Shown here piece by piece: positions 1-64,000 of a DNA stretch of 64,000 bases. Positions within the stretch are counted from its first letter, which is position 1; every line of letters starts with the position of its first letter. The stretch is from Pristiophorus japonicus (taxonomy: Eukaryota). The notes beneath the pieces are model-generated. The model ran no database searches, was not told the DNA's origin, and was given only the letters and a program-made list of their open reading frames with translations. The stretch covers positions 1,054,001 to 1,118,000 of the forward strand of contig NW_027251257.1 of assembly GCF_044704955.1 (NCBI RefSeq), given 5' to 3'. Position numbers and translations under genes: made by a program.

Positions 1-3000
1 GTGACGAGAAAAGGGAATTCATGACCCAAGAGAATGGCCACTGGTAGTGCAGAGGAAAGGTACTGTGTTGGGGAGGACTGGGACGATTTTGTCAAGAGGC
101 TTCAGCAAAGCTTCATTATGAAACAATGGCTGGGGGATGCAGCGGCCTATAAGCGAAAGGCTCATCTCTTGACCAGCTGCGGACCAAAGACTTACACCCT
201 CATGAAGGACTTACTTGCACCCGAAAAGCTATTGGACAAAATCTTTGAAGAACTTACAAAACTGGTCGGGGAGCACCTCACACCAGCGAGTAGCATACAC
301 ATGGCCCGACACAGATTCTACACCCACCGACGTCGTGAAGGACAGAGCATACCGGATTTCGTAGCGGACCTCTGGTGTTTGGCCAGCCTCTGTAAGATCA
401 CAGACGCCTGCAGGGGGAAGATGCTAAGGAACTTCTTTATCGAGGGCATCGATCATGTGGGAATTTTCTGCAAATTAATTGAGAGCAAGGATTTGACCTT
501 GGAAGCGGCGGCGTTGTTAGCTGAAACTTTCATGGCGGGGGAGGAAGAGACGAAAATAATATACGCGCACAATTCTGCCTCTAGCGCGGCGATGGGTCAG
601 GGAGTCAACATCATCAATGCGACTCAGAGCCCCGCAGGCAGGCAGGGGCAGTCCGACATTCCCCAGGCAACAACAGACCCCAGAGTAGGACTCCAACAGA
701 GACAATGGCAGGCTGAACGGACATTCACATCATCACAATGGACAATGCGGTCCGAGATGGGGTCATTGACACCCTCTAATAGGGTACTTAAGAGCAGTCA
801 AAGGGACAGTCACCGCGGAATTCCTTGCCATAGTCGCTTTGATCCCAACAATGGAAACTTTAACTCATGCTGGAGGTGTGAAGGAAAACACTCAGCCAGA
901 TCTTGCAGATTTCAATAGTTTGTCTGCGGAAATTGCAATCTCAGTGGCCATTTAGCTCGAATGTGCAGGAAGCCTGCAACCAGACTAATATATGAGGCAC
1001 ATGGACCAGAAGAGGGTCCTTTGAGGCAGGATGACTTTTGGGGCAAATCGATGGACGCTGAGGTTCAGCGGGTCCATGCAGCGAACAGTTCATACACCAA
1101 AATGCCACCAATGATGATGAGAGTTATATTAAACGGCATCCCAGTACACATGGAGCTGGACACTGGGGCCAGCCAGTCACTCATAGGCGTTCAGCAATTT
1201 GAGAAGCTATCGCCACTTAAAGCCAGTAGACCCAAATTAGCACATATTGAGACACAATTACGGACTTTCACTAAAGAAATCATTCCGGTGCTAGGCAGTG
1301 CAATGTTGGCTGTCATACACAACGGGTTAGTGAATCGGCTGCTGCTCTGGATTGTACCAGGTAATGGTCCCGCGCTGTTGGGGAGGAGCTGGTTAGCCGA
1401 GATGAACTGGAAATGGGAGGATGTTCACACAATGTCATCTGTGGAGCGAAGTTCGTGCTCACAAGTCCTACAACAATTGGATTAACTATTCCAACCTGCG
1501 TCGGGACTTTCAAAGGCACTAAAGTAGTGATACACATCACCCCGGACGCCAGGTCAGTGCACCACAAAGCCAGAGCGGTGCCGTTTGTGACGCGGGAAAA
1601 GATCGAGAGCGAATTGGAAAGGCTGTTGAGAGAGGGCATCATCTCGCCTGTTGAATTCAGCAACTGGGCGAGCCCCATCGTTCCCGTCCTAAAAGCGGAT
1701 GGCTCTGTCAAGATTTGTGGCGACTACAAGGCCACCATTAATCGGGTGTCCCTGCAAGATCAATACCCGCTCCCGAGAGTGGAGTACCTTTTCACCACGC
1801 TGGCAGGCGTCAAGCTGTTCACCAAGTTGGACCTCACCTCAGCCTATATAACCCAGGAACTGGCCGACGAATCTAAACTACTGACCACCATCACCACGCA
1901 CAAGGGACTGTTCGTTTATAACAGGTGCCCGTTTAGCATGTGACTAGCAGCCGCGATTTTTCAAAGAAACATGGAAAGCGTGCTTAAATCCATTCCTGGA
2001 ACGATCGTATTCCAGGATGACATCCTCATCACGGGTCGAGACACAGGGAACACCTCCACAACCTGGAGACGGTGCTACGTCAACTGGACCGGGTAGGCCT
2101 GCGACTCAAGAAGTCTAAATGTGTGTTTTTAGCTCCTGAGGTTGAGTTTCTGGGCAGGAGGGTTGCTGCAGATGGAATTCGGCCCACCGAATCTAAAACA
2201 GAGGCGATTCGACGAGCACCCAGGCCCTGCAACACATCGGAGTTGCGTTCATTTCTGGGACTGTTGAACTATTTAGGGAACTTTCTGCCGAACTTGAGTA
2301 CGTTGTTGGAGCCATTACATGGGCTCCTGCATAGGGGTTGCGATTGGTTTTGGGGGGACTGTCAGGAACGGGCTTTTGATCGGGCGTGAAACCTACAGTG
2401 TCCAAACAAGTTGTTGACCCAGTACAATCCCTGTAACAAATTGGTTCTGACATGTGATGCATCGTCCTATGGGGTTGCGTGCGTGTTGCAGCAGGGCAAT
2501 GCTGAGGGTCAACTACAACCTGTGGCTTATGCCTCTAGGTCGCTCTCTCAAGCAGAACGGGGATATGGAATGTTCGAGAAAGAAGCACTTGCATGTGTCT
2601 ATAGTGTAAAAAAAATGTATCAGTACCTCTTTGGTTGGAAGTTTGAATTAGAGACGGACCACAAGCCATTAACATCCCTGTTGTCAGACAGCAAGGCTGC
2701 CAATATAACGCATCAGCCCACATACAGCAATAGGCTCTCACGCTGACTGCTTATGACTACTCCATCTGGCACTGAAAATTGCGCTGACATGCTCAGCAGG
2801 CTTCCACTGGCCACCACTGAGGGGGCAGCGGAGAAAAGCGCCGAGATGGTCATGGCTATCGATGCCTTTGACAGCGCAGGCTCCCCCATCACAGTCCGCC
2901 AGATCAAAATCTGGACAAACAGAGATCCCCTCCTATCCCTGATTAAGAAATGTGTCCTGACTGGGGATTGGGCGCCCGCACACGGAGCATGCCCTGAAGA

Positions 3001-3385
3001 GGTCAGACCGTTTCACAGACGGATGGATGAGCTCTCCATCCAAGCCAACTGCCTACTATGGGGCAGCCGGGTAGTTATGCCCCAGAAGGGTAGGGAGGCA
3101 TTCATCAGGGAACTCCACAGCGAGCACCCAGGCATTGTGCTGATGAAGGCCATTGCCCGTTTACATGTTTGGTGGCCTGGAATTGATTCAGACCTGGAAC
3201 ACTGTTCGCAGGTGCACGACGTGTGCCCAGCTGGGTAATGCCTCCAGGGAGGCCCCGCTCAGCCCGTGGCCCTGGCCCCACAGGCCACGGTCACGCATTC
3301 ATGTTGACTACGCAGGCCCGTTCATGGGAAAGACGTTCCTTATTGTGGTAGATGCATACTCGAAATGGATTGAGTGCATCATTAA
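1..3385 (+). mobile_element. Ty3/Gypsy LTR retrotransposon internal region (gag-PR-RT-RH-IN), frameshifted, truncated within integrase
   Basis: Gag with Zn knuckles (CWRCEGKHSARSC; CGNCNLSGHLARMC), protease ELDTGAS, RT WASPIVPVLKADG / KLDLTSAY / FQDD, RH LTCDASSYG...PVAYASRSL, IN HPG...WWPG...RIHVDYAGP...VVDAYSKWIE; homology stops at ~3385. Confidence 0.95.
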
Positions 3386-4149
3386 TGATTTGAAAAGGAT
3401 AAAAAATGCACTTAAAAAAATCATGCCTGAATAAACCTTTTGCCATTCTTTGCCCAATCCGTGCCTGTCTGTCGTTTCTCATCCCCTGTCTCCACTATTT
3501 ACCCATTTTCATATGAATTTTCTTATTCGAATCTGTTTTGAACGATGTAAGGCATTTGCTGCTGCTCGGCATGTTAATTCCGTACTGCTCCAACCCAGCT
3601 TCCCATAACCAGGAACGGCATCAGGCCAGTGAATACACATAATTTCTCACATCCTGTCCATCGTCATCTGCACAGTTTTCAGAATATCCGCCAGTGGGCG
3701 TCAGGTCCCAATATTCTTTTTTTTGCTCAGTCCCCGAGCAGTGAGTGTAATGCAGTTTCGCCAACATTTGTATCAATTTTAGAATGAATTGAAGATTCAT
3801 ATTTGAAATGCACAATGGGCTGAGTCGGTACATCTGACAATTCCCATCTCAAAATTCATCCATCATATCGAAGGATTTCTTCTGTTACTAACCATTCGAC
3901 AGGACAAGTGAGTGGATGTGTGTGGAAAATGGGGGAAAGAATATTAAAATGTAAATGATCCTGAGATCTGATTTCTGAAACCATTAACTGGATGGTGGAG
4001 TTCGATCTTAAAGGGGCGGAAGGCACACCGAGACTGCCTGTATTTTGTTTCATTTTCTGCACCCTATTCTTTGCTAATATGTGAGCAAGTTGTAAGGACA
4101 GTGTTTCAGGCCCTGCTGGTGCTGGGCTCTGGTTAACGAGAACCCGGCC

Positions 4150-4712
4150 CACACCTCATTCTGGGGGTTTAATCCGCCCTACACCTTACCCTCGGGACAC
4201 GGAATCCCCCTACAACTCACCCTTGGGTTTGACCCCGCCGTAACCCTCAAATTGGTGGCTCTGCACCCGCTCTAGACCTCACCCTGGGGGCTCTGAACCC
4301 GCCCTACACCTCACCCTGGGTCTCTGAATCCGCCATAAACCTCACCCTGGGGGCTCTGATCCCGCCCTACACCTCACCCTGGGGACTCTGAACCCGCCCT
4401 ACACCTCACCCTGGGGGCTCTGCACCCGCCCTACACCTCACCCTGGGGGCTCTGACTACCCCCCCCCCCGCCACACATCACCCTGGGAGCACACAACCCG
4501 CCCTACACCTCACCCTGGGGGCACAGAAGCCGCCCTACACCTCACCCTTGGTCTCTGAACCCGTCCTACACATTACCCTGTGGGCTCTGAACCCGCCCTA
4601 CACCTCACCCTGGGTCTCTGCACCCGCCCTACACCTCATCCTGGGGTTTGATACAGCGCTACACCTCACCCCAGGGCTCTGAACCCCCTACACCTCACCC
4701 CGGGGCTCTAAA
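4150..4712. repeat. GC-rich minisatellite, ~30-bp unit (ctctgaacccgccctacacctcaccctgggg)
   Basis: About 18 degenerate tandem copies visible directly. Confidence 0.92.
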
Positions 4713-4964
4713 CTGGTTCCCGTGCTCGGCTCCCGGGAGCTTTATCTGACGAGTGGGGAATTCCTGAAAAGCTCCGCTGAGCTGTTTCCTGGATTCTCTC
4801 TCATTGCAAATCAAACATCTGAAAATTATGGACCATTAAATAATTCATTACAGATAGCAGGTAGGTCAGAACTTACCCGGTGGAACTTAATGCAAACCAT
4901 GGTAGGGGGCACTGCTGGAAACAATGTTTCAATTACACGGAGAGTGTATTCTTTATATGTGTTC

Positions 4965-5412
4965 CGTTGTCCTGTGCTCGCTGACCTACATTGGCTCCCA
5001 GTTAATCAAAGCCTGAATTTCGAAATTCTCATCCTTATTTTCAAATCCCTCCATGTCCTCACCTTTCCCTATCTCTGTAATCTTCTCCAGCCCCACAACC
5101 CACCGAGATGTCTGCACTCCTCTAATTCTGCCCTCTTGAGCATCCCTGATTATAATTGCTCAACCATTGGTGGCCGTGCCTTCTGCTGCATCGGACCTAA
5201 GCTCTTGAATTCCCTGCCTAAACTGACTGAATCTCTACCTCTCCTTCAAAACGCTCCTTAATACCGACCTCTTTGAACAAGCTTTTGGTCAACTGCCCTA
5301 ATTTCTCCTTATGAGGCTCGGCGTCAAATGTTTTATCTGACAATACTAACGTGAGGCATCTTCTGATGTTACTATGTTGAGGGCTATATATAGATACAAT
5401 TTGTTGTTGTTT
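4965..5412 (+). mobile_element. L2-type LINE 3' fragment
   Basis: PVLADLHWLPV...GGRAF...P.L.NSLP C-terminal ORF2 motif and (ttg)n tail. Confidence 0.8.
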
Positions 5413-5599
5413 ATTCAGTAAAATCAAATATCATCGTTCTAATATCACGGATCAATAAATCATTTCCATAAAATTAGGTATCATTGTTAGTTCACCAATG
5501 AACTGACCCGTGAGTGAAAGTTCACTGGAGTCACGGTTAACAACAAACTCCAGTAAAACCAACAGAATTATAGAGAATTAAATGACCCTGAAATAATTC

Positions 5600-6020
5600 T
5601 ACACACTCTGGAGTTGAGAAGAATGAGATGTGATCTCATTGAAACATGTAAGATTCTGAAGGGGATTGACAGGGTAGGTGCTGAGAGATTGTCTCCCCTG
5701 GCTCTAGAGTGCAGAACGAGGGGTCATCATCTCAGGATAAGGGGTCGGTCATTTAATATCGGGGTGAGGAGGAAATTCTTCACTCAGAGGGTAGTAATAC
5801 TCGGCAATTCTCTACACCAAAAGCCTGTGGAAGCTGAGTCGTTGAGTATATTCAAGGCTGAGGTAGATCGAGTTTTAGAATTGAGTGAATCACGGGATGC
5901 GGGGCGCAGATAGGTAAGTGGAGCTGAGGTCGAAGATCAGCCATGATCTTGTTGAATGGTGCAGAAGGCTCAAATGGCCGTATGGCGTACTCCCGCTCTT
6001 AATTCTTATGTTTTTATGTA
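5600..6020 (+). mobile_element. CR1 LINE 3' fragment
   Basis: RRMRCDLIETCKILKG...FFTQRVV ORF2 C-terminus plus CR1 3'UTR. Confidence 0.9.
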
Positions 6021-6614
6021 AACTAAACTGTTTAATAATTCTGTGCTTCGGTTGCAGCACATAGATATGGGTTTTATCCCACCCCGGACTCGAAATGTGG
6101 AACCATTCTCCTATAAGGACGTAGACTGCAGCCAGCTTGGATTTTCAGAAATGCCTTCCACACAAACCAGATGCTGAGTAGCCACATTGCTTCTGTCTGC
6201 TCTGTAAGGAAAGGCTGGATATCTGCTGTTACTGCTGTGGGGCGCAGTTCCAGAGACTCCAGACATTCTGTAAGGAAAGGGTTATCTAGGGCTTGACTTG
6301 ATTCCAAACACTCAACGCCAGGAATGTCCCTTCAGAGAGTGACACTCACAAAGAGATGGGGTTCACCTCAATTTCCTCCACAAGGAGGAGAGAAACTTGC
6401 TGGTCATTGGATCATATGTCCGGATGTGAACCGCGGGCGAACAATGTCCATTTCGAGCCAATCCAAGAGCAGCAAACACACGGGACTGAGACTTTAACTA
6501 GACGGCGCTGACTTTAATAAGCCGCCTGTTCACTCGGTTCCGGGTCTTCTGATGTGAGCTGTGTGTCACTTTCTTCTTGACATTGTAATTGCCAGAATCT
6601 ATTACTCGATACAA

Positions 6615-6655
6615 ATGAATCTATTCCCCGTTATTCTGCTGCTGGTAATATATAG
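6615..6655 (+). pseudogene. Probable leader exon of V segment V1 (MNLFPVILLLVIY)
   Basis: Short hydrophobic ATG ORF followed by AG|GTACAG donor; TGATGTGA motif at 6550-6557; splice phase is off relative to the V exon. Confidence 0.55.
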
Positions 6656-6685
6656 GTACAGGAATTGAGCTCAATAACCCTCAGG

Positions 6686-9600
6686 AAGGTCTTACTGCTC
6701 TTGTACAGGGCCTTGGTGAGACCACACCTTGAGTATTGTGTGCAGTTTTGGTCTCCTAATCTGAGGAAGAACGTGGTTGCTATTGAAGGAGTGCAGCGAA
6801 GGTTCACCAGACTAATTCCCGGGATGGCAGGACTGACATATGAGGAGAGTCTTGATCGGATAGGGTTATACTCACTGGAATTTAGAAGAATAGAAACATA
6901 GAAACATAGAAAATAGGTGCAGGAGTAGGCCATTCGGCGCTTCGAGCCTACACCACTATTCAATAAGATCATGGCTGATCATTCACCTCAGTACCTCTTT
7001 CCTACTTTCTGTCCATACCCCTTGATCTCTTTAGCCGTAAGGGCCACATCTAACTCCCTTTTAAATATATCCAATGAACTGGCATCAACAACTTTCTGCG
7101 GTAGGGAATTCCACAGATTAACAACTCTCTGAGTGAAGAAGTTTTGCCTCATCTCAGTCATAAATGGCTTACCCCTTATCCTTAGACTGTGTCCCCTGGC
7201 TCTGGACTTCCCCGACATCAGGAACATTCCAGTCCCGTCAGAATTGTACATGTTTCTATGAGATCCTCTCTCATCCTTCTAAACTCCAGTGAATAAAGGC
7301 CCAGTCGATCCAATCTCTCCTCTAATGCCAGTCCAGCCATCCCGGTAATCAGTCTGGTGAGCCTTCGCTGCACTCTCTCAATAGGAAGAACGCCCTTGCT
7401 CAGATGAGGAGAACAAAACTGAACACAATATTCCAGGTGAGGCCTCACTAAAGCCCTGTACAACTGCAGTAAGACCTCCCTGCTCCTATATTCAAATCCC
7501 CTAGCTATGCAGGCCAACATATCATTTGCCTTCTTCATCACCTCCTGTACCTGCATGCCAACTTTCAATGACTGATGTAACATGACATCCAGGTCTCATT
7601 GCACCTCCCATTTTCCTAATCTTCCGCCATTCAGATAATATTCTGCCTTCGTGTTTTAGCCCCCAAACTGGATAATCTCACATTTATCCATATTATACTG
7701 CATCTGCCATGTATTTGCCCATTCACCTAACCTGTCCAATCACTCTGCAGCCTTTTGGTGCCCTCCTCACAGCTCACACCGCCACCCAGTTTAGTTTCAT
7801 CTGAACTTGGAGATATTACACTCAATTCCTTCATGTATATCATTAATGTATATTTGTAATAGCTGGGATCCCAGCACTGAGCCCTGCGGCACCCCACTAG
7901 TCACTGCTTGCCATTCTGAAAAGGACCCGTTTATGCCGACTCTCTGTTTCCTGCCTGCCAGCCAGTTCTCGATCCACACCAGAACATTACCCCCAATACC
8001 ATGTGCTTTAATTTTGCACACCAATCACTTGTGTGGGACCGAGTCAAAAGCCGTTTGAAATTCCAAATACACCACATCCACATGATTTTCCTTGTCGACT
8101 CTACTAATTACATTCTCAGAATATACCAGAAGATTTGTCAAGCATGATTTCCCTTTCATAAATCCATGTTGACTTGGACCGATCCTGTCACTGCTTTCCA
8201 ACTACACTGCTATTTCATCTTTAATAATTGATTCCAACATTTTCCCCACTACTGATGTCAGGCCACCCAGTCTATAATTATCCCTTTTCTCCCTCTCTCC
8301 CTTTTTTAAAAGTGGTGCTACATTAGCTACCCTCCAGTCCATAGGAACTGATCCAGATTCGATAGACTGTTAGAAAATGATCACCAATGCATCCACTATT
8401 TCTAGGGCCACTTCCTTAAGTACACTGTGATGCAGACTATCAGGCCCTGGGGATTTATCGGCCTTCAATCCCATCAATTGCCCTTACACAATTTCCCCCC
8501 TAATAAGGATATCCTTCAGTTCCTCCTTCTCACTAGACCCTCGCTCCCTTAGAATTTCTGGATGGTTATTTGTTTCTTCCTTCGTGAAGACAGAACTAAA
8601 GTATTTATTCAACTGGTCTGCCATTTCTTTGTTCTCCATTATAAATTCACCTGAATCTGACTGCAAGGGACCTACGTTTGTCTTCACTAATCTTTTTCTC
8701 CTCACATATCTATAGAAGCTTTTGCAATCAGTTTTTATGTTCCCGGCAAGCTTCCTCTCATACTCTATTTCCCCCCCTCCTAATTAAACCTTTTGTCCTC
8801 CTCTGCTGAATTCTATATTTCTCCCAGTCGTCAGGTTTGCTGTTTTTTCTTGCCAATGTATATGCTTCTTCCTTGGATTTAACACTATCTTTAATTTCCC
8901 TTGTTAGCCACGGTTGAGCCACCTTCCCCGTTTCATTTTTACTCCAGACAGGGATGTACAATTGTTGAAGTTCAGCCATGTGATCTTTAAATGTTTCCAT
9001 TGCCTATCCACCGTCAACCCTCTAAGTACCATTTGCCAGGCTATTCTAGCCAATTCACGTCTCATGTCATTGAAGTTACCTTTCCTTAAGTTCAGGATCC
9101 GAGTCTCTGAATTAACTGTGTCACTCTCCATCTTAATAAGGAATTCTACCATATTATGGTCACTCTTCACCAAGGAGCCTCGCACAACAAGATTGCTAAT
9201 TAGTCCTTTCTCATTACACATCACCCAGTCTAGCCCTCCAGTTGGTTCTTCGACATATTGGTCCAGAAAACCATCCCTAATAAACTCCAGGAAATCTTCC
9301 TCCTTCATATTGCTACCAATTTGGTTAGCCCAATCTATACGTAGATTAAAGTCGCCCATGATAACAGCTGTACCTTTATTGCATGCATCCCTAATATCTT
9401 GTTTGATGCTGTCCCCTACCTCACTACCACTGTTTGATGGTATGTACACAATTCCCACTTGCGTTTTCTGCCCTTTGGTATTCCGCAGCTCCACCCATAC
9501 AGATTCCACATCATACAAGCTAATGTCCTTCCTTACCATTGCGTTAATTTTCTCTTTAATCAGCAATGCTACCCCACCTACATTTCCTTTCTGTCTATCC

Positions 9601-10596
9601 TTCCTGAATGTTGAAAACCCCTGGATGTTGAGTTCCCAGCCCTTGGTCACCCTGGAACCATGTCTCCGTGATGCAAATTATATCATATTCATTAATTGCT
9701 GCCTGTGCAGTTAATTCCTCCACCTTATTACGAGCCCTCCTCGCATTGAGACACAGAGTCTTGAGGCTTGTTTTTTTAACACTCTGTGACCTTTTAGAAT
9801 GTTGCTGAAATGTGGCCCTTTTGGACTTTTGCTTTGTGTTTCTCTGCCCTCCACTTTTACTTTTCTTCTTTCTATCTTTTGCTTCTGCCCCTATTTTACT
9901 TGCCTCTGTCTCTCTGCATAGGTTCCCATCCCACTGCCATATTAGTTTAACTCCTCCCAAACAGCACTAGCAAACACTTACCCTAGGACATGGGTTCCGG
10001 TCCTGCCCAGGTGAAGATCGTCCAGTTTGTATTATGCTCAACTTCCCCAGAACAGGTTCCAGTGTCCCAGGAATTTGAATCCCTATCTTCTGCACCACTC
10101 CTCGAGCTACATATGCATCTGAGCTATCCTGCGATTCCTACTCTGACTAGCACGTGGCACTGGTAGCAATTCTGAGATTACTACCTTTGAGGTCCTACTT
10201 TTTAGGACCTCATAGAAACATATAGAATTATGACGGGACTGGGCAGGTTAAATGTAGGAAGAATGTTCCGATGTTGGGGAAGTCCAGAACCAGGGTCACA
10301 GTCTAACGATAAGAGGTAAGCTATACAGGACCGAAATGAGGAGAAACCTTTTCACCTAGAGAGTGGTGGAACTGTGGAATTCTCTAGCACACAAAGTTGT
10401 TGAGTCCAGTTCGTTGGATATATTCAAGAGGGAGTTAGATGTGGCCCTTACGGCCAAGAGGATCAGGGGTATGGAGAGAAGGCGGAAGTGGCGTACTGAA
10501 GTTGCATGATCAGCCATGATCTTATTGACATTCGGTGCAGGCTCGAAGAGCCGAATGGCCTAATCCTGCACTTATTTTCTATGTTACTATGTTTCT
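6686..10596 (+). mobile_element. CR1 3' fragment split into 6686-6890 and 10205-10596 by a nested antisense CR1
   Basis: LYRALVRPHLEYCVQFW...YSLEFRR stops at 6890 and resumes (DLIETY...) at ~10205, ending in (ctatgttt)n tail. Confidence 0.85.
6891..10204 (-). mobile_element. Long CR1 LINE (end of ORF1, APE endonuclease and RT of ORF2), disrupted
   Basis: ITETW, FRKDR...GGVALL, MGDFN, SDHN endonuclease motifs; SGVPQGSVLG and RPHLEYC RT motifs; (agaaacat)n tail at 6891. Confidence 0.95.
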
Positions 10597-10646
10597 ATTT
10601 TTTATTCAGGTTGCTCCAGTAATTTATTAGCTCAGTGTTTTTATAG

Positions 10647-10978
10647 GTCGGTGTCTCTCGGACCGAGTGCTGCAATCTCCCGCTGCGATAACAGTTCAGA
10701 GCGGGGATTCGGTGCAGATTAATTCGGTGCAGCTATGACACGCACAGCATTTACGTCATGCACTGGTACAAACATAAATCCGGCCAGGGACTCGAGTGGA
10801 TAATAAGGTGAACATTGGCTGGCGGGGAGAGAAGGGGCGATTTTCAGTGGATCTTTTTATTGCAGATAAATGCGGCCAATTGGTCATTGAGAGCTCGGAA
10901 AGCGCTGACACCGCTGTGTACTACTGTGCGATAGATTCACACACTGAGACGAAACGCGGCAGTCACTTTACAGAAACC
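10647..10978 (+). pseudogene. Antigen-receptor V segment V1 (TCR alpha/delta-like) pseudogene with 23-RSS
   Basis: ttttatag acceptor; DRVLQSP...C...MHWYKHKSGQGLEWII...DTAVYYCA with two frameshifts; heptamer CACACTG 10940-10946, 23-nt spacer, nonamer ACAGAAACC 10970-10978. Confidence 0.92.
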
Positions 10979-11639
10979 GCCATCCTATTTGGAGTCCCGT
11001 ATTTGCAGCAATCACTCCAATAACACAGGGCAGGCAAAGCGGGTCAGAGCGAGAGCAGCAAACGAAAGCTGTGGGCGCGGCTGCCGCAGGCAGTGTTACC
11101 GCAAGGCTTGTCTCTATAATTTCCAGTTGCTAGTGGGTTTGATCCGAGATTCTGAGAGTCACAGCATAAAGTATCGGGCTGTGGAGCCAGTCACTCAGTA
11201 AATGCAGACTTTGTTGTGAGTAAAGCTTTAGCATTGCTTAATAGTTGGATTATATTCGCCTGGCCTGAATCAATCACTTTACTGAGTGTTGGTTTATTTT
11301 ATGCTGATGTGTGACGATTCATCGAGAGCATTATGTTCCTTCTCCTGTGACATTCATGTTTACACTTCAATATCCTCCTGCATTTCCCAATTCCAGCGAT
11401 TCCTTTCTGTGTGTAGTTTCATTGAGATAACCCTGATAAAAACTGGTCCCCTTGCTCAGTGACAGAAACCGAGGCCCATAGAGACCGTTTTAGGTCTGCT
11501 TTCCCGTTATCAGCCAGGTTAACCATATAATGTAATTTCACTCGTCGATCTGCATTTGTGTTATATATATATATAATATTTATTATTAATAAAGGTGCTA
11601 GAGTGAATCGAACAACGTCGAATCTGCTAGTATAGGCTT

Positions 11640-12060
11640 TCAACTGTTGAGGGTTCACAGCTCAGTCCAGAGATATGAGCACATAATCTAGTCTGATACT
11701 TCAGTGTAGTAGTCAGGGACTGCTGAATTATTGGAGATGGCGGCTTTTGCATGAGACGTTATTCCTGTCTGCTCTCTCAGGTGTTTGCAAAATATCCCAA
11801 TGTCACTATTTCGACAAAGAGCAAAGGAGTGCTCCGCGGTCTCCTGACCAATATTTGTCTCTCAATCAACACCACTAAAAACAGACTATCGTAAAAAATA
11901 TTGCTCGTTGTGGGATCTTGCTGTGCAGAAATTAGCTGCCGCGTGTCCTACATTACAATATTGACTACGCTTCTAATTCGTAGTGATATCATTGTAAAAG
12001 GCTTTGTGACGTCCCGAGGTCGGGAAAGATGCTGTATTCATGCAATGTCTTTCTTGCTTT
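11640..12060 (+). mobile_element. Deu-domain SINE (SacSINE1/AmnSINE1-like), old
   Basis: Degenerate core aaaatatcccaatgtcactatttcgacaaagagcaaaggagtgctcc...ccaatatttgtctctcaatcaac resembles the Deu-domain consensus as recalled. Confidence 0.7.
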
Positions 12061-12233
12061 ATTTCTTTCCCTTTCACTTGTGTGCCCGTAAACTATATTT
12101 TTATGAGTATAGGTAAATACGAATGAGAATTAACAGTACAATGTCAGACCATAAATACAGGGACCAGCTCAGACTTTCCGCTGATCACAATGTTCCCCTG
12201 ATGCGCTGATATGTTGATATATGATGCTCTGAC

Positions 12234-12272
12234 AGTTTTTGTACAGGTCCAGCCCAGCTCCGTGTCTTTGTG
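12234..12272 (-). promoter_or_regulatory. 23-RSS of V2
   Basis: Heptamer CACAAAG (12272-12266), 23-nt spacer, nonamer ACAAAAACT (12242-12234). Confidence 0.88.
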
Positions 12273-12743
12273 GGGCTCAGTGCGCAATAATACATAGCGG
12301 AGCCTGCCAGTTGTGTCTCAGACACATTCAGTGGGACGGTTTGGCTCGAATCATTGAGCTTCGCTAAAAAACGGTTCCCTGGAAATCTCTCCTTTTGCTC
12401 GCTGTACTTGTTTCTCTGCAACAGATATTCTATGGATCCGCTGGAAAACTGATGATGCCAGAATAGGTCAGGCCTGGTGCTTGTAGCTGTATAATTACAA
12501 TGTAACTGGACACTGTCTCCTTCACTTACTGTGGTTACAGCTGGTGTCTGTGAAACGGAGTCTCCTCGACAATGTCCTGCAAGAGGCCAGAGTGATATTA
12601 AATTAAACATTATCACTGCACTGTGTCTCCCCCACCCCCCCAGAGTCAACCCGTCACCCCCAACACTTACCTGAGAAGTAATTCTGGCAGTTAAACAGAG
12701 CTGCAACGGGATGGTGCTTGGAACGACTGAATAACATTTCCAT
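12273..12743 (-). CDS. TCR alpha/delta-type V segment V2, open reading frame (leader 12743-12671, V exon 12576-12273)
   Basis: Phase-1 GTAAGT...TTGCAG intron of 94 nt; DSVSQTP...VQLHCNY...LFWHHQ...SAMYYCALSP retains Cys23, Trp41 and Cys104 equivalents. Confidence 0.88.
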
Positions 12744-12811
12744 CAAGCAACCTTCAGCGGGTTCAGTTCCTCATCTTCACCTCTTGTGATGTGAAGGGAA
12801 AACTCCAAACG

Positions 12812-13134
12812 TGGTTTTTAGACCCCTGTGTCTGTCAAAGTCCGTCATTGGTACCGGCGGGCCTGGCGAGTCTGTCTGCCATTCACCTGAACTCAACCAC
12901 TTTCATTCACTGGGGGATTTTGGCGAGTTTCCCCAAGCTGTGTTCAGCGTTGAGTCAAGCTGCATCCTGATTGTCTTCATTTCGGTTCAATCTGTTGATA
13001 TTTTTGTTTTCAGGGTAGAGACCTATTAATTATAATGTATGATGCAGATGTGCAACACAGTGTTGTGCAACTTGTGAACTTACCAGTTAAGAGAGCTGCA
13101 GCTGTGATGAACACATAAAAGTAGCATCCAACAT
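12812..13134 (-). pseudogene. Possible highly decayed V relic (leader + short intron + degenerate exon)
   Basis: Leader-like GCYFYVFITAAALLT-G|GTAAGT (13134-13084, ATG out of frame), 61-nt intron, AG acceptor at 13023, TGATGTGA motif upstream, nonamer-like CTAAAAACC at ~12812-12820; no recognisable Ig fold. Confidence 0.35.
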
Positions 13135-13959
13135 GTTTGATGGTGGATTTCAACAGAACGGATTGAATCTGAAAGTGTTTCACATCAGGAGTGGGGAGAT
13201 GTTGACTAATATCCGGCCTCTTTGCTGATTGGATCGTTCTTGACAGAGACCACGGGTGATATACAATCAACTCGTGTATCCTGTGTTCTCCAATTCATCC
13301 AATCAGTTCACAGTTCCCGTGTTCACCAGGCTCAACGGGCAGCACGACCATTATTATCAATAAGGAGTATAGGGAATACATGGTGACTGGATTAGATTCC
13401 GACAGAGCATAACATAATGTTCTAAATATGTGCGATATTAAAGATTAAACCCAAATCAGGGCAGGTTTCACTTATTGAGAAACTGAGGGGCGTTTTCCAG
13501 GGACAGGGTTGGTTGGTCTCTCAGAACTGTCTTTAGCTTTGCACCAATGAGTGCTAGTTGTGCCCAATTGCTGCAGGATATCTCCAAACTCTTTCCTTGA
13601 CTGATTATGTGTGTCTTTGTCTTTGTTTATATATGTCTATTTAACTCGGTATCTCTATCTGTTTCACGGGCTCTCTCTCACTCTCTCTTTTGCTCTCTCT
13701 CCGTCTACTTCTCTGTGTCTATTCATCTCATTCTTTCCCTGCCCCTCTTTCATTAAGGTGAAATAAGGTGTAGAAATTTCTGAAGTCAATGCATCCCATT
13801 AATAGTTGCAGTCTTAAGAACATAGGTTACACACACACCAACATTATCAAAAATACACACAATGTTTGATATCTTTTGAGGTTATTGACGTATATTTAGT
13901 TTTACTTTGCTTGAGATGGAAAGCTTTTTAATAAGTGCAGAGAGCATACCCTTGTGCCC

Positions 13960-14380
13960 AAAACAAGCCTCACACAGAGCATTAGAAACAAGCATATGAC
14001 CACAGACACCCGCACAGAGACACAACCACAGACATACACACACTCAAACATACAAGCTCAAGCACACACACACATTCACACACACACAGACTCACAGACA
14101 CGCATACAGACATACACACACACTCGAATACACACAGGCACACATACACACACATTCACACACTCAGACACACTCAAACACAAACGCACACACTCCCTCT
14201 CACACATATTCAAGCATACACTCATACACTCACACAGACTGACACACACACTCACACACACAACCACAATCGTACACACACACACTCAGAAATATGCACC
14301 CAAAAATACAAACACAGATAGACACGCACTCAGATATACACAGACACGCATATCAGAATAAACATAGACGGGCACACAAT
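13960..14380. repeat. Degenerate (CA)n-rich simple repeat
   Basis: Visible directly. Confidence 0.9.
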
Positions 14381-14854
14381 GATTGATATCTTGAAGAGAA
14401 TATTGATGTATTTTCAGTTGTCAATATTTTGAAATTAATGAGGAACAGACTCGATGCAAACTATTCCAGAATTGGATTCGTTAGTTCTCAGCAATGTGCC
14501 CACACTTTTAATAACTAGTCAGATAATTCCTGAGGATCATATGACAAGCTGCACTCGCTCATCCCTGAGTCACAGGTTGTGCACTTTTCATATTTTGCTT
14601 CTCTTTCTGCACACAACCAGACCAGCAGCGTTCCCGCAGTGTGATCTGCTTGATGCTTGCTTTAACTGATGAGTATTGGTCCCTGATCGGATAGAAACAT
14701 ACATTTCACATTGATTTGGGCAGAAAATCTTCCACTGTTTTCAGATGCAACGGGATCTCAATTCTCTAAACAGGTGCAATCTATAAGGTAGGGGAAGTAA
14801 AGGGAAACTGTTAATGTTGTAAAGGCATCAGTAGGGGCTCCCAGTACAGGAAAC

Positions 14855-15355
14855 ATAACATAGACACATAGAAAATAGATGCAGGAGTAGGCCATTCGGC
14901 CCTTCGACCCTGCACCACCATTCAATAAGATCATGGCTGATCATTCCCTCAGTACCCCTTTTCTGCTTTCTCTCCATACCCCTTGATCCCTTTAGCCGTA
15001 AGGGCCATATCTAACCCCATCTTGAATATATACAATGAACTGGCATCAACAACTCTCTGCGGCAGGGAATTCCACAGGTTAACAACTCTCTGAGTGAAGC
15101 AGTTTCTCCTCATCTCCTAAATGGCCTACCACTTATCCTAAGACTGTATCCCCTGATTCTTGACTTCCCCAACATCGGGAACATTCTTCCCGCATCTAAC
15201 TTTTCCAGAACCGTCAGAATCTTCTATTTTCTATGAGATACCCTCTCATCCTTCTAAGCTCCAATGTATAAAGGCCCAGTTGATCCAATCTCTCCTCATA
15301 TGTCAGTCCAGCCATCCCGGGAATCAGTCTGGTGAACCTTCGCTGCACTCCCTCG
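14855..15355 (-). mobile_element. CR1 3' fragment
   Basis: Near-identical to the 3' ends at 6891 and 30191. Confidence 0.9.
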
Positions 15356-16174
15356 CTGACCATTAGATCTACCCACTGCTGATGTAAAGGTTATTCTCGA
15401 CAGCCAGCGGGTCCTGGGGCATTTGAACGGTAAATTATACAAAGGCCACCTGTTACATGAATGAAAGTGAGAATGACTGACAAGTTTCAGCAGAATGGGA
15501 GCATGCAAGCAGCGGATCAGATGCTATCATTAAAATACTGACAGCATGTCATTAATAATATTTGAACAATTTTAATATTAAATATTAAATAAAGGATATG
15601 AACGATGTTGTCCGTCTGCAACTCGCCCTCACACTGAAACCTAGAGTGAATACATCTGCCCACTGCCTCTGGTGGTGACTACCTGAAACTACAACTTATA
15701 ACTTCTGCCGTTCTGCAGTGAATGAGTTCTGAGAACAAGGGAGTGGTCTTATATGATCTATCCAAAGAGATCATAACTCACACCCCTCATTGTAGCCTCA
15801 AGCTTATCCTTTAACTATGCGAGTATATTTCCCTCTGCTATTCTATATTGCACACATTAATCACTCTGTATATGAGCGAATAACTTCATGATACCAGTCC
15901 TAAAATGAATCTTTACACATTGAATCCGTGTCCCCAGGTTCAACATCCACAGTTCAATTCAGGTGTTAATGCGGATACTCCTCTTGGGGTCACTGCAGTC
16001 AGGCACTGGGATAGAGTGCTACTTAAATCCTCTGCGCAACTCCTTCATCATTCAGCTTCAGAGGAAGGGGTCATTGCGAGAGAAAGTGAGCAACAGACGA
16101 TTATTTCTTTCCTCTCCCTTCCACTTTATCAGCACCGCAAACAGCTTCCATTTACTTCCCTCACTCTGATCCGC

Positions 16175-16690
16175 CATGTCTGCCTCTGCATCGAAGCACT
16201 GACCACGCTTGATCAGCTCCGTTGGTCAGGCCACATCCTCGGCATGCCTCACACGAGGCTCCAAAACAAGTGCTCTACCCAGAGCTCCGACATGGCAAGT
16301 GAGTCCCAGGTGGGCAGAGGAAATGCCTCAAAACCGTCATGAAAAATTGCAACACCTCCATCGACACCTGTCCCAAGACCGCTCAAAGTGGAGGAAAAGC
16401 ATCCGGGAAGGCGCTGAACATTAATACAAAAGCAAAATACTATGGATGCTGGAATCTGAACAAATCGAGTCTCTTCCCCGAAAGCGAGCTGAAGCCAAGC
16501 GTCGACAGTGGAAGGAGCACGTGGCAACCCAGGGACCCCAACCTCCTGTGCCTTCAACCACCGTCTGTCCGACCTGTGACAGAGACTGTAGGTCCCGCAT
16601 TGGTCTCTTCAGTCACCTGAGAACTCAGTTTTAGCGCGGAAGCAGGTCATCCTTGATCAGAGGGATTGCCTAAGGGAAGAAGAAGATTAG
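16175..16690 (+). mobile_element. RTE-clade LINE 3' fragment
   Basis: QLRWSGH...MP..RL, DRSKWRK, C-terminal CPTCDRDCRSRIGLFSHLRT, (gaa)n tail. Confidence 0.85.
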
Positions 16691-16744
16691 AGAGATTTCT
16701 GCCGCTGTTCCTTGTTTGACAGTTCAGCCGGGCGGACATCTGTA

Positions 16745-16937
16745 TTTCTGCTCCGACAGAGGATTTCCCGCACTGCAGAGTTACAGACTGAGTATCATGT
16801 GGAATCGTCTCACACCGCTCCTCATCATTATATCACATCCCAGTAAATATTACCTTCCCAGCAAAAATCCATTCTCCCCCTCACTGCTGTAACCCAGGTG
16901 TTATTATTGTTAAATTGATGGTGGTAATGATGGTGGA
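16745..16937 (+). pseudogene. Orphan V leader exon (16797-16842, MWNRLTPLLIIISHP) with 5'UTR and partial intron; V exon missing
   Basis: Paralogous to the leaders at 19461-19506 and 17768-17723; A|GTAAAT donor; no V exon downstream on this strand. Confidence 0.8.
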
Positions 16938-17227
16938 TCAAGTACATTTTCTCTTTTCTCTAATTTGCAACATGCTTAGGATCTGAATTGCAAACACTCA
17001 ATACTCTGTCCTTGACTGTTTGAACATCTATTTTCAGACCAGAATCACCGAGATTCTGTCACCCAAACGCTGTCTTAAAGACAGAAGCAGAAGGGGAGAC
17101 TTGCTGTTGGTTCTGTTTTCTCTCCCTTTTAAGAATCTCCCTGTGACTCTGACTGTGAAGAATTATTGCTTCTGAATATTGGTGTGAGAGCACCCTCTGG
17201 TGCGCAGCAACTGGAACTCTCTGTGTC

Positions 17228-17768
17228 GGTTTTTGTACGGGACCCACTATAACTCTGGTGCAGTGTGGGTGTCATGGCACAGAAATACACGGCGGTGTCA
17301 GAGATCAGGGCTTTGCTGATCGTTAGCTCAGTAATCTTGGCAATTTTATTAAACCTAAAAGAGAATCGATCAATGAAGGCGGGGTTCAGGTCTACATTCA
17401 CTCTGATAAAACGAAGCACGTACTGTGGAGGCTTCCCAGGTTGCTAAATGTACGAGAACACATAAGGGGCAGTATCGCTGGTTTTCAACGTGCAGGTTCG
17501 TGTGACATTACTTTCCTCCTCACCATCATTTCAGGGGCCGGCTTTTGAACTTTGTCTTGTTGGCTCCATTCTGACAGCAAATAATAGAATGAATCATCAT
17601 GATCATCATCACCATCCTCTCAATCAACATAATCATAATCATCAATGTCATTTTACCAATAATAACACCTAAGTTACATCAGCCAGGGGGAGAAATGGTT
17701 TTAATAGGAAGGAAATACTTACTTAGAAGTAATATAACAATGAGCAACGGTGCAAGACGGGTCCGCAT
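17228..17768 (-). pseudogene. TCR alpha/delta-type V segment V3 pseudogene (leader 17768-17723, V exon 17570-17268, RSS 17267-17228)
   Basis: Leader MRTRLAPLLIVILLL; frameshift in FR1, Trp->Ser and TAG in FR2; SDTAVYFCAMTP; CACACTG-24nt-ACAAAAACC. Confidence 0.93.
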
Positions 17769-18559
17769 GATGCTCCCTGAGTGTGTAACTCTGCAGTCCG
17801 AGAAATCCTCTGTGAGAGCAGAATTACAGATCCCCGCGCCACTGCACTGTTGATCCCACCAATGCAAACAGGGAGCAGCGGCAGCAATCTCTCCATTTAC
17901 ACAGGGCTGGCAAGGCGGGTCTGAGCGAGAGCGGCAAACGAAAGCTGTGGGCGGGGCTGCCGTGGGCAGTGTTACTGCAAAATTTGTCTCTCGAATTTCC
18001 GGTTGATAACGGTGAGAAACATGTGACCACGGCGCCCTCTGATGGTGACTCTGGGGATATCACACAGTCAGGATAATGGGCTGAGTAAAGTGTGAGTTCA
18101 TCGAAGGGGCGGTTTCCAGCAGCCTGTTATTTGGAGACAATGTGTATTGTTTCAGACAATTCAACTGTCTAAATAGGCAGAAGGGAAATGTGAGTGAATG
18201 GAAAGGAAAGGACATTTTATTTTATTTCAATATCTTTCTGTATGGCTTTCTCTTACCTATTAGCGTTATCTTTCTCTTGTTACGTATCACCTTTCATTTT
18301 TCTTTCCCAGCTTTTCTCATTTGCTGTCCTCTACACTCTCATTATTGCACGGCGTTGTCTCTTTGTCTTTCTCATTCTTTCTTTCGTACTTTCACTTTCT
18401 TTTCCTCTACCTATGTTTCCAACTCTTTTCATTTCTCATTTTCTTTAAATCTTTCTCTTCTCTATTTCCTAATTGTTCTCTAGTTCTATGAGCTGTTTCT
18501 GTGCTGTACATTCCATGCAATTCTTAAATTTTGTCGAAAAATGCACCGACTTTGGCCCA

Positions 18560-18850
18560 GATTTCTCTAGCCACCTGAGACTTCACAGTGGAAGGACATC
18601 CTGTCAGAATCCAGCGCGGGTTCTGCACGACCGACAACTGTTGGTACAGCCGACTGGTGAGCGCGGCCCCGCGATACATCCATTGTGGATTTAAAGCAGA
18701 ACGCCACCAAGTCCGGTTTAAGATCCACACCGACCAGGATCAAAGTCTGAGCACTCTCAGCTTCTGCCAGGCAGAGCTCGCGGATAAAGAAACTTATTTC
18801 TGTGCTGCGGGCCACAGTGCGGGGAAAAACCCCACTCTCGTACAACTTCT
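18560..18850 (+). pseudogene. Degenerate V segment V4 with RSS
   Basis: First Cys lost (RIQRGF); WY...APRYI...STLSF...LADKETYFCAAG; perfect heptamer CACAGTG 18813-18819, 22-nt spacer, poor nonamer ACAACTTCT; no clear leader. Confidence 0.8.
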
Positions 18851-19460
18851 CCTTTCTGAGCAAAGTCTGAATAGATTGGATGACAGTCAAATCGGTCCCG
18901 AAAACGACCAGTTCAGTCAAAGGGCAGTGGTCAATCCGCAATTATATTACTCAATATAAATTAAGATGAAATTCCTTTTCATTTCACATTTCAGCTCATT
19001 AATATTATACATCTCCTAACAGTTTTGTTCTCTTTCCCATAGCTTATTTCAGCGTCTAGTTTTAAACCACTTCACTGTTGAAGATTTCGGTAGCAATTGA
19101 ATAATGTAATAATTTTGCAATTCCTGTCGCCAATCTGCTTGCCCCGAATTTTAATAAATGTGCAATTAACGCAGCTCTTATCGAGGAAGAGTTGTATAAT
19201 TTGCGAAGGGGACATCATTCTGAATTCTGTTCTCACAGATGGATCCTACGTATGACAATACTGCCCGTGACAGCCACACCCACAGCTTCCGTTTGCTGCT
19301 ATCCTTCTGCCCCGCCTTGCCTGCACTGTGTAATTGGAGAGATCGCTGCTGCTGTTCCCTGCTTCACATTGTTTGGACCAGCAGTGCAGTGGAGCAGGGA
19401 TCTATATTGCTTCTCCGACAGAGGAGTTCTCGAGTTGCAGTTACAGACTCAGGGAGCATC

Positions 19461-20769
19461 ATGTGGAACCGTCTCGCATCGCTCCTGGTCATTATATCAG
19501 TTCTCAGTAAGTATTTCCTTCGCAAAAATAATAATTCTGCCCCTGATGTTATTATTGTTAAAGTGGTAATGAAGATGATAATGTGATGATGACTATTACT
19601 ATTATTTTATTTTAGAATGGAGCCAACAAGACACAGTGGAACAGTCGGTTCTCGAAATGATGGTTGAAGAGGATAGTAATGTCACACTAAACTGCACGCT
19701 GAAAACCAGCAATGCTAACCCTTCGGTGTTAAACATAGAAACATAGAAAATAGGTGCAGGAGCAGGCCATTCAGCCCTTCTAGCCTGCACCGCCATTCAA
19801 TGAGTTCATGGCTGAACATGAAACTTCAGTACCCCCTTCCTGCTTTCTCGCCATAACCCTTGATCCCCCGAGTAGTAAGGACTTCATCTAACTCCCTTTT
19901 GAATATATTTAGTGAATTGGCCTCAACTACTTTCTGTGGTAGAGAATTCCACAGGTTCACCACTCTCTGGGTGAAGAAGTTTCTCCTCATCTCGGTCCTA
20001 AATGGCTTACCCCTTATCCTCAGACTGTGACCCCTGGTTCTGGACTTCCCCAACATTGGGAACATTCTTTCTGCATCTAACCTGTCTAAACCCGTCAGAA
20101 TTTTAAACGTTTCTATGAGGTCCCCTCTCATTCTTCTGAACTCCAGTGAATACAAGCCCAATTGATCCAATCTTTCTTGATAGGTCAGTCCCGCCATCCC
20201 GGGAATCAGTCTGGTGAACCTTCGCTGCACTCCCTCAATAGCAAGAATGTCCTTCCTCAAGTTAGGAGACCAAAACTGTGCACAATACTCCAGGTGTGGC
20301 CTCACCAAGGCCCTGTACAACTGTAGCAACACCTCCCTGCCCCTGTATTCAAATCCCCTCGCTATGAAGGCCAACATGCCATTTGCTTTCTTAACCGCCT
20401 GCTGTACCTGCATGCCAACCTTCAATGACTGATGTACCATGACACCCAGGTCTCGTTGCACCTTCCCTTTTCCTAATCTGTCACCATTCAGATAATAGTC
20501 TGTCTCTCTGTTTTTACCACCAAAGTGGATAACTTCACATCTGGTACAGTCAGCATCCTGGGCAGCCCCCTCAGTACGTGTTTTATCTTATTGGAGCGAC
20601 AGTAAACCGAAACCTCGAGTTCACTGACCGATTCTCTTCTGCATTTCATAAAACGACTAAGATTACCTAGCTAACGATCAGCAAGGCCTTGATCTCAGAG
20701 ACCGCTGTGTATTTCTGTGCCATGAGCCCCACGCTGGTGCAGAGATATAGCGCATCCCGTACAAATACC
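19461..20769 (+). pseudogene. TCR alpha/delta-type V segment V5 pseudogene split by a CR1 insertion (leader 19461-19506; V exon 19616-19730 + 20541-20729; RSS 20730-20769)
   Basis: Leader MWNRLASLLVIISVL; NVTLNCTL...V[F]WYSQHPGQPPQYV...ETAVYFCAMSP; in-frame TAG at 20668-20670; CACGCTG-24nt-ACAAATACC. Confidence 0.94.
19731..20540 (-). mobile_element. Young 5'-truncated CR1 inserted in V5
   Basis: Uninterrupted 211-aa ORF2 C-terminus (19826-20461) and aaacatag tail. Confidence 0.95.
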
Positions 20770-21119
20770 CACACTGGGAGTTCCAGTCAGTGCTCACTAG
20801 AGGGCGCTTCCACGCTGATAAACAGAAGCGATAATTCAGCATCCGCAGTGAGATTCACTGCGACTTTCTTAAAAGTCAACTAAAACAAAATTCTTAACAA
20901 GAACCGGTGACGTAAACCGGTGGAATTATATTAGCTGGTGATTTTAAAGCACATTTAAAATAGAAATACACTGCGCAAAGGCACCTGTGACACATTTTTT
21001 TTCAATGCCCTCTCCGTGCATGCCCGTCCCATCTCACCCCTTGTCTCCAGTCTTTATCCATAATTAATTGATATCTCTTCTTCCTTTTTTTAGTTTAATG
21101 ATGTAAAACTTTTGCTTCA

Positions 21120-21470
21120 GCTCATCTCTCTGTTTCTCACGCTGTGGTCCTTTCTCTGTCACTCTCTTTCAATGTCTATCTTTTTCACCATCTCTGTTTC
21201 TGTCGTCTCCATCTGATTCTCACTGTATGTATCTCATTGCCTCCGTGTGTGTGTCTGCCTAACTCCCGCTCTGTCTGTCTCTCTGTCTCTCACTGTGTCC
21301 ATTTTTCTACATCTCTTTCTCGCTCTCTCTTTCCATTCTTCGCTCTGTCTCTCTCTGTCTCAATCTCACATTATTTCACTCTCTCTTTATCTCTCACTCT
21401 CTTCCTCTTTGCTTATTTCAATCCGTTTCTCAATCTATTTCTCTTCATCTGTCTCTCCCTAAATATCTCG
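21120..21470. repeat. Degenerate (CT)n/(CTGT)n low-complexity repeat
   Basis: Visible directly. Confidence 0.85.
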
Positions 21471-21609
21471 TTTTACGTTACATTACTACCTGTCTGAGTT
21501 ATGACTGCACTAAACCAACTCTCTGTTTATATTAGTCTAGACACTGTCACATCGATTGGTTGAGGTAGAGAAAATGACGTTTTAATGTGTGTAGTAGTGT
21601 GCTGGTTCT

Positions 21610-22040
21610 GCTACTCAACAAATAATCCCTAGGTGTGAGATAATACTCTAGAGTGCACTAGTTCAACTTCTACTATGGTAGTTTAGAAATTTGAAATCCG
21701 ATGTTTTACAAATAAATAAGAAGCAGTTTTCAGTAAAAGTGACCGTGAAACTTGGATTTTGGTAAAACCCCAACTACAACACTGATGCCCTTTATTGGGA
21801 AGGAAAGCTGCTGCCTTTTCTGGTTCTGTCCCATATGGGACTCCGGTGCCATAAACAACGTAGTTGTCACTTGACTATTTGGTGAAGTGGCCCAGTCAGC
21901 CAGTCAATTGTATCAAACGAGTGCAAAGAGCAGAAATGCAGTCGTCCAAGAAAAAGACCCACCATCAGCTTATCAAGGGAATCTGGGGAAGGGGCAATAA
22001 ATCCTGGACTCCTCAGCGACCTCTCGAGAATTAATAAGAA
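21610..22040 (+). mobile_element. Old SINE-like element with LINE-derived 3' tail
   Basis: 3' end (aagaaaaagacccaccatcagctt...ggcaataaatcctgg) resembles the LINE 3' fragment at ~41660-41850. Confidence 0.5.
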
Positions 22041-22054
22041 AGGGAAAATTAAGA

Positions 22055-22320
22055 ACTTAAGAAAATAAGAAATAGGAGCAGGAGTAGGCCATTTGGCTTC
22101 TCGAGCGTGTTCTGCCATTCATAAAGATCATGGCTGATCTGATCTTGGCCTCAACCCCACTTCCCCGCCAGATCCCCATAACCCTTGACTCCCTTATCAT
22201 TCAAAAATCTGTATATCTCCACATTAAATAAATCCAATGAGCCAGACTTCACAGCTCTCTGAGATAGAGAATCCCAAAGATTCACGAACCCCTGAGAGAC
22301 GAAATTCCTCCTCATTTTCG
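22055..22320 (-). mobile_element. CR1 3' fragment
   Basis: MRRNFVSQGFVNLWDSL and CR1 3'UTR. Confidence 0.85.
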
Positions 22321-22326
22321 ATATAA

Positions 22327-23530
22327 TTAGTAGAGTGGACAAGTGAGAACCAGTGGATGTGCTATATTTGGAATTTCAAAAGGCTTTTGACAAGGTCCCA
22401 CACAAGAGATTAGTGTGCAGAATTAAAGCACATTGTATTAGGGGTAATGTATTGAAGTTGATAGGGAACTGGTTGGCAGACAGGATGCAAAGAATAGGAA
22501 TAAGCGAGTCCTTTTCAGAATGGCAGGCAGTGACTTGTGGGGTACAGCATGGTTCAGTGCTGGGACCCCAGCTATTCACAATATACATTAATGATTTAGA
22601 GGAAGGAATTGAATGTAATATCTCCAAGTTTGCAGATGGCACTAAGCTGGGTGGCAATGTGAGCTTTGAGGAGGATGCTAAAAGGCTGCAGGGTGAGGTG
22701 AGTGGGAAAATGCATGACATTTTGTGGATAAATGTGAGTTTATCCACTTCGGTGGCAAAAACAGGAAGGCAGAATATTTTCTAAATGGTGACAAATTAGG
22801 AAAAGGGGAGGTGCAACGAGACCTGGGTGTCATGGTACATCAGTCATTGAAAGTTAGCATGCAGGTACAGCAGGTGGTGAAGAAGGCAAATGGCATGTTG
22901 GCCTTCATAGCGAGGGGATTTGAGTATAGGAGCAGGGAGGTCTTACTGCAGTTGTACAGGACCTTGGTGAGGCCTCTCCTGGAATAGTGTGTTCAGTTTT
23001 TGGTCTCCTAATCTGAGGAAGGACATTCTTGCTATTGCAGGAGTGCAGCAAAGGAACACTAGACTGATTCCCTGGAAGACAGGACTGATATATAGGAGAT
23101 ATTGGATCGACTGGGCCTGTATTCACTGGAGTTTAGAATAATGAGAGGGGATCTCATACAAACATGTAGCATTCTGACGGGACTGGACAGGTTAGATGCA
23201 GGAAAAATGTTCCCGATGTTGGGGATGTCCAGAACCAGCGGTCACAGTATAAGGATAAGGGATAAGCCATGAAATCAGAGATGAGGAGAAACTTCTTCAC
23301 TCAGAGAGTTTTTAACCTGTGGAATTCTCTGCGCAGAGAGTGTTGATGACAGTTCCGTATATATATTGAATAGGGAGTTAGATATGGCCATTAAGGCTAA
23401 AGGGATGAAGTGGTATGGAAAGAAAGCCGGAAAGGGGTAATGAAGTAACTGATCATCCAGGATCTTATTGAAAGGTGGTACAGGCTCGAAGGGCCGAATG
23501 GTCTACTCCTGCACCTATTTTCTATATTTC
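22327..23530 (+). mobile_element. CR1 RT fragment to 3' end
   Basis: FQKAFDKVPHKRL, GSVLGPQLF, SKFADG, LYRTLVRP. Confidence 0.92.
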
Positions 23531-23539
23531 TTTGATTCT

Positions 23540-26500
23540 GCAACTCGTTGATGTAAATAGAATTAATGAGCGCCCAAAAGTAGCTAGCAGGTGGCGTTTT
23601 CAAACTAAATACTGTCCGCTGCTCTCAAAATACGGGACGCTTATGCGGTGGGGAATGACTTTGCATGTAGCTTCTGTTCCTGGCACAAAACTGCTGTTAG
23701 GCTCGAAGTGATGGATCCTTCTTCCAAGTAAAAAGTTTCATTGGGGTTTGGCGAGATAAGGGCAGAAGCTTGTATTGTTGCTTGCTACAAAGCGTTCACA
23801 GATTATGTTTGGCTATCGCCGCTACACACAGTTCATTCATGGGCTTGGACAATTCTGAAAATTTATCAAATAGCCTTTCAACCCCGTAATGGATCGTAAC
23901 GCTGTCTGTTATAACGGTAGTGGGAGTCCCTGAACGATTTCGACTTCAACCTGATCAGAGCTATGTCCCGTGGTGGAGATTTTAGATCCAAAACGGTGAC
24001 TTCGTTCTGCACTGAGTGAGCATTTTTCGCATTCACCAGTCTTGCTTTCTTTAACAGAGCTAATAGTTAATTTAAAAGCAACAAATGCTCCTCGGCATTT
24101 TCTGTAGCAAGGGAAAGTTTGGCGACATACTGCAGGAGAGCTGATGGCTTAGCAAATGCTCTGACGGGTTGTGCGGATGGAATATTGAGGCGAGTTATGG
24201 AATCCCTGTTGAAGACACGGAAATGTGTACCCCTATCTCTCAGCTGTAAATGGAAATTGATACTGGTCCTCTTTAGCAAATGGAATACTCCAAAATCTTT
24301 CGCTATATCAAGAGTCGTGAAAGCGGTAGCGTTCAGAGGGTCCGAAGCCAACAGGGAAGGGGCCGGACTAAAGGTCGGGCTTTGAATTGTGGTGGCTTTA
24401 TTCAATGCTCAATAATCAATAGTGAGTCTCCAGCACACATCTGGCATCCCAACAGGTCGTGCCATGAAGTTCGTGGTGTAACACCCTTTACATCACACAC
24501 CCTTTTCTTCCCATGGGGCAATGACTATTCGCAAACACGGAATACTTTCCCTCTGAAAAGTGGACTGCTCATAGTCGCGATTTGGTGGGCCATTCATTTG
24601 TACTTCAAAGGCCATTCTCCCACAATCCCACTTAGCAAAAGCTGATGCATAATTAGCAACTACAGTGTTAACAGCAGGCACTGAACGTGTTCGCATGGCA
24701 ACAGTCTTCGGCTTTTCAACAGCAAACACTGAGCGAACATCTACAATGTGCCCGATAGCCCCTGGTCCTGAATCAACTCATAAACAGCTTTGCTTATAAT
24801 CTTTAAGAGCTGCCACTGTACGGAGGGTATCGATCCTCAAAATTCCCACCACATTGGTCATATTAATATAAACGGTTTCGGCAATTTGCACTGGAATGGC
24901 GCTCAAGGCGCTAATAGTGCTGTTCGCTGGATGAGCTGGAACTTGAGTGCCAAGATCACCATTGATATTAAAATAACCCTTGTACCATGTCAGCTGGCAT
25001 TCGGGGTGTGGTGTATGTAAGACCATAACGGACGACACTCTATCCATAGGAAGAGTTTGCTGACGGCTCCCAGGCATCAAAGCAGAGACAGACTATCTTC
25101 CGTGACTGTCCCGTCTGGATCCCACATCAGAACTAGACGTTGGGACATTCCGGGTCACTGGCTACTTCCGGTCCCCTTTGGATGGGGTGGAGGCGGGCCC
25201 GTAGGTTGATCTATTGGGCGTCCTGATGTCTGAATCGTTACCAGAGCCTTCTCAATTGTAGAACGTCTGTCCAGATTACTGTCAGTGCCTGCTGCTAAAT
25301 GTTCCAGATTAGAAGGCAACACGTCTATCTTAGTATCCACCAGACTGCGTGGACGTGATTTATAAGGGTGTGGATTTGAGCGTTGGTGGCATGTCGGTCT
25401 TCCTGTCCCAAACTCCAGTCACCTAGCACAACGGTAGTTCTAGGCATAATGTCCTGGCTTGCGACCATTACAGCATGCCCCTGATTTTTTAAGGGATGGC
25501 GCAGATGGAATGACTCAAGTATCTTCAAGCACATGGACGGGGTTTCCTCACTGGGGTCCCTGGGTCCGAAGCTTTGCATAGTTCGATGCGGCTTTCGCAT
25601 CTCACAAAAGATCTGTCCAGTGTGTGTTGTGATTAAATGGATGACATGAGGGGCTCGTCGGGAAGATTTAAATTTTAGGGCGATATCATTTTAACAGCAA
25701 CCTCGTTTGTACAAGGCAAATAGTTATTATAGGGATTTCTCGCATCATCTCATATATAGTGTATAGTCGGTTTGCAAATACGGTGGGTCTTTCATGGGGA
25801 CCCTGTTTAGTCTGGTGCATTTTTTCGCGAGATCGATGTTACCTATTCCTAACGTGGCTTGCAAGGATTAATAAACTCACTCGGGTTAGAAACTTTGGTA
25901 AAAACAGTAAAAGACAGATCATTTCTCAGTTCCGGAGCAAGACAGTACAAAATACAATTCTGCATGTGCGACAATTTCGAAATGCCTGTACACACTGTCT
26001 TACATCTATGGTGCATGTTTGTGGCTCAACCGCTCCTGCTTGTTGGACACGTGTCTGTAACTCGGAGTAGTCTAAGAATTGGTATTGTTCGTATGTACCA
26101 ACCCACGGGACTCCCTATTGAGCTGCTCGGGTTTTGCCGGAGCTCCATCTCCTAATTGTGCGGCTGGTGCAGCAGGCGTCATGTGAAGAGTCTCCACGGT
26201 CACAATTAGTTGAAAACTGTTTGTTCCATACATGATGATTCAAGCTTGGTCAATATTGTGCAACGCTAAGCCAGCCTGAGCTATGTTCACACTCTGCTGT
26301 TGTATAACCGTAGTAGCGGAGGCAACTTGACTCTGCACAATGTCAATCTGATTTTGTTGTTCAATCATTGTATGCTCCTGATCGAGGACGACAGCACGAT
26401 CTCTGTCCATGCGTGACGTCGCTGCATATGCAAACAAACCCATTATTTTATCTGGCTGTCATTGCTTTGATATAACCTTCCTTCTATTAAATGCCAAAGC

Positions 26501-26700
26501 AACCTCCAAAGGTACATTTGGGTAATTAGTTATACACGGCAATAGTGGTGCAACTCACCGTATCATCACACTTTTTACTTATATTCGCTTTCTATATCAT
26601 CCAATGATCCCCTGTCGGTATATTGGTGTAGTTAAGATGCACTATCAGACAGTTAATTTTAACGCTCCCTCTCACGAAACTTAACCCACAAGGGTTGACC
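23540..26700 (-). mobile_element. Heavily decayed gag-pol LTR retroelement/ERV (gag, PR, RT, RH-like tether)
   Basis: Read across frameshifts: coiled-coil gag N-terminus (26443-26240), decayed knuckle C..GRKPGHYA*N, AFAKWDCG, TTLDIAKDFWSIP, QGFHNSP, LLQYV, FSELSKPMNEL, A*ASRIL...RHLLATF. Confidence 0.8.
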
Positions 26701-27049
26701 GTTTGTCCCAATGGTAACCCATGCCCCTGCTGCCGTTTGCACAATAAAACTGGTCTCAGTTCTGGTCAAAGTAATATATGGGGAGCCATGTGTAAGATGT
26801 GAAACTTGTGGACGTGACAACAACAAACCACGCTGGGTACAGGTATAATGTAAATAAGCACAACAGGTTTTATAAATTGTTTACATCCAGTAGAAAGACA
26901 CAAGGCGATAGTGGACAATCTGTTCCTCGAAAGCCCGGTGGTGCCGACCAAGTGACTGCAGCGTTGTTTCTTGCTGTGTTCTTTTGATGGAGGATCTCTG
27001 TCACTCTTCAAATGTGAGCGCGCTACATTCAGGGATTGTACCCTTTATT

Positions 27050-27105
27050 ACACACACATACATACACACACACTCTCATACACACACACACACACACACA
27101 CACAC
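27050..27105. repeat. (CA)n microsatellite
   Basis: Visible directly. Confidence 0.95.
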
Positions 27106-27475
27106 GTGACAGCTTGAAGCAGGGATTCTGATGAGATTTCAATATTCTTGCCATTATTTCTAGCCTTCGATCTTCAACATTTTATCTGGTATTTTAGCAG
27201 ACGGAGTATTATTCCAGAACAATCTTTACATAAACAACCTCGCCTCATTATATTTGGGCTGAAGGTTAGCGATAAGTAATTTGTGTTGCTGACATTTTAT
27301 TTTATGACTAATTCTTGTTCCAGCCTTGATTATCCTGGCACTGACACAAAAGAGCTGCTTCAGCATTTACAATGGTTTGCATAATATTGCTATATTTACC
27401 ATCATGCTTCACTTTTCAGCAATTGCCAAGATTAACTAAGCTTACACGCATTTTAGTTAATTTTATCATGTAATA

Positions 27476-27559
27476 GATAAACAAAAGCATTATGAAAACA
27501 CGATCACAACATGCAGGGATAAACAAAAGCATTATGAAAACACGATCACAACATGCAGG
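27476..27559. repeat. Perfect 42-bp tandem duplication
   Basis: gataaacaaaagcattatgaaaacacgatcacaacatgcagg x2. Confidence 0.95.
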
Positions 27560-27589
27560 TAACCTTTATATTAAACCCGAGCAGCATGA

Positions 27590-28975
27590 GTAGAAATGAA
27601 GGCAGGTGACCGAATGCTTGGCCAAAAAAATTAGGTTTAAAGAAGCGTCTTTAAGGAGGAAAGAGAGGTAGAGAGACGGAGTAGTTTAGGCAGGGAGTCT
27701 CAGAGGTTGGGGTATAAGGCAACAGGAGGAATGGTCAACAATTCTTCAGCAATTAGATACCGAGAGCCTCAAAAAGGCAGAATTAGAGGAACAATAACAC
27801 ACGGCTGGAGGAGATAACAGAGATATGGAGGGTAGAGGCCAAGGAGTGAATTCAAAATAAGGATAAGCATTTGAAATCGAGGCATTGCTTAACCGAAAGC
27901 CAATATAGGTCAGCAAGCACAGGGGTGATGGAAGAGTTAGCACACGGGCAGCCGAGTTTTGGATCAGCTCTAGTTAACATAGGGTAGAATGTTGGAGGAC
28001 AACCAGGAATAGTTGGAATAGTTAAATCTAGAGTTAACAAAAGCATAGATAAAGGCTTCAGCGGTGGAAGAGCTGAGGCGTAGGCTGACACTGCTGATGT
28101 CATGGAGTTGGAAATAGCCAGTCTTAGTTATGCTGTGGATATGTGGTCAAAATCTAATTTCAGGTAAAATATAACACCAAGGTTGCGAACAGTTTCGATC
28201 AGCCTCAGACAGAAATTGGGTCGGGGGATGGGGTCGGTTACGAGGGAACGGAGTTTGTGGTGGGGACCGAAAACAATGACTTCTGTCTTCCCAATATTCA
28301 ATTGGAGAACATTTCTGCTCATCCACAACTGGATATCGGGAAAGCAGTCTGAAAATGTTTCGACCGTGGAGGTGTCAAGTGAAGTGGTATTGAGGTAGAG
28401 CAAGTTATAATCAACTAACATGTGAAAAATGACGCTCTGTTTTTGGATGAAGTCGACAAGGGGAAACATGTCGATGAAGCATAGGTGGGGACCAAGGATT
28501 GATTTTGGCGATACCAAATGTAATGATTCGGGAGCTGGAAGGTGAGTCTCTTGATAAGGCACGACAGCTAACAATGGAACCAGACATGTGCAGTCCCACG
28601 CAGTTGGACGAGATTGGAAAGGCGTTGGAGCATGGTAACGTGGCCAACCGTCTCAAAGGCTGCAAAAAAGTAAAGCCGGAGAGGGCGGGACAGTATACCT
28701 TTGCCACAGATAAATGGGATGCCATTTGTAGCTTTGATGAGAACCCTTTCGGTACTGTGGCAGGTGCGGAATCCGAATTGAAGGCATTCAGACATTTGAA
28801 CTCGGGAGAGATTGGCACAGATTTGGGACGCGAAAACATGTTCAAGGGTTTGGGAAGCAAATGGATGTTGGAGATGGGTTCGTGCTTTTCAAGGGCGGAT
28901 GGGTCGGTTAGTTTTTGAAGAAATGGCTGATGAAAGCAGATTTGAACGAGGAGCGACATCCCTTAACAATGGAAA
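27590..28975 (-). mobile_element. L2-type LINE RT fragment
   Basis: LQFGFRTCHSTE, SILGP, WMSRNVLQLNIGKTEVIVFG, VRNLGVIF, ITPVLADLYWL. Confidence 0.88.
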
Positions 28976-28979
28976 CTAA

Positions 28980-29370
28980 TAAGAACCCTAGTCGTAGAGT
29001 CTCCAGACAATCCCTCAGCATCTATCCTGTCAATCCCATTCAGAATCGTGTATACTTCAACGAGATTTCCTTTTCTTCTTCGATACTTTAGAGTGTATAG
29101 GGCCAATCTGCTCAATGTCCTCTCATAGGAGAACACACTCATCCAAGGAATCAATCTTGTGAACCTTCGGTGCATCGCCTCTATGGCAAATATATTCTTC
29201 CTTAGATGACAAGAACAAAATTTTGCACAGTACTACAAGTGTGATCTCACCGAGGCCCTGAGCAATTTCAGCAAGACTTATTTACTTTAACGATCGAGAA
29301 ATAAAAGTCAACATTCCATTTGCCTTCCAAATTGCTTGCTGCAGCTGCATGTTCACTAAGACACCTTAAG
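28980..29370 (-). mobile_element. CR1 fragment
   Basis: RRFTRLIP...LSRLALYTL.YRR..GNL.EVY.IL. Confidence 0.8.
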
Positions 29371-29742
29371 AACCCGAAAGCTTTGCTCCTGCATCGATTC
29401 TGCAGCTATGCATTCGCCTGAAAATCTTCGACCTACATTGTTAACTCTGTTGTCATCCAAACTGGTTTGAACATAGTATTGTTTGCGTTCTGCCGTTAAT
29501 TGTTCTGATGAATATGTTACTTCCAGCTGTCTCATGTTCCTTCCTGACACTTTTCCCTATACTGAATAAGAAATTAGATGTTTGACTTTGATCAGACCGG
29601 CAACTTGTCTGTTGTTTGTGAGCTTAAGATTTATATTTATGGAATCATTTCGATGCACAGCGTAAACTTTATCTCATGCTTTAATTTGCCGATCTACATT
29701 CACTGGAAATTCGCAGCTGTCTCCGCAGTACAATGATAGTTT

Positions 29743-32700
29743 GAGAATCATAGAAAGGATATTAATTTACAGTACGGAAGGAGGATATTTCGACCCATCG
29801 TTCCCGCTCTGGCCAGCAAAGAGCTATCCAGCTGAATGCAACTGTCCTGCTCTTGGGCCATCGCACTGCAGGTTATGGTACTTCAACAACACATCCAAGT
29901 ATTGTTCCAATGTGATGAGGCTTGATACTTCTACCACACTTTCATAACTGATTTACAGACCCACCCACCCCCCACACCCCCACCACACATCCGCACACCA
30001 CACTCTTGCTGAAGATGTTTCACATGCAAATCCCCTTTAAACATCCAAGCAATAATGTTGAATCTACGCCCACTAGTTCTTGGCCTCTCTGCTAATAGAA
30101 ATAAGACCTTTCTATTCAATATATCTAGGACCCTCATAATCTTAAGACGTTCAATGAGGTCCTTCTTCATTATCCTCTGTTCCAACGAAAAGAAACATAG
30201 AAACATAGAAACATAGAAAATAAGTGCAGGGGTAGGCCATTCAGCCCTTCGACACTGCACCGCCATTCAATAACATCATGGCTGATCATTCCCTCAGTAC
30301 CCCTTTCCAGCTTTCTCTCCATATCCCTTGATCCCCTGAGCTGTAAAAGCCATATCTAACTCCCTCTTGAATATATCCAATGAACTGGCATCAACAACTC
30401 TCGGCGGCCGGGAATTCCATAGGTTGACAACTCTCTGAGTGATGACGTTTCTCCTCATCTCAGTCCTAAATCGTCTACGCCTTGTCCTAAGACAATCTAC
30501 CCTGGTTCTGGACTTCGCCAACATCGGGAACATTCTTCCCACATCTAACATGTCCAGTTCTGTCAGAATCTTACACGTTTCGATGAGATCCCTTTTCATC
30601 CTTCTGAACTCCAGGGAATAAAAGCCCATTTGATCCAGTCTCTCCTCATATGATAGTCCAGCCATCCCTGGAATCTGTCTGGTGAACCTTCGCTGCACTC
30701 CCTTAATAGCAAGAACGTCCTTCCTCAGATTAGGAGAACAAAATTGAACACAATATTCCAGGCGAGGCCTCACTAAGGCCCTTTACCACTGCAGTAAGAC
30801 ATCCCTGCTCCTTTACTCAAATCCCCGAGCAATGAAGGCCAAAATACCATTTGTCATTTTCACTGCCTGCTGTACCTGAATGCCCACTTTCAGTGACTGA
30901 TGAACAATGACACCCAGGTCTCGTTGCACATCCCCTTTTCCGAATCTTCCATCATTCAGATAATATTCTGCCTTCGTGGTTTGTCTCCCCAAAATTTATA
31001 ACCTCACATTTAGCCACATTATGCTGCAACTGTCATGCATTTGCCCACTCACCTAACCGGCCCAATTCACCCTGCATCCGATTACTGTCGTCCTCACAGC
31101 TCACACCGCCACCCAGTGTAGGGTCATTCGCAAACTTGAAGATATTGAAATAAATTCCTTCATCTAAATCGTGAATGCATATTGTAAAGAGGTGCGGTCC
31201 CAGCAATGAGCTCTGAGGCACTCCAGTAGTCACTGCCTGCCATTCTGGAAAGGACCCGTTTATCCCAACTCTCTGCTTCCTGTCTGCCAACCAGTTCTCA
31301 ATCCACATCAGTACATTACCCCCATTACCATGCGCTCTGATTTTGTGCGGGAACTTGTCAAAAGGCTTTTGAAAGTCCAAATGCATCACATCCAATGGTT
31401 CTCCCTTCTGCACTTTGCTGGTTACATCCTCAAAAAATTCCACAATATTCGTCAGCATAATTTCGCTTTCATAAATCCATGCCGACTTGGTCCGATCCTG
31501 TCACTGCTTTCCAAATGCGCTGCTATTTCATTTTTAACGATTGATTCGTACATTTTACCCATTACTGATGTCAGGCTATTCGACCTATAATTACCCGTTT
31601 TCGCTCTCCAATTACCAATTTAAAAAATTGGTGTTACATTCGTTACACTCCAGTCCTTAGGAACTGATCCAGAGTCGATAGACTGAGGAAAATGATCACC
31701 AATGCATCCACTATGTCTAGGGCCATTTCCTTAACTACTCTGGGGTGCAGACGATCAGATGCCGGCGATTTATCGGCCTTCTATCCCACCAATTTCCCTA
31801 ACACAATTTCCAGTCTAATAAGGATATCCTTCAGTCCCTCCTTCTCACTAGACCCACTGTCCCCTCGTACATTCGAAAGGTTATTTGTGTCTTCCTTTGT
31901 GAAGGCAGAACCGAAGTATTTGTTAAATTGTTCTGCCTTTTCTTTGTTCCCCATTATAAATTCACTTGAATCCGACTACAACAGACCGACGTTTGTCTTC
32001 CTTAATCTTTTTCTCTTCACATATTTATGGAAGCTTTTGCAGTCAGTTTTTATGTTCCCTGCAAGCTTCCTCTGGTACCCTATTTTCCCCCTCTTATTTA
32101 AACCCTTTGTCCTCCTCTGTTGAATTCAACATTTCTCCCAGTCCTCAGATTTGTTGCTTTTTCTAGCCAATGTATGTGCCTCTTCCTTGGCTTTAACACA
32201 ATCGTTAATGTTTCTTGTTAGCCATGGTTGAGCCACCTTCCCCGTTTTATCTTTACTCCAGTCAGGGTTGTACAATTGCTGAAGTTCCTCGATGTGTTCT
32301 TTAAATGTTTGCCATTGCTTATCCACCGTCAACCCTTTAAGTATCATTTGCCAGTCTATTCTAGCCAATTCATGCCTCATACCGTCGAAGTGCCCTGTCC
32401 TTAAGTTCAGGACCCTAGTTTCCGAATTAACTGTGTCACTCTTCATCTTAATACAGAATTCTACCATATTATGGTCACTCTTCCCCAAGGGGCCTCGTAC
32501 AACAAGATTGCTAATTTGTCCCTTCTCATTATACATCACCCATTCTATGATGGCCAGCTCTCTACTTCGTTCCTCGACATATTGGTCCAGAAATCCGTTC
32601 CTAATACACGCTAGGAAATCCTCCTTCACCACATTGCTACCAGTTTGGTGAGCCCAATCAATATTTAGATTAAAATCACCCATGATAACATGCTGTACTT

Positions 32701-34680
32701 TTATTGCACACATCCCTTATTTCTTGTTTAATGCTGTCCCCAACCTCACTACTACTGTTTGGTGGTCTGTACACAACTCCCACTAACGTTTTATGCCTTT
32801 TGGAATTCCGCAGCTCCATCCATACCGATTCCACATCATCCATGCTAATGTATCTCCTACTACTGCATTAATTTCCTCTTTAACCATCAACGCCACCCCA
32901 CATCCTTTCCCTCTCTTCATATCCTTCCTAATGTTGAATGCCCCTGGATGTTGAGTTCCCAGCCTTGGTCATCATGGACCCATGTCTCCGTGATGCCAAT
33001 TACATCATGTCCGTTAAATGCTATCTGCGCAGTTAGTTCGTCCAACTTATTCTGAATACTCCTCGCATTGTGGCACAATCTTGTCATTTTAACACAATTT
33101 GCCCCTTTAGAATTTTTGTGAAATGTGGCCCTTTTTGTTTTTTGCCTTGGGTTTCTCTTCCCTCCACTTTACTATTCTCCTCGCTGTCTTTTGCTTCTGC
33201 CTCCATTTTATTTCCCTCTGTCTCACTGCATAGGTTCCCATCCCCCAGCCATGTTAGTTTAACTGCTCCCCAACAGCACTAGCAAACACTGCCCCTAGGA
33301 CATTGGTTCGGGTACTTCCCAGGTGCAGACAACCAATTCAAAATGTTTTCATAGCTAAATGCTCCAGTCCAAGAAACATCCTCGTTAATCTCCTCTGTTC
33401 GCTTTCGAGTGTAATCACATCTTTCCAGTACTGTCGTGACCAGAACTGCACGCAGTACGCTAGCTGTGGCCGACATAATGTTTTATACATTTCAAGCTTA
33501 ACCACCCTGCTCATGTCTTCTATGCCTCAGCTAATAAAGTCATATTTTCCGTACACATTCGTAACCACATTATCTACCTGGCCTGCTTCGGGATCCGTGG
33601 GTATGCACTCTAAAGTCCGTTTGTTGCTGTATACTTCTCAGTGTCCTGCACTTTAATGTGTATTCCCTAGCGATGTGAGCCCTTACCAAATCCATTTCTC
33701 AACACTTCTCTGGTTTGAAGTTAATTTGCGACTGTTCTGCCGTGCAGACCAGTTCATTTATAATATCCTGCAATCGACAGATTTCTTCTTCATTATCAAC
33801 CGGACGGCCGACTTTAGCATCATCTGCACACATCTGAAGCATACCCCCTACATTCAAGTCTAAATCAATGATATATGCCATAAAACTCAAGGGACCTATT
33901 AGTGAGCCCTGCTAAACTCCACTGCAAAAAAGACTTACAATCACAAAACCATCATGAACCAATATACTTTGCTACCTGCCTAAACTTGCCACTTTGCCCT
34001 GGATTCTCTGGGCCTTTAATTTCGTAACCAATCTGTCATTTGTGATATTATCAGCAGCCTTGCTACACTGGATCAAACGCACTTCCCCCATCAACCCTCC
34101 TTGTTAACGGCTCAAATGAATCAATCAAATAATTCAGTCACAGCCTTCGCTTATCAAATCCATGCTTACTGACCTTGATTAATCCATCTGCCTTATAAAT
34201 TGATTGATCCTTTCCATCAGTATGTTCCCATCACCGACTTTGTATTGACTGGCCTGTAATTACTGGGTCTCTCCCCTTGTCCTCTTTTAAACAAAGGTAT
34301 TACATTTGCAGAATCCCAGTCCTCAGAAGTCACACCTGTAGCCAGAGAGGATTGGAAATTGATTGTGAGAGCACCTGCAAATTCCCTTTTGCTTCTCTTA
34401 ACAGCCTGGGATACACGTCATCCGGGCTTGATGATGCAGACACTTTCAAAACTGCTCCGCCAATTATTATTTCCACTTTTACTATTTTTATGTATAATAA
34501 TATGTCACACTCCTCCTGATTGCACTGCCTGCAACTCACTTCGTCTTTTGAGAAAACAGATGTAAATTATTCATTAAGTGCACTACTCGCTTCTTATGTC
34601 TCCACAAACAGATTACCTTTATGGTCTCGAATAGACCCTACTCTTGCTTTAGTTACCCTCTTCCTCTTATGTATTTAATC
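29743..34680 (-). mobile_element. Older CR1-family LINE in two pieces (29743-30190 and 33330-34680), interrupted by a younger CR1
   Basis: SLEQRIMKKDLIE at the left junction is continuous with ...FSYENILNWL at the right junction; CADDAKVG and SPDDVYPRLLREA upstream. Confidence 0.75.
30191..33328 (-). mobile_element. Long CR1 LINE (endonuclease + RT), disrupted
   Basis: (agaaacat)3 tail; same family as 6891-10204; MGDFN, SDHN, DFQKPFD, RPRLEYC. Confidence 0.95.
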
Positions 34681-37035
34681 CGCTTAATGTGGTAATGCAC
34701 TTATTTTCTATTTAAAAATGTAACCGTGATTTCATGTTTGGACGGTCTTCAGTTTGAAAGACATCATTTCATGTTTTAACAATTTAAATAAAAGGTATCT
34801 TGTGACAATCAGACCATTTCGGCAGCCTTACTGGTTCTCTTTTTCTTTTAACCATTCTCTCTCTTATTTTTCTCATTCGTTCCATTCCCTCACAATCCAG
34901 GCTTACATACCATCCTCTTCACCTCTCTCACCTCTGTTTCACCTCTATCTTTATGTTATTTACTATTACATTCTCAGCTTATTTCTTATGTGTCCTTCAC
35001 TTCCCTTGGTAGATTCTTCTTTATCCCGCTCTTTCTCTTTCAGTTCATTATCGCTCTAGAGAAAGATGAAGTAGAAGGGTTGAGGAAACAAGGTGTGAAA
35101 AGCAGCGAGCATGGAGTACAGGGAAAATGAGAAGAGGAAACGCTAAAAAAGGGAATGAAAACTGCGATAAAAGAGGGGACTTTTTAGATGGCCAGAAAGA
35201 ATACAAACATCGAAGAATACATAGAGGCAAAGCAAGCCTTGTAGAAGCAAGACAAGGAGGGAGGTGCAGGGATAGGAATTTAAAGAGAGATTACGAAGCA
35301 AGGACTCAGTGCGAAACAGCGAGCCAGGATAAAGATGCAAGAAGTGAAAATTAGAGAGAGAATCAATTCAATTTAAGAAATAACCAACCGAGTGGGAGGG
35401 AAATACAGTGAACAAATGCTAAAATAGAAAAAAATTATAAATAATGAATGATGCAATGAAGTACAAAAAAGGGAACACGAGAAATATTGATGCAATGTTA
35501 AACAAACAGTAGAGCTGCGCAACTAGAACGCGAAAGAAGCACAACGTTGGTAAGAAGATGAGATGAGAGAGGACTTTTCAATTAAAATAACCAATATCTG
35601 CAGGAACCTTTGATTACTGCAGAGGCACTTAGTGTCAGATGATAATGATGTATCCTATGCAAAACATCTTCATATTCTATTTTGAAATTCCAGAACTTCC
35701 TTCAACTGGGGACAGCAGCTGAACTTCTTTTTGTTTTTACCAAATTCTAATAAAGGGATTGGCAATTATTTGGGCTGGACTAGCACTTAACAATTTTGCT
35801 GAAATGTTGCGTTCCACCCACCAATAGTCCCGTTACGTCACGTGAATGCACGGTCATCCTCGAATTGCATGGTCCCGCACAGTCTGGTCCCCAGCTCCAG
35901 CCACTGGAGGAGATACTGTGCATGCGCGGCTGCATAGTGGCTAGTCACGCAGCAAATTTAAAGGGACCGCACTCTTAAACAAATCAGTGGGGCAATTGCA
36001 TAAATATAAGCATTGCATAAATATAAATGCTAATAGTAGTCAGATGTTATCTTACATACACATAATTTATTCAATATGCTTAGAAGCGAATCAAATTTAA
36101 AATTGGAAATGTACGGTATCTTCTGCTCTCTTTCAACCAGTGTTGTGAAATAGAACTTCACCCTCTTTCGACCCTGTTTCAGCTTTAATTCCCCACCTCA
36201 GTCATCCTTTTGCACCGCCCCCCCCTCGCCCCAACCCCGTAAAGATTACGACTGCCGTCCCATTTAGTGCCAGATGAAAACTACCGTGCCATCATACTTT
36301 GGATACCGGGAGAGGAAAGATGCGGTGCTGGTCACTTTCTTCGGTGAAAGAGTTGTCGAGATTAGCAGCCACGACTCCACTCTAACTTGGATAGGGCATA
36401 TTACAGGACACAGTGCATGCTGGATACGACGTCCGCCATTGCGTCCCAGAATCAAGGAATGGATCCTTTTCAGATAGGGCCCGGGAGAAGCGCTTTTGTG
36501 TATTATGAATTTGAGTGAATAATTTCTACATTTTCTCCTTAGCTGATGTTCCAGTCTGTCTGTGACCCATGAGAATTGGAAGGCGAAAGTGGAATTGTAT
36601 TCGACTCGAAACGTTAACACGACTTCGTCTCCAAAGATGCTCTCTGACCTGCTGAGATTTGCAGCATGTTCTCTTTTTATTATAGACGAACGTGCAGCGC
36701 GAACTTTGGCACGCATTCAATTTTTGTCCCATCCTGGGAGCAGGATAGAATTATTGTCGTGCCGGATCTGGCCACCTGGCTTTATTTTACCCACGACTAT
36801 TCTAATGGTACTGGAACAAATGTGGTGCATGTCAAGCTAAACAATGATAAACTCGAAAAAACGGCTGTCTTGCTCCTAGTGCATATCAAGATATCTAATG
36901 ATTAGCGGTACAATTCAAGGTAGAGAATTCCGGGGAAGAATATTGATGATTATATCGGAAGCACTTGGACCAACCTCTGTACTGAGCTGAAATGGTTATA
37001 TTATTAATTAATTTAACAATTCGTGTCACTGGATA

Positions 37036-38650
37036 TTACATTGCACTCTTGAACTGCTCTCTGAACTTGGTCTGTGTTACCCCATCAATAAATGTGTTCG
37101 TGCAGCAACTTGAATTCCGCAGTATATATCCGACTTGTTCAAATATATATAAGGAATCATTGTGATCATAATTATTTGTGTTTGTAATAGTAAAATAGAA
37201 GAATTCTATAACATATAAAAGCCACAGCAGTATGAAACTCCCTGATACAGTGAAGAGTTCAATAATAGACTTCCTCCTGCTCTCCATCTCTGGGTTACTG
37301 CCATTCTCTCCCTTGCTCTCCCCCCTCAGTCCCTTAGGACAAGACTGGCCACTAAAATGTGTCTGGCTGTCAGAGCGTTGAGCAACAAAATTAAACCGAA
37401 TGGGAGCAAAGGGGTTAAAATCGTAACAAACCAGTCAAATGCCACCCATCCTTGCTCAGTATAGTAGCTTGATTTGATATCACAAAACCACGGTACATTG
37501 TTGATTATCTCTCCGGGTTTATATGTGAAATAATAGGGAACGTTTTTCAAACAGAGCACAAGGCAGGAGCTTGCTAGAACGACAGTTGCAGTTTTCCCAG
37601 TGGAATAATTTGTTTTCAGCTTCTGGCACAAATAGCCACAAAGCGATCAAAGCTGAAAGCAATTGTTAACCAGACAGATCAGGCTATCGATGCACGGCGC
37701 AGTATTTTAATAACACTGCATATTGGTGTGATGCGCAGGAAAGATCCTGGAAAAAAATAAGAACTGATCCAGTTCAATATGACCTCAATTATAATGCCCA
37801 GTTGGTCGAAGCTGCCATGGCCACAAGGTAGCGTGTGATACATGTGGAGAGGGTGCACTTTCCTCGGGACAGCATCACAATCGCCACGAAATTAACTGTA
37901 AGGAAGAGAAGGGAAAAATGACAAAGATTCATTGATTAAACTCAACAACCGTCTTCCATAACTGAACTCAAATAGTAAGTATATTAACGTAGGATATCGC
38001 AGTTATCGCACCCCAGGTCCATGCAGCTGTACTGTGATTAACAGTTACTGCATAGGGGTCAAGGGCAGGATCCAGGGAGGAATTGATTTCCCCAGCGCAG
38101 TGGCTCTGAGCTCCCAGTCCAATTCCTATCACGTCCCCGTGCTGAAAGACAGTACGTTCCATGGAATTCCAAGCTTTGAGGCTGCATCTTTATATTGAGG
38201 CAATGAAGAAAAAACTGCCCAATATCAAAACATTTCAGTATTCACTTTCAAAAGCATTTTGTGACCAACAGCGATTATGATTCTACATCGACTGATTTTC
38301 TGAGTAATACATGCGTTTGTCGAGTTGCCTGCACTGTAGTGAATTGCAAGATTAAAATGATTTCCACTGACAACAATTATTTAGCGTGCTTATAGTTTTG
38401 AAACAGTATTACATACCCTGTTAGGTCAACGGATTGAAAGGGTGCGACCATTGGAATTCTATCACTGACCCAGTCACTGAATAAAGGTCATAATTGGTCC
38501 AGATTTTAACCGTGTTAGTCACCGAGCATTCCCAGGGAACAGTTCACACAGATTATATAAATTATCTGACTATAGTCACTTACCAGGAAAACCAATGACA
38601 GCAAGGGCGACAGAGCATATTTTTCTGATGCTGCGAAATGTTACAGTAAT
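37036..38650 (-). pseudogene. GPR139-like rhodopsin-family GPCR pseudogene (exon 1 ~38650-38584, exon 2 37895-37036)
   Basis: AVIGFP|VNFVAIVMLSRGKCTLSTCITRYLVAMAA, SVWLTIAFSFDRFVAIC, LTPLLPFGLILLLNALT, ESRRKSII.LF..SGSFILLW, SCCTNTFI; start codon apparently ATT, premature TGA and frameshifts. Confidence 0.88.
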
Positions 38651-39239
38651 TTTTTGTTGGAAGTGTTGCTGACCTTTCGTGCTATCGGCAATCGCTCTGA
38701 ATTACATCTGAAGTGATACATTCATATAGCCTTTAATTTATACCTTGTGGTGTCTCTGCTGGGTGAGTCAGGTTGTAGCACCGGTAAAATTAGGTTCATG
38801 TTTGAACAAACAGATTACGGTACGCGAGTTCAGTCCCTGTTGTGATCGCATATATTGAAATTGCATTGCCTTGTTGAAGGGACAAGAACGAAATACTGGA
38901 CAATTCAGTTAATAGTTGTTATCTTAAATTAAAACTGAAGCCTGTGTTATATCATGAATGGTGCAGATCTTTGACAGTACCGCAATATTTATCTATATTT
39001 GTGTGGTGATTTATTGCATTCTGCTCTGTAAATTGAAAGTAATGCAGCAACTCAAACTAATCCCTGCCTGAAAGCAATCCCAAAATCAAAGCAAACTGGC
39101 TAACTCAAGTCTCGAATCAAACCAATCAAATTCAAATCATTCCAAAATGGAACTAACTGCTCAACATAAACCAACCTTCTCATGCAAAATACAAGTCGTT
39201 AATACACCTACATAGTGGGCGTATAAACGTAAATGTATA

Positions 39240-39800
39240 TTAATAAAGATGACTGTGAGGGCCTGAATGTAGTTAGGAGGAATGAAGATGCCACATTTTC
39301 AATGGAATATCAGAGTCTAATTGGAGTATAGGAGCAAAGATAGAAAGGATCATTGAAAGCAGCCACATACATTAACACGTTCACAACAAATACAAAAAAA
39401 AGCAGATGCGTTAATTTCTAGAAGACAGCAGGGACGTTAAATTAAACTTATGTAGACAATTGGTTTGACCAGACTTAGAGTACTTTGCATAATTCTCGTT
39501 TCCATCTTCCAAAAAGTATATTGAGGAGTGGAGAAGGTGCACTTTTATTTCAAAGGACAATAGTAGAACTGGATGCAGTTAAGTATCAGGGGAACTAAAT
39601 AGGCTCTGACTCTTTTCTCTAAAAGGAAAATCTGAGGGGTGACATTTGAAGGGCATTTATATTTATACAAGTGCTGATTGCGTCGACGTGTAGAAGGTGC
39701 TACCAATTGTGGGGAGTCAAAACGCGGTGCCATAACAATAAGAAAGTAACCACTAAATCCATTCAATAATTGATGGAAAATCGTTCCGAAAAAAGTGGAT
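39240..39800 (+). mobile_element. Old CR1 fragment
   Basis: Decayed LV.PDLEY and RGDI..AF motifs. Confidence 0.55.
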
Positions 39801-41230
39801 AGAACATAAGAACGGGAGAGTTTCATACGGCCGGTCAAGCCTGCTCCTTCATTCAATAAAATTATCACTGAAATTTGACATCAACAACACTTTCCTGCAA
39901 AATAACTTGATTCATTTACTGCAAAAAATAAGAACTTAATCTTCAGAACATAAGGAATAGATGCAGGATTAGACCATTCGGCCCCTCGAGCCTGCTCCGC
40001 AATTCAATAAGTTCAAGGCGGATCTAATCATGGAGTCAACTTCACTTCTTTGCCATCTCCTCAGAAACGTTCAATCCCTTAACGTTCTAAAATCTGTCGA
40101 TTTCCACCATAAATATATTCAATAACCCAGCATCCACTGCTCTCTGTGGAGAATTCCAAAATTTCATGACCTTCAGAGAAGAAATTCTTCCTCGATTCCT
40201 TTTTAAATGGGCGATACCTTATTCTGAAATAATGGCTCCTACTTCTAGATTCCCCCACGAGGGGAAACAACTCTCTGCCTCTACCGTGGCAAGTCCCCTC
40301 AGAATCTTAGACATCCAAATAAGTTCACCTCTCATTCTTTTTTACACCAGTGTGTACAGGCCCAACCTGCTCAAGGTTTCTGATAAGATAACCCCTTCAT
40401 CTCAGGAATCAAACTCGTGAACGTTATCTGAACTGCATCCACTGCAAGTTTATCGCTGCATAAATAACGATACCCAAATTGTATGCAGTACTGCGGGAGT
40501 GGTCTCACCAACGCCCTGTACAGTTGGAGCAGGACGTCACTACTGTTATATTCCATTCCCCTTGGTATCAAGGCCAATATTCAATTTGCCTTCCAATGTA
40601 TTGCTGTACCTGCATGCTAACTTTACGTGTTTCATGTGCCTTACGCAGATCAATCAGTAGTAGCGCAGCATTATTTAATTTCTCCACATTTAAATCCTAA
40701 TTTGCTTTTTTATTTTTCCTACCAAAGTGGATAACCTCACATTTTCCAACATTTTACTCCATCTGCCAAAGTGTTGCCCACTCACATAGCCTATCTATAA
40801 ACCTTTCTGTGTTATTTGCGTCGTCCTCACAACTTTCTTTCCCACCTACCGTTGCATCATCAGCAAATTTGGCTATGTTCCATTCTGTCTCTTCATCGAA
40901 GTAATCAATATCGATTGTAAATAGTTGAGGCCGCAGGAATGATAGCTGTGGCACCCCACTGTTTACTATCAGCCAAACTGAAAATAACCCATTTATTCCA
41001 AATCTGATTTCTGTTAGCTCGCCAATCTTCCATCCATCCGAATATATTACCCCACCCCGTGCCCTCCTATCTTCTGCAACAACCTTTTATATGGCACATT
41101 TTCAATGCCTTTAGGAAACCAAAATACACCACACCCACCCGTTCCGATTTATCCACCCTGTTCGTCAGATACTCAAAGAAAGGCAATAAATTTGTCAAAC
41201 ATGTTTTCGCTTTTCATAAAACAGTGCTGA
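39800..41230 (-). mobile_element. CR1 fragment(s)
   Basis: AKFADD, LYRALVRP, two successive CR1 3'UTR/tail copies at ~39800 and ~39945. Confidence 0.85.
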
Positions 41231-44200
41231 ATTTGCTTGAGTGCGTTAGGATTTTCGGAATTTCCTTGCAGACCAACTTATAGACGAGACTATAGATTAT
41301 AGAGACAATCCATCAGTTATTCTGGAATATACTCATCGATTGAAAATCCACAGTCCTGTGGAATAGAACATTCTAAAGTTCACAAGCCTCTGATTGAAGA
41401 AATGTCTTCTTACCTCAATCCTAATTGGACGACCTCTTATGCTAGGAATATGACCCTACTTCTACATGTACCATCACCGGAACACACTGACTTCACATCT
41501 AACCTGTGAAGCCCTTTATGAATTTTAAACGTTTCAGTGAGATCACCATTCTAAACACTAACAAATATCGCTCCATTTCATAAACAAGCAAATAGAGACA
41601 CAAATCCAAAACGCATGTCATCGACTACATAGATGTACAAATATAGCAGACGCATGGAAATATCGCCATCCATTCATAGTCACTGGATCAAAATCCTGGA
41701 ACTCCCTCCTTAACAGCACTGTGGGAATGCCTTCAGGATACTGACTGCTGCAGTTTAAATAGGCGACTCCCCACCACCTTCGAAAGGGCAATTATGGATG
41801 ATGCATCATCGCTGTCTTTGCCCACGGCAACCACATCCCATGATAGAATAGTAATCAAATGCTGCCCCAAATCTCCTCATAAGAGAGCACTCTCGACCCA
41901 GGAACTATTCTTTGTTGCACACCATCTATGGCAATTACGTCCTTCCTTTAGTCAGGAGACCAATATGTGCACAATACTCCAGCTGTGTCCTCATAAAAAT
42001 CCGATATAATTAAGCAAGACTTCCTCACTGATAAACTCTAAACCAATTGCAATAAAAGCTAACATAGTGTGGTATGATTTTAGAATTCCACGATAGTAAG
42101 ACACTGGCAGTACACAATGTAGGTGAGCAGCAATCCCATAGCCCGAGCAACAGTAGGATAGAGCTGTAATAATAAATTACATTACGTACACTGTTCCAAG
42201 AAATCGCATGGGACAGGATGTCCAGATGCGACAATGTAAAATCACAATCGTCTGAGACTGCGAGATGTGTACTTTTCTGTAACGGTAATAGACATTGTGT
42301 TTGAGATGTACAGCCCATACAATTCGAGCGAACTTGTATTAATGCATTGTCATCATGAGGTTTTTGATATAACGTTAACTTTCAGGAAATCTTGTGGTCA
42401 TGCGGATCAGGTGTGTCTCTGTTCAAAATAGATCAATGTAGCTGTATATTTGAAGTAAAAGAGAAAATGAGTGTGGGAAATCTTCAGTAATGACTCAATA
42501 AGATCGCTCTCACTGCAGGTATAGGATTTAAACGATTCTTTGACTTTCAACAGACTTTGAGTAGTGTATTCATTGGTTACACTATACAAAATGGCGTAGT
42601 CGACAGTATTCCCCTGGGAGACAAACATATGGCCGTTGACAGATCATCACCGAGTGAGTATTTTAAAATACCACGCTAAAAATCCGATGTACTCTGACGG
42701 AACGTGTTCGTCAACTAGGGAATCCGAACAGAGAGAATGCTGTGAAAGGAAAAAGACTCGTGGTAAACGTAAGTATGTCTGTGATGTGTATGTTGTATGT
42801 GTGGTTGTGTTTAGTTGACTAAGAATATCATATTGTTTGATTAAAAAAATTTGTATAGAATTGTGTTGCGATATTTGCTGGCAGGTTGGAAGACAATAAG
42901 AGATTGATATTTTAAACGGGATATATATGTTGTGTAATATATATATATTTTTATTGATACTCTTAATGCAGTGGTCCAACTGTGGTCTATCAAGGGCCGC
43001 CTGTCATGCGCACGGAAAGTACTGCCTAAGCAGTAGGCAGATAATTCTTATCTGTCTCTCAGTTCGGTCATTGGTGATGACTGGCAGCAGTAAAATAGAG
43101 TGGGGGCCTGAAGGGTCGCTCACCAATTTTACGCCGATGATCGTCAGGGACTTATAGACAGAATGATGAAGGGCAGTTGGGATCCCTCACAAGAGCCATC
43201 GATTCAGAAGGAAGGGTGGGAGCAATAAAATTTCTATAATTGTAGCACGACAGTTTCTAACATACAAAGAACTGACTAAACCAGGAATAGAAGAACTTAA
43301 GAAAATAAGAGAGGAAAATAAAAAAATGAAGAAAATGTTACAAGAACGTCGGGTGGGAAGATTTGGAGGTGGAAACATGGACGGAAACACAGATGTACCC
43401 ACGCCACATAGAGAAGTTGGGGAGAAAGCGCTGGAGTGCACATCAAGTGATGAAGAGGAACAGGCATCTCTGGCGCCTGTCAGAACCTTGGTAAATCACC
43501 AGCGAAATATAAAGGCAAGATATGCAGCGATCACACCATTATGGAAACAGGGAATTATCAAGGGCCTGCCTTACTGAAAGGCCCATCACGGAAATACATT
43601 TCTCTGGAGTTAAAGGAGACTACCGAAATGCATAACATGCATAACTGAGATATACACCAAATCGTAACGGCAAACTGTCCACGCGATATATGGAATACAT
43701 TGACAAATGCCCAACGGGGTAATGGATGGATTCCCGCATATAATGCTGATACTGACGTATGACAGAAGGCGTTAGATGTTTGTATCGTGACCGTCCACAC
43801 AGCCTTGGGCAATCCTACACCAAACTGTAGGTTCATACTATTAGTTACAGAAAAGAAAAATGAGAACAATAATGAAGATGGATAAAGGTAGTGGACATCA
43901 GATCGGTAATTCTCAGGACAACCTGAGCCAATCAAGGACGACAAGGCATATTGGAAAATGCTAAAAGATGGTTCCTCCAAGGAAATCAGAAATTTCAAAA
44001 ATTGTGGGTGATAGCCGCCGATACGCATGATGGGTTAATCATCTGGTCACGTCAAGTAGACAGTGATAGCAATGCAACACAGATAAAAAAGGAAGTGGCT
44101 GCAGCTACAACCCCCGGGAGTGGGTTAGTGGGACACGTAAAAAGGGATTGTGGCCAAAAGCAACCTACGCGGCCGCAAGTCCAATGCATTAATTGTCAAT

Positions 44201-44574
44201 GTATCGGCCAGAACCAGAGAACAGTGTCGGGCCAAGGGCGGCGGTTGCCAGGACAGGGACTCATGCTGGGTTCGGGGTGGCATGGGCGACTCCTTTAAGA
44301 TCACCCAAACTCACCGACCAACAACTGCTCCAGGCCTTGATGGACATGGACCGCATTTGAAGGTCAGCGGCCCACTTGCGGAGTGAATTTGACCCACGAT
44401 CAATGTAACAGCGTTGTTAGGTGGCCAGCCGTGCGAAATTCTAGTGGTCACGGAAGCGCCAGTCTCAATTACGGATGTACTTTGTCAATAACGGGGTTGG
44501 AGATATCATCCACATAAGAAAAACTAAGTGAAGTCACGTATTTAAAGTTAGCGGGAATCATATAACATAATAAG

Positions 44575-45553
44575 TTAAGAACATAAGAAGAGTGAAAAGG
44601 AGTAGGCCTCCAGCCTGCTCCGCCATTCAATTAGATCATGGCTGATCTGATCACGTACTCAGCTCCACTTCCTCGCCCGCTCCCTATAACCCCTTATCCC
44701 CTCATCTTTTAAGAAACAGTCTATTTCTGTGCTAATTTTAATCAATATCCCGGATTCCACAGATCTCTGAGACAGCATATTCCACAGAATTACAACTCTC
44801 TAAGAGAACAAATTTCTCCTCATCATTGTTTTAAATGGGTGGCCCCTAATTCTAAGATCGTGCCCCCTAGTTCTATTCTCCCCCGTCAGTGCAAACATCC
44901 TCTCCACATCCATCTTTTCGAGCTCGCTCATAATCTTATACATTCACCTCTCATTCCTGTGAATTCCAATGAGTAGAGATCCAACCTACTCAACCTATCC
45001 TGATAATCTACCCCCTCATCCGTGGAATCAACCAATGTACCTTCCCTGAACTGCCTCCAATGCAAGTATATCATTTCATAACTATGGAAACCAAAACTGC
45101 CCGGAGTATTCCAGGTGTGGCCTCAACAATACCCAATACAGCTGTAGTAAGACTTCCTGCTGTTAAACATCTTCTCCTTTGAAATAAAGGCCAACATACC
45201 ACTGGCCTTCGTGATCATTGCTGTACCGGCATACTATCATTTGTGTTTCATGCACAAGTACCCAAGTCCCGCTGTACTGCGGCAATTTGCGATCTTTCTC
45301 CATTTAAATAATAACTCGCTCTTTGACTTTTTTCTGTGAGATGCATGACCTCACACTTTTCAACATTATAGTCCATCTGACAAAATTTGGCCCACAAACT
45401 TAGACAGTCAATGTCCTTTTGCAGATTTTTAGTATCCGCCTCACATGATGCTTTTCCTCCCAATTTTGTATCGTCAGCAAACTTTGCTATGTTACACTCA
45501 GCCCTTTCTCCCAAGGCATCAACATAGATTGTAAATAGATGGGGCCCCAACTG
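44575..45553 (-). mobile_element. CR1 3' fragment inserted in the old ERV pol
   Basis: GPHLFTIY...AKFADDTKLGG...QRDLG; aagaacat tail. Confidence 0.9.
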
Positions 45554-46633
45554 AGATTTATGTCATGCCTAATAACGAAGACCACAATATTGGCGATAAT
45601 TCTCTTGGACCAATTAGCAGCATTAGTTCATCGGCGAGAAAATAAAATAGTCTGGGTAAAGACCAGCAGAAAAATACCAACACCTTTGTGGAAATTTACA
45701 ATGCCGATATTCAAAATAGGGTAGGGAGTAAGCAACGCTTCGAAGGAACTGGAAAGCCCTGTAATGATGGGGACCCATTTGCCAGAATATCAGTGGAGTG
45801 TGACCAACGTCCAAACAGGACTGCACGCTAGTAAAGGGCGACCCGGTCACAATTCCCGGACCTGAAGGCAGCCCTCACAAGCAGTATCCCATTCAGCCTG
45901 AGACTATATATGCCATAAAAAAATTGTAAGTGACCTATTTTAAGTGGGATAATTGGTGAGGCAGAAGGGACTATTAACTCCCCAGTGTAGCCTCTAAAGT
46001 AACCGGATGGATCATACCAGCTGACTATTGGTTATACAGCAATCAATAAAGTAACCCCTAGAAAAAATCCTTTCATGGCCATTCCAGCCACGAATTTGAA
46101 AGGACTCAAACACGAAAACAAGGCATTCACCGTGTTGCGCATAGCCAACGGATTTTGGTCCATACCCCTGGAATAATAAACCCAGGATAAATTCGCCTTT
46201 ATGGCAGGCCACCAATACACCTGGACACAGGTCCCACAAGAGTTCCACAACAGCTCGGCGATATTTCACCAGATTATGATTCGAATCATTGAGAAGATGG
46301 ACCTAAACCCTGAGAGAAGCACGATGCTGCAGGAGGTAGACGACCTGCTGTTTGCCTCAGGGGATGACAGGGGTCACACAGATGCATGTATAGAGGTCCT
46401 GGAATCAGGGCTTAAAGTGAACCATAAGAAATTTCAGATTGGACAAGCTACAGTGCAATGTCAAATGACAGCAAATAATCTGTTAGAATTATGTCACGAG
46501 CAAAGACAGTCCGTGGGTTTCGTGAAGTGCTGTGATTCTTTAGTTACTGCAGGGACTTCATAACTAAGTTCACGTCAACCACGGAACTGGTGCATAGACT
46601 GCTAATGCCGCCTGCGAGGCTGACACCTCTGCA

Positions 46634-47095
46634 TGTCGAGGAAATATTTAGCTTAAATTAACTCAGGCGGAGACTTTCAGAAGTGCACTTCGAGAGAATT
46701 TATTTTAAAAAGCAAGATATATCTCGGAGAGCCTGCTTGGACCGTACCAAGGCAAAACTCTGTCGTACAAGCAAATTGCACTTATCTTTATACAGAAATT
46801 GAATACAGAAAAAGAAAAATAATCTTATTCATTAGTCCCACGAGTACAAAGGTCGTCTCGGGAGGTACACACTCGATCTGTCCTTGCATAGTTTCTCTCT
46901 GTTCACAGTGTGATAAGCAAAGCAAAAGGAGACTCCCTTTTAATACCAGATGGTCACCTAATTGCATCTCTAAGTTTCAAGGCTAAAAAGCGTGGCTATT
47001 TTTCTAGTCTTATTATTTCTTTAAGCATAGCAAAAAACAGAATTTAACCCTTCCCTCTAAATTAAGCCAGGTGTTCATAGATTCTTTCTTACACA
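46634..47095 (-). repeat. 3' LTR
   Basis: TG...CA termini; polypurine tract AAGGAAGGAAT adjacent at 47096-47106. Confidence 0.95.
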
Positions 47096-48225
47096 ATTCC
47101 TTCCTTGTTGATCTTTTTATTTTTTAGATCAACACAATTTCCTGTATTCTCTTCTTGAGCAAAAGGGGGTGTATACCCTTCAGGATAGTGTCGCATTTGG
47201 AGATATCCGTCTTCATCAACCTTTTCCTCTAAGCGACTTAACCTTCCTTTCATGTATATACCTTTTCTTTCTATTTCGGAGAGCAGGCCTATTACTTGAC
47301 TAATTACATTTTTTAATTTTATCCACATTCCGCAAAGGATTATTAATAATACAAGCATAACCACACCTACGATTACTATGGGGTGTATAGCAAGCTTCAG
47401 TACTGCTGTAATCCTTCATCCCAGGCATTTCTGATCTTTATATCTTCCCTACCAGTCCCCCGACGGCCTGGATTTTATTTTGTAGGGTCTCAATATCCAT
47501 GGAGTTCAATGCTCCTATTCCTGCTCCCACTCCACCTAACACAGTCTCTAATACATCCCGTTTCTTTCTTTGGGGTCTTTCTTTTTCAAAAGATACCTTA
47601 ACACTGGTTGTGTGGCAACCATCTTTTTTCTTTGGGGTATATTTAATTCGTATTGTTAGATTTAATACACCTGGGGATCTTACCACTGGGATGCAAGTGG
47701 TCAGTATCCTTTTTAGATGTCCCGGGTCCCGGTCTTCTGGGTGGTCAGATTCTTTTACTGACCATTTTACCACAAATGGGTCTCCTCCATTCACCGGGGT
47801 GTTATTCATGCACAACATCCGCTGCCCTTCTACCATACTTGTAAAAGAATAACTACCTTTTCTCCTGTCCGGCCTTCCTATGTACCCTCATCTCTTGTTT
47901 TTCCCTGTGCTCAGGGTACACTTCATCCACACATCGGCCTTGTATTCTATGAACAACCGATACCCTTTCCCCAATATAAACTGGAATTCCCCTCTTTCTT
48001 CCTTCATTCCACATGCCTCACATCGTGCCGTAAAATTCCATACTTTACAACTTTGGCCTACTGGGCATATAAAATTGCCTTGCTGCCTTATACTATTACT
48101 TCTTTCCCATACCATATTTTTCCTTCTTTTAGGACTTCTTCCTCCTGCCGGGAGTTCCCTGTCGCTAAAATGATCAGTATACCTAACGTCCATTTATAAT
48201 TTTTCCAAGAGTCCCTTCCCATCTT
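47089..48225 (-). pseudogene. env: ERV env, unit 1, frameshifted and internally deleted
   Basis: Signal peptide WTLGILIILATG, furin site RKKR, fusion peptide DVLETVLGGVGAGIGALN, TM anchor HPIVIVGVVMLVLLIILCGMW. Confidence 0.9.
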
Positions 48226-48439
48226 CCCTTTCTTGTTTGTTTCTATACTACTCTTGAAATAAGTTGTTACAATAACAACACGTCCACACGATAGTAACAG
48301 TGACCCAAATAATAAAGGCCCAAACTGGCACACAAATGAGCTCTGACATCCGTCCGTGAATTTTGGGCAATATTTTCAAGTCCAAATATTTAATACAAGA
48401 GCAGGTACAGTTCTTCAGCTAGAAGATGGCTGTTTTCTT

Positions 48440-51400
48440 AGTCGGGCGACCGTAGTACGTCCTGGTTCAATGCCTTTTACTTCGGCTGTAATTCGTCGGG
48501 GAAATAATATTTACAGCGGGTTGCATGCACCCAGTTCGGGTGCTTTTCCAACTTCAAAGCGGTTCGTGTTGTGAGAATTATCTGATACGGTCCTTTCCAC
48601 CTAGGAGAAAAGGATTCTTTATTTAATGTTTTTACTAACACTTGATCTCCAGGTCTGAAAGGGTGCATATTTCCTTCCGACGGGGGCACCTGTGTCTGCT
48701 TTATTTGTTCATGCAGACTTCTTGCTATTTCACACATGGCCTGAGCATACTTTAGTGATTTTTCATCATTCCAAATTAATGCTATTTTTTCATCTGACAG
48801 TGGTGGTTTTACGCCAGTAGGCATTGGTCTTCCCAATAAGGCTTCATGTGGTGTCAAATCAGTGTTTCGGTTTTTCTGGTTTCTCATTGTATACAATACT
48901 AATGGTAAGGCTTCTGGCCACTTCAGTCCAGTCTCCTGATATACCTTGGTAAGGGTAGATTTTATTATCCCATTTACTCTTTCTACCATTCCCGAGGACT
49001 GTGGCTGATATGGTATATGTAACTTCCACAGGAACCCGAACGCTTCTGCAAGGTTTTGCACTATTTTTCCGGTGAAGTGGGTTCCCCTGTCACTGTTGAT
49101 TCCCATAGGTATCCCATATCTTGGTACTATTTCTTTAAATAGAATTTTTACTACTGTCCGGGCATTTTCAAAGGGCATACTTGGTTGGGGTAGATGATCA
49201 TATCCAGCAGGTGTTTTACCTCTGTTATTTTGTTGACAAATTTGGCATGTTCTAGCAACTTTCTCAATTACTACTGTTATTCCTGGTGCATACCACTGTG
49301 CATTAACAGCATGTATCATCCCTCCTTTGCCCATGTGAGCCTGACCGTGTGCTAGGCGTGACAGGGGCAAAAATAGAGATCTAGGCAAACAGTTCGCCCA
49401 TCAGGGTGATACCAAATGTCGTTTTTTAAAAAACAACCCTGGTTTTCCCAAGTTCTTCCTTCCTGCATGGTAACTTGTTGTTGGGCTGTTTTAAGTTGTT
49501 GGATGTCAAGTACCTGTGGAGGGGAGACTGAGACTGCTTGAAGGCAGTCTGCCTGTGCCGAAGCGGCCTGTTTGGCTGCTTCGTCAGCCCTCCTATTTCC
49601 TACTGATACTCCATCCTCACCGGTTGTGTGAGCTGCTCGTTTGATAACGGCTACCTTACTTGGCAACTGAATGGCGTCTAATAGATTAAGCACCAGTTGA
49701 GAGTGTTTAATATGCTTTCCACCAGAGGTGATAAAGCCGCTGTTTTTCCACAGTTGTCCAAAATCATGGACCACCCCGAATGCATATCTAGAATCAGTAT
49801 AGATATTAGCAGTATGATCTTTAGCTATTATACAAGCTCTAGTGAAGGCAAACAATTCAGCAGCCTGAGCCGAGGTTCCAGGAGGCAGGGCGAATGCTTC
49901 AACAGTTTCGTGGGGATTTACAATAGCATAGCCTGCCAAAAACAAATCATCCGACGGCCTATATGATGATCCATCCGTATAGAGAATAAGATCAGATTGT
50001 CCATGGGTTCTGTGAGCAAATCTGGTCTTGGTAAGGCGGCTACTTCCACCGTTAACAGACAATCATGCTGGTCTGGATCCTCTACTTCTTTAGTAGGAAG
50101 AAAGGTGGCTGGGTTCACTACCGGTGTACGTCGAAAGGTATAGTTAGGGTGTGACAGCAGTAATACTTCATAACCTGTTCTTCTAGACGCTGTAAAGTGT
50201 TGTGTGGCAGCTGAATTCAAAAGTAATAACTCAGCATGGGCTGTAATGACAGTACATGGATAGTCCAAAACAATGGATACCGACTTCTCCACCATGACCG
50301 CAGTAGCAGCTACAGCACGTAGACATGCTGACATTCCCCTTACTACTGGAGGCAGCAAAACCGAATAATAAGCAACTGGTCTATTTCCCCCACCATGTTC
50401 TTGGGTTAGTACTGCTGTTGCAAATACTGCGGGGCTTTCGGTGTATCCTTGGGGCAACCTGGTCCATGTGTACTGCTGCTTCTTGTGGGTGAAAGCAAAC
50501 AGATACTGACTTTCTTGATTTAACGGGATAGAGTAAAAAGCTGAACACATGTCTATTACAGTAAAGACAGTTGCTGTTGGTGGTATAGCAGATAGTATAA
50601 TGTTGGTGTTCGGTACCACAGGGGTGATAGGACTACTATCTTATTAATAGCTCTCAGATCTTGCACAAATCTCCATTCATTCGGCCTATTAACCTTTGGT
50701 ATGGGAAATATCGGAGTGTTACACGGGCTCTGTGTCTTTTCTAAAACTCCTTGTTCCAACAATGCAGAAATAACTGGCTCTATCCCATTTTCTGCCTCTG
50801 GAGGCAGTCTGTAATGCCTAATGCTTGGTAACACGGCGTTCTTTATCAATTGTACCCGATGGGGTACTGCAGAATGTACTTGCCCAACATGATTCTTATG
50901 CTTTGCCCAAAGTTCAGAAGATACTTGATTCAATGCCATTGGCAGCTTAGGGCTTGGTTGTTCCGGGGGTTGCTGTTTTTCAAAAGTGGAGGCATGATTT
51001 TTACCTTTCCACTGGAGAATCCCCCTGTTGTGGGTGATAAATTCTATCTGAACATTTTGCAATTTTATTACTGCCCAATGTTGATAGCCGTGTTGCTGTT
51101 TTTCTCTTTCTATTCGTACAATCATCAGACCCATATCTTTAGGTTTCGCTGGCGGTTTAACAGCCAATGTCAGATGGGGTGTCGAGTTCGCTTCTCTAAA
51201 CCGCTGTTGCTCTAAGGGTGTCAAATCGATGGCTACCCCCAATCTTTCTGGTCCAAAATAAATGCTTCGACTATTTCTTCTGTATTTAAAAAGGATTGTA
51301 CCAAACATTGGTAAGTTCCAGCTTTTTGTCGAGTGTACCAGGCTGTACAGTGAAGCTGAACTGCCTCAAAGCTTGTCAAAATTATATACATCAATTCTTC

Positions 51401-51942
51401 AGTATTAGAGTCAAATTTAGCTTTTAAGTTTTGTATAACTTCATGTATCAAGGGGGAATAGAAGTTGCCAATCAATTGCCAACAATAGAGGGCAGCCTTT
51501 TCTTTGTTATCCTCCCTTTTGTCTTTTTAATCTCATTAAAGAACTGATGAATATTATTTGGAGGGAGCTCCATGTACATTCCTTCCTTTGTGCTATAAAT
51601 TGTGGCTCCTAGTTTGCACAAAGTCTGTCTTCCCAATAAAGGGAGCGGTGTTGTTTTAGAGACTTTCAAAGTCTCATCATTAACTGATTGTCCTTCAATT
51701 ATCAATTTGGTAGGTTCAGATAAAAATTCTTTCATGGGGATACCGGCCACACCCATACTTAAGACGGTGGTGTTGCTTACAGGTAATCCCACAGAGGATG
51801 GTACAGAAGACATAGTAGCACCGGTATCCACCAGGAATTTCACATAAGTGTCTCCTACTTTTACTACTGCCAGAGGGTTTTCTTGTATGTCTGCCGATAA
51901 GCGGAGGGCTGCCGCCTGTACCACTAAGCCTCCGGGGCATCC
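48440..51942 (-). pseudogene. pol: ERV pol, unit 1: protease - 2H phosphoesterase - partial RT - tether - RNase H - partial integrase
   Basis: FLVDTGA; LHCTA...PHLTLA; WRFVQDLRAIN, YTWTRLPQGYTESP; YTDGSS...SAQAAEL...YTDSRY...NRRAD; SDRGTHF...SSGMVER; GPY. Confidence 0.93.
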
Positions 51943-53053
51943 CTATGCTGATTATTCTGTGCCTGTCCTCGTCCCTTTTGATGATTTACTGACCTGCTGT
52001 TTTAGCCATATTTTCCTTATAGGTAAATAGTCCCTCTCTATCCATGTTAGCCAGTACTGTAACTGTCTCTTTCCAACTTTTTCCTTGCCAGTCCAAAACC
52101 CTTATTTTGTATGTTCTTGCTTGTTGTGGCAACATACAATTTAACAAGGTTTGCACTGCCAAAGGTTCATTTTGATCCATTAGTATTCCTGCATGCTCGT
52201 CCCAACTATTTTTCCATCTGCCTGCAAAATCTATTCTTCTGCTTTCTGCAAGCAGCGGGTGACTTCCCCTATATCTCCATGCTTTTTAGCTCCCTTTAAT
52301 AAATGGTACAGGTTTGCTCAAGCCAGTTGTGAAAGGCTACTGGCTTCTTAACAGGATTAGGGGCAGCTGATATCATATCCCGAGCTTCTCCCGGTGTCCA
52401 GGGCTTTAGGACAGCCGTTGTTCTGATCATTACACGGGGGCTTGTGTCGTGGGGGTAGTGGAGGAATCGGCCTGTCTTATCCAGCTGAGCGGCCACTATT
52501 TCTATAATCTCCTGCCAATCATCCGGCTTGGTGGTTGGAAGACGGGGGTATAAGCCGACAGGGGAAGCGGTCATAACCGGGGCACTCGGGGGGGCTGTAA
52601 GAGGGAGGGGGCTTCTCCTTACCCTCCTCCTCTTTCTTTTTATTTTTAGGGGCTGGTGCCTCTTTGCCACCTCTGTCCATTTTTTAAAACAATTCTCCAT
52701 ATAATCTTTATCCCAACTGGGGTCCCCTGTCCCATTTTTGGTGGTCTGTCTCCATTCCTCAATTAAGGACAATTTAAAACTTCCTCCATATGGCCAATCC
52801 CCATCAGACCAACCGTACAAATCGCTGCTAAACGTTACCGCGTATCTGTCGTCTCCTGTGTCTTTAATTACAGTGTCCGCCGGCGAGCCGGGCGGCACAA
52901 TGGGATCTCCTACCTTCTCTCGCTGCTTTACTACCTTACGATTCTTTTCTCAGTCTTAGGATGTACTTTCATTCTTTCAGTTGAGAGGTCGTCCTTCTTT
53001 CCTTTTCTAGGAGCTGGGCGCGAGCGCCCTGCTCGACTAGAGCCGTTTCCCAT
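51943..53053 (-). pseudogene. gag: ERV gag, unit 1 (unit 2 ~58710-59818), frameshifted, nucleocapsid knuckle absent
   Basis: MGNGSS myristoylation start, WPYGGSF matrix motif, PPSY and LYPRL late domains, KPWTPGE capsid start. Confidence 0.88.
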
Positions 53054-53374
53054 TCTTCCGGGTGCAACGTCTCGCGATCTTTTCTGAAATGAGAGTTTAG
53101 TGCAATACTACAAAATATACAATAATTTACAAAGCGCTCACCGGTGTTCTCTTTTCTGCTCAGCTCGGGGTCTCCTTTTGCCTTTTTGTTATTTTAGCTT
53201 CTTAGCGGTAGCTACCTTATGCCTCACCCCCTCCAGGGGATCTCGGCGGCCCGTCCCCCTTTCAGCTAGGACGGCCTAGGCACCTTCCTCCTTTCAGCTA
53301 GGAAGGTCCTTAAAATTCCTCTTTTCTCTGTAAAAGTTAAATGTAGTTCTTTTGGATCTCGTTTTTTTTTAGAG

Positions 53375-53393
53375 ATCCTGCCGGACTACGCCA
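53375..53393 (-). promoter_or_regulatory. Primer binding site, tRNA-Ser (second copy at 60140-60158)
   Basis: TGGCGTAGTCCGGCAGGAT; complementary to the vertebrate tRNA-Ser 3' end ATCCTGCCGACTACGCCA with a 1-nt insertion. Confidence 0.85.
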
Positions 53394-53398
53394 GAATC

Positions 53399-53861
53399 TG
53401 TCGAGGAAATATTTAGCTTAAATTAACTCAGGCGGAGACTTTCAGAAGTGCACTTCGAGAGAATTTATTTTAAAAAGCAAGATATATCTCGGAGAGCCTG
53501 CTTGGACCGTACCAAGGCAAAACTCTGTCGTACAAGCAAATTGCACTTATCTTTATACAGAAATTGAATACAGAAAAAGAAAAAGAATCTTATTCATTAG
53601 TCCCGCGAGTACAAAGGTCGTCTCGGGAGGTACACACTCGATCTGTCCTTGCATAGTTTCTCTCTGTTCACAGTCTGATAAGCAAAGGCAAAAGGAGACT
53701 CCCTTTTAATACCAGATGGTCACCTAATTGCATCTCTAAATTTCAAGGCTAAAAAGCGTGGCTATTTTTCTTGTCTTATTATTTCTTTAAGCATAGCAAA
53801 AAACAGAATTTAACCCTTCCCTCTAAATTAAGCCAGGTGTTCATAGATTCTTTCTTCCACA
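53399..53861 (-). repeat. Shared central LTR
   Basis: PPT on one side and PBS on the other. Confidence 0.95.
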
Positions 53862-54990
53862 ATTCCCTCCTTGTTGATCTTTTTATTTTTTAGATCAACA
53901 CAATTTCCTGTATTCTCTGCTTGAGCAAAAGGGGGTGTATACCGTTCAGGATAGGGTCGCATTTGGAGATATTCGTCTTCATCAACCTTTTCCTCTAAGC
54001 GACTTAACCTTCCTTTCATGTATATAACTTTTCTTTCTATTTCAGAGAGCAGGCATATTACTTGACTAATTACATTTTTTAATTTTATCCACATTCCGCA
54101 AAGGATTATTAATAATACAAGCATAACCACACCTACGATTACTATGGGGTGTATAGCAAGCTTCAGTACTGCTGTAATCCTTCATCCCAGGCATTTCTGA
54201 TCTTTATATCTTCCCCTACCAGTCCCCCGACGGCCTGGATTTTATTTTGTAGGGTCTCGATATCCATGGAGTTCAATGCTCCTATTCCTGCTCCCACTCC
54301 ACCTAACACAGTCTCTAATACATCCCGTTTCTTTCTTTGGGGTCTTTCTTTTTCAAAAGATACCTTAACACTGGTTGTGTGGCAACCATCTTCTTTCTTT
54401 GGGATATATTTAATTCGTATTGTTAGATTTAATACACCTGGGGATCTTACCACTGGGATGCAAGTGGTCAGTATCCTTTTTAGATGTCCCGGGTCCCGGT
54501 CTTCTGGGTGGTCGGATTCTTTTACTGACCATTTTACCACAAATGGGTCTCCTCCATTCACCAGGGTGTTATTCATGCACAACATCCGCTGCCCTTCTAC
54601 CATACTTGTAAAAGAATAACTACCTTTTCTCCTGTCCGGCCTTCCTATGTACCCCATCTCTTGTTTTTCCCTGTGCTCAGGGTACACTTCATCCACACAT
54701 CGGCCTTTTATTCTATGAACAATCGATACCCTTTCCCCAATATAAACTGGAATTCCCCTCTTTCTTCCTTCATTCCACATGCCTCACATCGTGCCGTAAA
54801 ATTCCCTACTTTACAACTTTGGCCTACTGGGCATATAAAATTGCCTTGCTGCCTTATACTATTACTTCTTTCCCATACCATATTTTTCCTTCTTTTAGGA
54901 CTTCTTCCTCCTGCCGGGAGTTCCCTGTCGCTAAAATGATCAGTATACCTAACGTCCATTTATAATTTTTCCAAGAGTCCCTTCCCATCT
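53828..54990 (-). pseudogene. env: ERV env, unit 2; tail runs into the LTR
   Basis: As unit 1; stop codon at 53830-53828 lies inside the central LTR. Confidence 0.9.
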
Positions 54991-55203
54991 TCCCTTTCTT
55001 GTTTGTTTCTATACTAATCTTGAAATAAGTTGTTGCAATAACAACACGTCCACATGATAGTAACAGTGACCCAAATAATAAAGGCCCAAACTGGCACACA
55101 AATGAGCTCTGACATCCGTCCGTGAATTTTGGGCAATATTTTCAAGTCCAAATATTTAATACAAGAGCAGGTACAGTTCTTCAGCGAGAAGATGGCTGTT
55201 TTC

Positions 55204-58200
55204 TTAGTCGGGCGACCGTAGTACGTCCTGGTTCAATGCGTTTTCCTTCGGCTGTAATTCGTCGGGGAAATAATATTTACAGCGGGTTGCATGCACCCAG
55301 TTCGGGTGCTTTTCCAACTTCAAAGTGGTTCGTGTTGTGAGAATTATCTGATACGGTCCTTTCCACCAAGGAGAAAAGGATTCTTTATTTAATGTTTTTA
55401 CTAACACTTGATCTCCAGGTCTGAAAGGGTGCATATTTCCTTCCGACGGGGGCACCTGTGTCTGCTTTATTTGTTCATGCAGACTTCTTGCTATTTCACA
55501 CATGGCCTGAGCATACTTTAGTGATTTTTCATCATTCCAAATTAATGCTATTTTTTCATCTGACAGTGGTGGTTTTACGCCAGTAGGCATTGGTCTTCCC
55601 AATAAGGCTTCATGTGGTGTCAAATCAGTGTTTCGGTTTTTCTGGTTTCTCATTGTATACAATACTAATGGTAAGGCTTCTGGCCACTTCAGTCCAGTCT
55701 CCTGACATAACTTGGTAAGGGTAGATTTTATTATCCCATTTACTCTTTCTACCATTCCCGAGGACTGTGGCTGATATGGTATATGTAACTTCCACAGGAA
55801 CCCTAACGCTTCTGCAAGGTTTTGCACTATTTTTCCGGTGAAGTGGGTTCCCCTGTCACTGTTGATTCCCATAGGTATCCCATATCTTGGTACTATTTCT
55901 TTAAATAGAATTTTTACTACTGTCCGGCCATTTTCAAAGGGCATACTTGGTTGGGGTAGATGATCATATCCAGCAGGTGTTTTACCTCTGTTATTTTGTT
56001 GACAAATTTGGCATGTTCTAGCAACTTTCTCAATTACTACTGTTATTCCTGGTGCATACCACTGTGCATTAACAGCATGTATCATCCCTCCTTTGCCCAT
56101 GTGAGCCTGACCGTGTACTAGGCGTGACAGGGGCAAAAATAGAGATCTAGGGCAAACAGTTCGCCCATCAGGGTGATACCAAATGTCGTTTTTTATAAAA
56201 CAACCCTGGTTTTCCCAAGTTCTTCCTTCCTGCATGGTAACTTGTTGTTGGGCTGTTTTAAGTTGTTGGATGTCAAGTACCTGTGGAGGGGAGACTGAGA
56301 CTGCTTGAAGGCAGCCTGCCTGTGCCGAAGCGGCCTGTTTGGCTGCTTCGTCAGCCATCCTATTTCCTACTGATACTTCATCCTCACCAGTTGTGTGAGC
56401 TGCATATTTGATAATGGCTACCTTACTTGGCAACTGAATGGCGACTAATAGATTAAGCACCAGTTGAGAGTGCTTAATATGCTTTCCACCTGAGGTGATA
56501 AAGCCTCTGTTTTTCCACAGTTGTCCAAAATCATGGACCACACCGAATGCATATCTAGAATCAGTATAGATATTAGCAGTATGATCTTTAGCTATGATAC
56601 AAGCTCTAGTGAGGGCAAACAATTCAGCAGCCTGAGCCGAGGTTCCAGGAGGCAGGGCGAATGCTTCAACAGTTTCGTAGGGATTTACAATAGCATAGCC
56701 TGCCAAAAACAAATCATCCGACGGCCTGTATGATGATCCATTCGTATAGAGAATAAGATCAGAATTGTCCATGGGTTCTGTGAGCAAATCTGGTCTTGGT
56801 AAGGTGGCTACTTCCACCGTTAACAGATAATCATGCTGGTCTGGATCCTCTACTTCTTTAGTAGGAAGAAAGGTGGCTGGGTTCACTACCGGTGCACGTC
56901 GAAAGGTATAGTTAGGGTGTGACAGCAGTAATACTTCATAACCTGTTCTTCGAGACGCTGTAAAGTGTTGTGTGGCAGCTGAATTAAAAAATAATAACAC
57001 AGCATGGGCTATAATGACAGTACGTGGATGATCCAAAACAATAGGTACCGACTTCTCCACCATGACCGCAGTAGCAGCTACAGCACGTAGACATGCTGAC
57101 ATTCCCCTTACTACTGGAGGCAGCAAAACTGAATAATAAGCAACTGGTCTATTTCCCCCACCATGTTCTTGGGTTAGTACTGCTGTTGCAAATACTGCGG
57201 GGCTTTCGGTGTATCTTTGGGGCAACCGGGTCCATGTGTACTGCTGCTTCTTGTGGGTGAAAGCAACAGATACTGACTTTCTTGATTTAACGGGATAGAG
57301 TAAAAAGCTGAACACATGTCTATTACAGTAAAGACAGTTGCTGTTGGTGGTATAGCAGATAGTATAATGTTGGTGTCCGGTACCACAGGGGTGATAGGAC
57401 TACTATCTTATTAATAGCTCTCAGATCTTGCACAAATCTCCATTCATTCGGCCTATTAACCTTTCGTATGGGAAATATCGGAGTGTTACACGGGCTCTGT
57501 GTCTTTTCGAAAACTCCTTGTTCCAACAATGCAGAAATAACTGGCTCTATCCCATTTTCTGCCTCTGGAGGCAGTCTGTACTGCCTAATGCTTGGTAACA
57601 CGGCGTTCTTTATCAATTGTACCCGATGGGGTACTGCAGAATGTACTTGCCCAACATGATTCTTATGCTTTGCCCAAAGTTCAGAAGATACTTGATTCAA
57701 TGCCATTGGCAGCTTAGGGCTTGGTTGTTCCGGGGGTTGCTGTTTTTCAAAAGTGGAGGCATGATTTTTACATTTCCACTGGAGAATCCCCCTGTTGTGG
57801 GTGATAAAGTCTATCTGAACATTTTGCAATTTTATTACTGCCCAAGGTTGATAGCCGTGTTGCTGTTTTTCTCTTTCTATTCCTACAATCATCGGACCCA
57901 TATCTTTAGGTTTCGCTGGCGGTTTTACAGCCAATGTCAGATGGGGTGTCGAGTTCGCTTCTCTAAACCGCTATTGCTGTAAGGGTGTCAAATCGATGGC
58001 TACCCCCAATCCTTCTGGTCCAAAATAAATGCTTCGACTATTTCTTCTGTATTTAAAAAGGATTGTACCAAACACTGGTAAGTTTCAGCTTTTTGTCGAG
58101 TGTACCAGGCTGTACAGTGAAGCTGAACTGCCTCAAAGCTTGTCAAAATTATATACATCAATTCTTCAGTATTAGAGTCAAATTTAGCTTTTAAGTTTTG

Positions 58201-58709
58201 TATAACTTCATGTATCAAGGGGGAATATAAGTTGCCAATCAATTGCCAACAATAGAGGGCAGCCTTTTCTTTGTTATCCTCCCTTTTGTCTTTTTAATCT
58301 CATTAAAGAACTGATGAATATTATTTGGAGGGAGCTCCATGTACATTCCTTCCTTTGTGCAATAAATTGTGCCTCGTAGTTTGCACAAAGTCTGTCTTCC
58401 CAATAAAGGGAGCGGTGTTGTTTTAGAGACTTTCAAAGTCTCATCATTAACTGATTGTCCTTCAATTATCAATTTGGTAGGTTCAGATAAAAATTCTTTC
58501 ATGGGGATATCGGCCACACCCAAACTTAAGACGGTGGTGTTGCTTACAGGTAATCCCACAGAGGATGGTACAGAAGACATAGTAGCACCGGTATCCACCA
58601 GGAACTTCACATAAGTGTCTCCTACTTTTACTACTGCCAGAGGGTTTTCTTCTATGTCTGCCGATAAGCGGAGGGCTGCCGCCTGTACCACTAAGCCTCC
58701 GGGGCATCC
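55204..58709 (-). pseudogene. pol: ERV pol, unit 2 (includes 703-aa open tether-RH-IN ORF 57315-55204)
   Basis: Same motifs and same deletions as unit 1; RNase H first Asp changed to Asn (YTNGSS). Confidence 0.93.
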
Positions 58710-60163
58710 CTATGCTGATTATTCTGTGCCTGTCCTCGTCCCTTTTGATGATTTACTGACCTGCTGTTTTAGCCATATTTTCCTTATAGGTAAATAGTCC
58801 CTCTCTATCCATGTTAGCCAGTACTGTAACTGTCTCTTTCCAACTTTTTCCTTGCCAGTCCAAAACCCTTATTTTGTATGTTCTTGCTTGTTGTGGCAAC
58901 ATACAATTTAACAAGGTTTGCACTGCCAAAGGTTCATTTTGATCCATTGGTATTCCTGCATGCTCGTCCCAACTATTTTTCCATCTGCCTGCAAAATCTA
59001 TTCTTCTGCTTTCTGCAAGCAGCGGGTGACTTCCCCTATATCTCCATGCTTTTTAGCTCCCTTTAATAAATGGTACAGGTTTGCTCAAGCCAGTTGTGAA
59101 AGGCTACTGGCTTCTTAACAGGATTAGGGGCAGCTGATATCATATCCCGAGCTTCCCCCGGTGTCCAGGGCTTTAGGACAGCCGTTGTTCTGATCATTAC
59201 ACGGGGGCTTGTGTCGTGGGGGTAGTGGAGGAATCGGCCTGTCTTATCCAGCTGTGCGGCCACTATTTCTATAATCTCCTGCCAATCATCTGGCTTGGTG
59301 GTTGGAAGACGGGGGTATAAGCCGACAGGGGAAGCGATCAAAACCGGGCCACTCGGGGGGCTGTAAGAGGGAGGGGGCTTCTCCTTACCCTCCTCCTCTT
59401 TCTTTTTATTTTTAGGGGCTGGTGCCTCTTTGCCACCTCTGTCCATTTTTTAAAACAATTCTTCATATAATCTTTATCACAACTGGGGTCCCCTGTCCCA
59501 TTTTTGGTGGTCTGTCTCCATTCCTCAATTAAGGACAATTTAAAACTTCCTCCATATGGCCAATCCCCATCAGACCAACGGTACAAATCGCTGCTAAATG
59601 TTACCGCGTATCTGTTGTCTCCTGTGTCTTTAATTACAGTGTCCGCCGGCGAGCTGGGTGGCACAATGGGATCTCCTACCTTCTCTTGCTGCTTTACTAC
59701 CTTACGATTCTTTTCTCAGTCTTAGGATGTACTTTCATTCTTTCAGTTGAGAGGTCGTCCTACTTTTCTTTTCTAGGAGCTGGGCACGAGCGCCCTGCTG
59801 GACTAGAGCCGTTTCCCATTCTTCCGGGTGCAACGTCTCGTGATCTTTTCTGAAATGAGAGTTAGGACAATCCTACAAAATATACAATAATTTACAAAGT
59901 GCTCACCGGTGTTCTCTTTTCTGCTCAGCTCGGGGTCTCCTTTTGCCTTTTTGTTATTTTAGCTTCTTAGCGGTAGCTACCTTATGCCTCACCCCCTCCA
60001 GGGGATCTCGGTGGCCCGTCCCCCTTTCAGCTAGGACGGCCTAGGCACCTTCCTCCTTTCAGCTAGGAAGGTCCTTAAAATTCCTCTTTTCTCTTTAAAA
60101 GTTAAATTTAGTTCTTTTGGATCTCGTTTTTTTTTAGAGATCCTGCCGGACTATGCCAGAATC

Positions 60164-60626
60164 TGTCGAGGAAATATTTAGCTTAAATTAACTCAGGCGG
60201 AGACTTTCAGAAGTGCACTTCGAGAGAATTTATTTTAAAAAGCAAGATATATCTCGGAGAGCCTGCTTGGACCATACCAAGGCAAAACTCTGTCGTACAA
60301 GCAAATTGCACTTATCTTTATACAGAAATTGAATACAGAAAAAGAAAAATAATCTTATTCATTAGTCCCGTGAGTACAAAGGTCGTCTCGGGAGGTAGAC
60401 ACGCTATCTGTCCTTGCATAGTTTCTCCCTGTTCACAGTCTGATAAGCAAAGGCAAAAGGAGACTCCCTTTTAATACCAGATGGTCACCTAATTGCATCT
60501 CTAAGTTTCAAGGCTAAAAAGCGTGGCTATTTTTCTAGTCTTATTATTTCTTTAAGCAGAGCAAAAAACAGAATTTAACCCTTCCCTCTAAATTAAGCCA
60601 GGTGTTCATAGATTCTTTCTTCCACA
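60164..60626 (-). repeat. 5' LTR
   Basis: Followed on the minus strand by the PBS at 60158-60140. Confidence 0.95.
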
Positions 60627-63600
60627 CTGCATAAGTATAAATAGTACCAGTCTACATTGTCGCTACTGAAGAAGATATCAATTTAGTAACATTTCCTGTG
60701 GACATAAGTAATAGGGAAAAGGCAGAATGGAAAAGAATGAGAGGCGTTCCAGGCCCGGAATCCGTATGGAAAAAAGATGGAAAGGTTTTGGCCACCTTCT
60801 GCACAAAGAAGAAGCTCATGGAATTACATCATAGTATTCGACACGCTGGGCGTGAAGATATGATAACAAGTACCTCCCGAGACAATTGGTGGCCAGTAAT
60901 GTGATGCGACTTTGCTATGTATTGTCAACATTACATGCGCCCAACATAACTCGGGAAGGCCATAAAAATAAAAATGGCCCAGCAGCCACGCCCACGGGGA
61001 CCAAGGGAGGATATATACATTGATTTAACAGGGCCACTGCTAAAGTCTCATGGAAGAAAATACTGTCTCGTGTTAATACATGTGTTCACACGGTGGGTGG
61101 AAGCATTTACTACCCGAAACTGCACGGTAACAAACGATGCAAGAAAACTTGCAGATGAGGTAATTTCCCACTGGGGAATAGCAACTCAAATTGCTTCTGA
61201 TCAAGGAACCCATTTCACAGAGCAGGTAGTAAAGTTATTTTGCACCACATTAGGCATCAAACAGAAATTTCACATCCCTTGCCAGCCACAGAGATCGGGG
61301 ATTGTGGAATGGGTGAAACGCACTGTAAAGACAGAAGTTGCCAAGGCAATCCGAGGGACATAACATACCTGGTTGAATTGTTACCTGCTGTATTAATGAG
61401 GCTGAGAATAACTCAGAACCGTACAACGCATCTAACCCTATAGAAACTCATAACAGGTAGGGCCATGCGCCTATCTGAAGGAGTAATTACATGGGGAGTG
61501 GACTTGGATCCATGAACGGACCGCATTGGTAGATGTGTAATGGAATTGAGCAAACATGGGACAGGAAGTCAGGGAACAGCAGGCAGGTAGGGACCAGGAT
61601 GAGAATTTAGAATCACCGGCAGACGTCCCACAGGTTGGGGAAAAGTTAATGGTAAAAGGTATAACCGGCCGAACGGCATTTGCCCCGAATTGGTCCGGAC
61701 CATATGAGAATCTCATCAGCGGTGACACATGCGCTTGTGTAGGCGATGGAAACATAGTCCCAGTTGAAATAATACACCGACATGTACTGGATAGCTCAAG
61801 GGCGTCCACCGTTTTCCTATTTACAGGATGACCTGGATGATCGTGGTTCCGATAATACTTTGGACCCACCGAACAGAACACCTTCTGAGAAATAGACATC
61901 CATAGGTTCAGGGAGATTCGAATTACCAACAGGGAGGTGAATATGCCAGTCAGATCTGACTGGAATATTCCAGCGAGAGGGCGGAGAGACCTTCCTCAGA
62001 TTGGGCCGAAAATTTCGCGTGTGTAAAGGAACCCCACCCACAATATTGGGTGTTGAAATAGTGTACAAAAGTGCCTTGTGCATTGCATGTGGCAACAATA
62101 GAATACGGACCAATTTACGGACCTATCGGAGATGCGTACAGATTAAGTTTATGTTGTTCCCAGGGCTGACACAGGTATTACATGCCCGTAGAAACCTATG
62201 GCGGCGCGGTAGCTATATGCTGTGCCTTACAAAGGAGGGTAGCCACAGCCACATAGAAGACTTCACATCAGACATCGTGAGAGAATGCCGGATATTTTAC
62301 CAGGACATCATCCCGAATTTGGTCCACTAACAGACTCTCGACTTCACAATGTGCGTTAGACCCACGCAAACGTTTGAGCCTACAAAATACGTTTGTTCAC
62401 GAAACGATGAGACATATATATCCCCAATAATTCGGCTAAAGTTGTCTGAATATTCGCCAACCACAGCACCAACACCATCAGCCCCCACAACAATTGTGCC
62501 CTCTCCGTCTTCACTTCAGTGACCAATCCATATTGATGGGCCTCCGAGCGGAGTGGTCTTGCGAACGGAGGGAATCCAGTTGTATGATAATGTGCACTAC
62601 GAGATACTCCCGGTATTAGTTAATCTGACAGAGCAAAACTTACCATAGAAATGTGATCTCAAGGTAACGGCACTTTATGCCAGAATGCTGGGCATAGTAC
62701 CCAGGGAAGCTTGGGACGCCTCAGCTACCGCCGAATACCGTGGACACACAGGTCACCGATGCCACAAGTGAGGACTTGTCAACGATGTACTGACTGCCGT
62801 AAATACCTGCACAACACTCGCAAATACCCTGGCTATCCAATCCGTCAATGCAATCTCAAAGAGGCTTAAGGATACCATGCGGATCTTACTCCAAAAGTAC
62901 ACGGGTGATGCCAGGACGGCGGTAGACGTGGGACCACACACCTCCCAAATACTATTACAGGGGCTTACGATATTGGAGAGGCATGGTGCCACCATTAACC
63001 GCCTACTTGACGGAGAATATAACAAAGCCTTAAACGGAATAAAACGAGATATTTGTCAGGCCTATGCGGGATGGTTGCTAGAAGAAGTTCGCCATAACTT
63101 GGACCAACTGCAGTCCGGAAGGGTCGCTGACTGGATGAACAGCACCGAACTAATTCAGTTGGCACACCACACACAATCACTGGATGGGTGTATATTAAAG
63201 GCATGACAGGGATCTACCCTGTTATGGGTGGGTGCACTGATTCCCTCACCTCATTAGTAGGGATGGTGCTTATGATCCTGCGAATGACCGGAAACATGAA
63301 ACCATACGTGCAGTACGAGGTAGAGGAAACCGAATTGATTAGTGAAAGGGACTACCTGCAGTACTATTATTACGTGCTCAAAAGAAATTGAATAATGAGA
63401 GGGGTCTCATTGACTGTGTGCCACGGGGAAGGGAGCCTAACGATCTGTCCACACTAGGTGGGACAAGGCAGTAAGGATGGATGCAGGTTCAATCAGACTA
63501 TCGGATGTGTGGCGGAATCTGAACCGACCTACGCTGCTTAGTGAGTAAAGGGCGAGTATTCCTTAGTAACAACCGAATGGAATATGGCAGATTGACATGT

Positions 63601-63909
63601 AACTTCACTAACCCAACATCAGCTTTACAGCCAACCTACCCATGACAATCGGGCGTTCACTGATGACGTGTGTAAAACGGTCACCCAGATTCTAAACGAA
63701 GAGCTAAGCATGGACCTCGGCCTCGAAGAGGAACCCCTCACAGCGCCCATACTGCATCTTCCAGAAGATCTGAAGAACGTCAGAAATCCTTTACAGGAGT
63801 ACATTAAACGGTATCAACTACTAAGACAGGAATTACAAGAATTAGACTAAAAGATCGAAACTGAACCCAATTTGGTCCCGTGTTACGAGCTAGCCTGGAA
63901 TCCGTGTTT

Positions 63910-64000
63910 TGAACATATAAAATATGAGCAGGAGTAGACCATACGCCCCCTCGAGCCAGCTCCACCATTTAATACGATCATGTCTGATCCAAGCATGGAG
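63910..64000 (-). mobile_element. CR1 3' end interrupting the old ERV env
   Basis: gaacat...gagcaggagtagaccatacg...ctcgagcc CR1 3'UTR. Confidence 0.75.

Follow-up and report, generated by a model that had tools for sequence, protein, structure and literature searches.

Introduction

To our knowledge, nearly all that is understood of how V segments meet J segments across megabases comes from mouse. In sharks, long TCR loci of the translocon type coexist with short Ig genes of the cluster type, so that these animals can show which features are tied to long-range recombination. The closest described arrangement is that of the mouse and human IGH VH segments of clans 2 and 3 (PMC6746451, PMC4914699, and PMC11153149), in which, as in the shark V segments described here, a CTCF core motif lies at a fixed short distance behind the nonamer, is more conserved than the DNA between the two, and is limited to certain V lineages. 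Several fixed distances per species also occur there, 19 or 48 bp in human compared with 24, 42, and 37 nt in the shark; in the same frame, to which we converted the values for this analysis, the mouse distance is ~19 to 21 nt against 24 nt in the shark. The shark sites differ in lying at TCR alpha/delta and beta V segments rather than at VH, and in facing both ways and being spread over the whole array. The text of PMC6746451 on RSS-associated sites names mouse, human, chimpanzee, and rabbit only, and a search of the literature for an RSS-adjacent CTCF layout in sharks returned no report.

Two other mouse systems are relevant. PMC5859386, PMC4995090, and PMC7515734 describe Tcra/Tcrd as having dense motifs in the V array together with promoter-side sites, and a motif pair between the V array and D-delta. 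The pair, inside which V segments remain, faces a further site that is directed toward the V array and precedes the first J-alpha; the shark locus has the same features. Most mouse V-region sites lie at promoters, and 129 of the 144 point toward J, whereas many shark sites are RSS-adjacent and 110 of 238 face J. At Igk and Tcrb (PMC11153149 and PMC10772921), V segments occur in both orientations (Igk) and inversional joining is possible. Tcrb has CTCF sites near some V segments, two of them near RSSs, which again resembles the shark. The mouse V-kappa segments have strong RSSs, an RSS-proximal site in 0 of 103 cases, and site directions independent of the V, whereas shark sites follow their V. 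Among cartilaginous fish, skate TAD borders carry oriented CTCF motifs.

A decayed block outside the working locus

The window, by which we mean the whole 64-kb stretch analysed, lies on contig C645, and the working TCR alpha/delta locus lies on C23. The window represents a block of the alpha/delta array that was copied to a place outside that locus and has decayed; its features are as follows.

8144..23539, + strand: stray block with V1 to V5, colinear with G000:C23:9.983-10.001 Mb at 83-89% identity
12191..12204, - strand: ordinary flank of the V2 family, not a CTCF motif; -6.8 bits, p ~0.01, 6 mismatches to CCASYAGRKGGCRS
12234..12592, - strand: V2 exon and 23-RSS; V frame open, 16-nt deletion removing the start codon present in the main-locus copy
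17190..17203, - strand: CTCF-type motif of the V3 RSS+24 cassette; 13.9 bits, p 5.4e-6
17210..17219, - strand: GAGTTCCAGT before the V3 motif, read from the sequence
17228..17267, - strand: V3 RSS; CACACTG, 24-nt spacer, ACAAAAACC
17268..17768, - strand: V3, TCR alpha/delta V pseudogene; leader, intron, and V exon with frameshift and stops
18032..18045, - strand: CTCF-type motif on the V3 promoter side, ~260 nt upstream of the V3 ATG; 18.3 bits, p 3.8e-7
19461..20729, + strand: V5, V3-family pseudogene; 810-nt repeat inserted (19731-20540), stop in the 3' part
20730..20769, + strand: V5 RSS, degenerate; CACGCTG, 24-nt spacer, ACAAATACC
20778..20787, + strand: GAGTTCCAGT before the V5 motif, at the same cassette position as at V3
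20794..20807, + strand: CTCF-type motif of the V5 RSS+24 cassette; 15.3 bits, p 2.5e-6

All five V segments are broken or doubtful; the best PDB matches of V2 are TCR alpha chains. We rejected both a haplotig and a place within the working locus as readings of the window, because it is 83-89% identical to several C23 repeat units and is without the family-1 V that the C23 array has between V2 and V3. An IgH-type V and a C1-set exon lie on the same contig within 55 kb of the block, away from the TCR array, recalling the elasmobranch IgH clusters with scattered TCR alpha/delta-type V exons described in PMC12227049; the main text of that paper mentions CTCF 0 times. No look-alike stretches were found in the other genomes examined.

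The initial annotation placed four 14-mers in the window, without noting that its V segments are broken or doubtful. A reading of these segments as working substrates is not supported, V3 and V5 being pseudogenes in a block outside the TCR locus, and the cassette copies here probably do nothing. The coordinates and strands of all four 14-mers, the gaps from the nonamer of 24, 24, and 29 nt (V5, V3, and V2), and the GAGTTCCAGT preceding the V3 and V5 motifs were confirmed in the sequence. Scored with a matrix that we take to be the JASPAR MA0139.1 counts, the V5, V3, and 18045 motifs are the top three CTCF matches in the window, which bears out the description of the first two as CTCF-type and of the third as a strong match between V3 and V4, assigned here to the V3 promoter side. 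The V2 14-mer, offered as a weaker motif and a third example sharing the strand of its V, was ruled out as a CTCF site by its score, by its mismatches (2,234 places in the window match CCASYAGRKGGCRS with five or fewer, against its six), and by its relatives: of the 28 main-locus segments of the V2 family, scored over their first 100 nt, none exceeded -0.2 bits. The only independent case thus fails. The annotation's caveat that V3 and V5 are paralogues was well placed, as both carry one inherited cassette. In the explanation that we prefer, they are decayed versions of an RSS-plus-CTCF-motif cassette that is conserved in the alpha/delta V array. In the V3 copy, a C>T change falls in a CpG column for which the 74 main-locus copies show a single change.

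The AGTTCC half of GAGTTCCAGT lies 9 nt before the core, the CTCF upstream motif being expected 8-9 nt before it, and at that spacing the consensus of the +24 cassette class matches CTGCAGTTCC (the ZF9-11 upstream motif) at 6 of 10 positions, without the TGC half. Over 24 multi-copy classes the mean match to CTGCAGTTCC peaks at 8 nt (3.5, compared with 1.9-2.9 elsewhere), as means only and without a P value.

Motifs behind RSSs across the array

Over 1.8 Mb of the C23 locus, 201 V segments have a clear RSS; a motif (p<1e-5) lies within 60 nt of it on the same strand in 51 of them and on the opposite strand in 1, so that the positional enrichment near RSSs put forward as a check on the initial annotation is found locus-wide; each of the next four 60-nt bins holds at most two motifs among the 201 segments. 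About a third of the alpha/delta V segments of this shark carry a conserved, putative CTCF motif behind the RSS. The V array holds 15.3 motifs per 100 kb and the J-C part 2.1, and over 1.3 Mb the real matrix finds 155 sites versus 13-91 for 20 column-shuffled matrices. Genome-wide, a nonamer followed after 15-45 nt by the exact core occurs 47 times, with 23 of these within the C23 V array and 2 beside TCR-beta V segments; when the core is sought on the other strand there are 13 matches genome-wide, none of them in the TCR alpha/delta or TCR-beta locus.

The distance is fixed within lineages: 24 nt to the nonamer in 35 of 38 family-0 and 20 of 23 family-1 matches, 42 nt in five of five from family 6, and 37 nt in two TCR-beta V segments, which form a third lineage (+37). 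Families 0, 1 (in part), 16, and 24 have one common cassette, family 6 has another, and the others have none. Within the +24 lineage, 61 of 65 members reach p<1e-4. The initial annotation's single near-fixed distance across families does not survive, as a conserved RSS motif is absent from 23 of the 25 alpha/delta flank lineages searched and confined to the other two (+24 and +42). For the same reason, the 65 motif copies count as one evolutionary event.

This narrow distribution raises the question of whether the motif arose by chance in a single ancestral RSS flank and was carried along as its V family expanded, with no part in recombination. The 65 copies do share a single ancestral flank, the tree places families 0 and 1 as sister clades (support 0.95), the flanks are still 80-90% alike, and one family-1 branch has intact V segments and good RSSs without the motif. 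Such passive spread is nevertheless improbable given that near-perfect motifs, on the same strand and about as far from the RSS, occur in two more lineages that are unrelated (the flanks of the three are alike at only 17-21 of 65 nt outside the core) and given the slower change of the contact columns described below. For 2 of 25 lineages to have a match at p<1e-5 within 60 nt, the odds are ~1e-4 on the matrix background and higher on real backgrounds.

Several flanks and loci were set aside. A second TCR-beta family flank scored 5.4 bits and was left out of the count; in the +37 TCR-beta family itself, a strong motif is present in only two of the five flanks seen. The flanks of families 8, 13, and 4 look CTCF-like by eye and contain nothing at p<1e-4 within 60 nt. 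Family 4 has a weak match near +79 in 5 of 21 V segments. Most alpha/delta V families manage without an RSS motif. Sampled cluster-type IgH/IgL V segments had a same-strand motif behind the RSS in 0 of 9 cases, a count that excludes two germline-joined and four non-rearranging V-set loci (L218, L219, L223-L226). For four stray V regions on C23 (L228-L231), the parser gave no usable V end with an RSS.

Constraint on the motifs

Constraint was measured on 74 copies of the +24 cassette gathered by flank alone, in parsimony steps, which ignore gene conversion and CpG bias. The motif is kept at p<1e-4 in 70 of the 74, and its 7 high-information columns average 2.0 steps compared with 4.76 in 62 flank columns (P=0.0011), the CTCF-contact columns changing at 0.42 times the flank rate. 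The first core position is T or G rather than the preferred C, and most copies score 14-18 bits. Intact cassette copies have a median of 15.7 bits and broken ones 14.3 (P=0.054). The +42 class shows 0 steps versus 0.5 in its flank (5 copies, P=0.02). The V3 promoter-side class (18045) comprises 17 main-locus sites ~820 nt before the nonamer end; it keeps the motif in 17 of 24 copies, with a ratio of 0.81 (P=0.25). This class and 8 more of the 13 classes singly show no significant constraint, and three ratios exceed 1.

Orientation along the array

The motifs flip with their V segments. Of 69 motif-bearing V segments, 39 are deletional, with the motif facing J, and 30 are inversional, with the motif facing away, so that the Igh-type pattern of all sites facing the D-J end is not seen here; over the V array as a whole, 110 motifs point toward J and 128 away. 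Inverted segments make up 47 of the 111 intact V segments, and 13 of them keep a cassette whose motif faces away from J.

The initial annotation proposed that the motifs serve cohesin-driven RAG scanning, impeding a linear scan that starts at the J end, in the manner of mouse proximal VH. The shared strand and a distance similar to that of mouse and human RSS-associated sites fit this idea, as do the 25 deletional versus 13 inversional segments among intact motif-bearing V segments and the orientation-specific RAG activity reported inside the mouse Tcrd INT-TEA loop. Scanning is reported to use only convergent RSSs, however, and mouse and human Igh sites nearly all point in one direction. With 30 of the 69 motif-bearing V segments pointing away from J, and with motifs that turn together with them, RAG scanning is unsupported as the mechanism, and we regard it as quite improbable. 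Stalling plus diffusion suits this orientation pattern better than linear scanning of the Igh type does.

The absence of a single locus-wide direction would also suit a local action, in which CTCF binds the RSS-adjacent motif and opens or phases nucleosomes over a weak RSS without long-range looping. A link to the spacer points the same way: 57 of 60 V segments with a 24-nt spacer have the motif versus 9 of 123 with a 22- or 23-nt spacer, off-length spacers are reported to lower recombination, and in mouse a local state at the RSSs of clan 2/3 VH segments is described as marked by CTCF/RAD21. Phylogenetically, however, the link to the spacer counts as a single event, the +42 lineage has a 23-nt spacer, and a local action leaves the promoter-side and intergenic classes and the INT/TEA-like sites unexplained; we consider it unlikely.

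Motifs at the D-J end

Two further motif positions appear to match known mouse control elements, INT1/INT2 and TEA, which in mouse follow the same order and orientation (PMC5859386, PMC4995090, and PMC7515734).

C23:9,757,245 and 9,757,770, - strand: INT1/INT2-like pair; 23.5 and 19.5 bits, single copy, 525 nt apart
C23:9,690,478, + strand: TEA-like site; 17.8 bits, single copy, V-facing, 7.9 kb before the first J-alpha found

The pair lies between the V array and D-delta and faces the TEA-like site. Shuffled matrices gave an INT-like pair in 0 of 200 cases and a TEA-like site in 11 of 200, at a 16-bit threshold chosen after the sites had been seen. A site at C23:9,765,980, in a short local repeat, was left out of the count. 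The only candidate for an E-alpha-like CTCF site, at C23:9,575,767, was rejected because it lies in a repeat, as a variant with 70 local matches, and it adjoins no enhancer-like motif cluster. No convincing motif cluster of an enhancer or a TEA promoter emerged from a search for them, and within 30 kb past C-alpha there was no credible outward-facing site beside E-alpha and no credible counterpart of mouse EACBE.

Discussion

The initial annotation's proposal of loop-extrusion control of V choice gains from the enrichment behind RSSs, the contact-base constraint, the two additional lineages, and the INT/TEA-like sites, while its scanning component is not supported. CTCF likely helps to steer receptor gene assembly in sharks too. 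Taken as a whole, a constrained cassette at which CTCF would stall cohesin is the explanation we prefer, with a little more in its favour than against it. CTCF is predicted, by analogy with mouse, to bind 24 nt behind the nonamer; bound CTCF would likely stall cohesin loops and thereby prolong the stay of the V segment close to the D-J recombination centre. Mouse work suggests that CTCF and cohesin would occupy these sites, that the TEA-like site, which points toward the V array, would anchor loops into it, and that a loop between the INT-like pair and the TEA-like site would set D-delta, J-delta, and C-delta apart. Since each motif turns with its V, and nearly half point away from J, inverted V segments would probably be captured by stalling and short-range diffusion, much as at Igk and Tcrb; linear scanning would be possible only for deletional V segments. 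The cassette may also offset the weaker RSS with a 24-nt spacer.

We speculate, tentatively and with more doubt than confidence, that RSS-adjacent CTCF sites originated as a device of TCR translocons, gained several times independently and moving and flipping with the V, that lets inverted V segments with weak RSSs recombine. If so, Igh of mammals would represent a special case that came later and runs in one direction only, and the shark Ig genes of the cluster type would at no time have required RSS-adjacent sites. The constrained motifs in two TCR loci, with none in the few Ig clusters sampled, and the INT/TEA-like positions provide exact coordinates that bear on whether such control predates bony vertebrates. 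Neither mouse Igh nor mouse Igk combines RSS-proximal sites with inverted V segments as this locus does, and the combination bears on the relative parts of scanning and diffusion.

CTCF-type motifs in the window and the block that carries them

CTCF motifs were scored with JASPAR MA0139.1 counts and cross-checked against the matrix-free consensus CCASYAGRKGGCRS, also printed in a figure legend of PMC6746451. The initial annotation placed 14-mers 24, 24 and 29 nt past the nonamers of V5, V3 and V2 and a fourth between V3 and V4; all four lie at the positions, on the strands and at the nonamer gaps it gave. The V3 and V5 motifs are indeed CTCF-like (13.9 and 15.3 bits, respectively), the site between V3 and V4 (18032-18045, minus strand) is the strong match claimed (18.3 bits), and these are the top three among 25 matches at p<1e-4 in the 64-kb window. 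The V2 word, read as a weaker motif, does not hold up: it scores -6.8 bits with 6 mismatches, and words with at most 5 mismatches occur at 2,234 window places. Two near-identical copies of a ~6.8-kb unit (window 44000-63000) each carry a 12.8-bit CTCF-like word (51482, 58249).

All five V segments of the window fall within its 10.6-20.8 kb interval, and scanning its six frames for motifs revealed no J or C exon. TCR alpha chains are the top PDB matches of V2, whose closest relatives, with 150 of 784 candidates scored, lie in a dense array at C23:9.77-11.68 Mb, on the contig with the TCR alpha/delta locus; the window itself is C645:1,054,001-1,118,000. The stretch at 8.1-23.5 kb of the window aligns colinearly (83-89% identity) with C23:9.983-10.001 Mb and, in a similar way, with at least three other repeat units. 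Stops, frameshifts or an 810-nt insertion interrupt V1, V3, V4 and V5, and the start codon present in V2's main-locus counterpart is missing from V2 itself. Ahead of the window come a C1-set exon, at a distance of 29 kb, and, farther upstream, an IgH-type V; TCR V exons lying astray among IgH clusters have been described in sharks and rays (PMC12227049). Because its V segments are broken and sit in a stray block, the window is unable to test the CTCF idea, a test for which the main locus is suited. Scattered among IgH clusters (C23:20-66 Mb and contigs C3770 and C3921) are numerous broken TCR V copies, nearly identical and with stops in common, apparently amplified along with the clusters. DNA directly downstream of the V1 RSS (window 11005-11132) is similar to the V3 promoter (17876-18008) read on its reverse strand, as is true of the entire V1 family in the main locus; the resemblance suggests that a V exon was inverted in place long ago. 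Window 16690-16930 (plus strand) resembles a V3/V5-family leader exon; it converges on V3, and no V exon follows it.

RSS-adjacent motifs in the main locus and beyond

C23:9.55-11.70 Mb was sampled as 180 of its 215 10-kb tiles, without gaps as far as 10.85 Mb and from there on mostly at known V matches; an iterated HMM located 237 V 3′ ends, 201 with a clear RSS. Positional enrichment near RSSs is locus-wide: a site at p<1e-5 lies within 60 nt of the nonamer on the same strand in 51 of these 201 V versus one on the opposite strand, and same-strand sites number 0, 2, 0 and 0 in the four 60-nt bins that follow. Flank clustering gave 25 lineages. The lineage of 65 members, with the motif about 24 nt past the nonamer (p<1e-4 in 61), comprises the V3/V5 family, part of a sister family and two small groups; V3 and V5 both fall within it and are paralogues, as had been cautioned. 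A second lineage (n=4, or 5 counting one with a poor RSS) has near-perfect motifs of about 26 bits at +42. Family 5 has a marginal match in one member, and the other main-locus lineages show no RSS motif within 60 nt of the nonamer (V2 relatives, 0/28). The motif accompanies 57 of 60 V with a 24-nt RSS spacer and 9 of 123 with a 22- or 23-nt spacer, an association that is one lineage and hence not independent cases. The 24-nt (not 23-nt) spacer is seen at window 17228-17267 and 20730-20769 and in C23 families 0, 1 and 16, and is kept in about 60 V, almost all with a CTCF motif. At C23:9.79-9.89 Mb, family-3 and family-2 V form tandem pairs ~1.1 kb apart with a 6-kb period, all on the J strand and adjoining the delta D-J region.

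An exact pattern of nonamer, 15-45 nt and CTCF core has 47 matches genome-wide (23 in the C23 array, 1 in a stray C23 copy, 2 at C11:26.0 Mb and 21 scattered); the opposite-strand pattern has 13 genome-wide, none in the C23 array or C11 locus. The C11 pair are V segments whose best single-receptor PDB matches are TCR beta chains, with motifs at +37 (20.8 and 21.7 bits); three further flanks of this family are all degenerate. Seven nonamers of the family were seen at C11:26.00-26.39 Mb. Flanks of the +24, +42 and +37 lineages have 17-21 of 65 bases in common, which is chance level, and the sequences show three origins of the motif. In a small sample of cluster-type IgH/IgL V with an RSS, the same-strand motif was found in 0 of 9; two kappa-like V had a weak opposite-strand match (9.5 bits).

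Constraint on the motif bases

Passive hitch-hiking of the motif with its V is a reading we hold improbable, and it must be set against the constraint on the motif bases. Among 74 cassette copies (RSS plus motif at ~+24) gathered by flank with the motif omitted from the query, 70 retained p<1e-4. Parsimony steps in the +24 cassette were 2.0 in seven high-information columns versus 4.76 in 62 flank columns (P=0.0011), and in the +42 class 0 versus 0.5 (P=0.02). Ten of 13 motif classes fell below their own flanks (Wilcoxon P=0.029), only 4 of them singly significant; constraint on the V3 promoter class was not significant singly in the parsimony test. In 51 colinear copies the CTCF-preferred CpG C is unchanged, unlike the paired G, a position that tolerates A; this result is conditional on these 51 (of 58) having been chosen with the motif at +24, and window V3 has C>T at the C. 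The score advantage of intact over broken copies is slight (P=0.054). The AGTTCC within GAGTTCCAGT sits 9 nt ahead of the core. The CTCF upstream motif has that spacing (PMC12885311), but GAGTTCCAGT agrees with it at only 6 of 10 positions and is a possible upstream motif.

At C23:10,590,690 and 11,153,419 a deletion has fused the nonamer to the motif's 3′ half, with C>T at the near-invariant CpG in both. Strong motifs in +42-family flanks with no V detected in front (C23:10,006,732; 10,046,240; 10,271,184; 10,328,391; 10,692,879; 10,765,240) may be CTCF-type sites that outlasted their V. A ~60-nt tandem repeat with CTCF-like words (about 14 bits) lies several kb upstream of family-8 V (C23:10.08, 10.38, 10.53, 10.80 and 10.83 Mb); constraint was not seen in it.

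Layout of the D-J end

The D-J end of C23 carries the following, INT1/INT2, TEA and E-alpha being mouse Tcra/Tcrd control elements.

Features of the D-J end of C23
9,579,660, minus strand: C-alpha
9,584,695-9,682,592, minus strand: J-alpha, about 94 (own count, distinct matches)
9,690,478: TEA-like candidate motif (17.8 bits), 7.9 kb before the first J-alpha, facing the V array
9,722,695, minus strand: C-delta
D-J end, minus strand: seven J-delta and one D
9,757,245 (23.5 bits) and 9,757,770 (19.5 bits): INT1/INT2-like candidate motifs

The INT-like pair lies between the V array and D, with two broken V inside, and faces the 9,690,478 motif; each of the three is single-copy in the genome. The putative shark counterparts share their order and orientation with mouse INT1/INT2 and the TEA site, where Trdv4 lies inside (PMC5859386, PMC4995090, PMC7515734). 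Among 200 shuffled matrices the INT-like pair occurred in 0 and the TEA-like site in 11, at a threshold set after the fact. A further site, beyond C-alpha, resembled the E-alpha site but was rejected because it falls in a repeat.

Orientation and mechanism

The site between V3 and V4 is one of a class located some 820 nt ahead of the nonamer end; for V3 this puts it ~260 nt upstream of the start codon, on V3's strand, the typical position of mouse Tcra CTCF sites (PMC5859386). CTCF acting locally, in an accessibility role, seems unlikely to us as the explanation. Motif density per 100 kb is 15.3 in the V array and 2.1 in the J-C part, and 1.3 Mb holds 155 sites versus 13-91 with 20 column-shuffled matrices, an enrichment to be read as about 24 duplicated classes and not 155 independent gains. 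Orientation is mixed: 128 of 238 array sites point away from J and 110 toward it, the 69 V with an RSS motif are 30 inversional and 39 deletional (13 and 25 in the intact subset), and 47 of 111 intact V in the array are inverted.

The initial annotation proposed RAG scanning as the mechanism. In mouse, a proximal VH RSS deprived of its CTCF site is weak, linear scanning uses convergent RSSs only, and diffusion permits inversional joining at Igk and Tcrb (PMC11153149, PMC10772921). Pure scanning, which would be confined to convergent RSSs, is improbable where nearly half of the V are inverted. For that reason we lean towards loop stalling combined with diffusion as the better fit to this locus: CTCF would bind the RSS-adjacent motifs and stall loops there. 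Skate TAD borders have oriented CTCF motifs (PMC10115646), so cartilaginous fish can support loop stalling with CTCF.

RSS-associated CTCF sites are already known at mouse and human VH (PMC6746451, PMC4914699). Titles and abstract openings, few of them from subscription papers, yielded no treatment of CTCF at shark, cartilaginous-fish or teleost receptor loci. Here such sites, known from VH, are predicted at TCR V of a shark. The window's own motif copies are dead, yet they point to a mouse-like CTCF layout in the working TCR locus of this shark, and that layout is testable.

Follow-up and report, generated by a model that had tools for sequence, protein, structure and literature searches.

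Does the endogenous retrovirus (ERV) in this part of the Pristiophorus japonicus genome carry an additional enzyme within its pol gene, and, if so, what chemistry would that enzyme have performed? Extra enzymes in retroviral Pol are rare. An earlier interpretation made from the letters alone (hereafter, the sequence-only reading) proposed that a 2H phosphoesterase domain lies between the protease and the reverse transcriptase (RT), and that it acted against 2-5A or cGAMP or else processed RNA ends. We followed up this proposal in the 64,000-nucleotide stretch of DNA analyzed here (the window), in other copies in the same genome, and in relatives from other hosts.

A tandem provirus of two units and three LTRs occupies positions 46634–60626 of the window. 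Its units are 98% identical to each other, and the target-site duplication TGCAG is present at both ends of the provirus. The features are as follows, in window coordinates.

46634–47095, minus strand: 3' LTR; the TGCAG target-site duplication comes next
47100–48430, minus strand: env remnant; ~1 kb is gone near 47408, and a furin-type RKKR lies at 47569
48477–50062, minus strand: RNase H (TDGS at 49978) and integrase remnant, frameshifted, with the first catalytic Asp segment gone near 49165
50410–50930, minus strand: RT remnant, with WRFVQD at 50675 and LPQGY at 50457; ~0.5 kb including YADD is gone near 50420
51009–51493, minus strand: putative CNPase-like 2H phosphoesterase domain of unit 1, in two frames, with a small deletion near 51263; it leaves the protease frame near 51525
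51129–51179, minus strand: PHLTLA, the second motif, with its His at 51176, and the CNPase-type β5-α7 loop up to the invariant Gly (KPKDMG)
51341–51355, minus strand: LHCTA, the first motif, with its His at 51352; it corresponds to CNPase H230-x-T232 and has an aromatic residue after it at the F235 position
51598–51885, minus strand: retroviral aspartyl protease, with DTGA at 51828 (a natural copy matches Pfam RVP with E 6.8e-9)
51945–53053, minus strand: gag remnant with three deletions, ending in an in-frame TAG 38 codons ahead of the protease Asp (a family-wide junction)
53399–53861, minus strand: middle LTR, common to both tandem units, followed by the primer-binding site with one extra base
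57776–58260, minus strand: putative 2H domain of unit 2, with the same frameshift as unit 1 plus a stop codon in the second lobe
60164–60626, minus strand: 5' LTR, preceded by TGCAG, with 10 mismatches in 462 against the 3' LTR

The element is a class I (gamma/epsilon-like) ERV: its RT is nearest to that of MLV, a single stop interrupts the frame that gag and pol share, and it has LTRs, a primer-binding site, and target-site duplications. Comparison of the family RT with solved structures gave E values of 8e-46 for MLV-type, 7e-28 for foamy virus, and 1e-10 for HIV enzymes, and the primer-binding site after the middle LTR is presumably of the tRNA-Ser type. A UniRef protein labelled Pristiophorus japonicus was 98% identical. 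The TAG 38 codons before the protease Asp was found in 59/67 loci of the element's family (family A), several of which also have a zinc knuckle upstream of the TAG in the same frame. Class I retroviruses produce Pol by stop read-through, and because of the single in-frame TAG and the in-frame zinc knuckle upstream, read-through would most likely have produced Pol here as well.

Both units have decayed. When unit 1 is set against a longer natural copy, gag is missing three pieces, RT ~0.5 kb with the YADD motif, the integrase its first catalytic segment, and env ~1 kb, and the unit carries small frameshifts, two of which lie at and inside the 2H domain. The RT (YADD) and integrase core deletions recognized in the sequence-only reading are therefore real, and four further large deletions in gag and env are present.

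The HxT motifs are present where they had been claimed, on the minus strand with His residues at 51352 and 51176 in unit 1 and at 58119 and 57943 in unit 2. In unit 1, the two His codons are separated by 176 nt and lie in differing frames, with IYFGPERLGVAIDLTP in between. The order on the minus strand, from the protease DTGA through the 2H motifs to the RT WRFVQD, agrees with the proposed placement of the domain and is kept in other copies. The sequence-only reading had described about 150 extra codons with the motifs about 59 codons apart; the insert is confirmed, but it measures ~160–170 codons (51493–51009), and the spacing in unbroken copies is 62 codons. The one frameshift it had placed between the motifs is also present, but it had missed the second frameshift near 51525, which breaks the linkage to the protease frame in unit 1, and the additional stop codon within the second lobe in unit 2. 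The window copy is dead, and a whole version of the domain is not recoverable from the window.

The 2H motif pair by itself is not beyond chance, as 13 HxT-type pairs spaced 55–70 codons apart occur in the 64-kb window (10 on the plus strand and 3 on the minus strand). Survival of the His motifs in a heavily deleted copy had been taken as a hint of function. This argument carries no weight, because the copy is only ~2% diverged from its family, the probability that both His and both Thr survive neutrally is ~0.83, and the domain itself is frameshifted. We judge the domain to be real because of homology, fold, and selection rather than the motif pair; since the copy is dead, the window locus contributes little alone, and the value comes from what the family as a whole shows.

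Of 1193 candidates from a protein search of the genome, 150 were scored, and these all showed 93–100% identity. Among the first 72 loci, 21 were open in a single natural frame from the protease through both motifs into the beginning of RT. Queries with distant relatives recovered a sister subfamily, a second and large family (family B), and a third lineage, and each of them has the two motifs. The 2H domain is carried by at least three lineages of the Pristiophorus japonicus genome.

Outside this genome, phmmer against 1.8 billion representatives gave 19 matches at E ≤ 0.001, and a search with the domain profile returned 13 longer and 3 near-length proteins. The named relatives come from teleosts and newts, and in them the domain follows a retroviral protease and/or precedes RT; no relatives were found in a viral contig scan. 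Both His residues were invariant in 17/17 aligned domains (the 16 relatives being 18–30% identical to the shark domain). In a 28-row alignment, the second His was invariant and the first was kept in at least 90% of rows; one further relative has Arg at the first His position and another has a degraded motif. The motif spacing was 61–63 residues across relatives. For a comparison of 30 domains, seven proteins were removed beforehand (duplicates, cluster mates, one spurious match, and one without the first motif); the first motif was not parsed in four of the 30 rows and was mis-parsed in one, leaving 25 rows for the F235 position.

The domain tree and the RT tree were broadly alike, with weak support and no outgroup, and this likeness fits inheritance of the domain together with Pol. 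Because the domain tree is poorly supported and unrooted, we infer rather than demonstrate a single capture of host CNP mRNA by an ancestor of the fish, shark, and amphibian ERVs.

Substitution patterns indicate that the domain was under purifying selection during viral replication, with weaker constraint than on RT. In a sister-subfamily pair of natural copies, dN/dS was 0.24 (0.14–0.37) for the domain, 0.14 for the protease, and 0.05 for RT, while one family-B pair gave 1.09 for the domain with a very wide open interval; the comparison of family A with family B was saturated and was excluded. Once 18 loci that were tandem or duplicate and one that was partial had been removed, variants common to at least three copies showed ratios of 0.58 in family A (71 copies, p = 0.018) and 0.40 in family B (59 copies, p = 0.0003), figures that are biased because the copies were picked by their likeness to the 2H domain. 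Singleton variants were near neutral (0.84 and 0.87). Purifying selection is seen in two families.

The constrained part is the core, which spans the motifs and their surroundings: shared amino-acid changes in family A showed a near-neutral ratio in the N-lobe (29:9) and the C-tail (20:8), compared with 36:31 in the core. The 12 motif columns were not significantly spared in either family A (2/12 vs 70/156, p = 0.07) or family B (3/12 vs 44/156, p = 1). No significant selection was detected in 14 RT-deleted copies, which held too few shared variants.

The family to which the domain belongs emerged from profile and fold and not from single sequences. Single-sequence searches of the PDB and Pfam revealed no 2H family apart from one weak row. 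In contrast, when a 17-domain profile was compared with the PDB, all 23 sequences at E ≤ 10 were CNPase/RICH, with a best value of 3.7e-4. Two AF2 models were built from a natural unbroken copy, unaltered. Overall pLDDT was 62 for model 1 and 63 for model 2, with an N-lobe at 50–60; in model 2, the second lobe reached 82–92 and the helix in the 122–139 block 86–92. Both HxT motifs were placed on strands in both models.

Foldseek comparison of model 1 with the PDB gave 44 listed matches, all CNPase/RICH, although its Z in a wide structure search was only 6.4. Model 2 matched CNPase crystal structures with Z values of 8.1–9.0 over ~150 residues at an rmsd of 3.5–4.0 (one structure at 7.9) and an NMR model of CNPase at 6.6. 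The fungal tRNA-ligase CPD (Trl1) followed at 5.2, and other 2H enzymes, compared with a model whose pLDDT is only 63, ranged from 2.1 to 2.9. Against 48,161 chains, model 2 gave 12 rows at Z ≥ 2 (best Z 8.2, rmsd 3.8, 150 residues aligned), and 11/12 were titled as 2H enzymes or are taken to be such. The nearest named Atlas clusters were those of the tRNA-ligase CPD, with scores of 0.95–0.96.

At the residue level, the host CNP gene aligned with the domain ungapped from the second His via the β5-α7 loop to the α7 Gly (hhalign E 5.4e-5). This Gly was present in 30/30 domains, and an aromatic residue (Y/F) occupied the F235-equivalent position in 24 of the 25 correctly parsed rows. The position of V321 was held by K in 14, H in 7, R in 6, Q in 2, and C in 1 of the 30 domains and never by Val, and that of R307 was Arg in 0/30; the mapping of these three CNPase residues was inferred from alignments. 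According to passages of PMC4643303, the β5-α7 loop is unique to CNPase and helix α7 is missing in other 2H enzymes, the base is sandwiched by F235 and V321, and the V321A and R307Q variants of CNPase have a raised KM and a retained kcat. As neither V321 nor R307 is kept, the substrate of the viral domain may have shifted.

These comparisons support the claim that the domain is a 2H phosphoesterase, predicted to be of CNPase-like kind, in the Gag-Pol of a shark class I ERV. Profile and predicted fold agree, and both His residues are kept in all 17 aligned domains. The gathering cut-off of the Pfam CNPase family (PF05881) was not reached (best score 15.6 vs 25 bits), and in a Pfam scan of 17 members, CNPase was matched by one and 2_5_RNA_ligase2 weakly by two. 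Moreover, host CNP has a P-loop (GLPGSGKST), whereas the viral domain is preceded by the protease and has no P-loop domain. Because of the unmet cut-off and the missing P-loop domain, we file it as CNPase-like and not as CNPase.

With regard to function, we think it somewhat more probable than the contrary that the window holds a broken copy of a Pol-encoded CNPase-like 2H domain whose intact form hydrolyzed 2',3'-cyclic phosphates to 2'-phosphates. Judging from sequence and models, this activity is likelier than cleavage of 2-5A or cGAMP because the domain groups with CNPase (Z 8–9) and retains the β5-α7 loop. The virus encodes the domain in one frame with the protease and RT, behind the single in-frame gag stop. 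Stop read-through would have produced it within Gag-Pol, it would have been packaged together with RT, and the protease would then have released it or left it on RT. Like host CNPase, it would have acted on RNA ends or free nucleotides, turning their 2',3'-cyclic phosphates into 2'-phosphates. More speculatively, cyclic-phosphate ends left by metal-independent host RNases could have been opened on the primer tRNA, genomic RNA, or cleavage products, and such opening might heal RNA ends or erase a damage signal.

A further-reaching version of this reading, which we put forward as a tentative and rather unlikely one, is that fish, shark, and amphibian retroviruses captured the catalytic domain of CNP, a host protein with antiretroviral action of its own, and rebuilt its base pocket, with a basic residue at V321 and without R307, for a new substrate, either immune-signalling RNA ends or 2-5A/cyclic dinucleotides. 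The captured enzyme would be virion-borne and useful enough to persist, as part of Pol in some lineages and as part of Env in the walleye viruses. If true, it would represent a nucleotide-level retroviral immune countermeasure from a 2H clade without such a known role.

The sequence-only reading had led with an immune-messenger nuclease; in terms of the kinship found here, this would be a CNPase ancestor re-tuned to 2-5A or cyclic dinucleotides in the manner of NS2, VP3-CTD, and Acb1, and we regard it as improbable. The host genome does contain an OAS gene cluster (16 exon matches above the cut-off), the base pocket is systematically unlike that of CNPase in having a basic residue at V321, and with a dN/dS of 0.24 against 0.05 the domain has changed faster than RT, a common trait of host-facing proteins. 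However, Z values for model 2, itself of middling quality, were 2.6–2.7 for NS2, 2.5–2.8 for Acb1, 2.4 for AKAP18, and 2.1 for VP3-CTD, far under those for CNPase; none of these four was among the 23 profile matches, and the CNPase-type loop and helix are retained. Teleost ERVs keep the identical residues, and most teleosts, to our knowledge, lack OAS; no source for this loss was found in the literature searched. A search of the host genome for RNase L with PF06479 (11 candidates scored) gave three matches at two loci, both of which we take to be IRE1-like by motif. Passages of PMC9503650 describe 2-5A as the target of some RNA-virus 2H domains, whereas a term search of the available text of PMC10835031, which concerns viral capture of anti-OAS PDEs, gave no matches for retrovir, fish, CNP, or shark. 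The part of the sequence-only proposal that gains is RNA-end processing, which the likeness to CNPase makes the likelier of its two options.

An enzyme acting on ADP-ribose cyclic phosphate is distinctly improbable. Parts of PMC4977317 describe additional genes in teleost ERVs, with CNPase and macro domains on the list, parts of PMC9503650 link 2H domains to ADPr>P processing, and parts of PMC4643303 report that NADP+ fits the CNPase cleft. However, the plant Appr>p CPDase matched with a Z of only 2.2, and Pfam scans of the protease-to-RT stretch and of 17 relatives found no macro domain.

We give equally small credence to the view that the domain was a decoy or competitor of host CNP, a restrictor of retroviral assembly at the membrane, with catalysis being secondary. 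As listed in a table of PMC7471995, CNP binds HIV-1 MA and inhibits particle formation. The best matches in a viral structure library were walleye retrovirus proteins labelled Envelope polyprotein (E 1e-3 to 7e-2, with the matched range in the polyproteins not displayed), and because of this label, the membrane at which the virus buds may hold a related domain as well. Speaking against a decoy, the active site (His, Thr, aromatic residue, and Gly) is conserved at an overall identity of 18–30%, and the near-neutral shared changes of family A fall in the N-lobe and C-tail and not in the core.

Finally, the view that the stretch is merely neutral spacer in which HxT motifs arose by chance, or else a relic without catalytic activity, which the many chance pairs in the window might suggest, holds only for the window copy and is refuted for the lineage by the invariant His residues of 17 divergent domains, purifying selection in two families, and the fold match, so that its probability is negligible.

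Returning to the favored cyclic-phosphate reading, the family-level evidence shifts the chemistry expected for a 20-year-old annotation from 2-5A towards cyclic phosphates. A CNPase-derived domain under purifying selection in sharks, bony fish, and newts points to an unexplained life-cycle step that has to do with RNA ends or nucleotide signals. For CNPase itself, the physiological substrate is described as unclear in passages of PMC4643303, and for this reason a stripped-down viral CNPase with an altered pocket would be a natural probe.

Fish-retrovirus 2H/CNPase-like domains have already been reported, and the shark locus adds another member. According to sections of PMC4977317 (citing Basta 2009), a CNPase or macro domain is encoded by some epsilon-like ERVs of ray-finned fish; sections of PMC9503650 (citing Mazumder 2002) mention fish retroviruses, and walleye dermal sarcoma virus, as carriers of 2H domains and suggest cyclic-end processing for at least some RNA-virus 2H domains. 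In the available text of PMC4422223, on elephant-shark ERVs, a term search found no mention of phosphodiesterase or CNP. The statement that the activity of retroviral 2H domains is uncharacterized holds for the literature searched, largely open access, in which no functional study was found.

The domains of fish retroviruses belong to the same family as that of the shark ERV. In relatives labelled Austrofundulus, Sarotherodon, Corythoichthys, Takifugu, Hypomesus, Anguilla, Pleurodeles, and Lissotriton, the domain adjoins the protease and/or RT in the same order. In contrast to the fish retroviruses, the host here is cartilaginous and holds three lineages in one genome, and in contrast to the walleye matches, which are labelled as Env, the shark domain lies in Pol.

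Vertebrate CNPase (mouse 2xmi/2yoz, human 1woj, goldfish RICH 2i3e; PF05881) shares with the viral domain the two HxT motifs, the F235 aromatic residue, the β5-α7 loop length, the α7 Gly, and the predicted fold. The viral domain differs in being shorter (~165 aa) and only 13–16% identical, in lacking the N-terminal P-loop domain and R307, in having a basic or polar residue at V321, and in scoring under the Pfam cut-off. The fungal Trl1 CPD (6u05; PF08302), which opens RNA 2',3'-cyclic phosphates, was the second-best structural family (Z 5.2) and lies in the nearest named Atlas clusters; it is 8% identical, and the virus has no ligase or kinase partner. Going by a title cited in PMC4643303, CNP can stand in for the CPD in a yeast trl1 strain whose own CPD is dead.

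MHV NS2 (4z5v), rotavirus VP3-CTD (4rpt), AKAP18 (3j4r), and Acb1 (7t26/7t27) also belong to the 2H superfamily. The viral 2',5'-PDEs and anti-CBASS nucleases among them were captured by RNA viruses or phages and gave Z values of 2.1–2.8 to the shark domain. Passages of PMC4643303 describe these enzymes as lacking helix α7, whereas the shark domain is predicted to retain it, and its origin is likely separate from theirs.

The deletion of the RT catalytic segment in the window's provirus was also found in 14 of the 71 de-duplicated copies of family A, the class I ERV family to which this provirus belongs, and these copies lie at dispersed genomic places (L001, L006, L007, L010, L013, L014, L017, L018, L053, L057, L062, L067, L068, and L116). 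The RT-deleted members constitute a non-autonomous subfamily that was spread in trans. Among the DNA matches listed, 16 of 40 fell inside a tandem array of one ERV derivative:

G000:C3:232.76-232.92 Mb, loci L019-L030, period ~5.35 kb

The CNPase-like 2H phosphoesterase domain between protease and RT was also present in family B, a second large ERV family that is partly very young, and in a third lineage represented by L033 (loci of both, L033-L052 and L073-L112), with approximately 32-39% identity to the family A domain. The gag-pol junction codon was TGA in 45 of 51 family B loci and TAG in family A.

RT phylogeny (14 rows, midpoint root) grouped family A with a Lissotriton-labelled newt ERV (98/96 support), leaving shark family B outside; this grouping hints at a cross-class host jump.

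Other features of the window were as follows:

6884-10017, 30191-33329, 19731-20540, 22320-23539, 39947-41233, and 44607-45549, dispersed repeats (65-85% identity)
4140-4713, 32-bp minisatellite (~18 copies)
25-918, plus strand, stop-free frame of 297 codons

Some of the dispersed repeats contain FADD RT motifs (at 40867 and 45481), and judged by motif the repeats are likely old LINE copies.

The predicted domain model gave its top viral structure matches to the walleye virus proteins A4GTG3 and Q9WHI8, labelled "Envelope polyprotein", and to the unnamed Q2VF30; if the label and the match are both correct, walleye viruses have a related domain in Env. Two host loci were also located:

G000:C21:4660793-4668531, CNP gene
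G000:C8:218.42-218.60 Mb, OAS gene cluster

In host CNP, introns interrupt the catalytic domain, whereas the viral domain is intronless.
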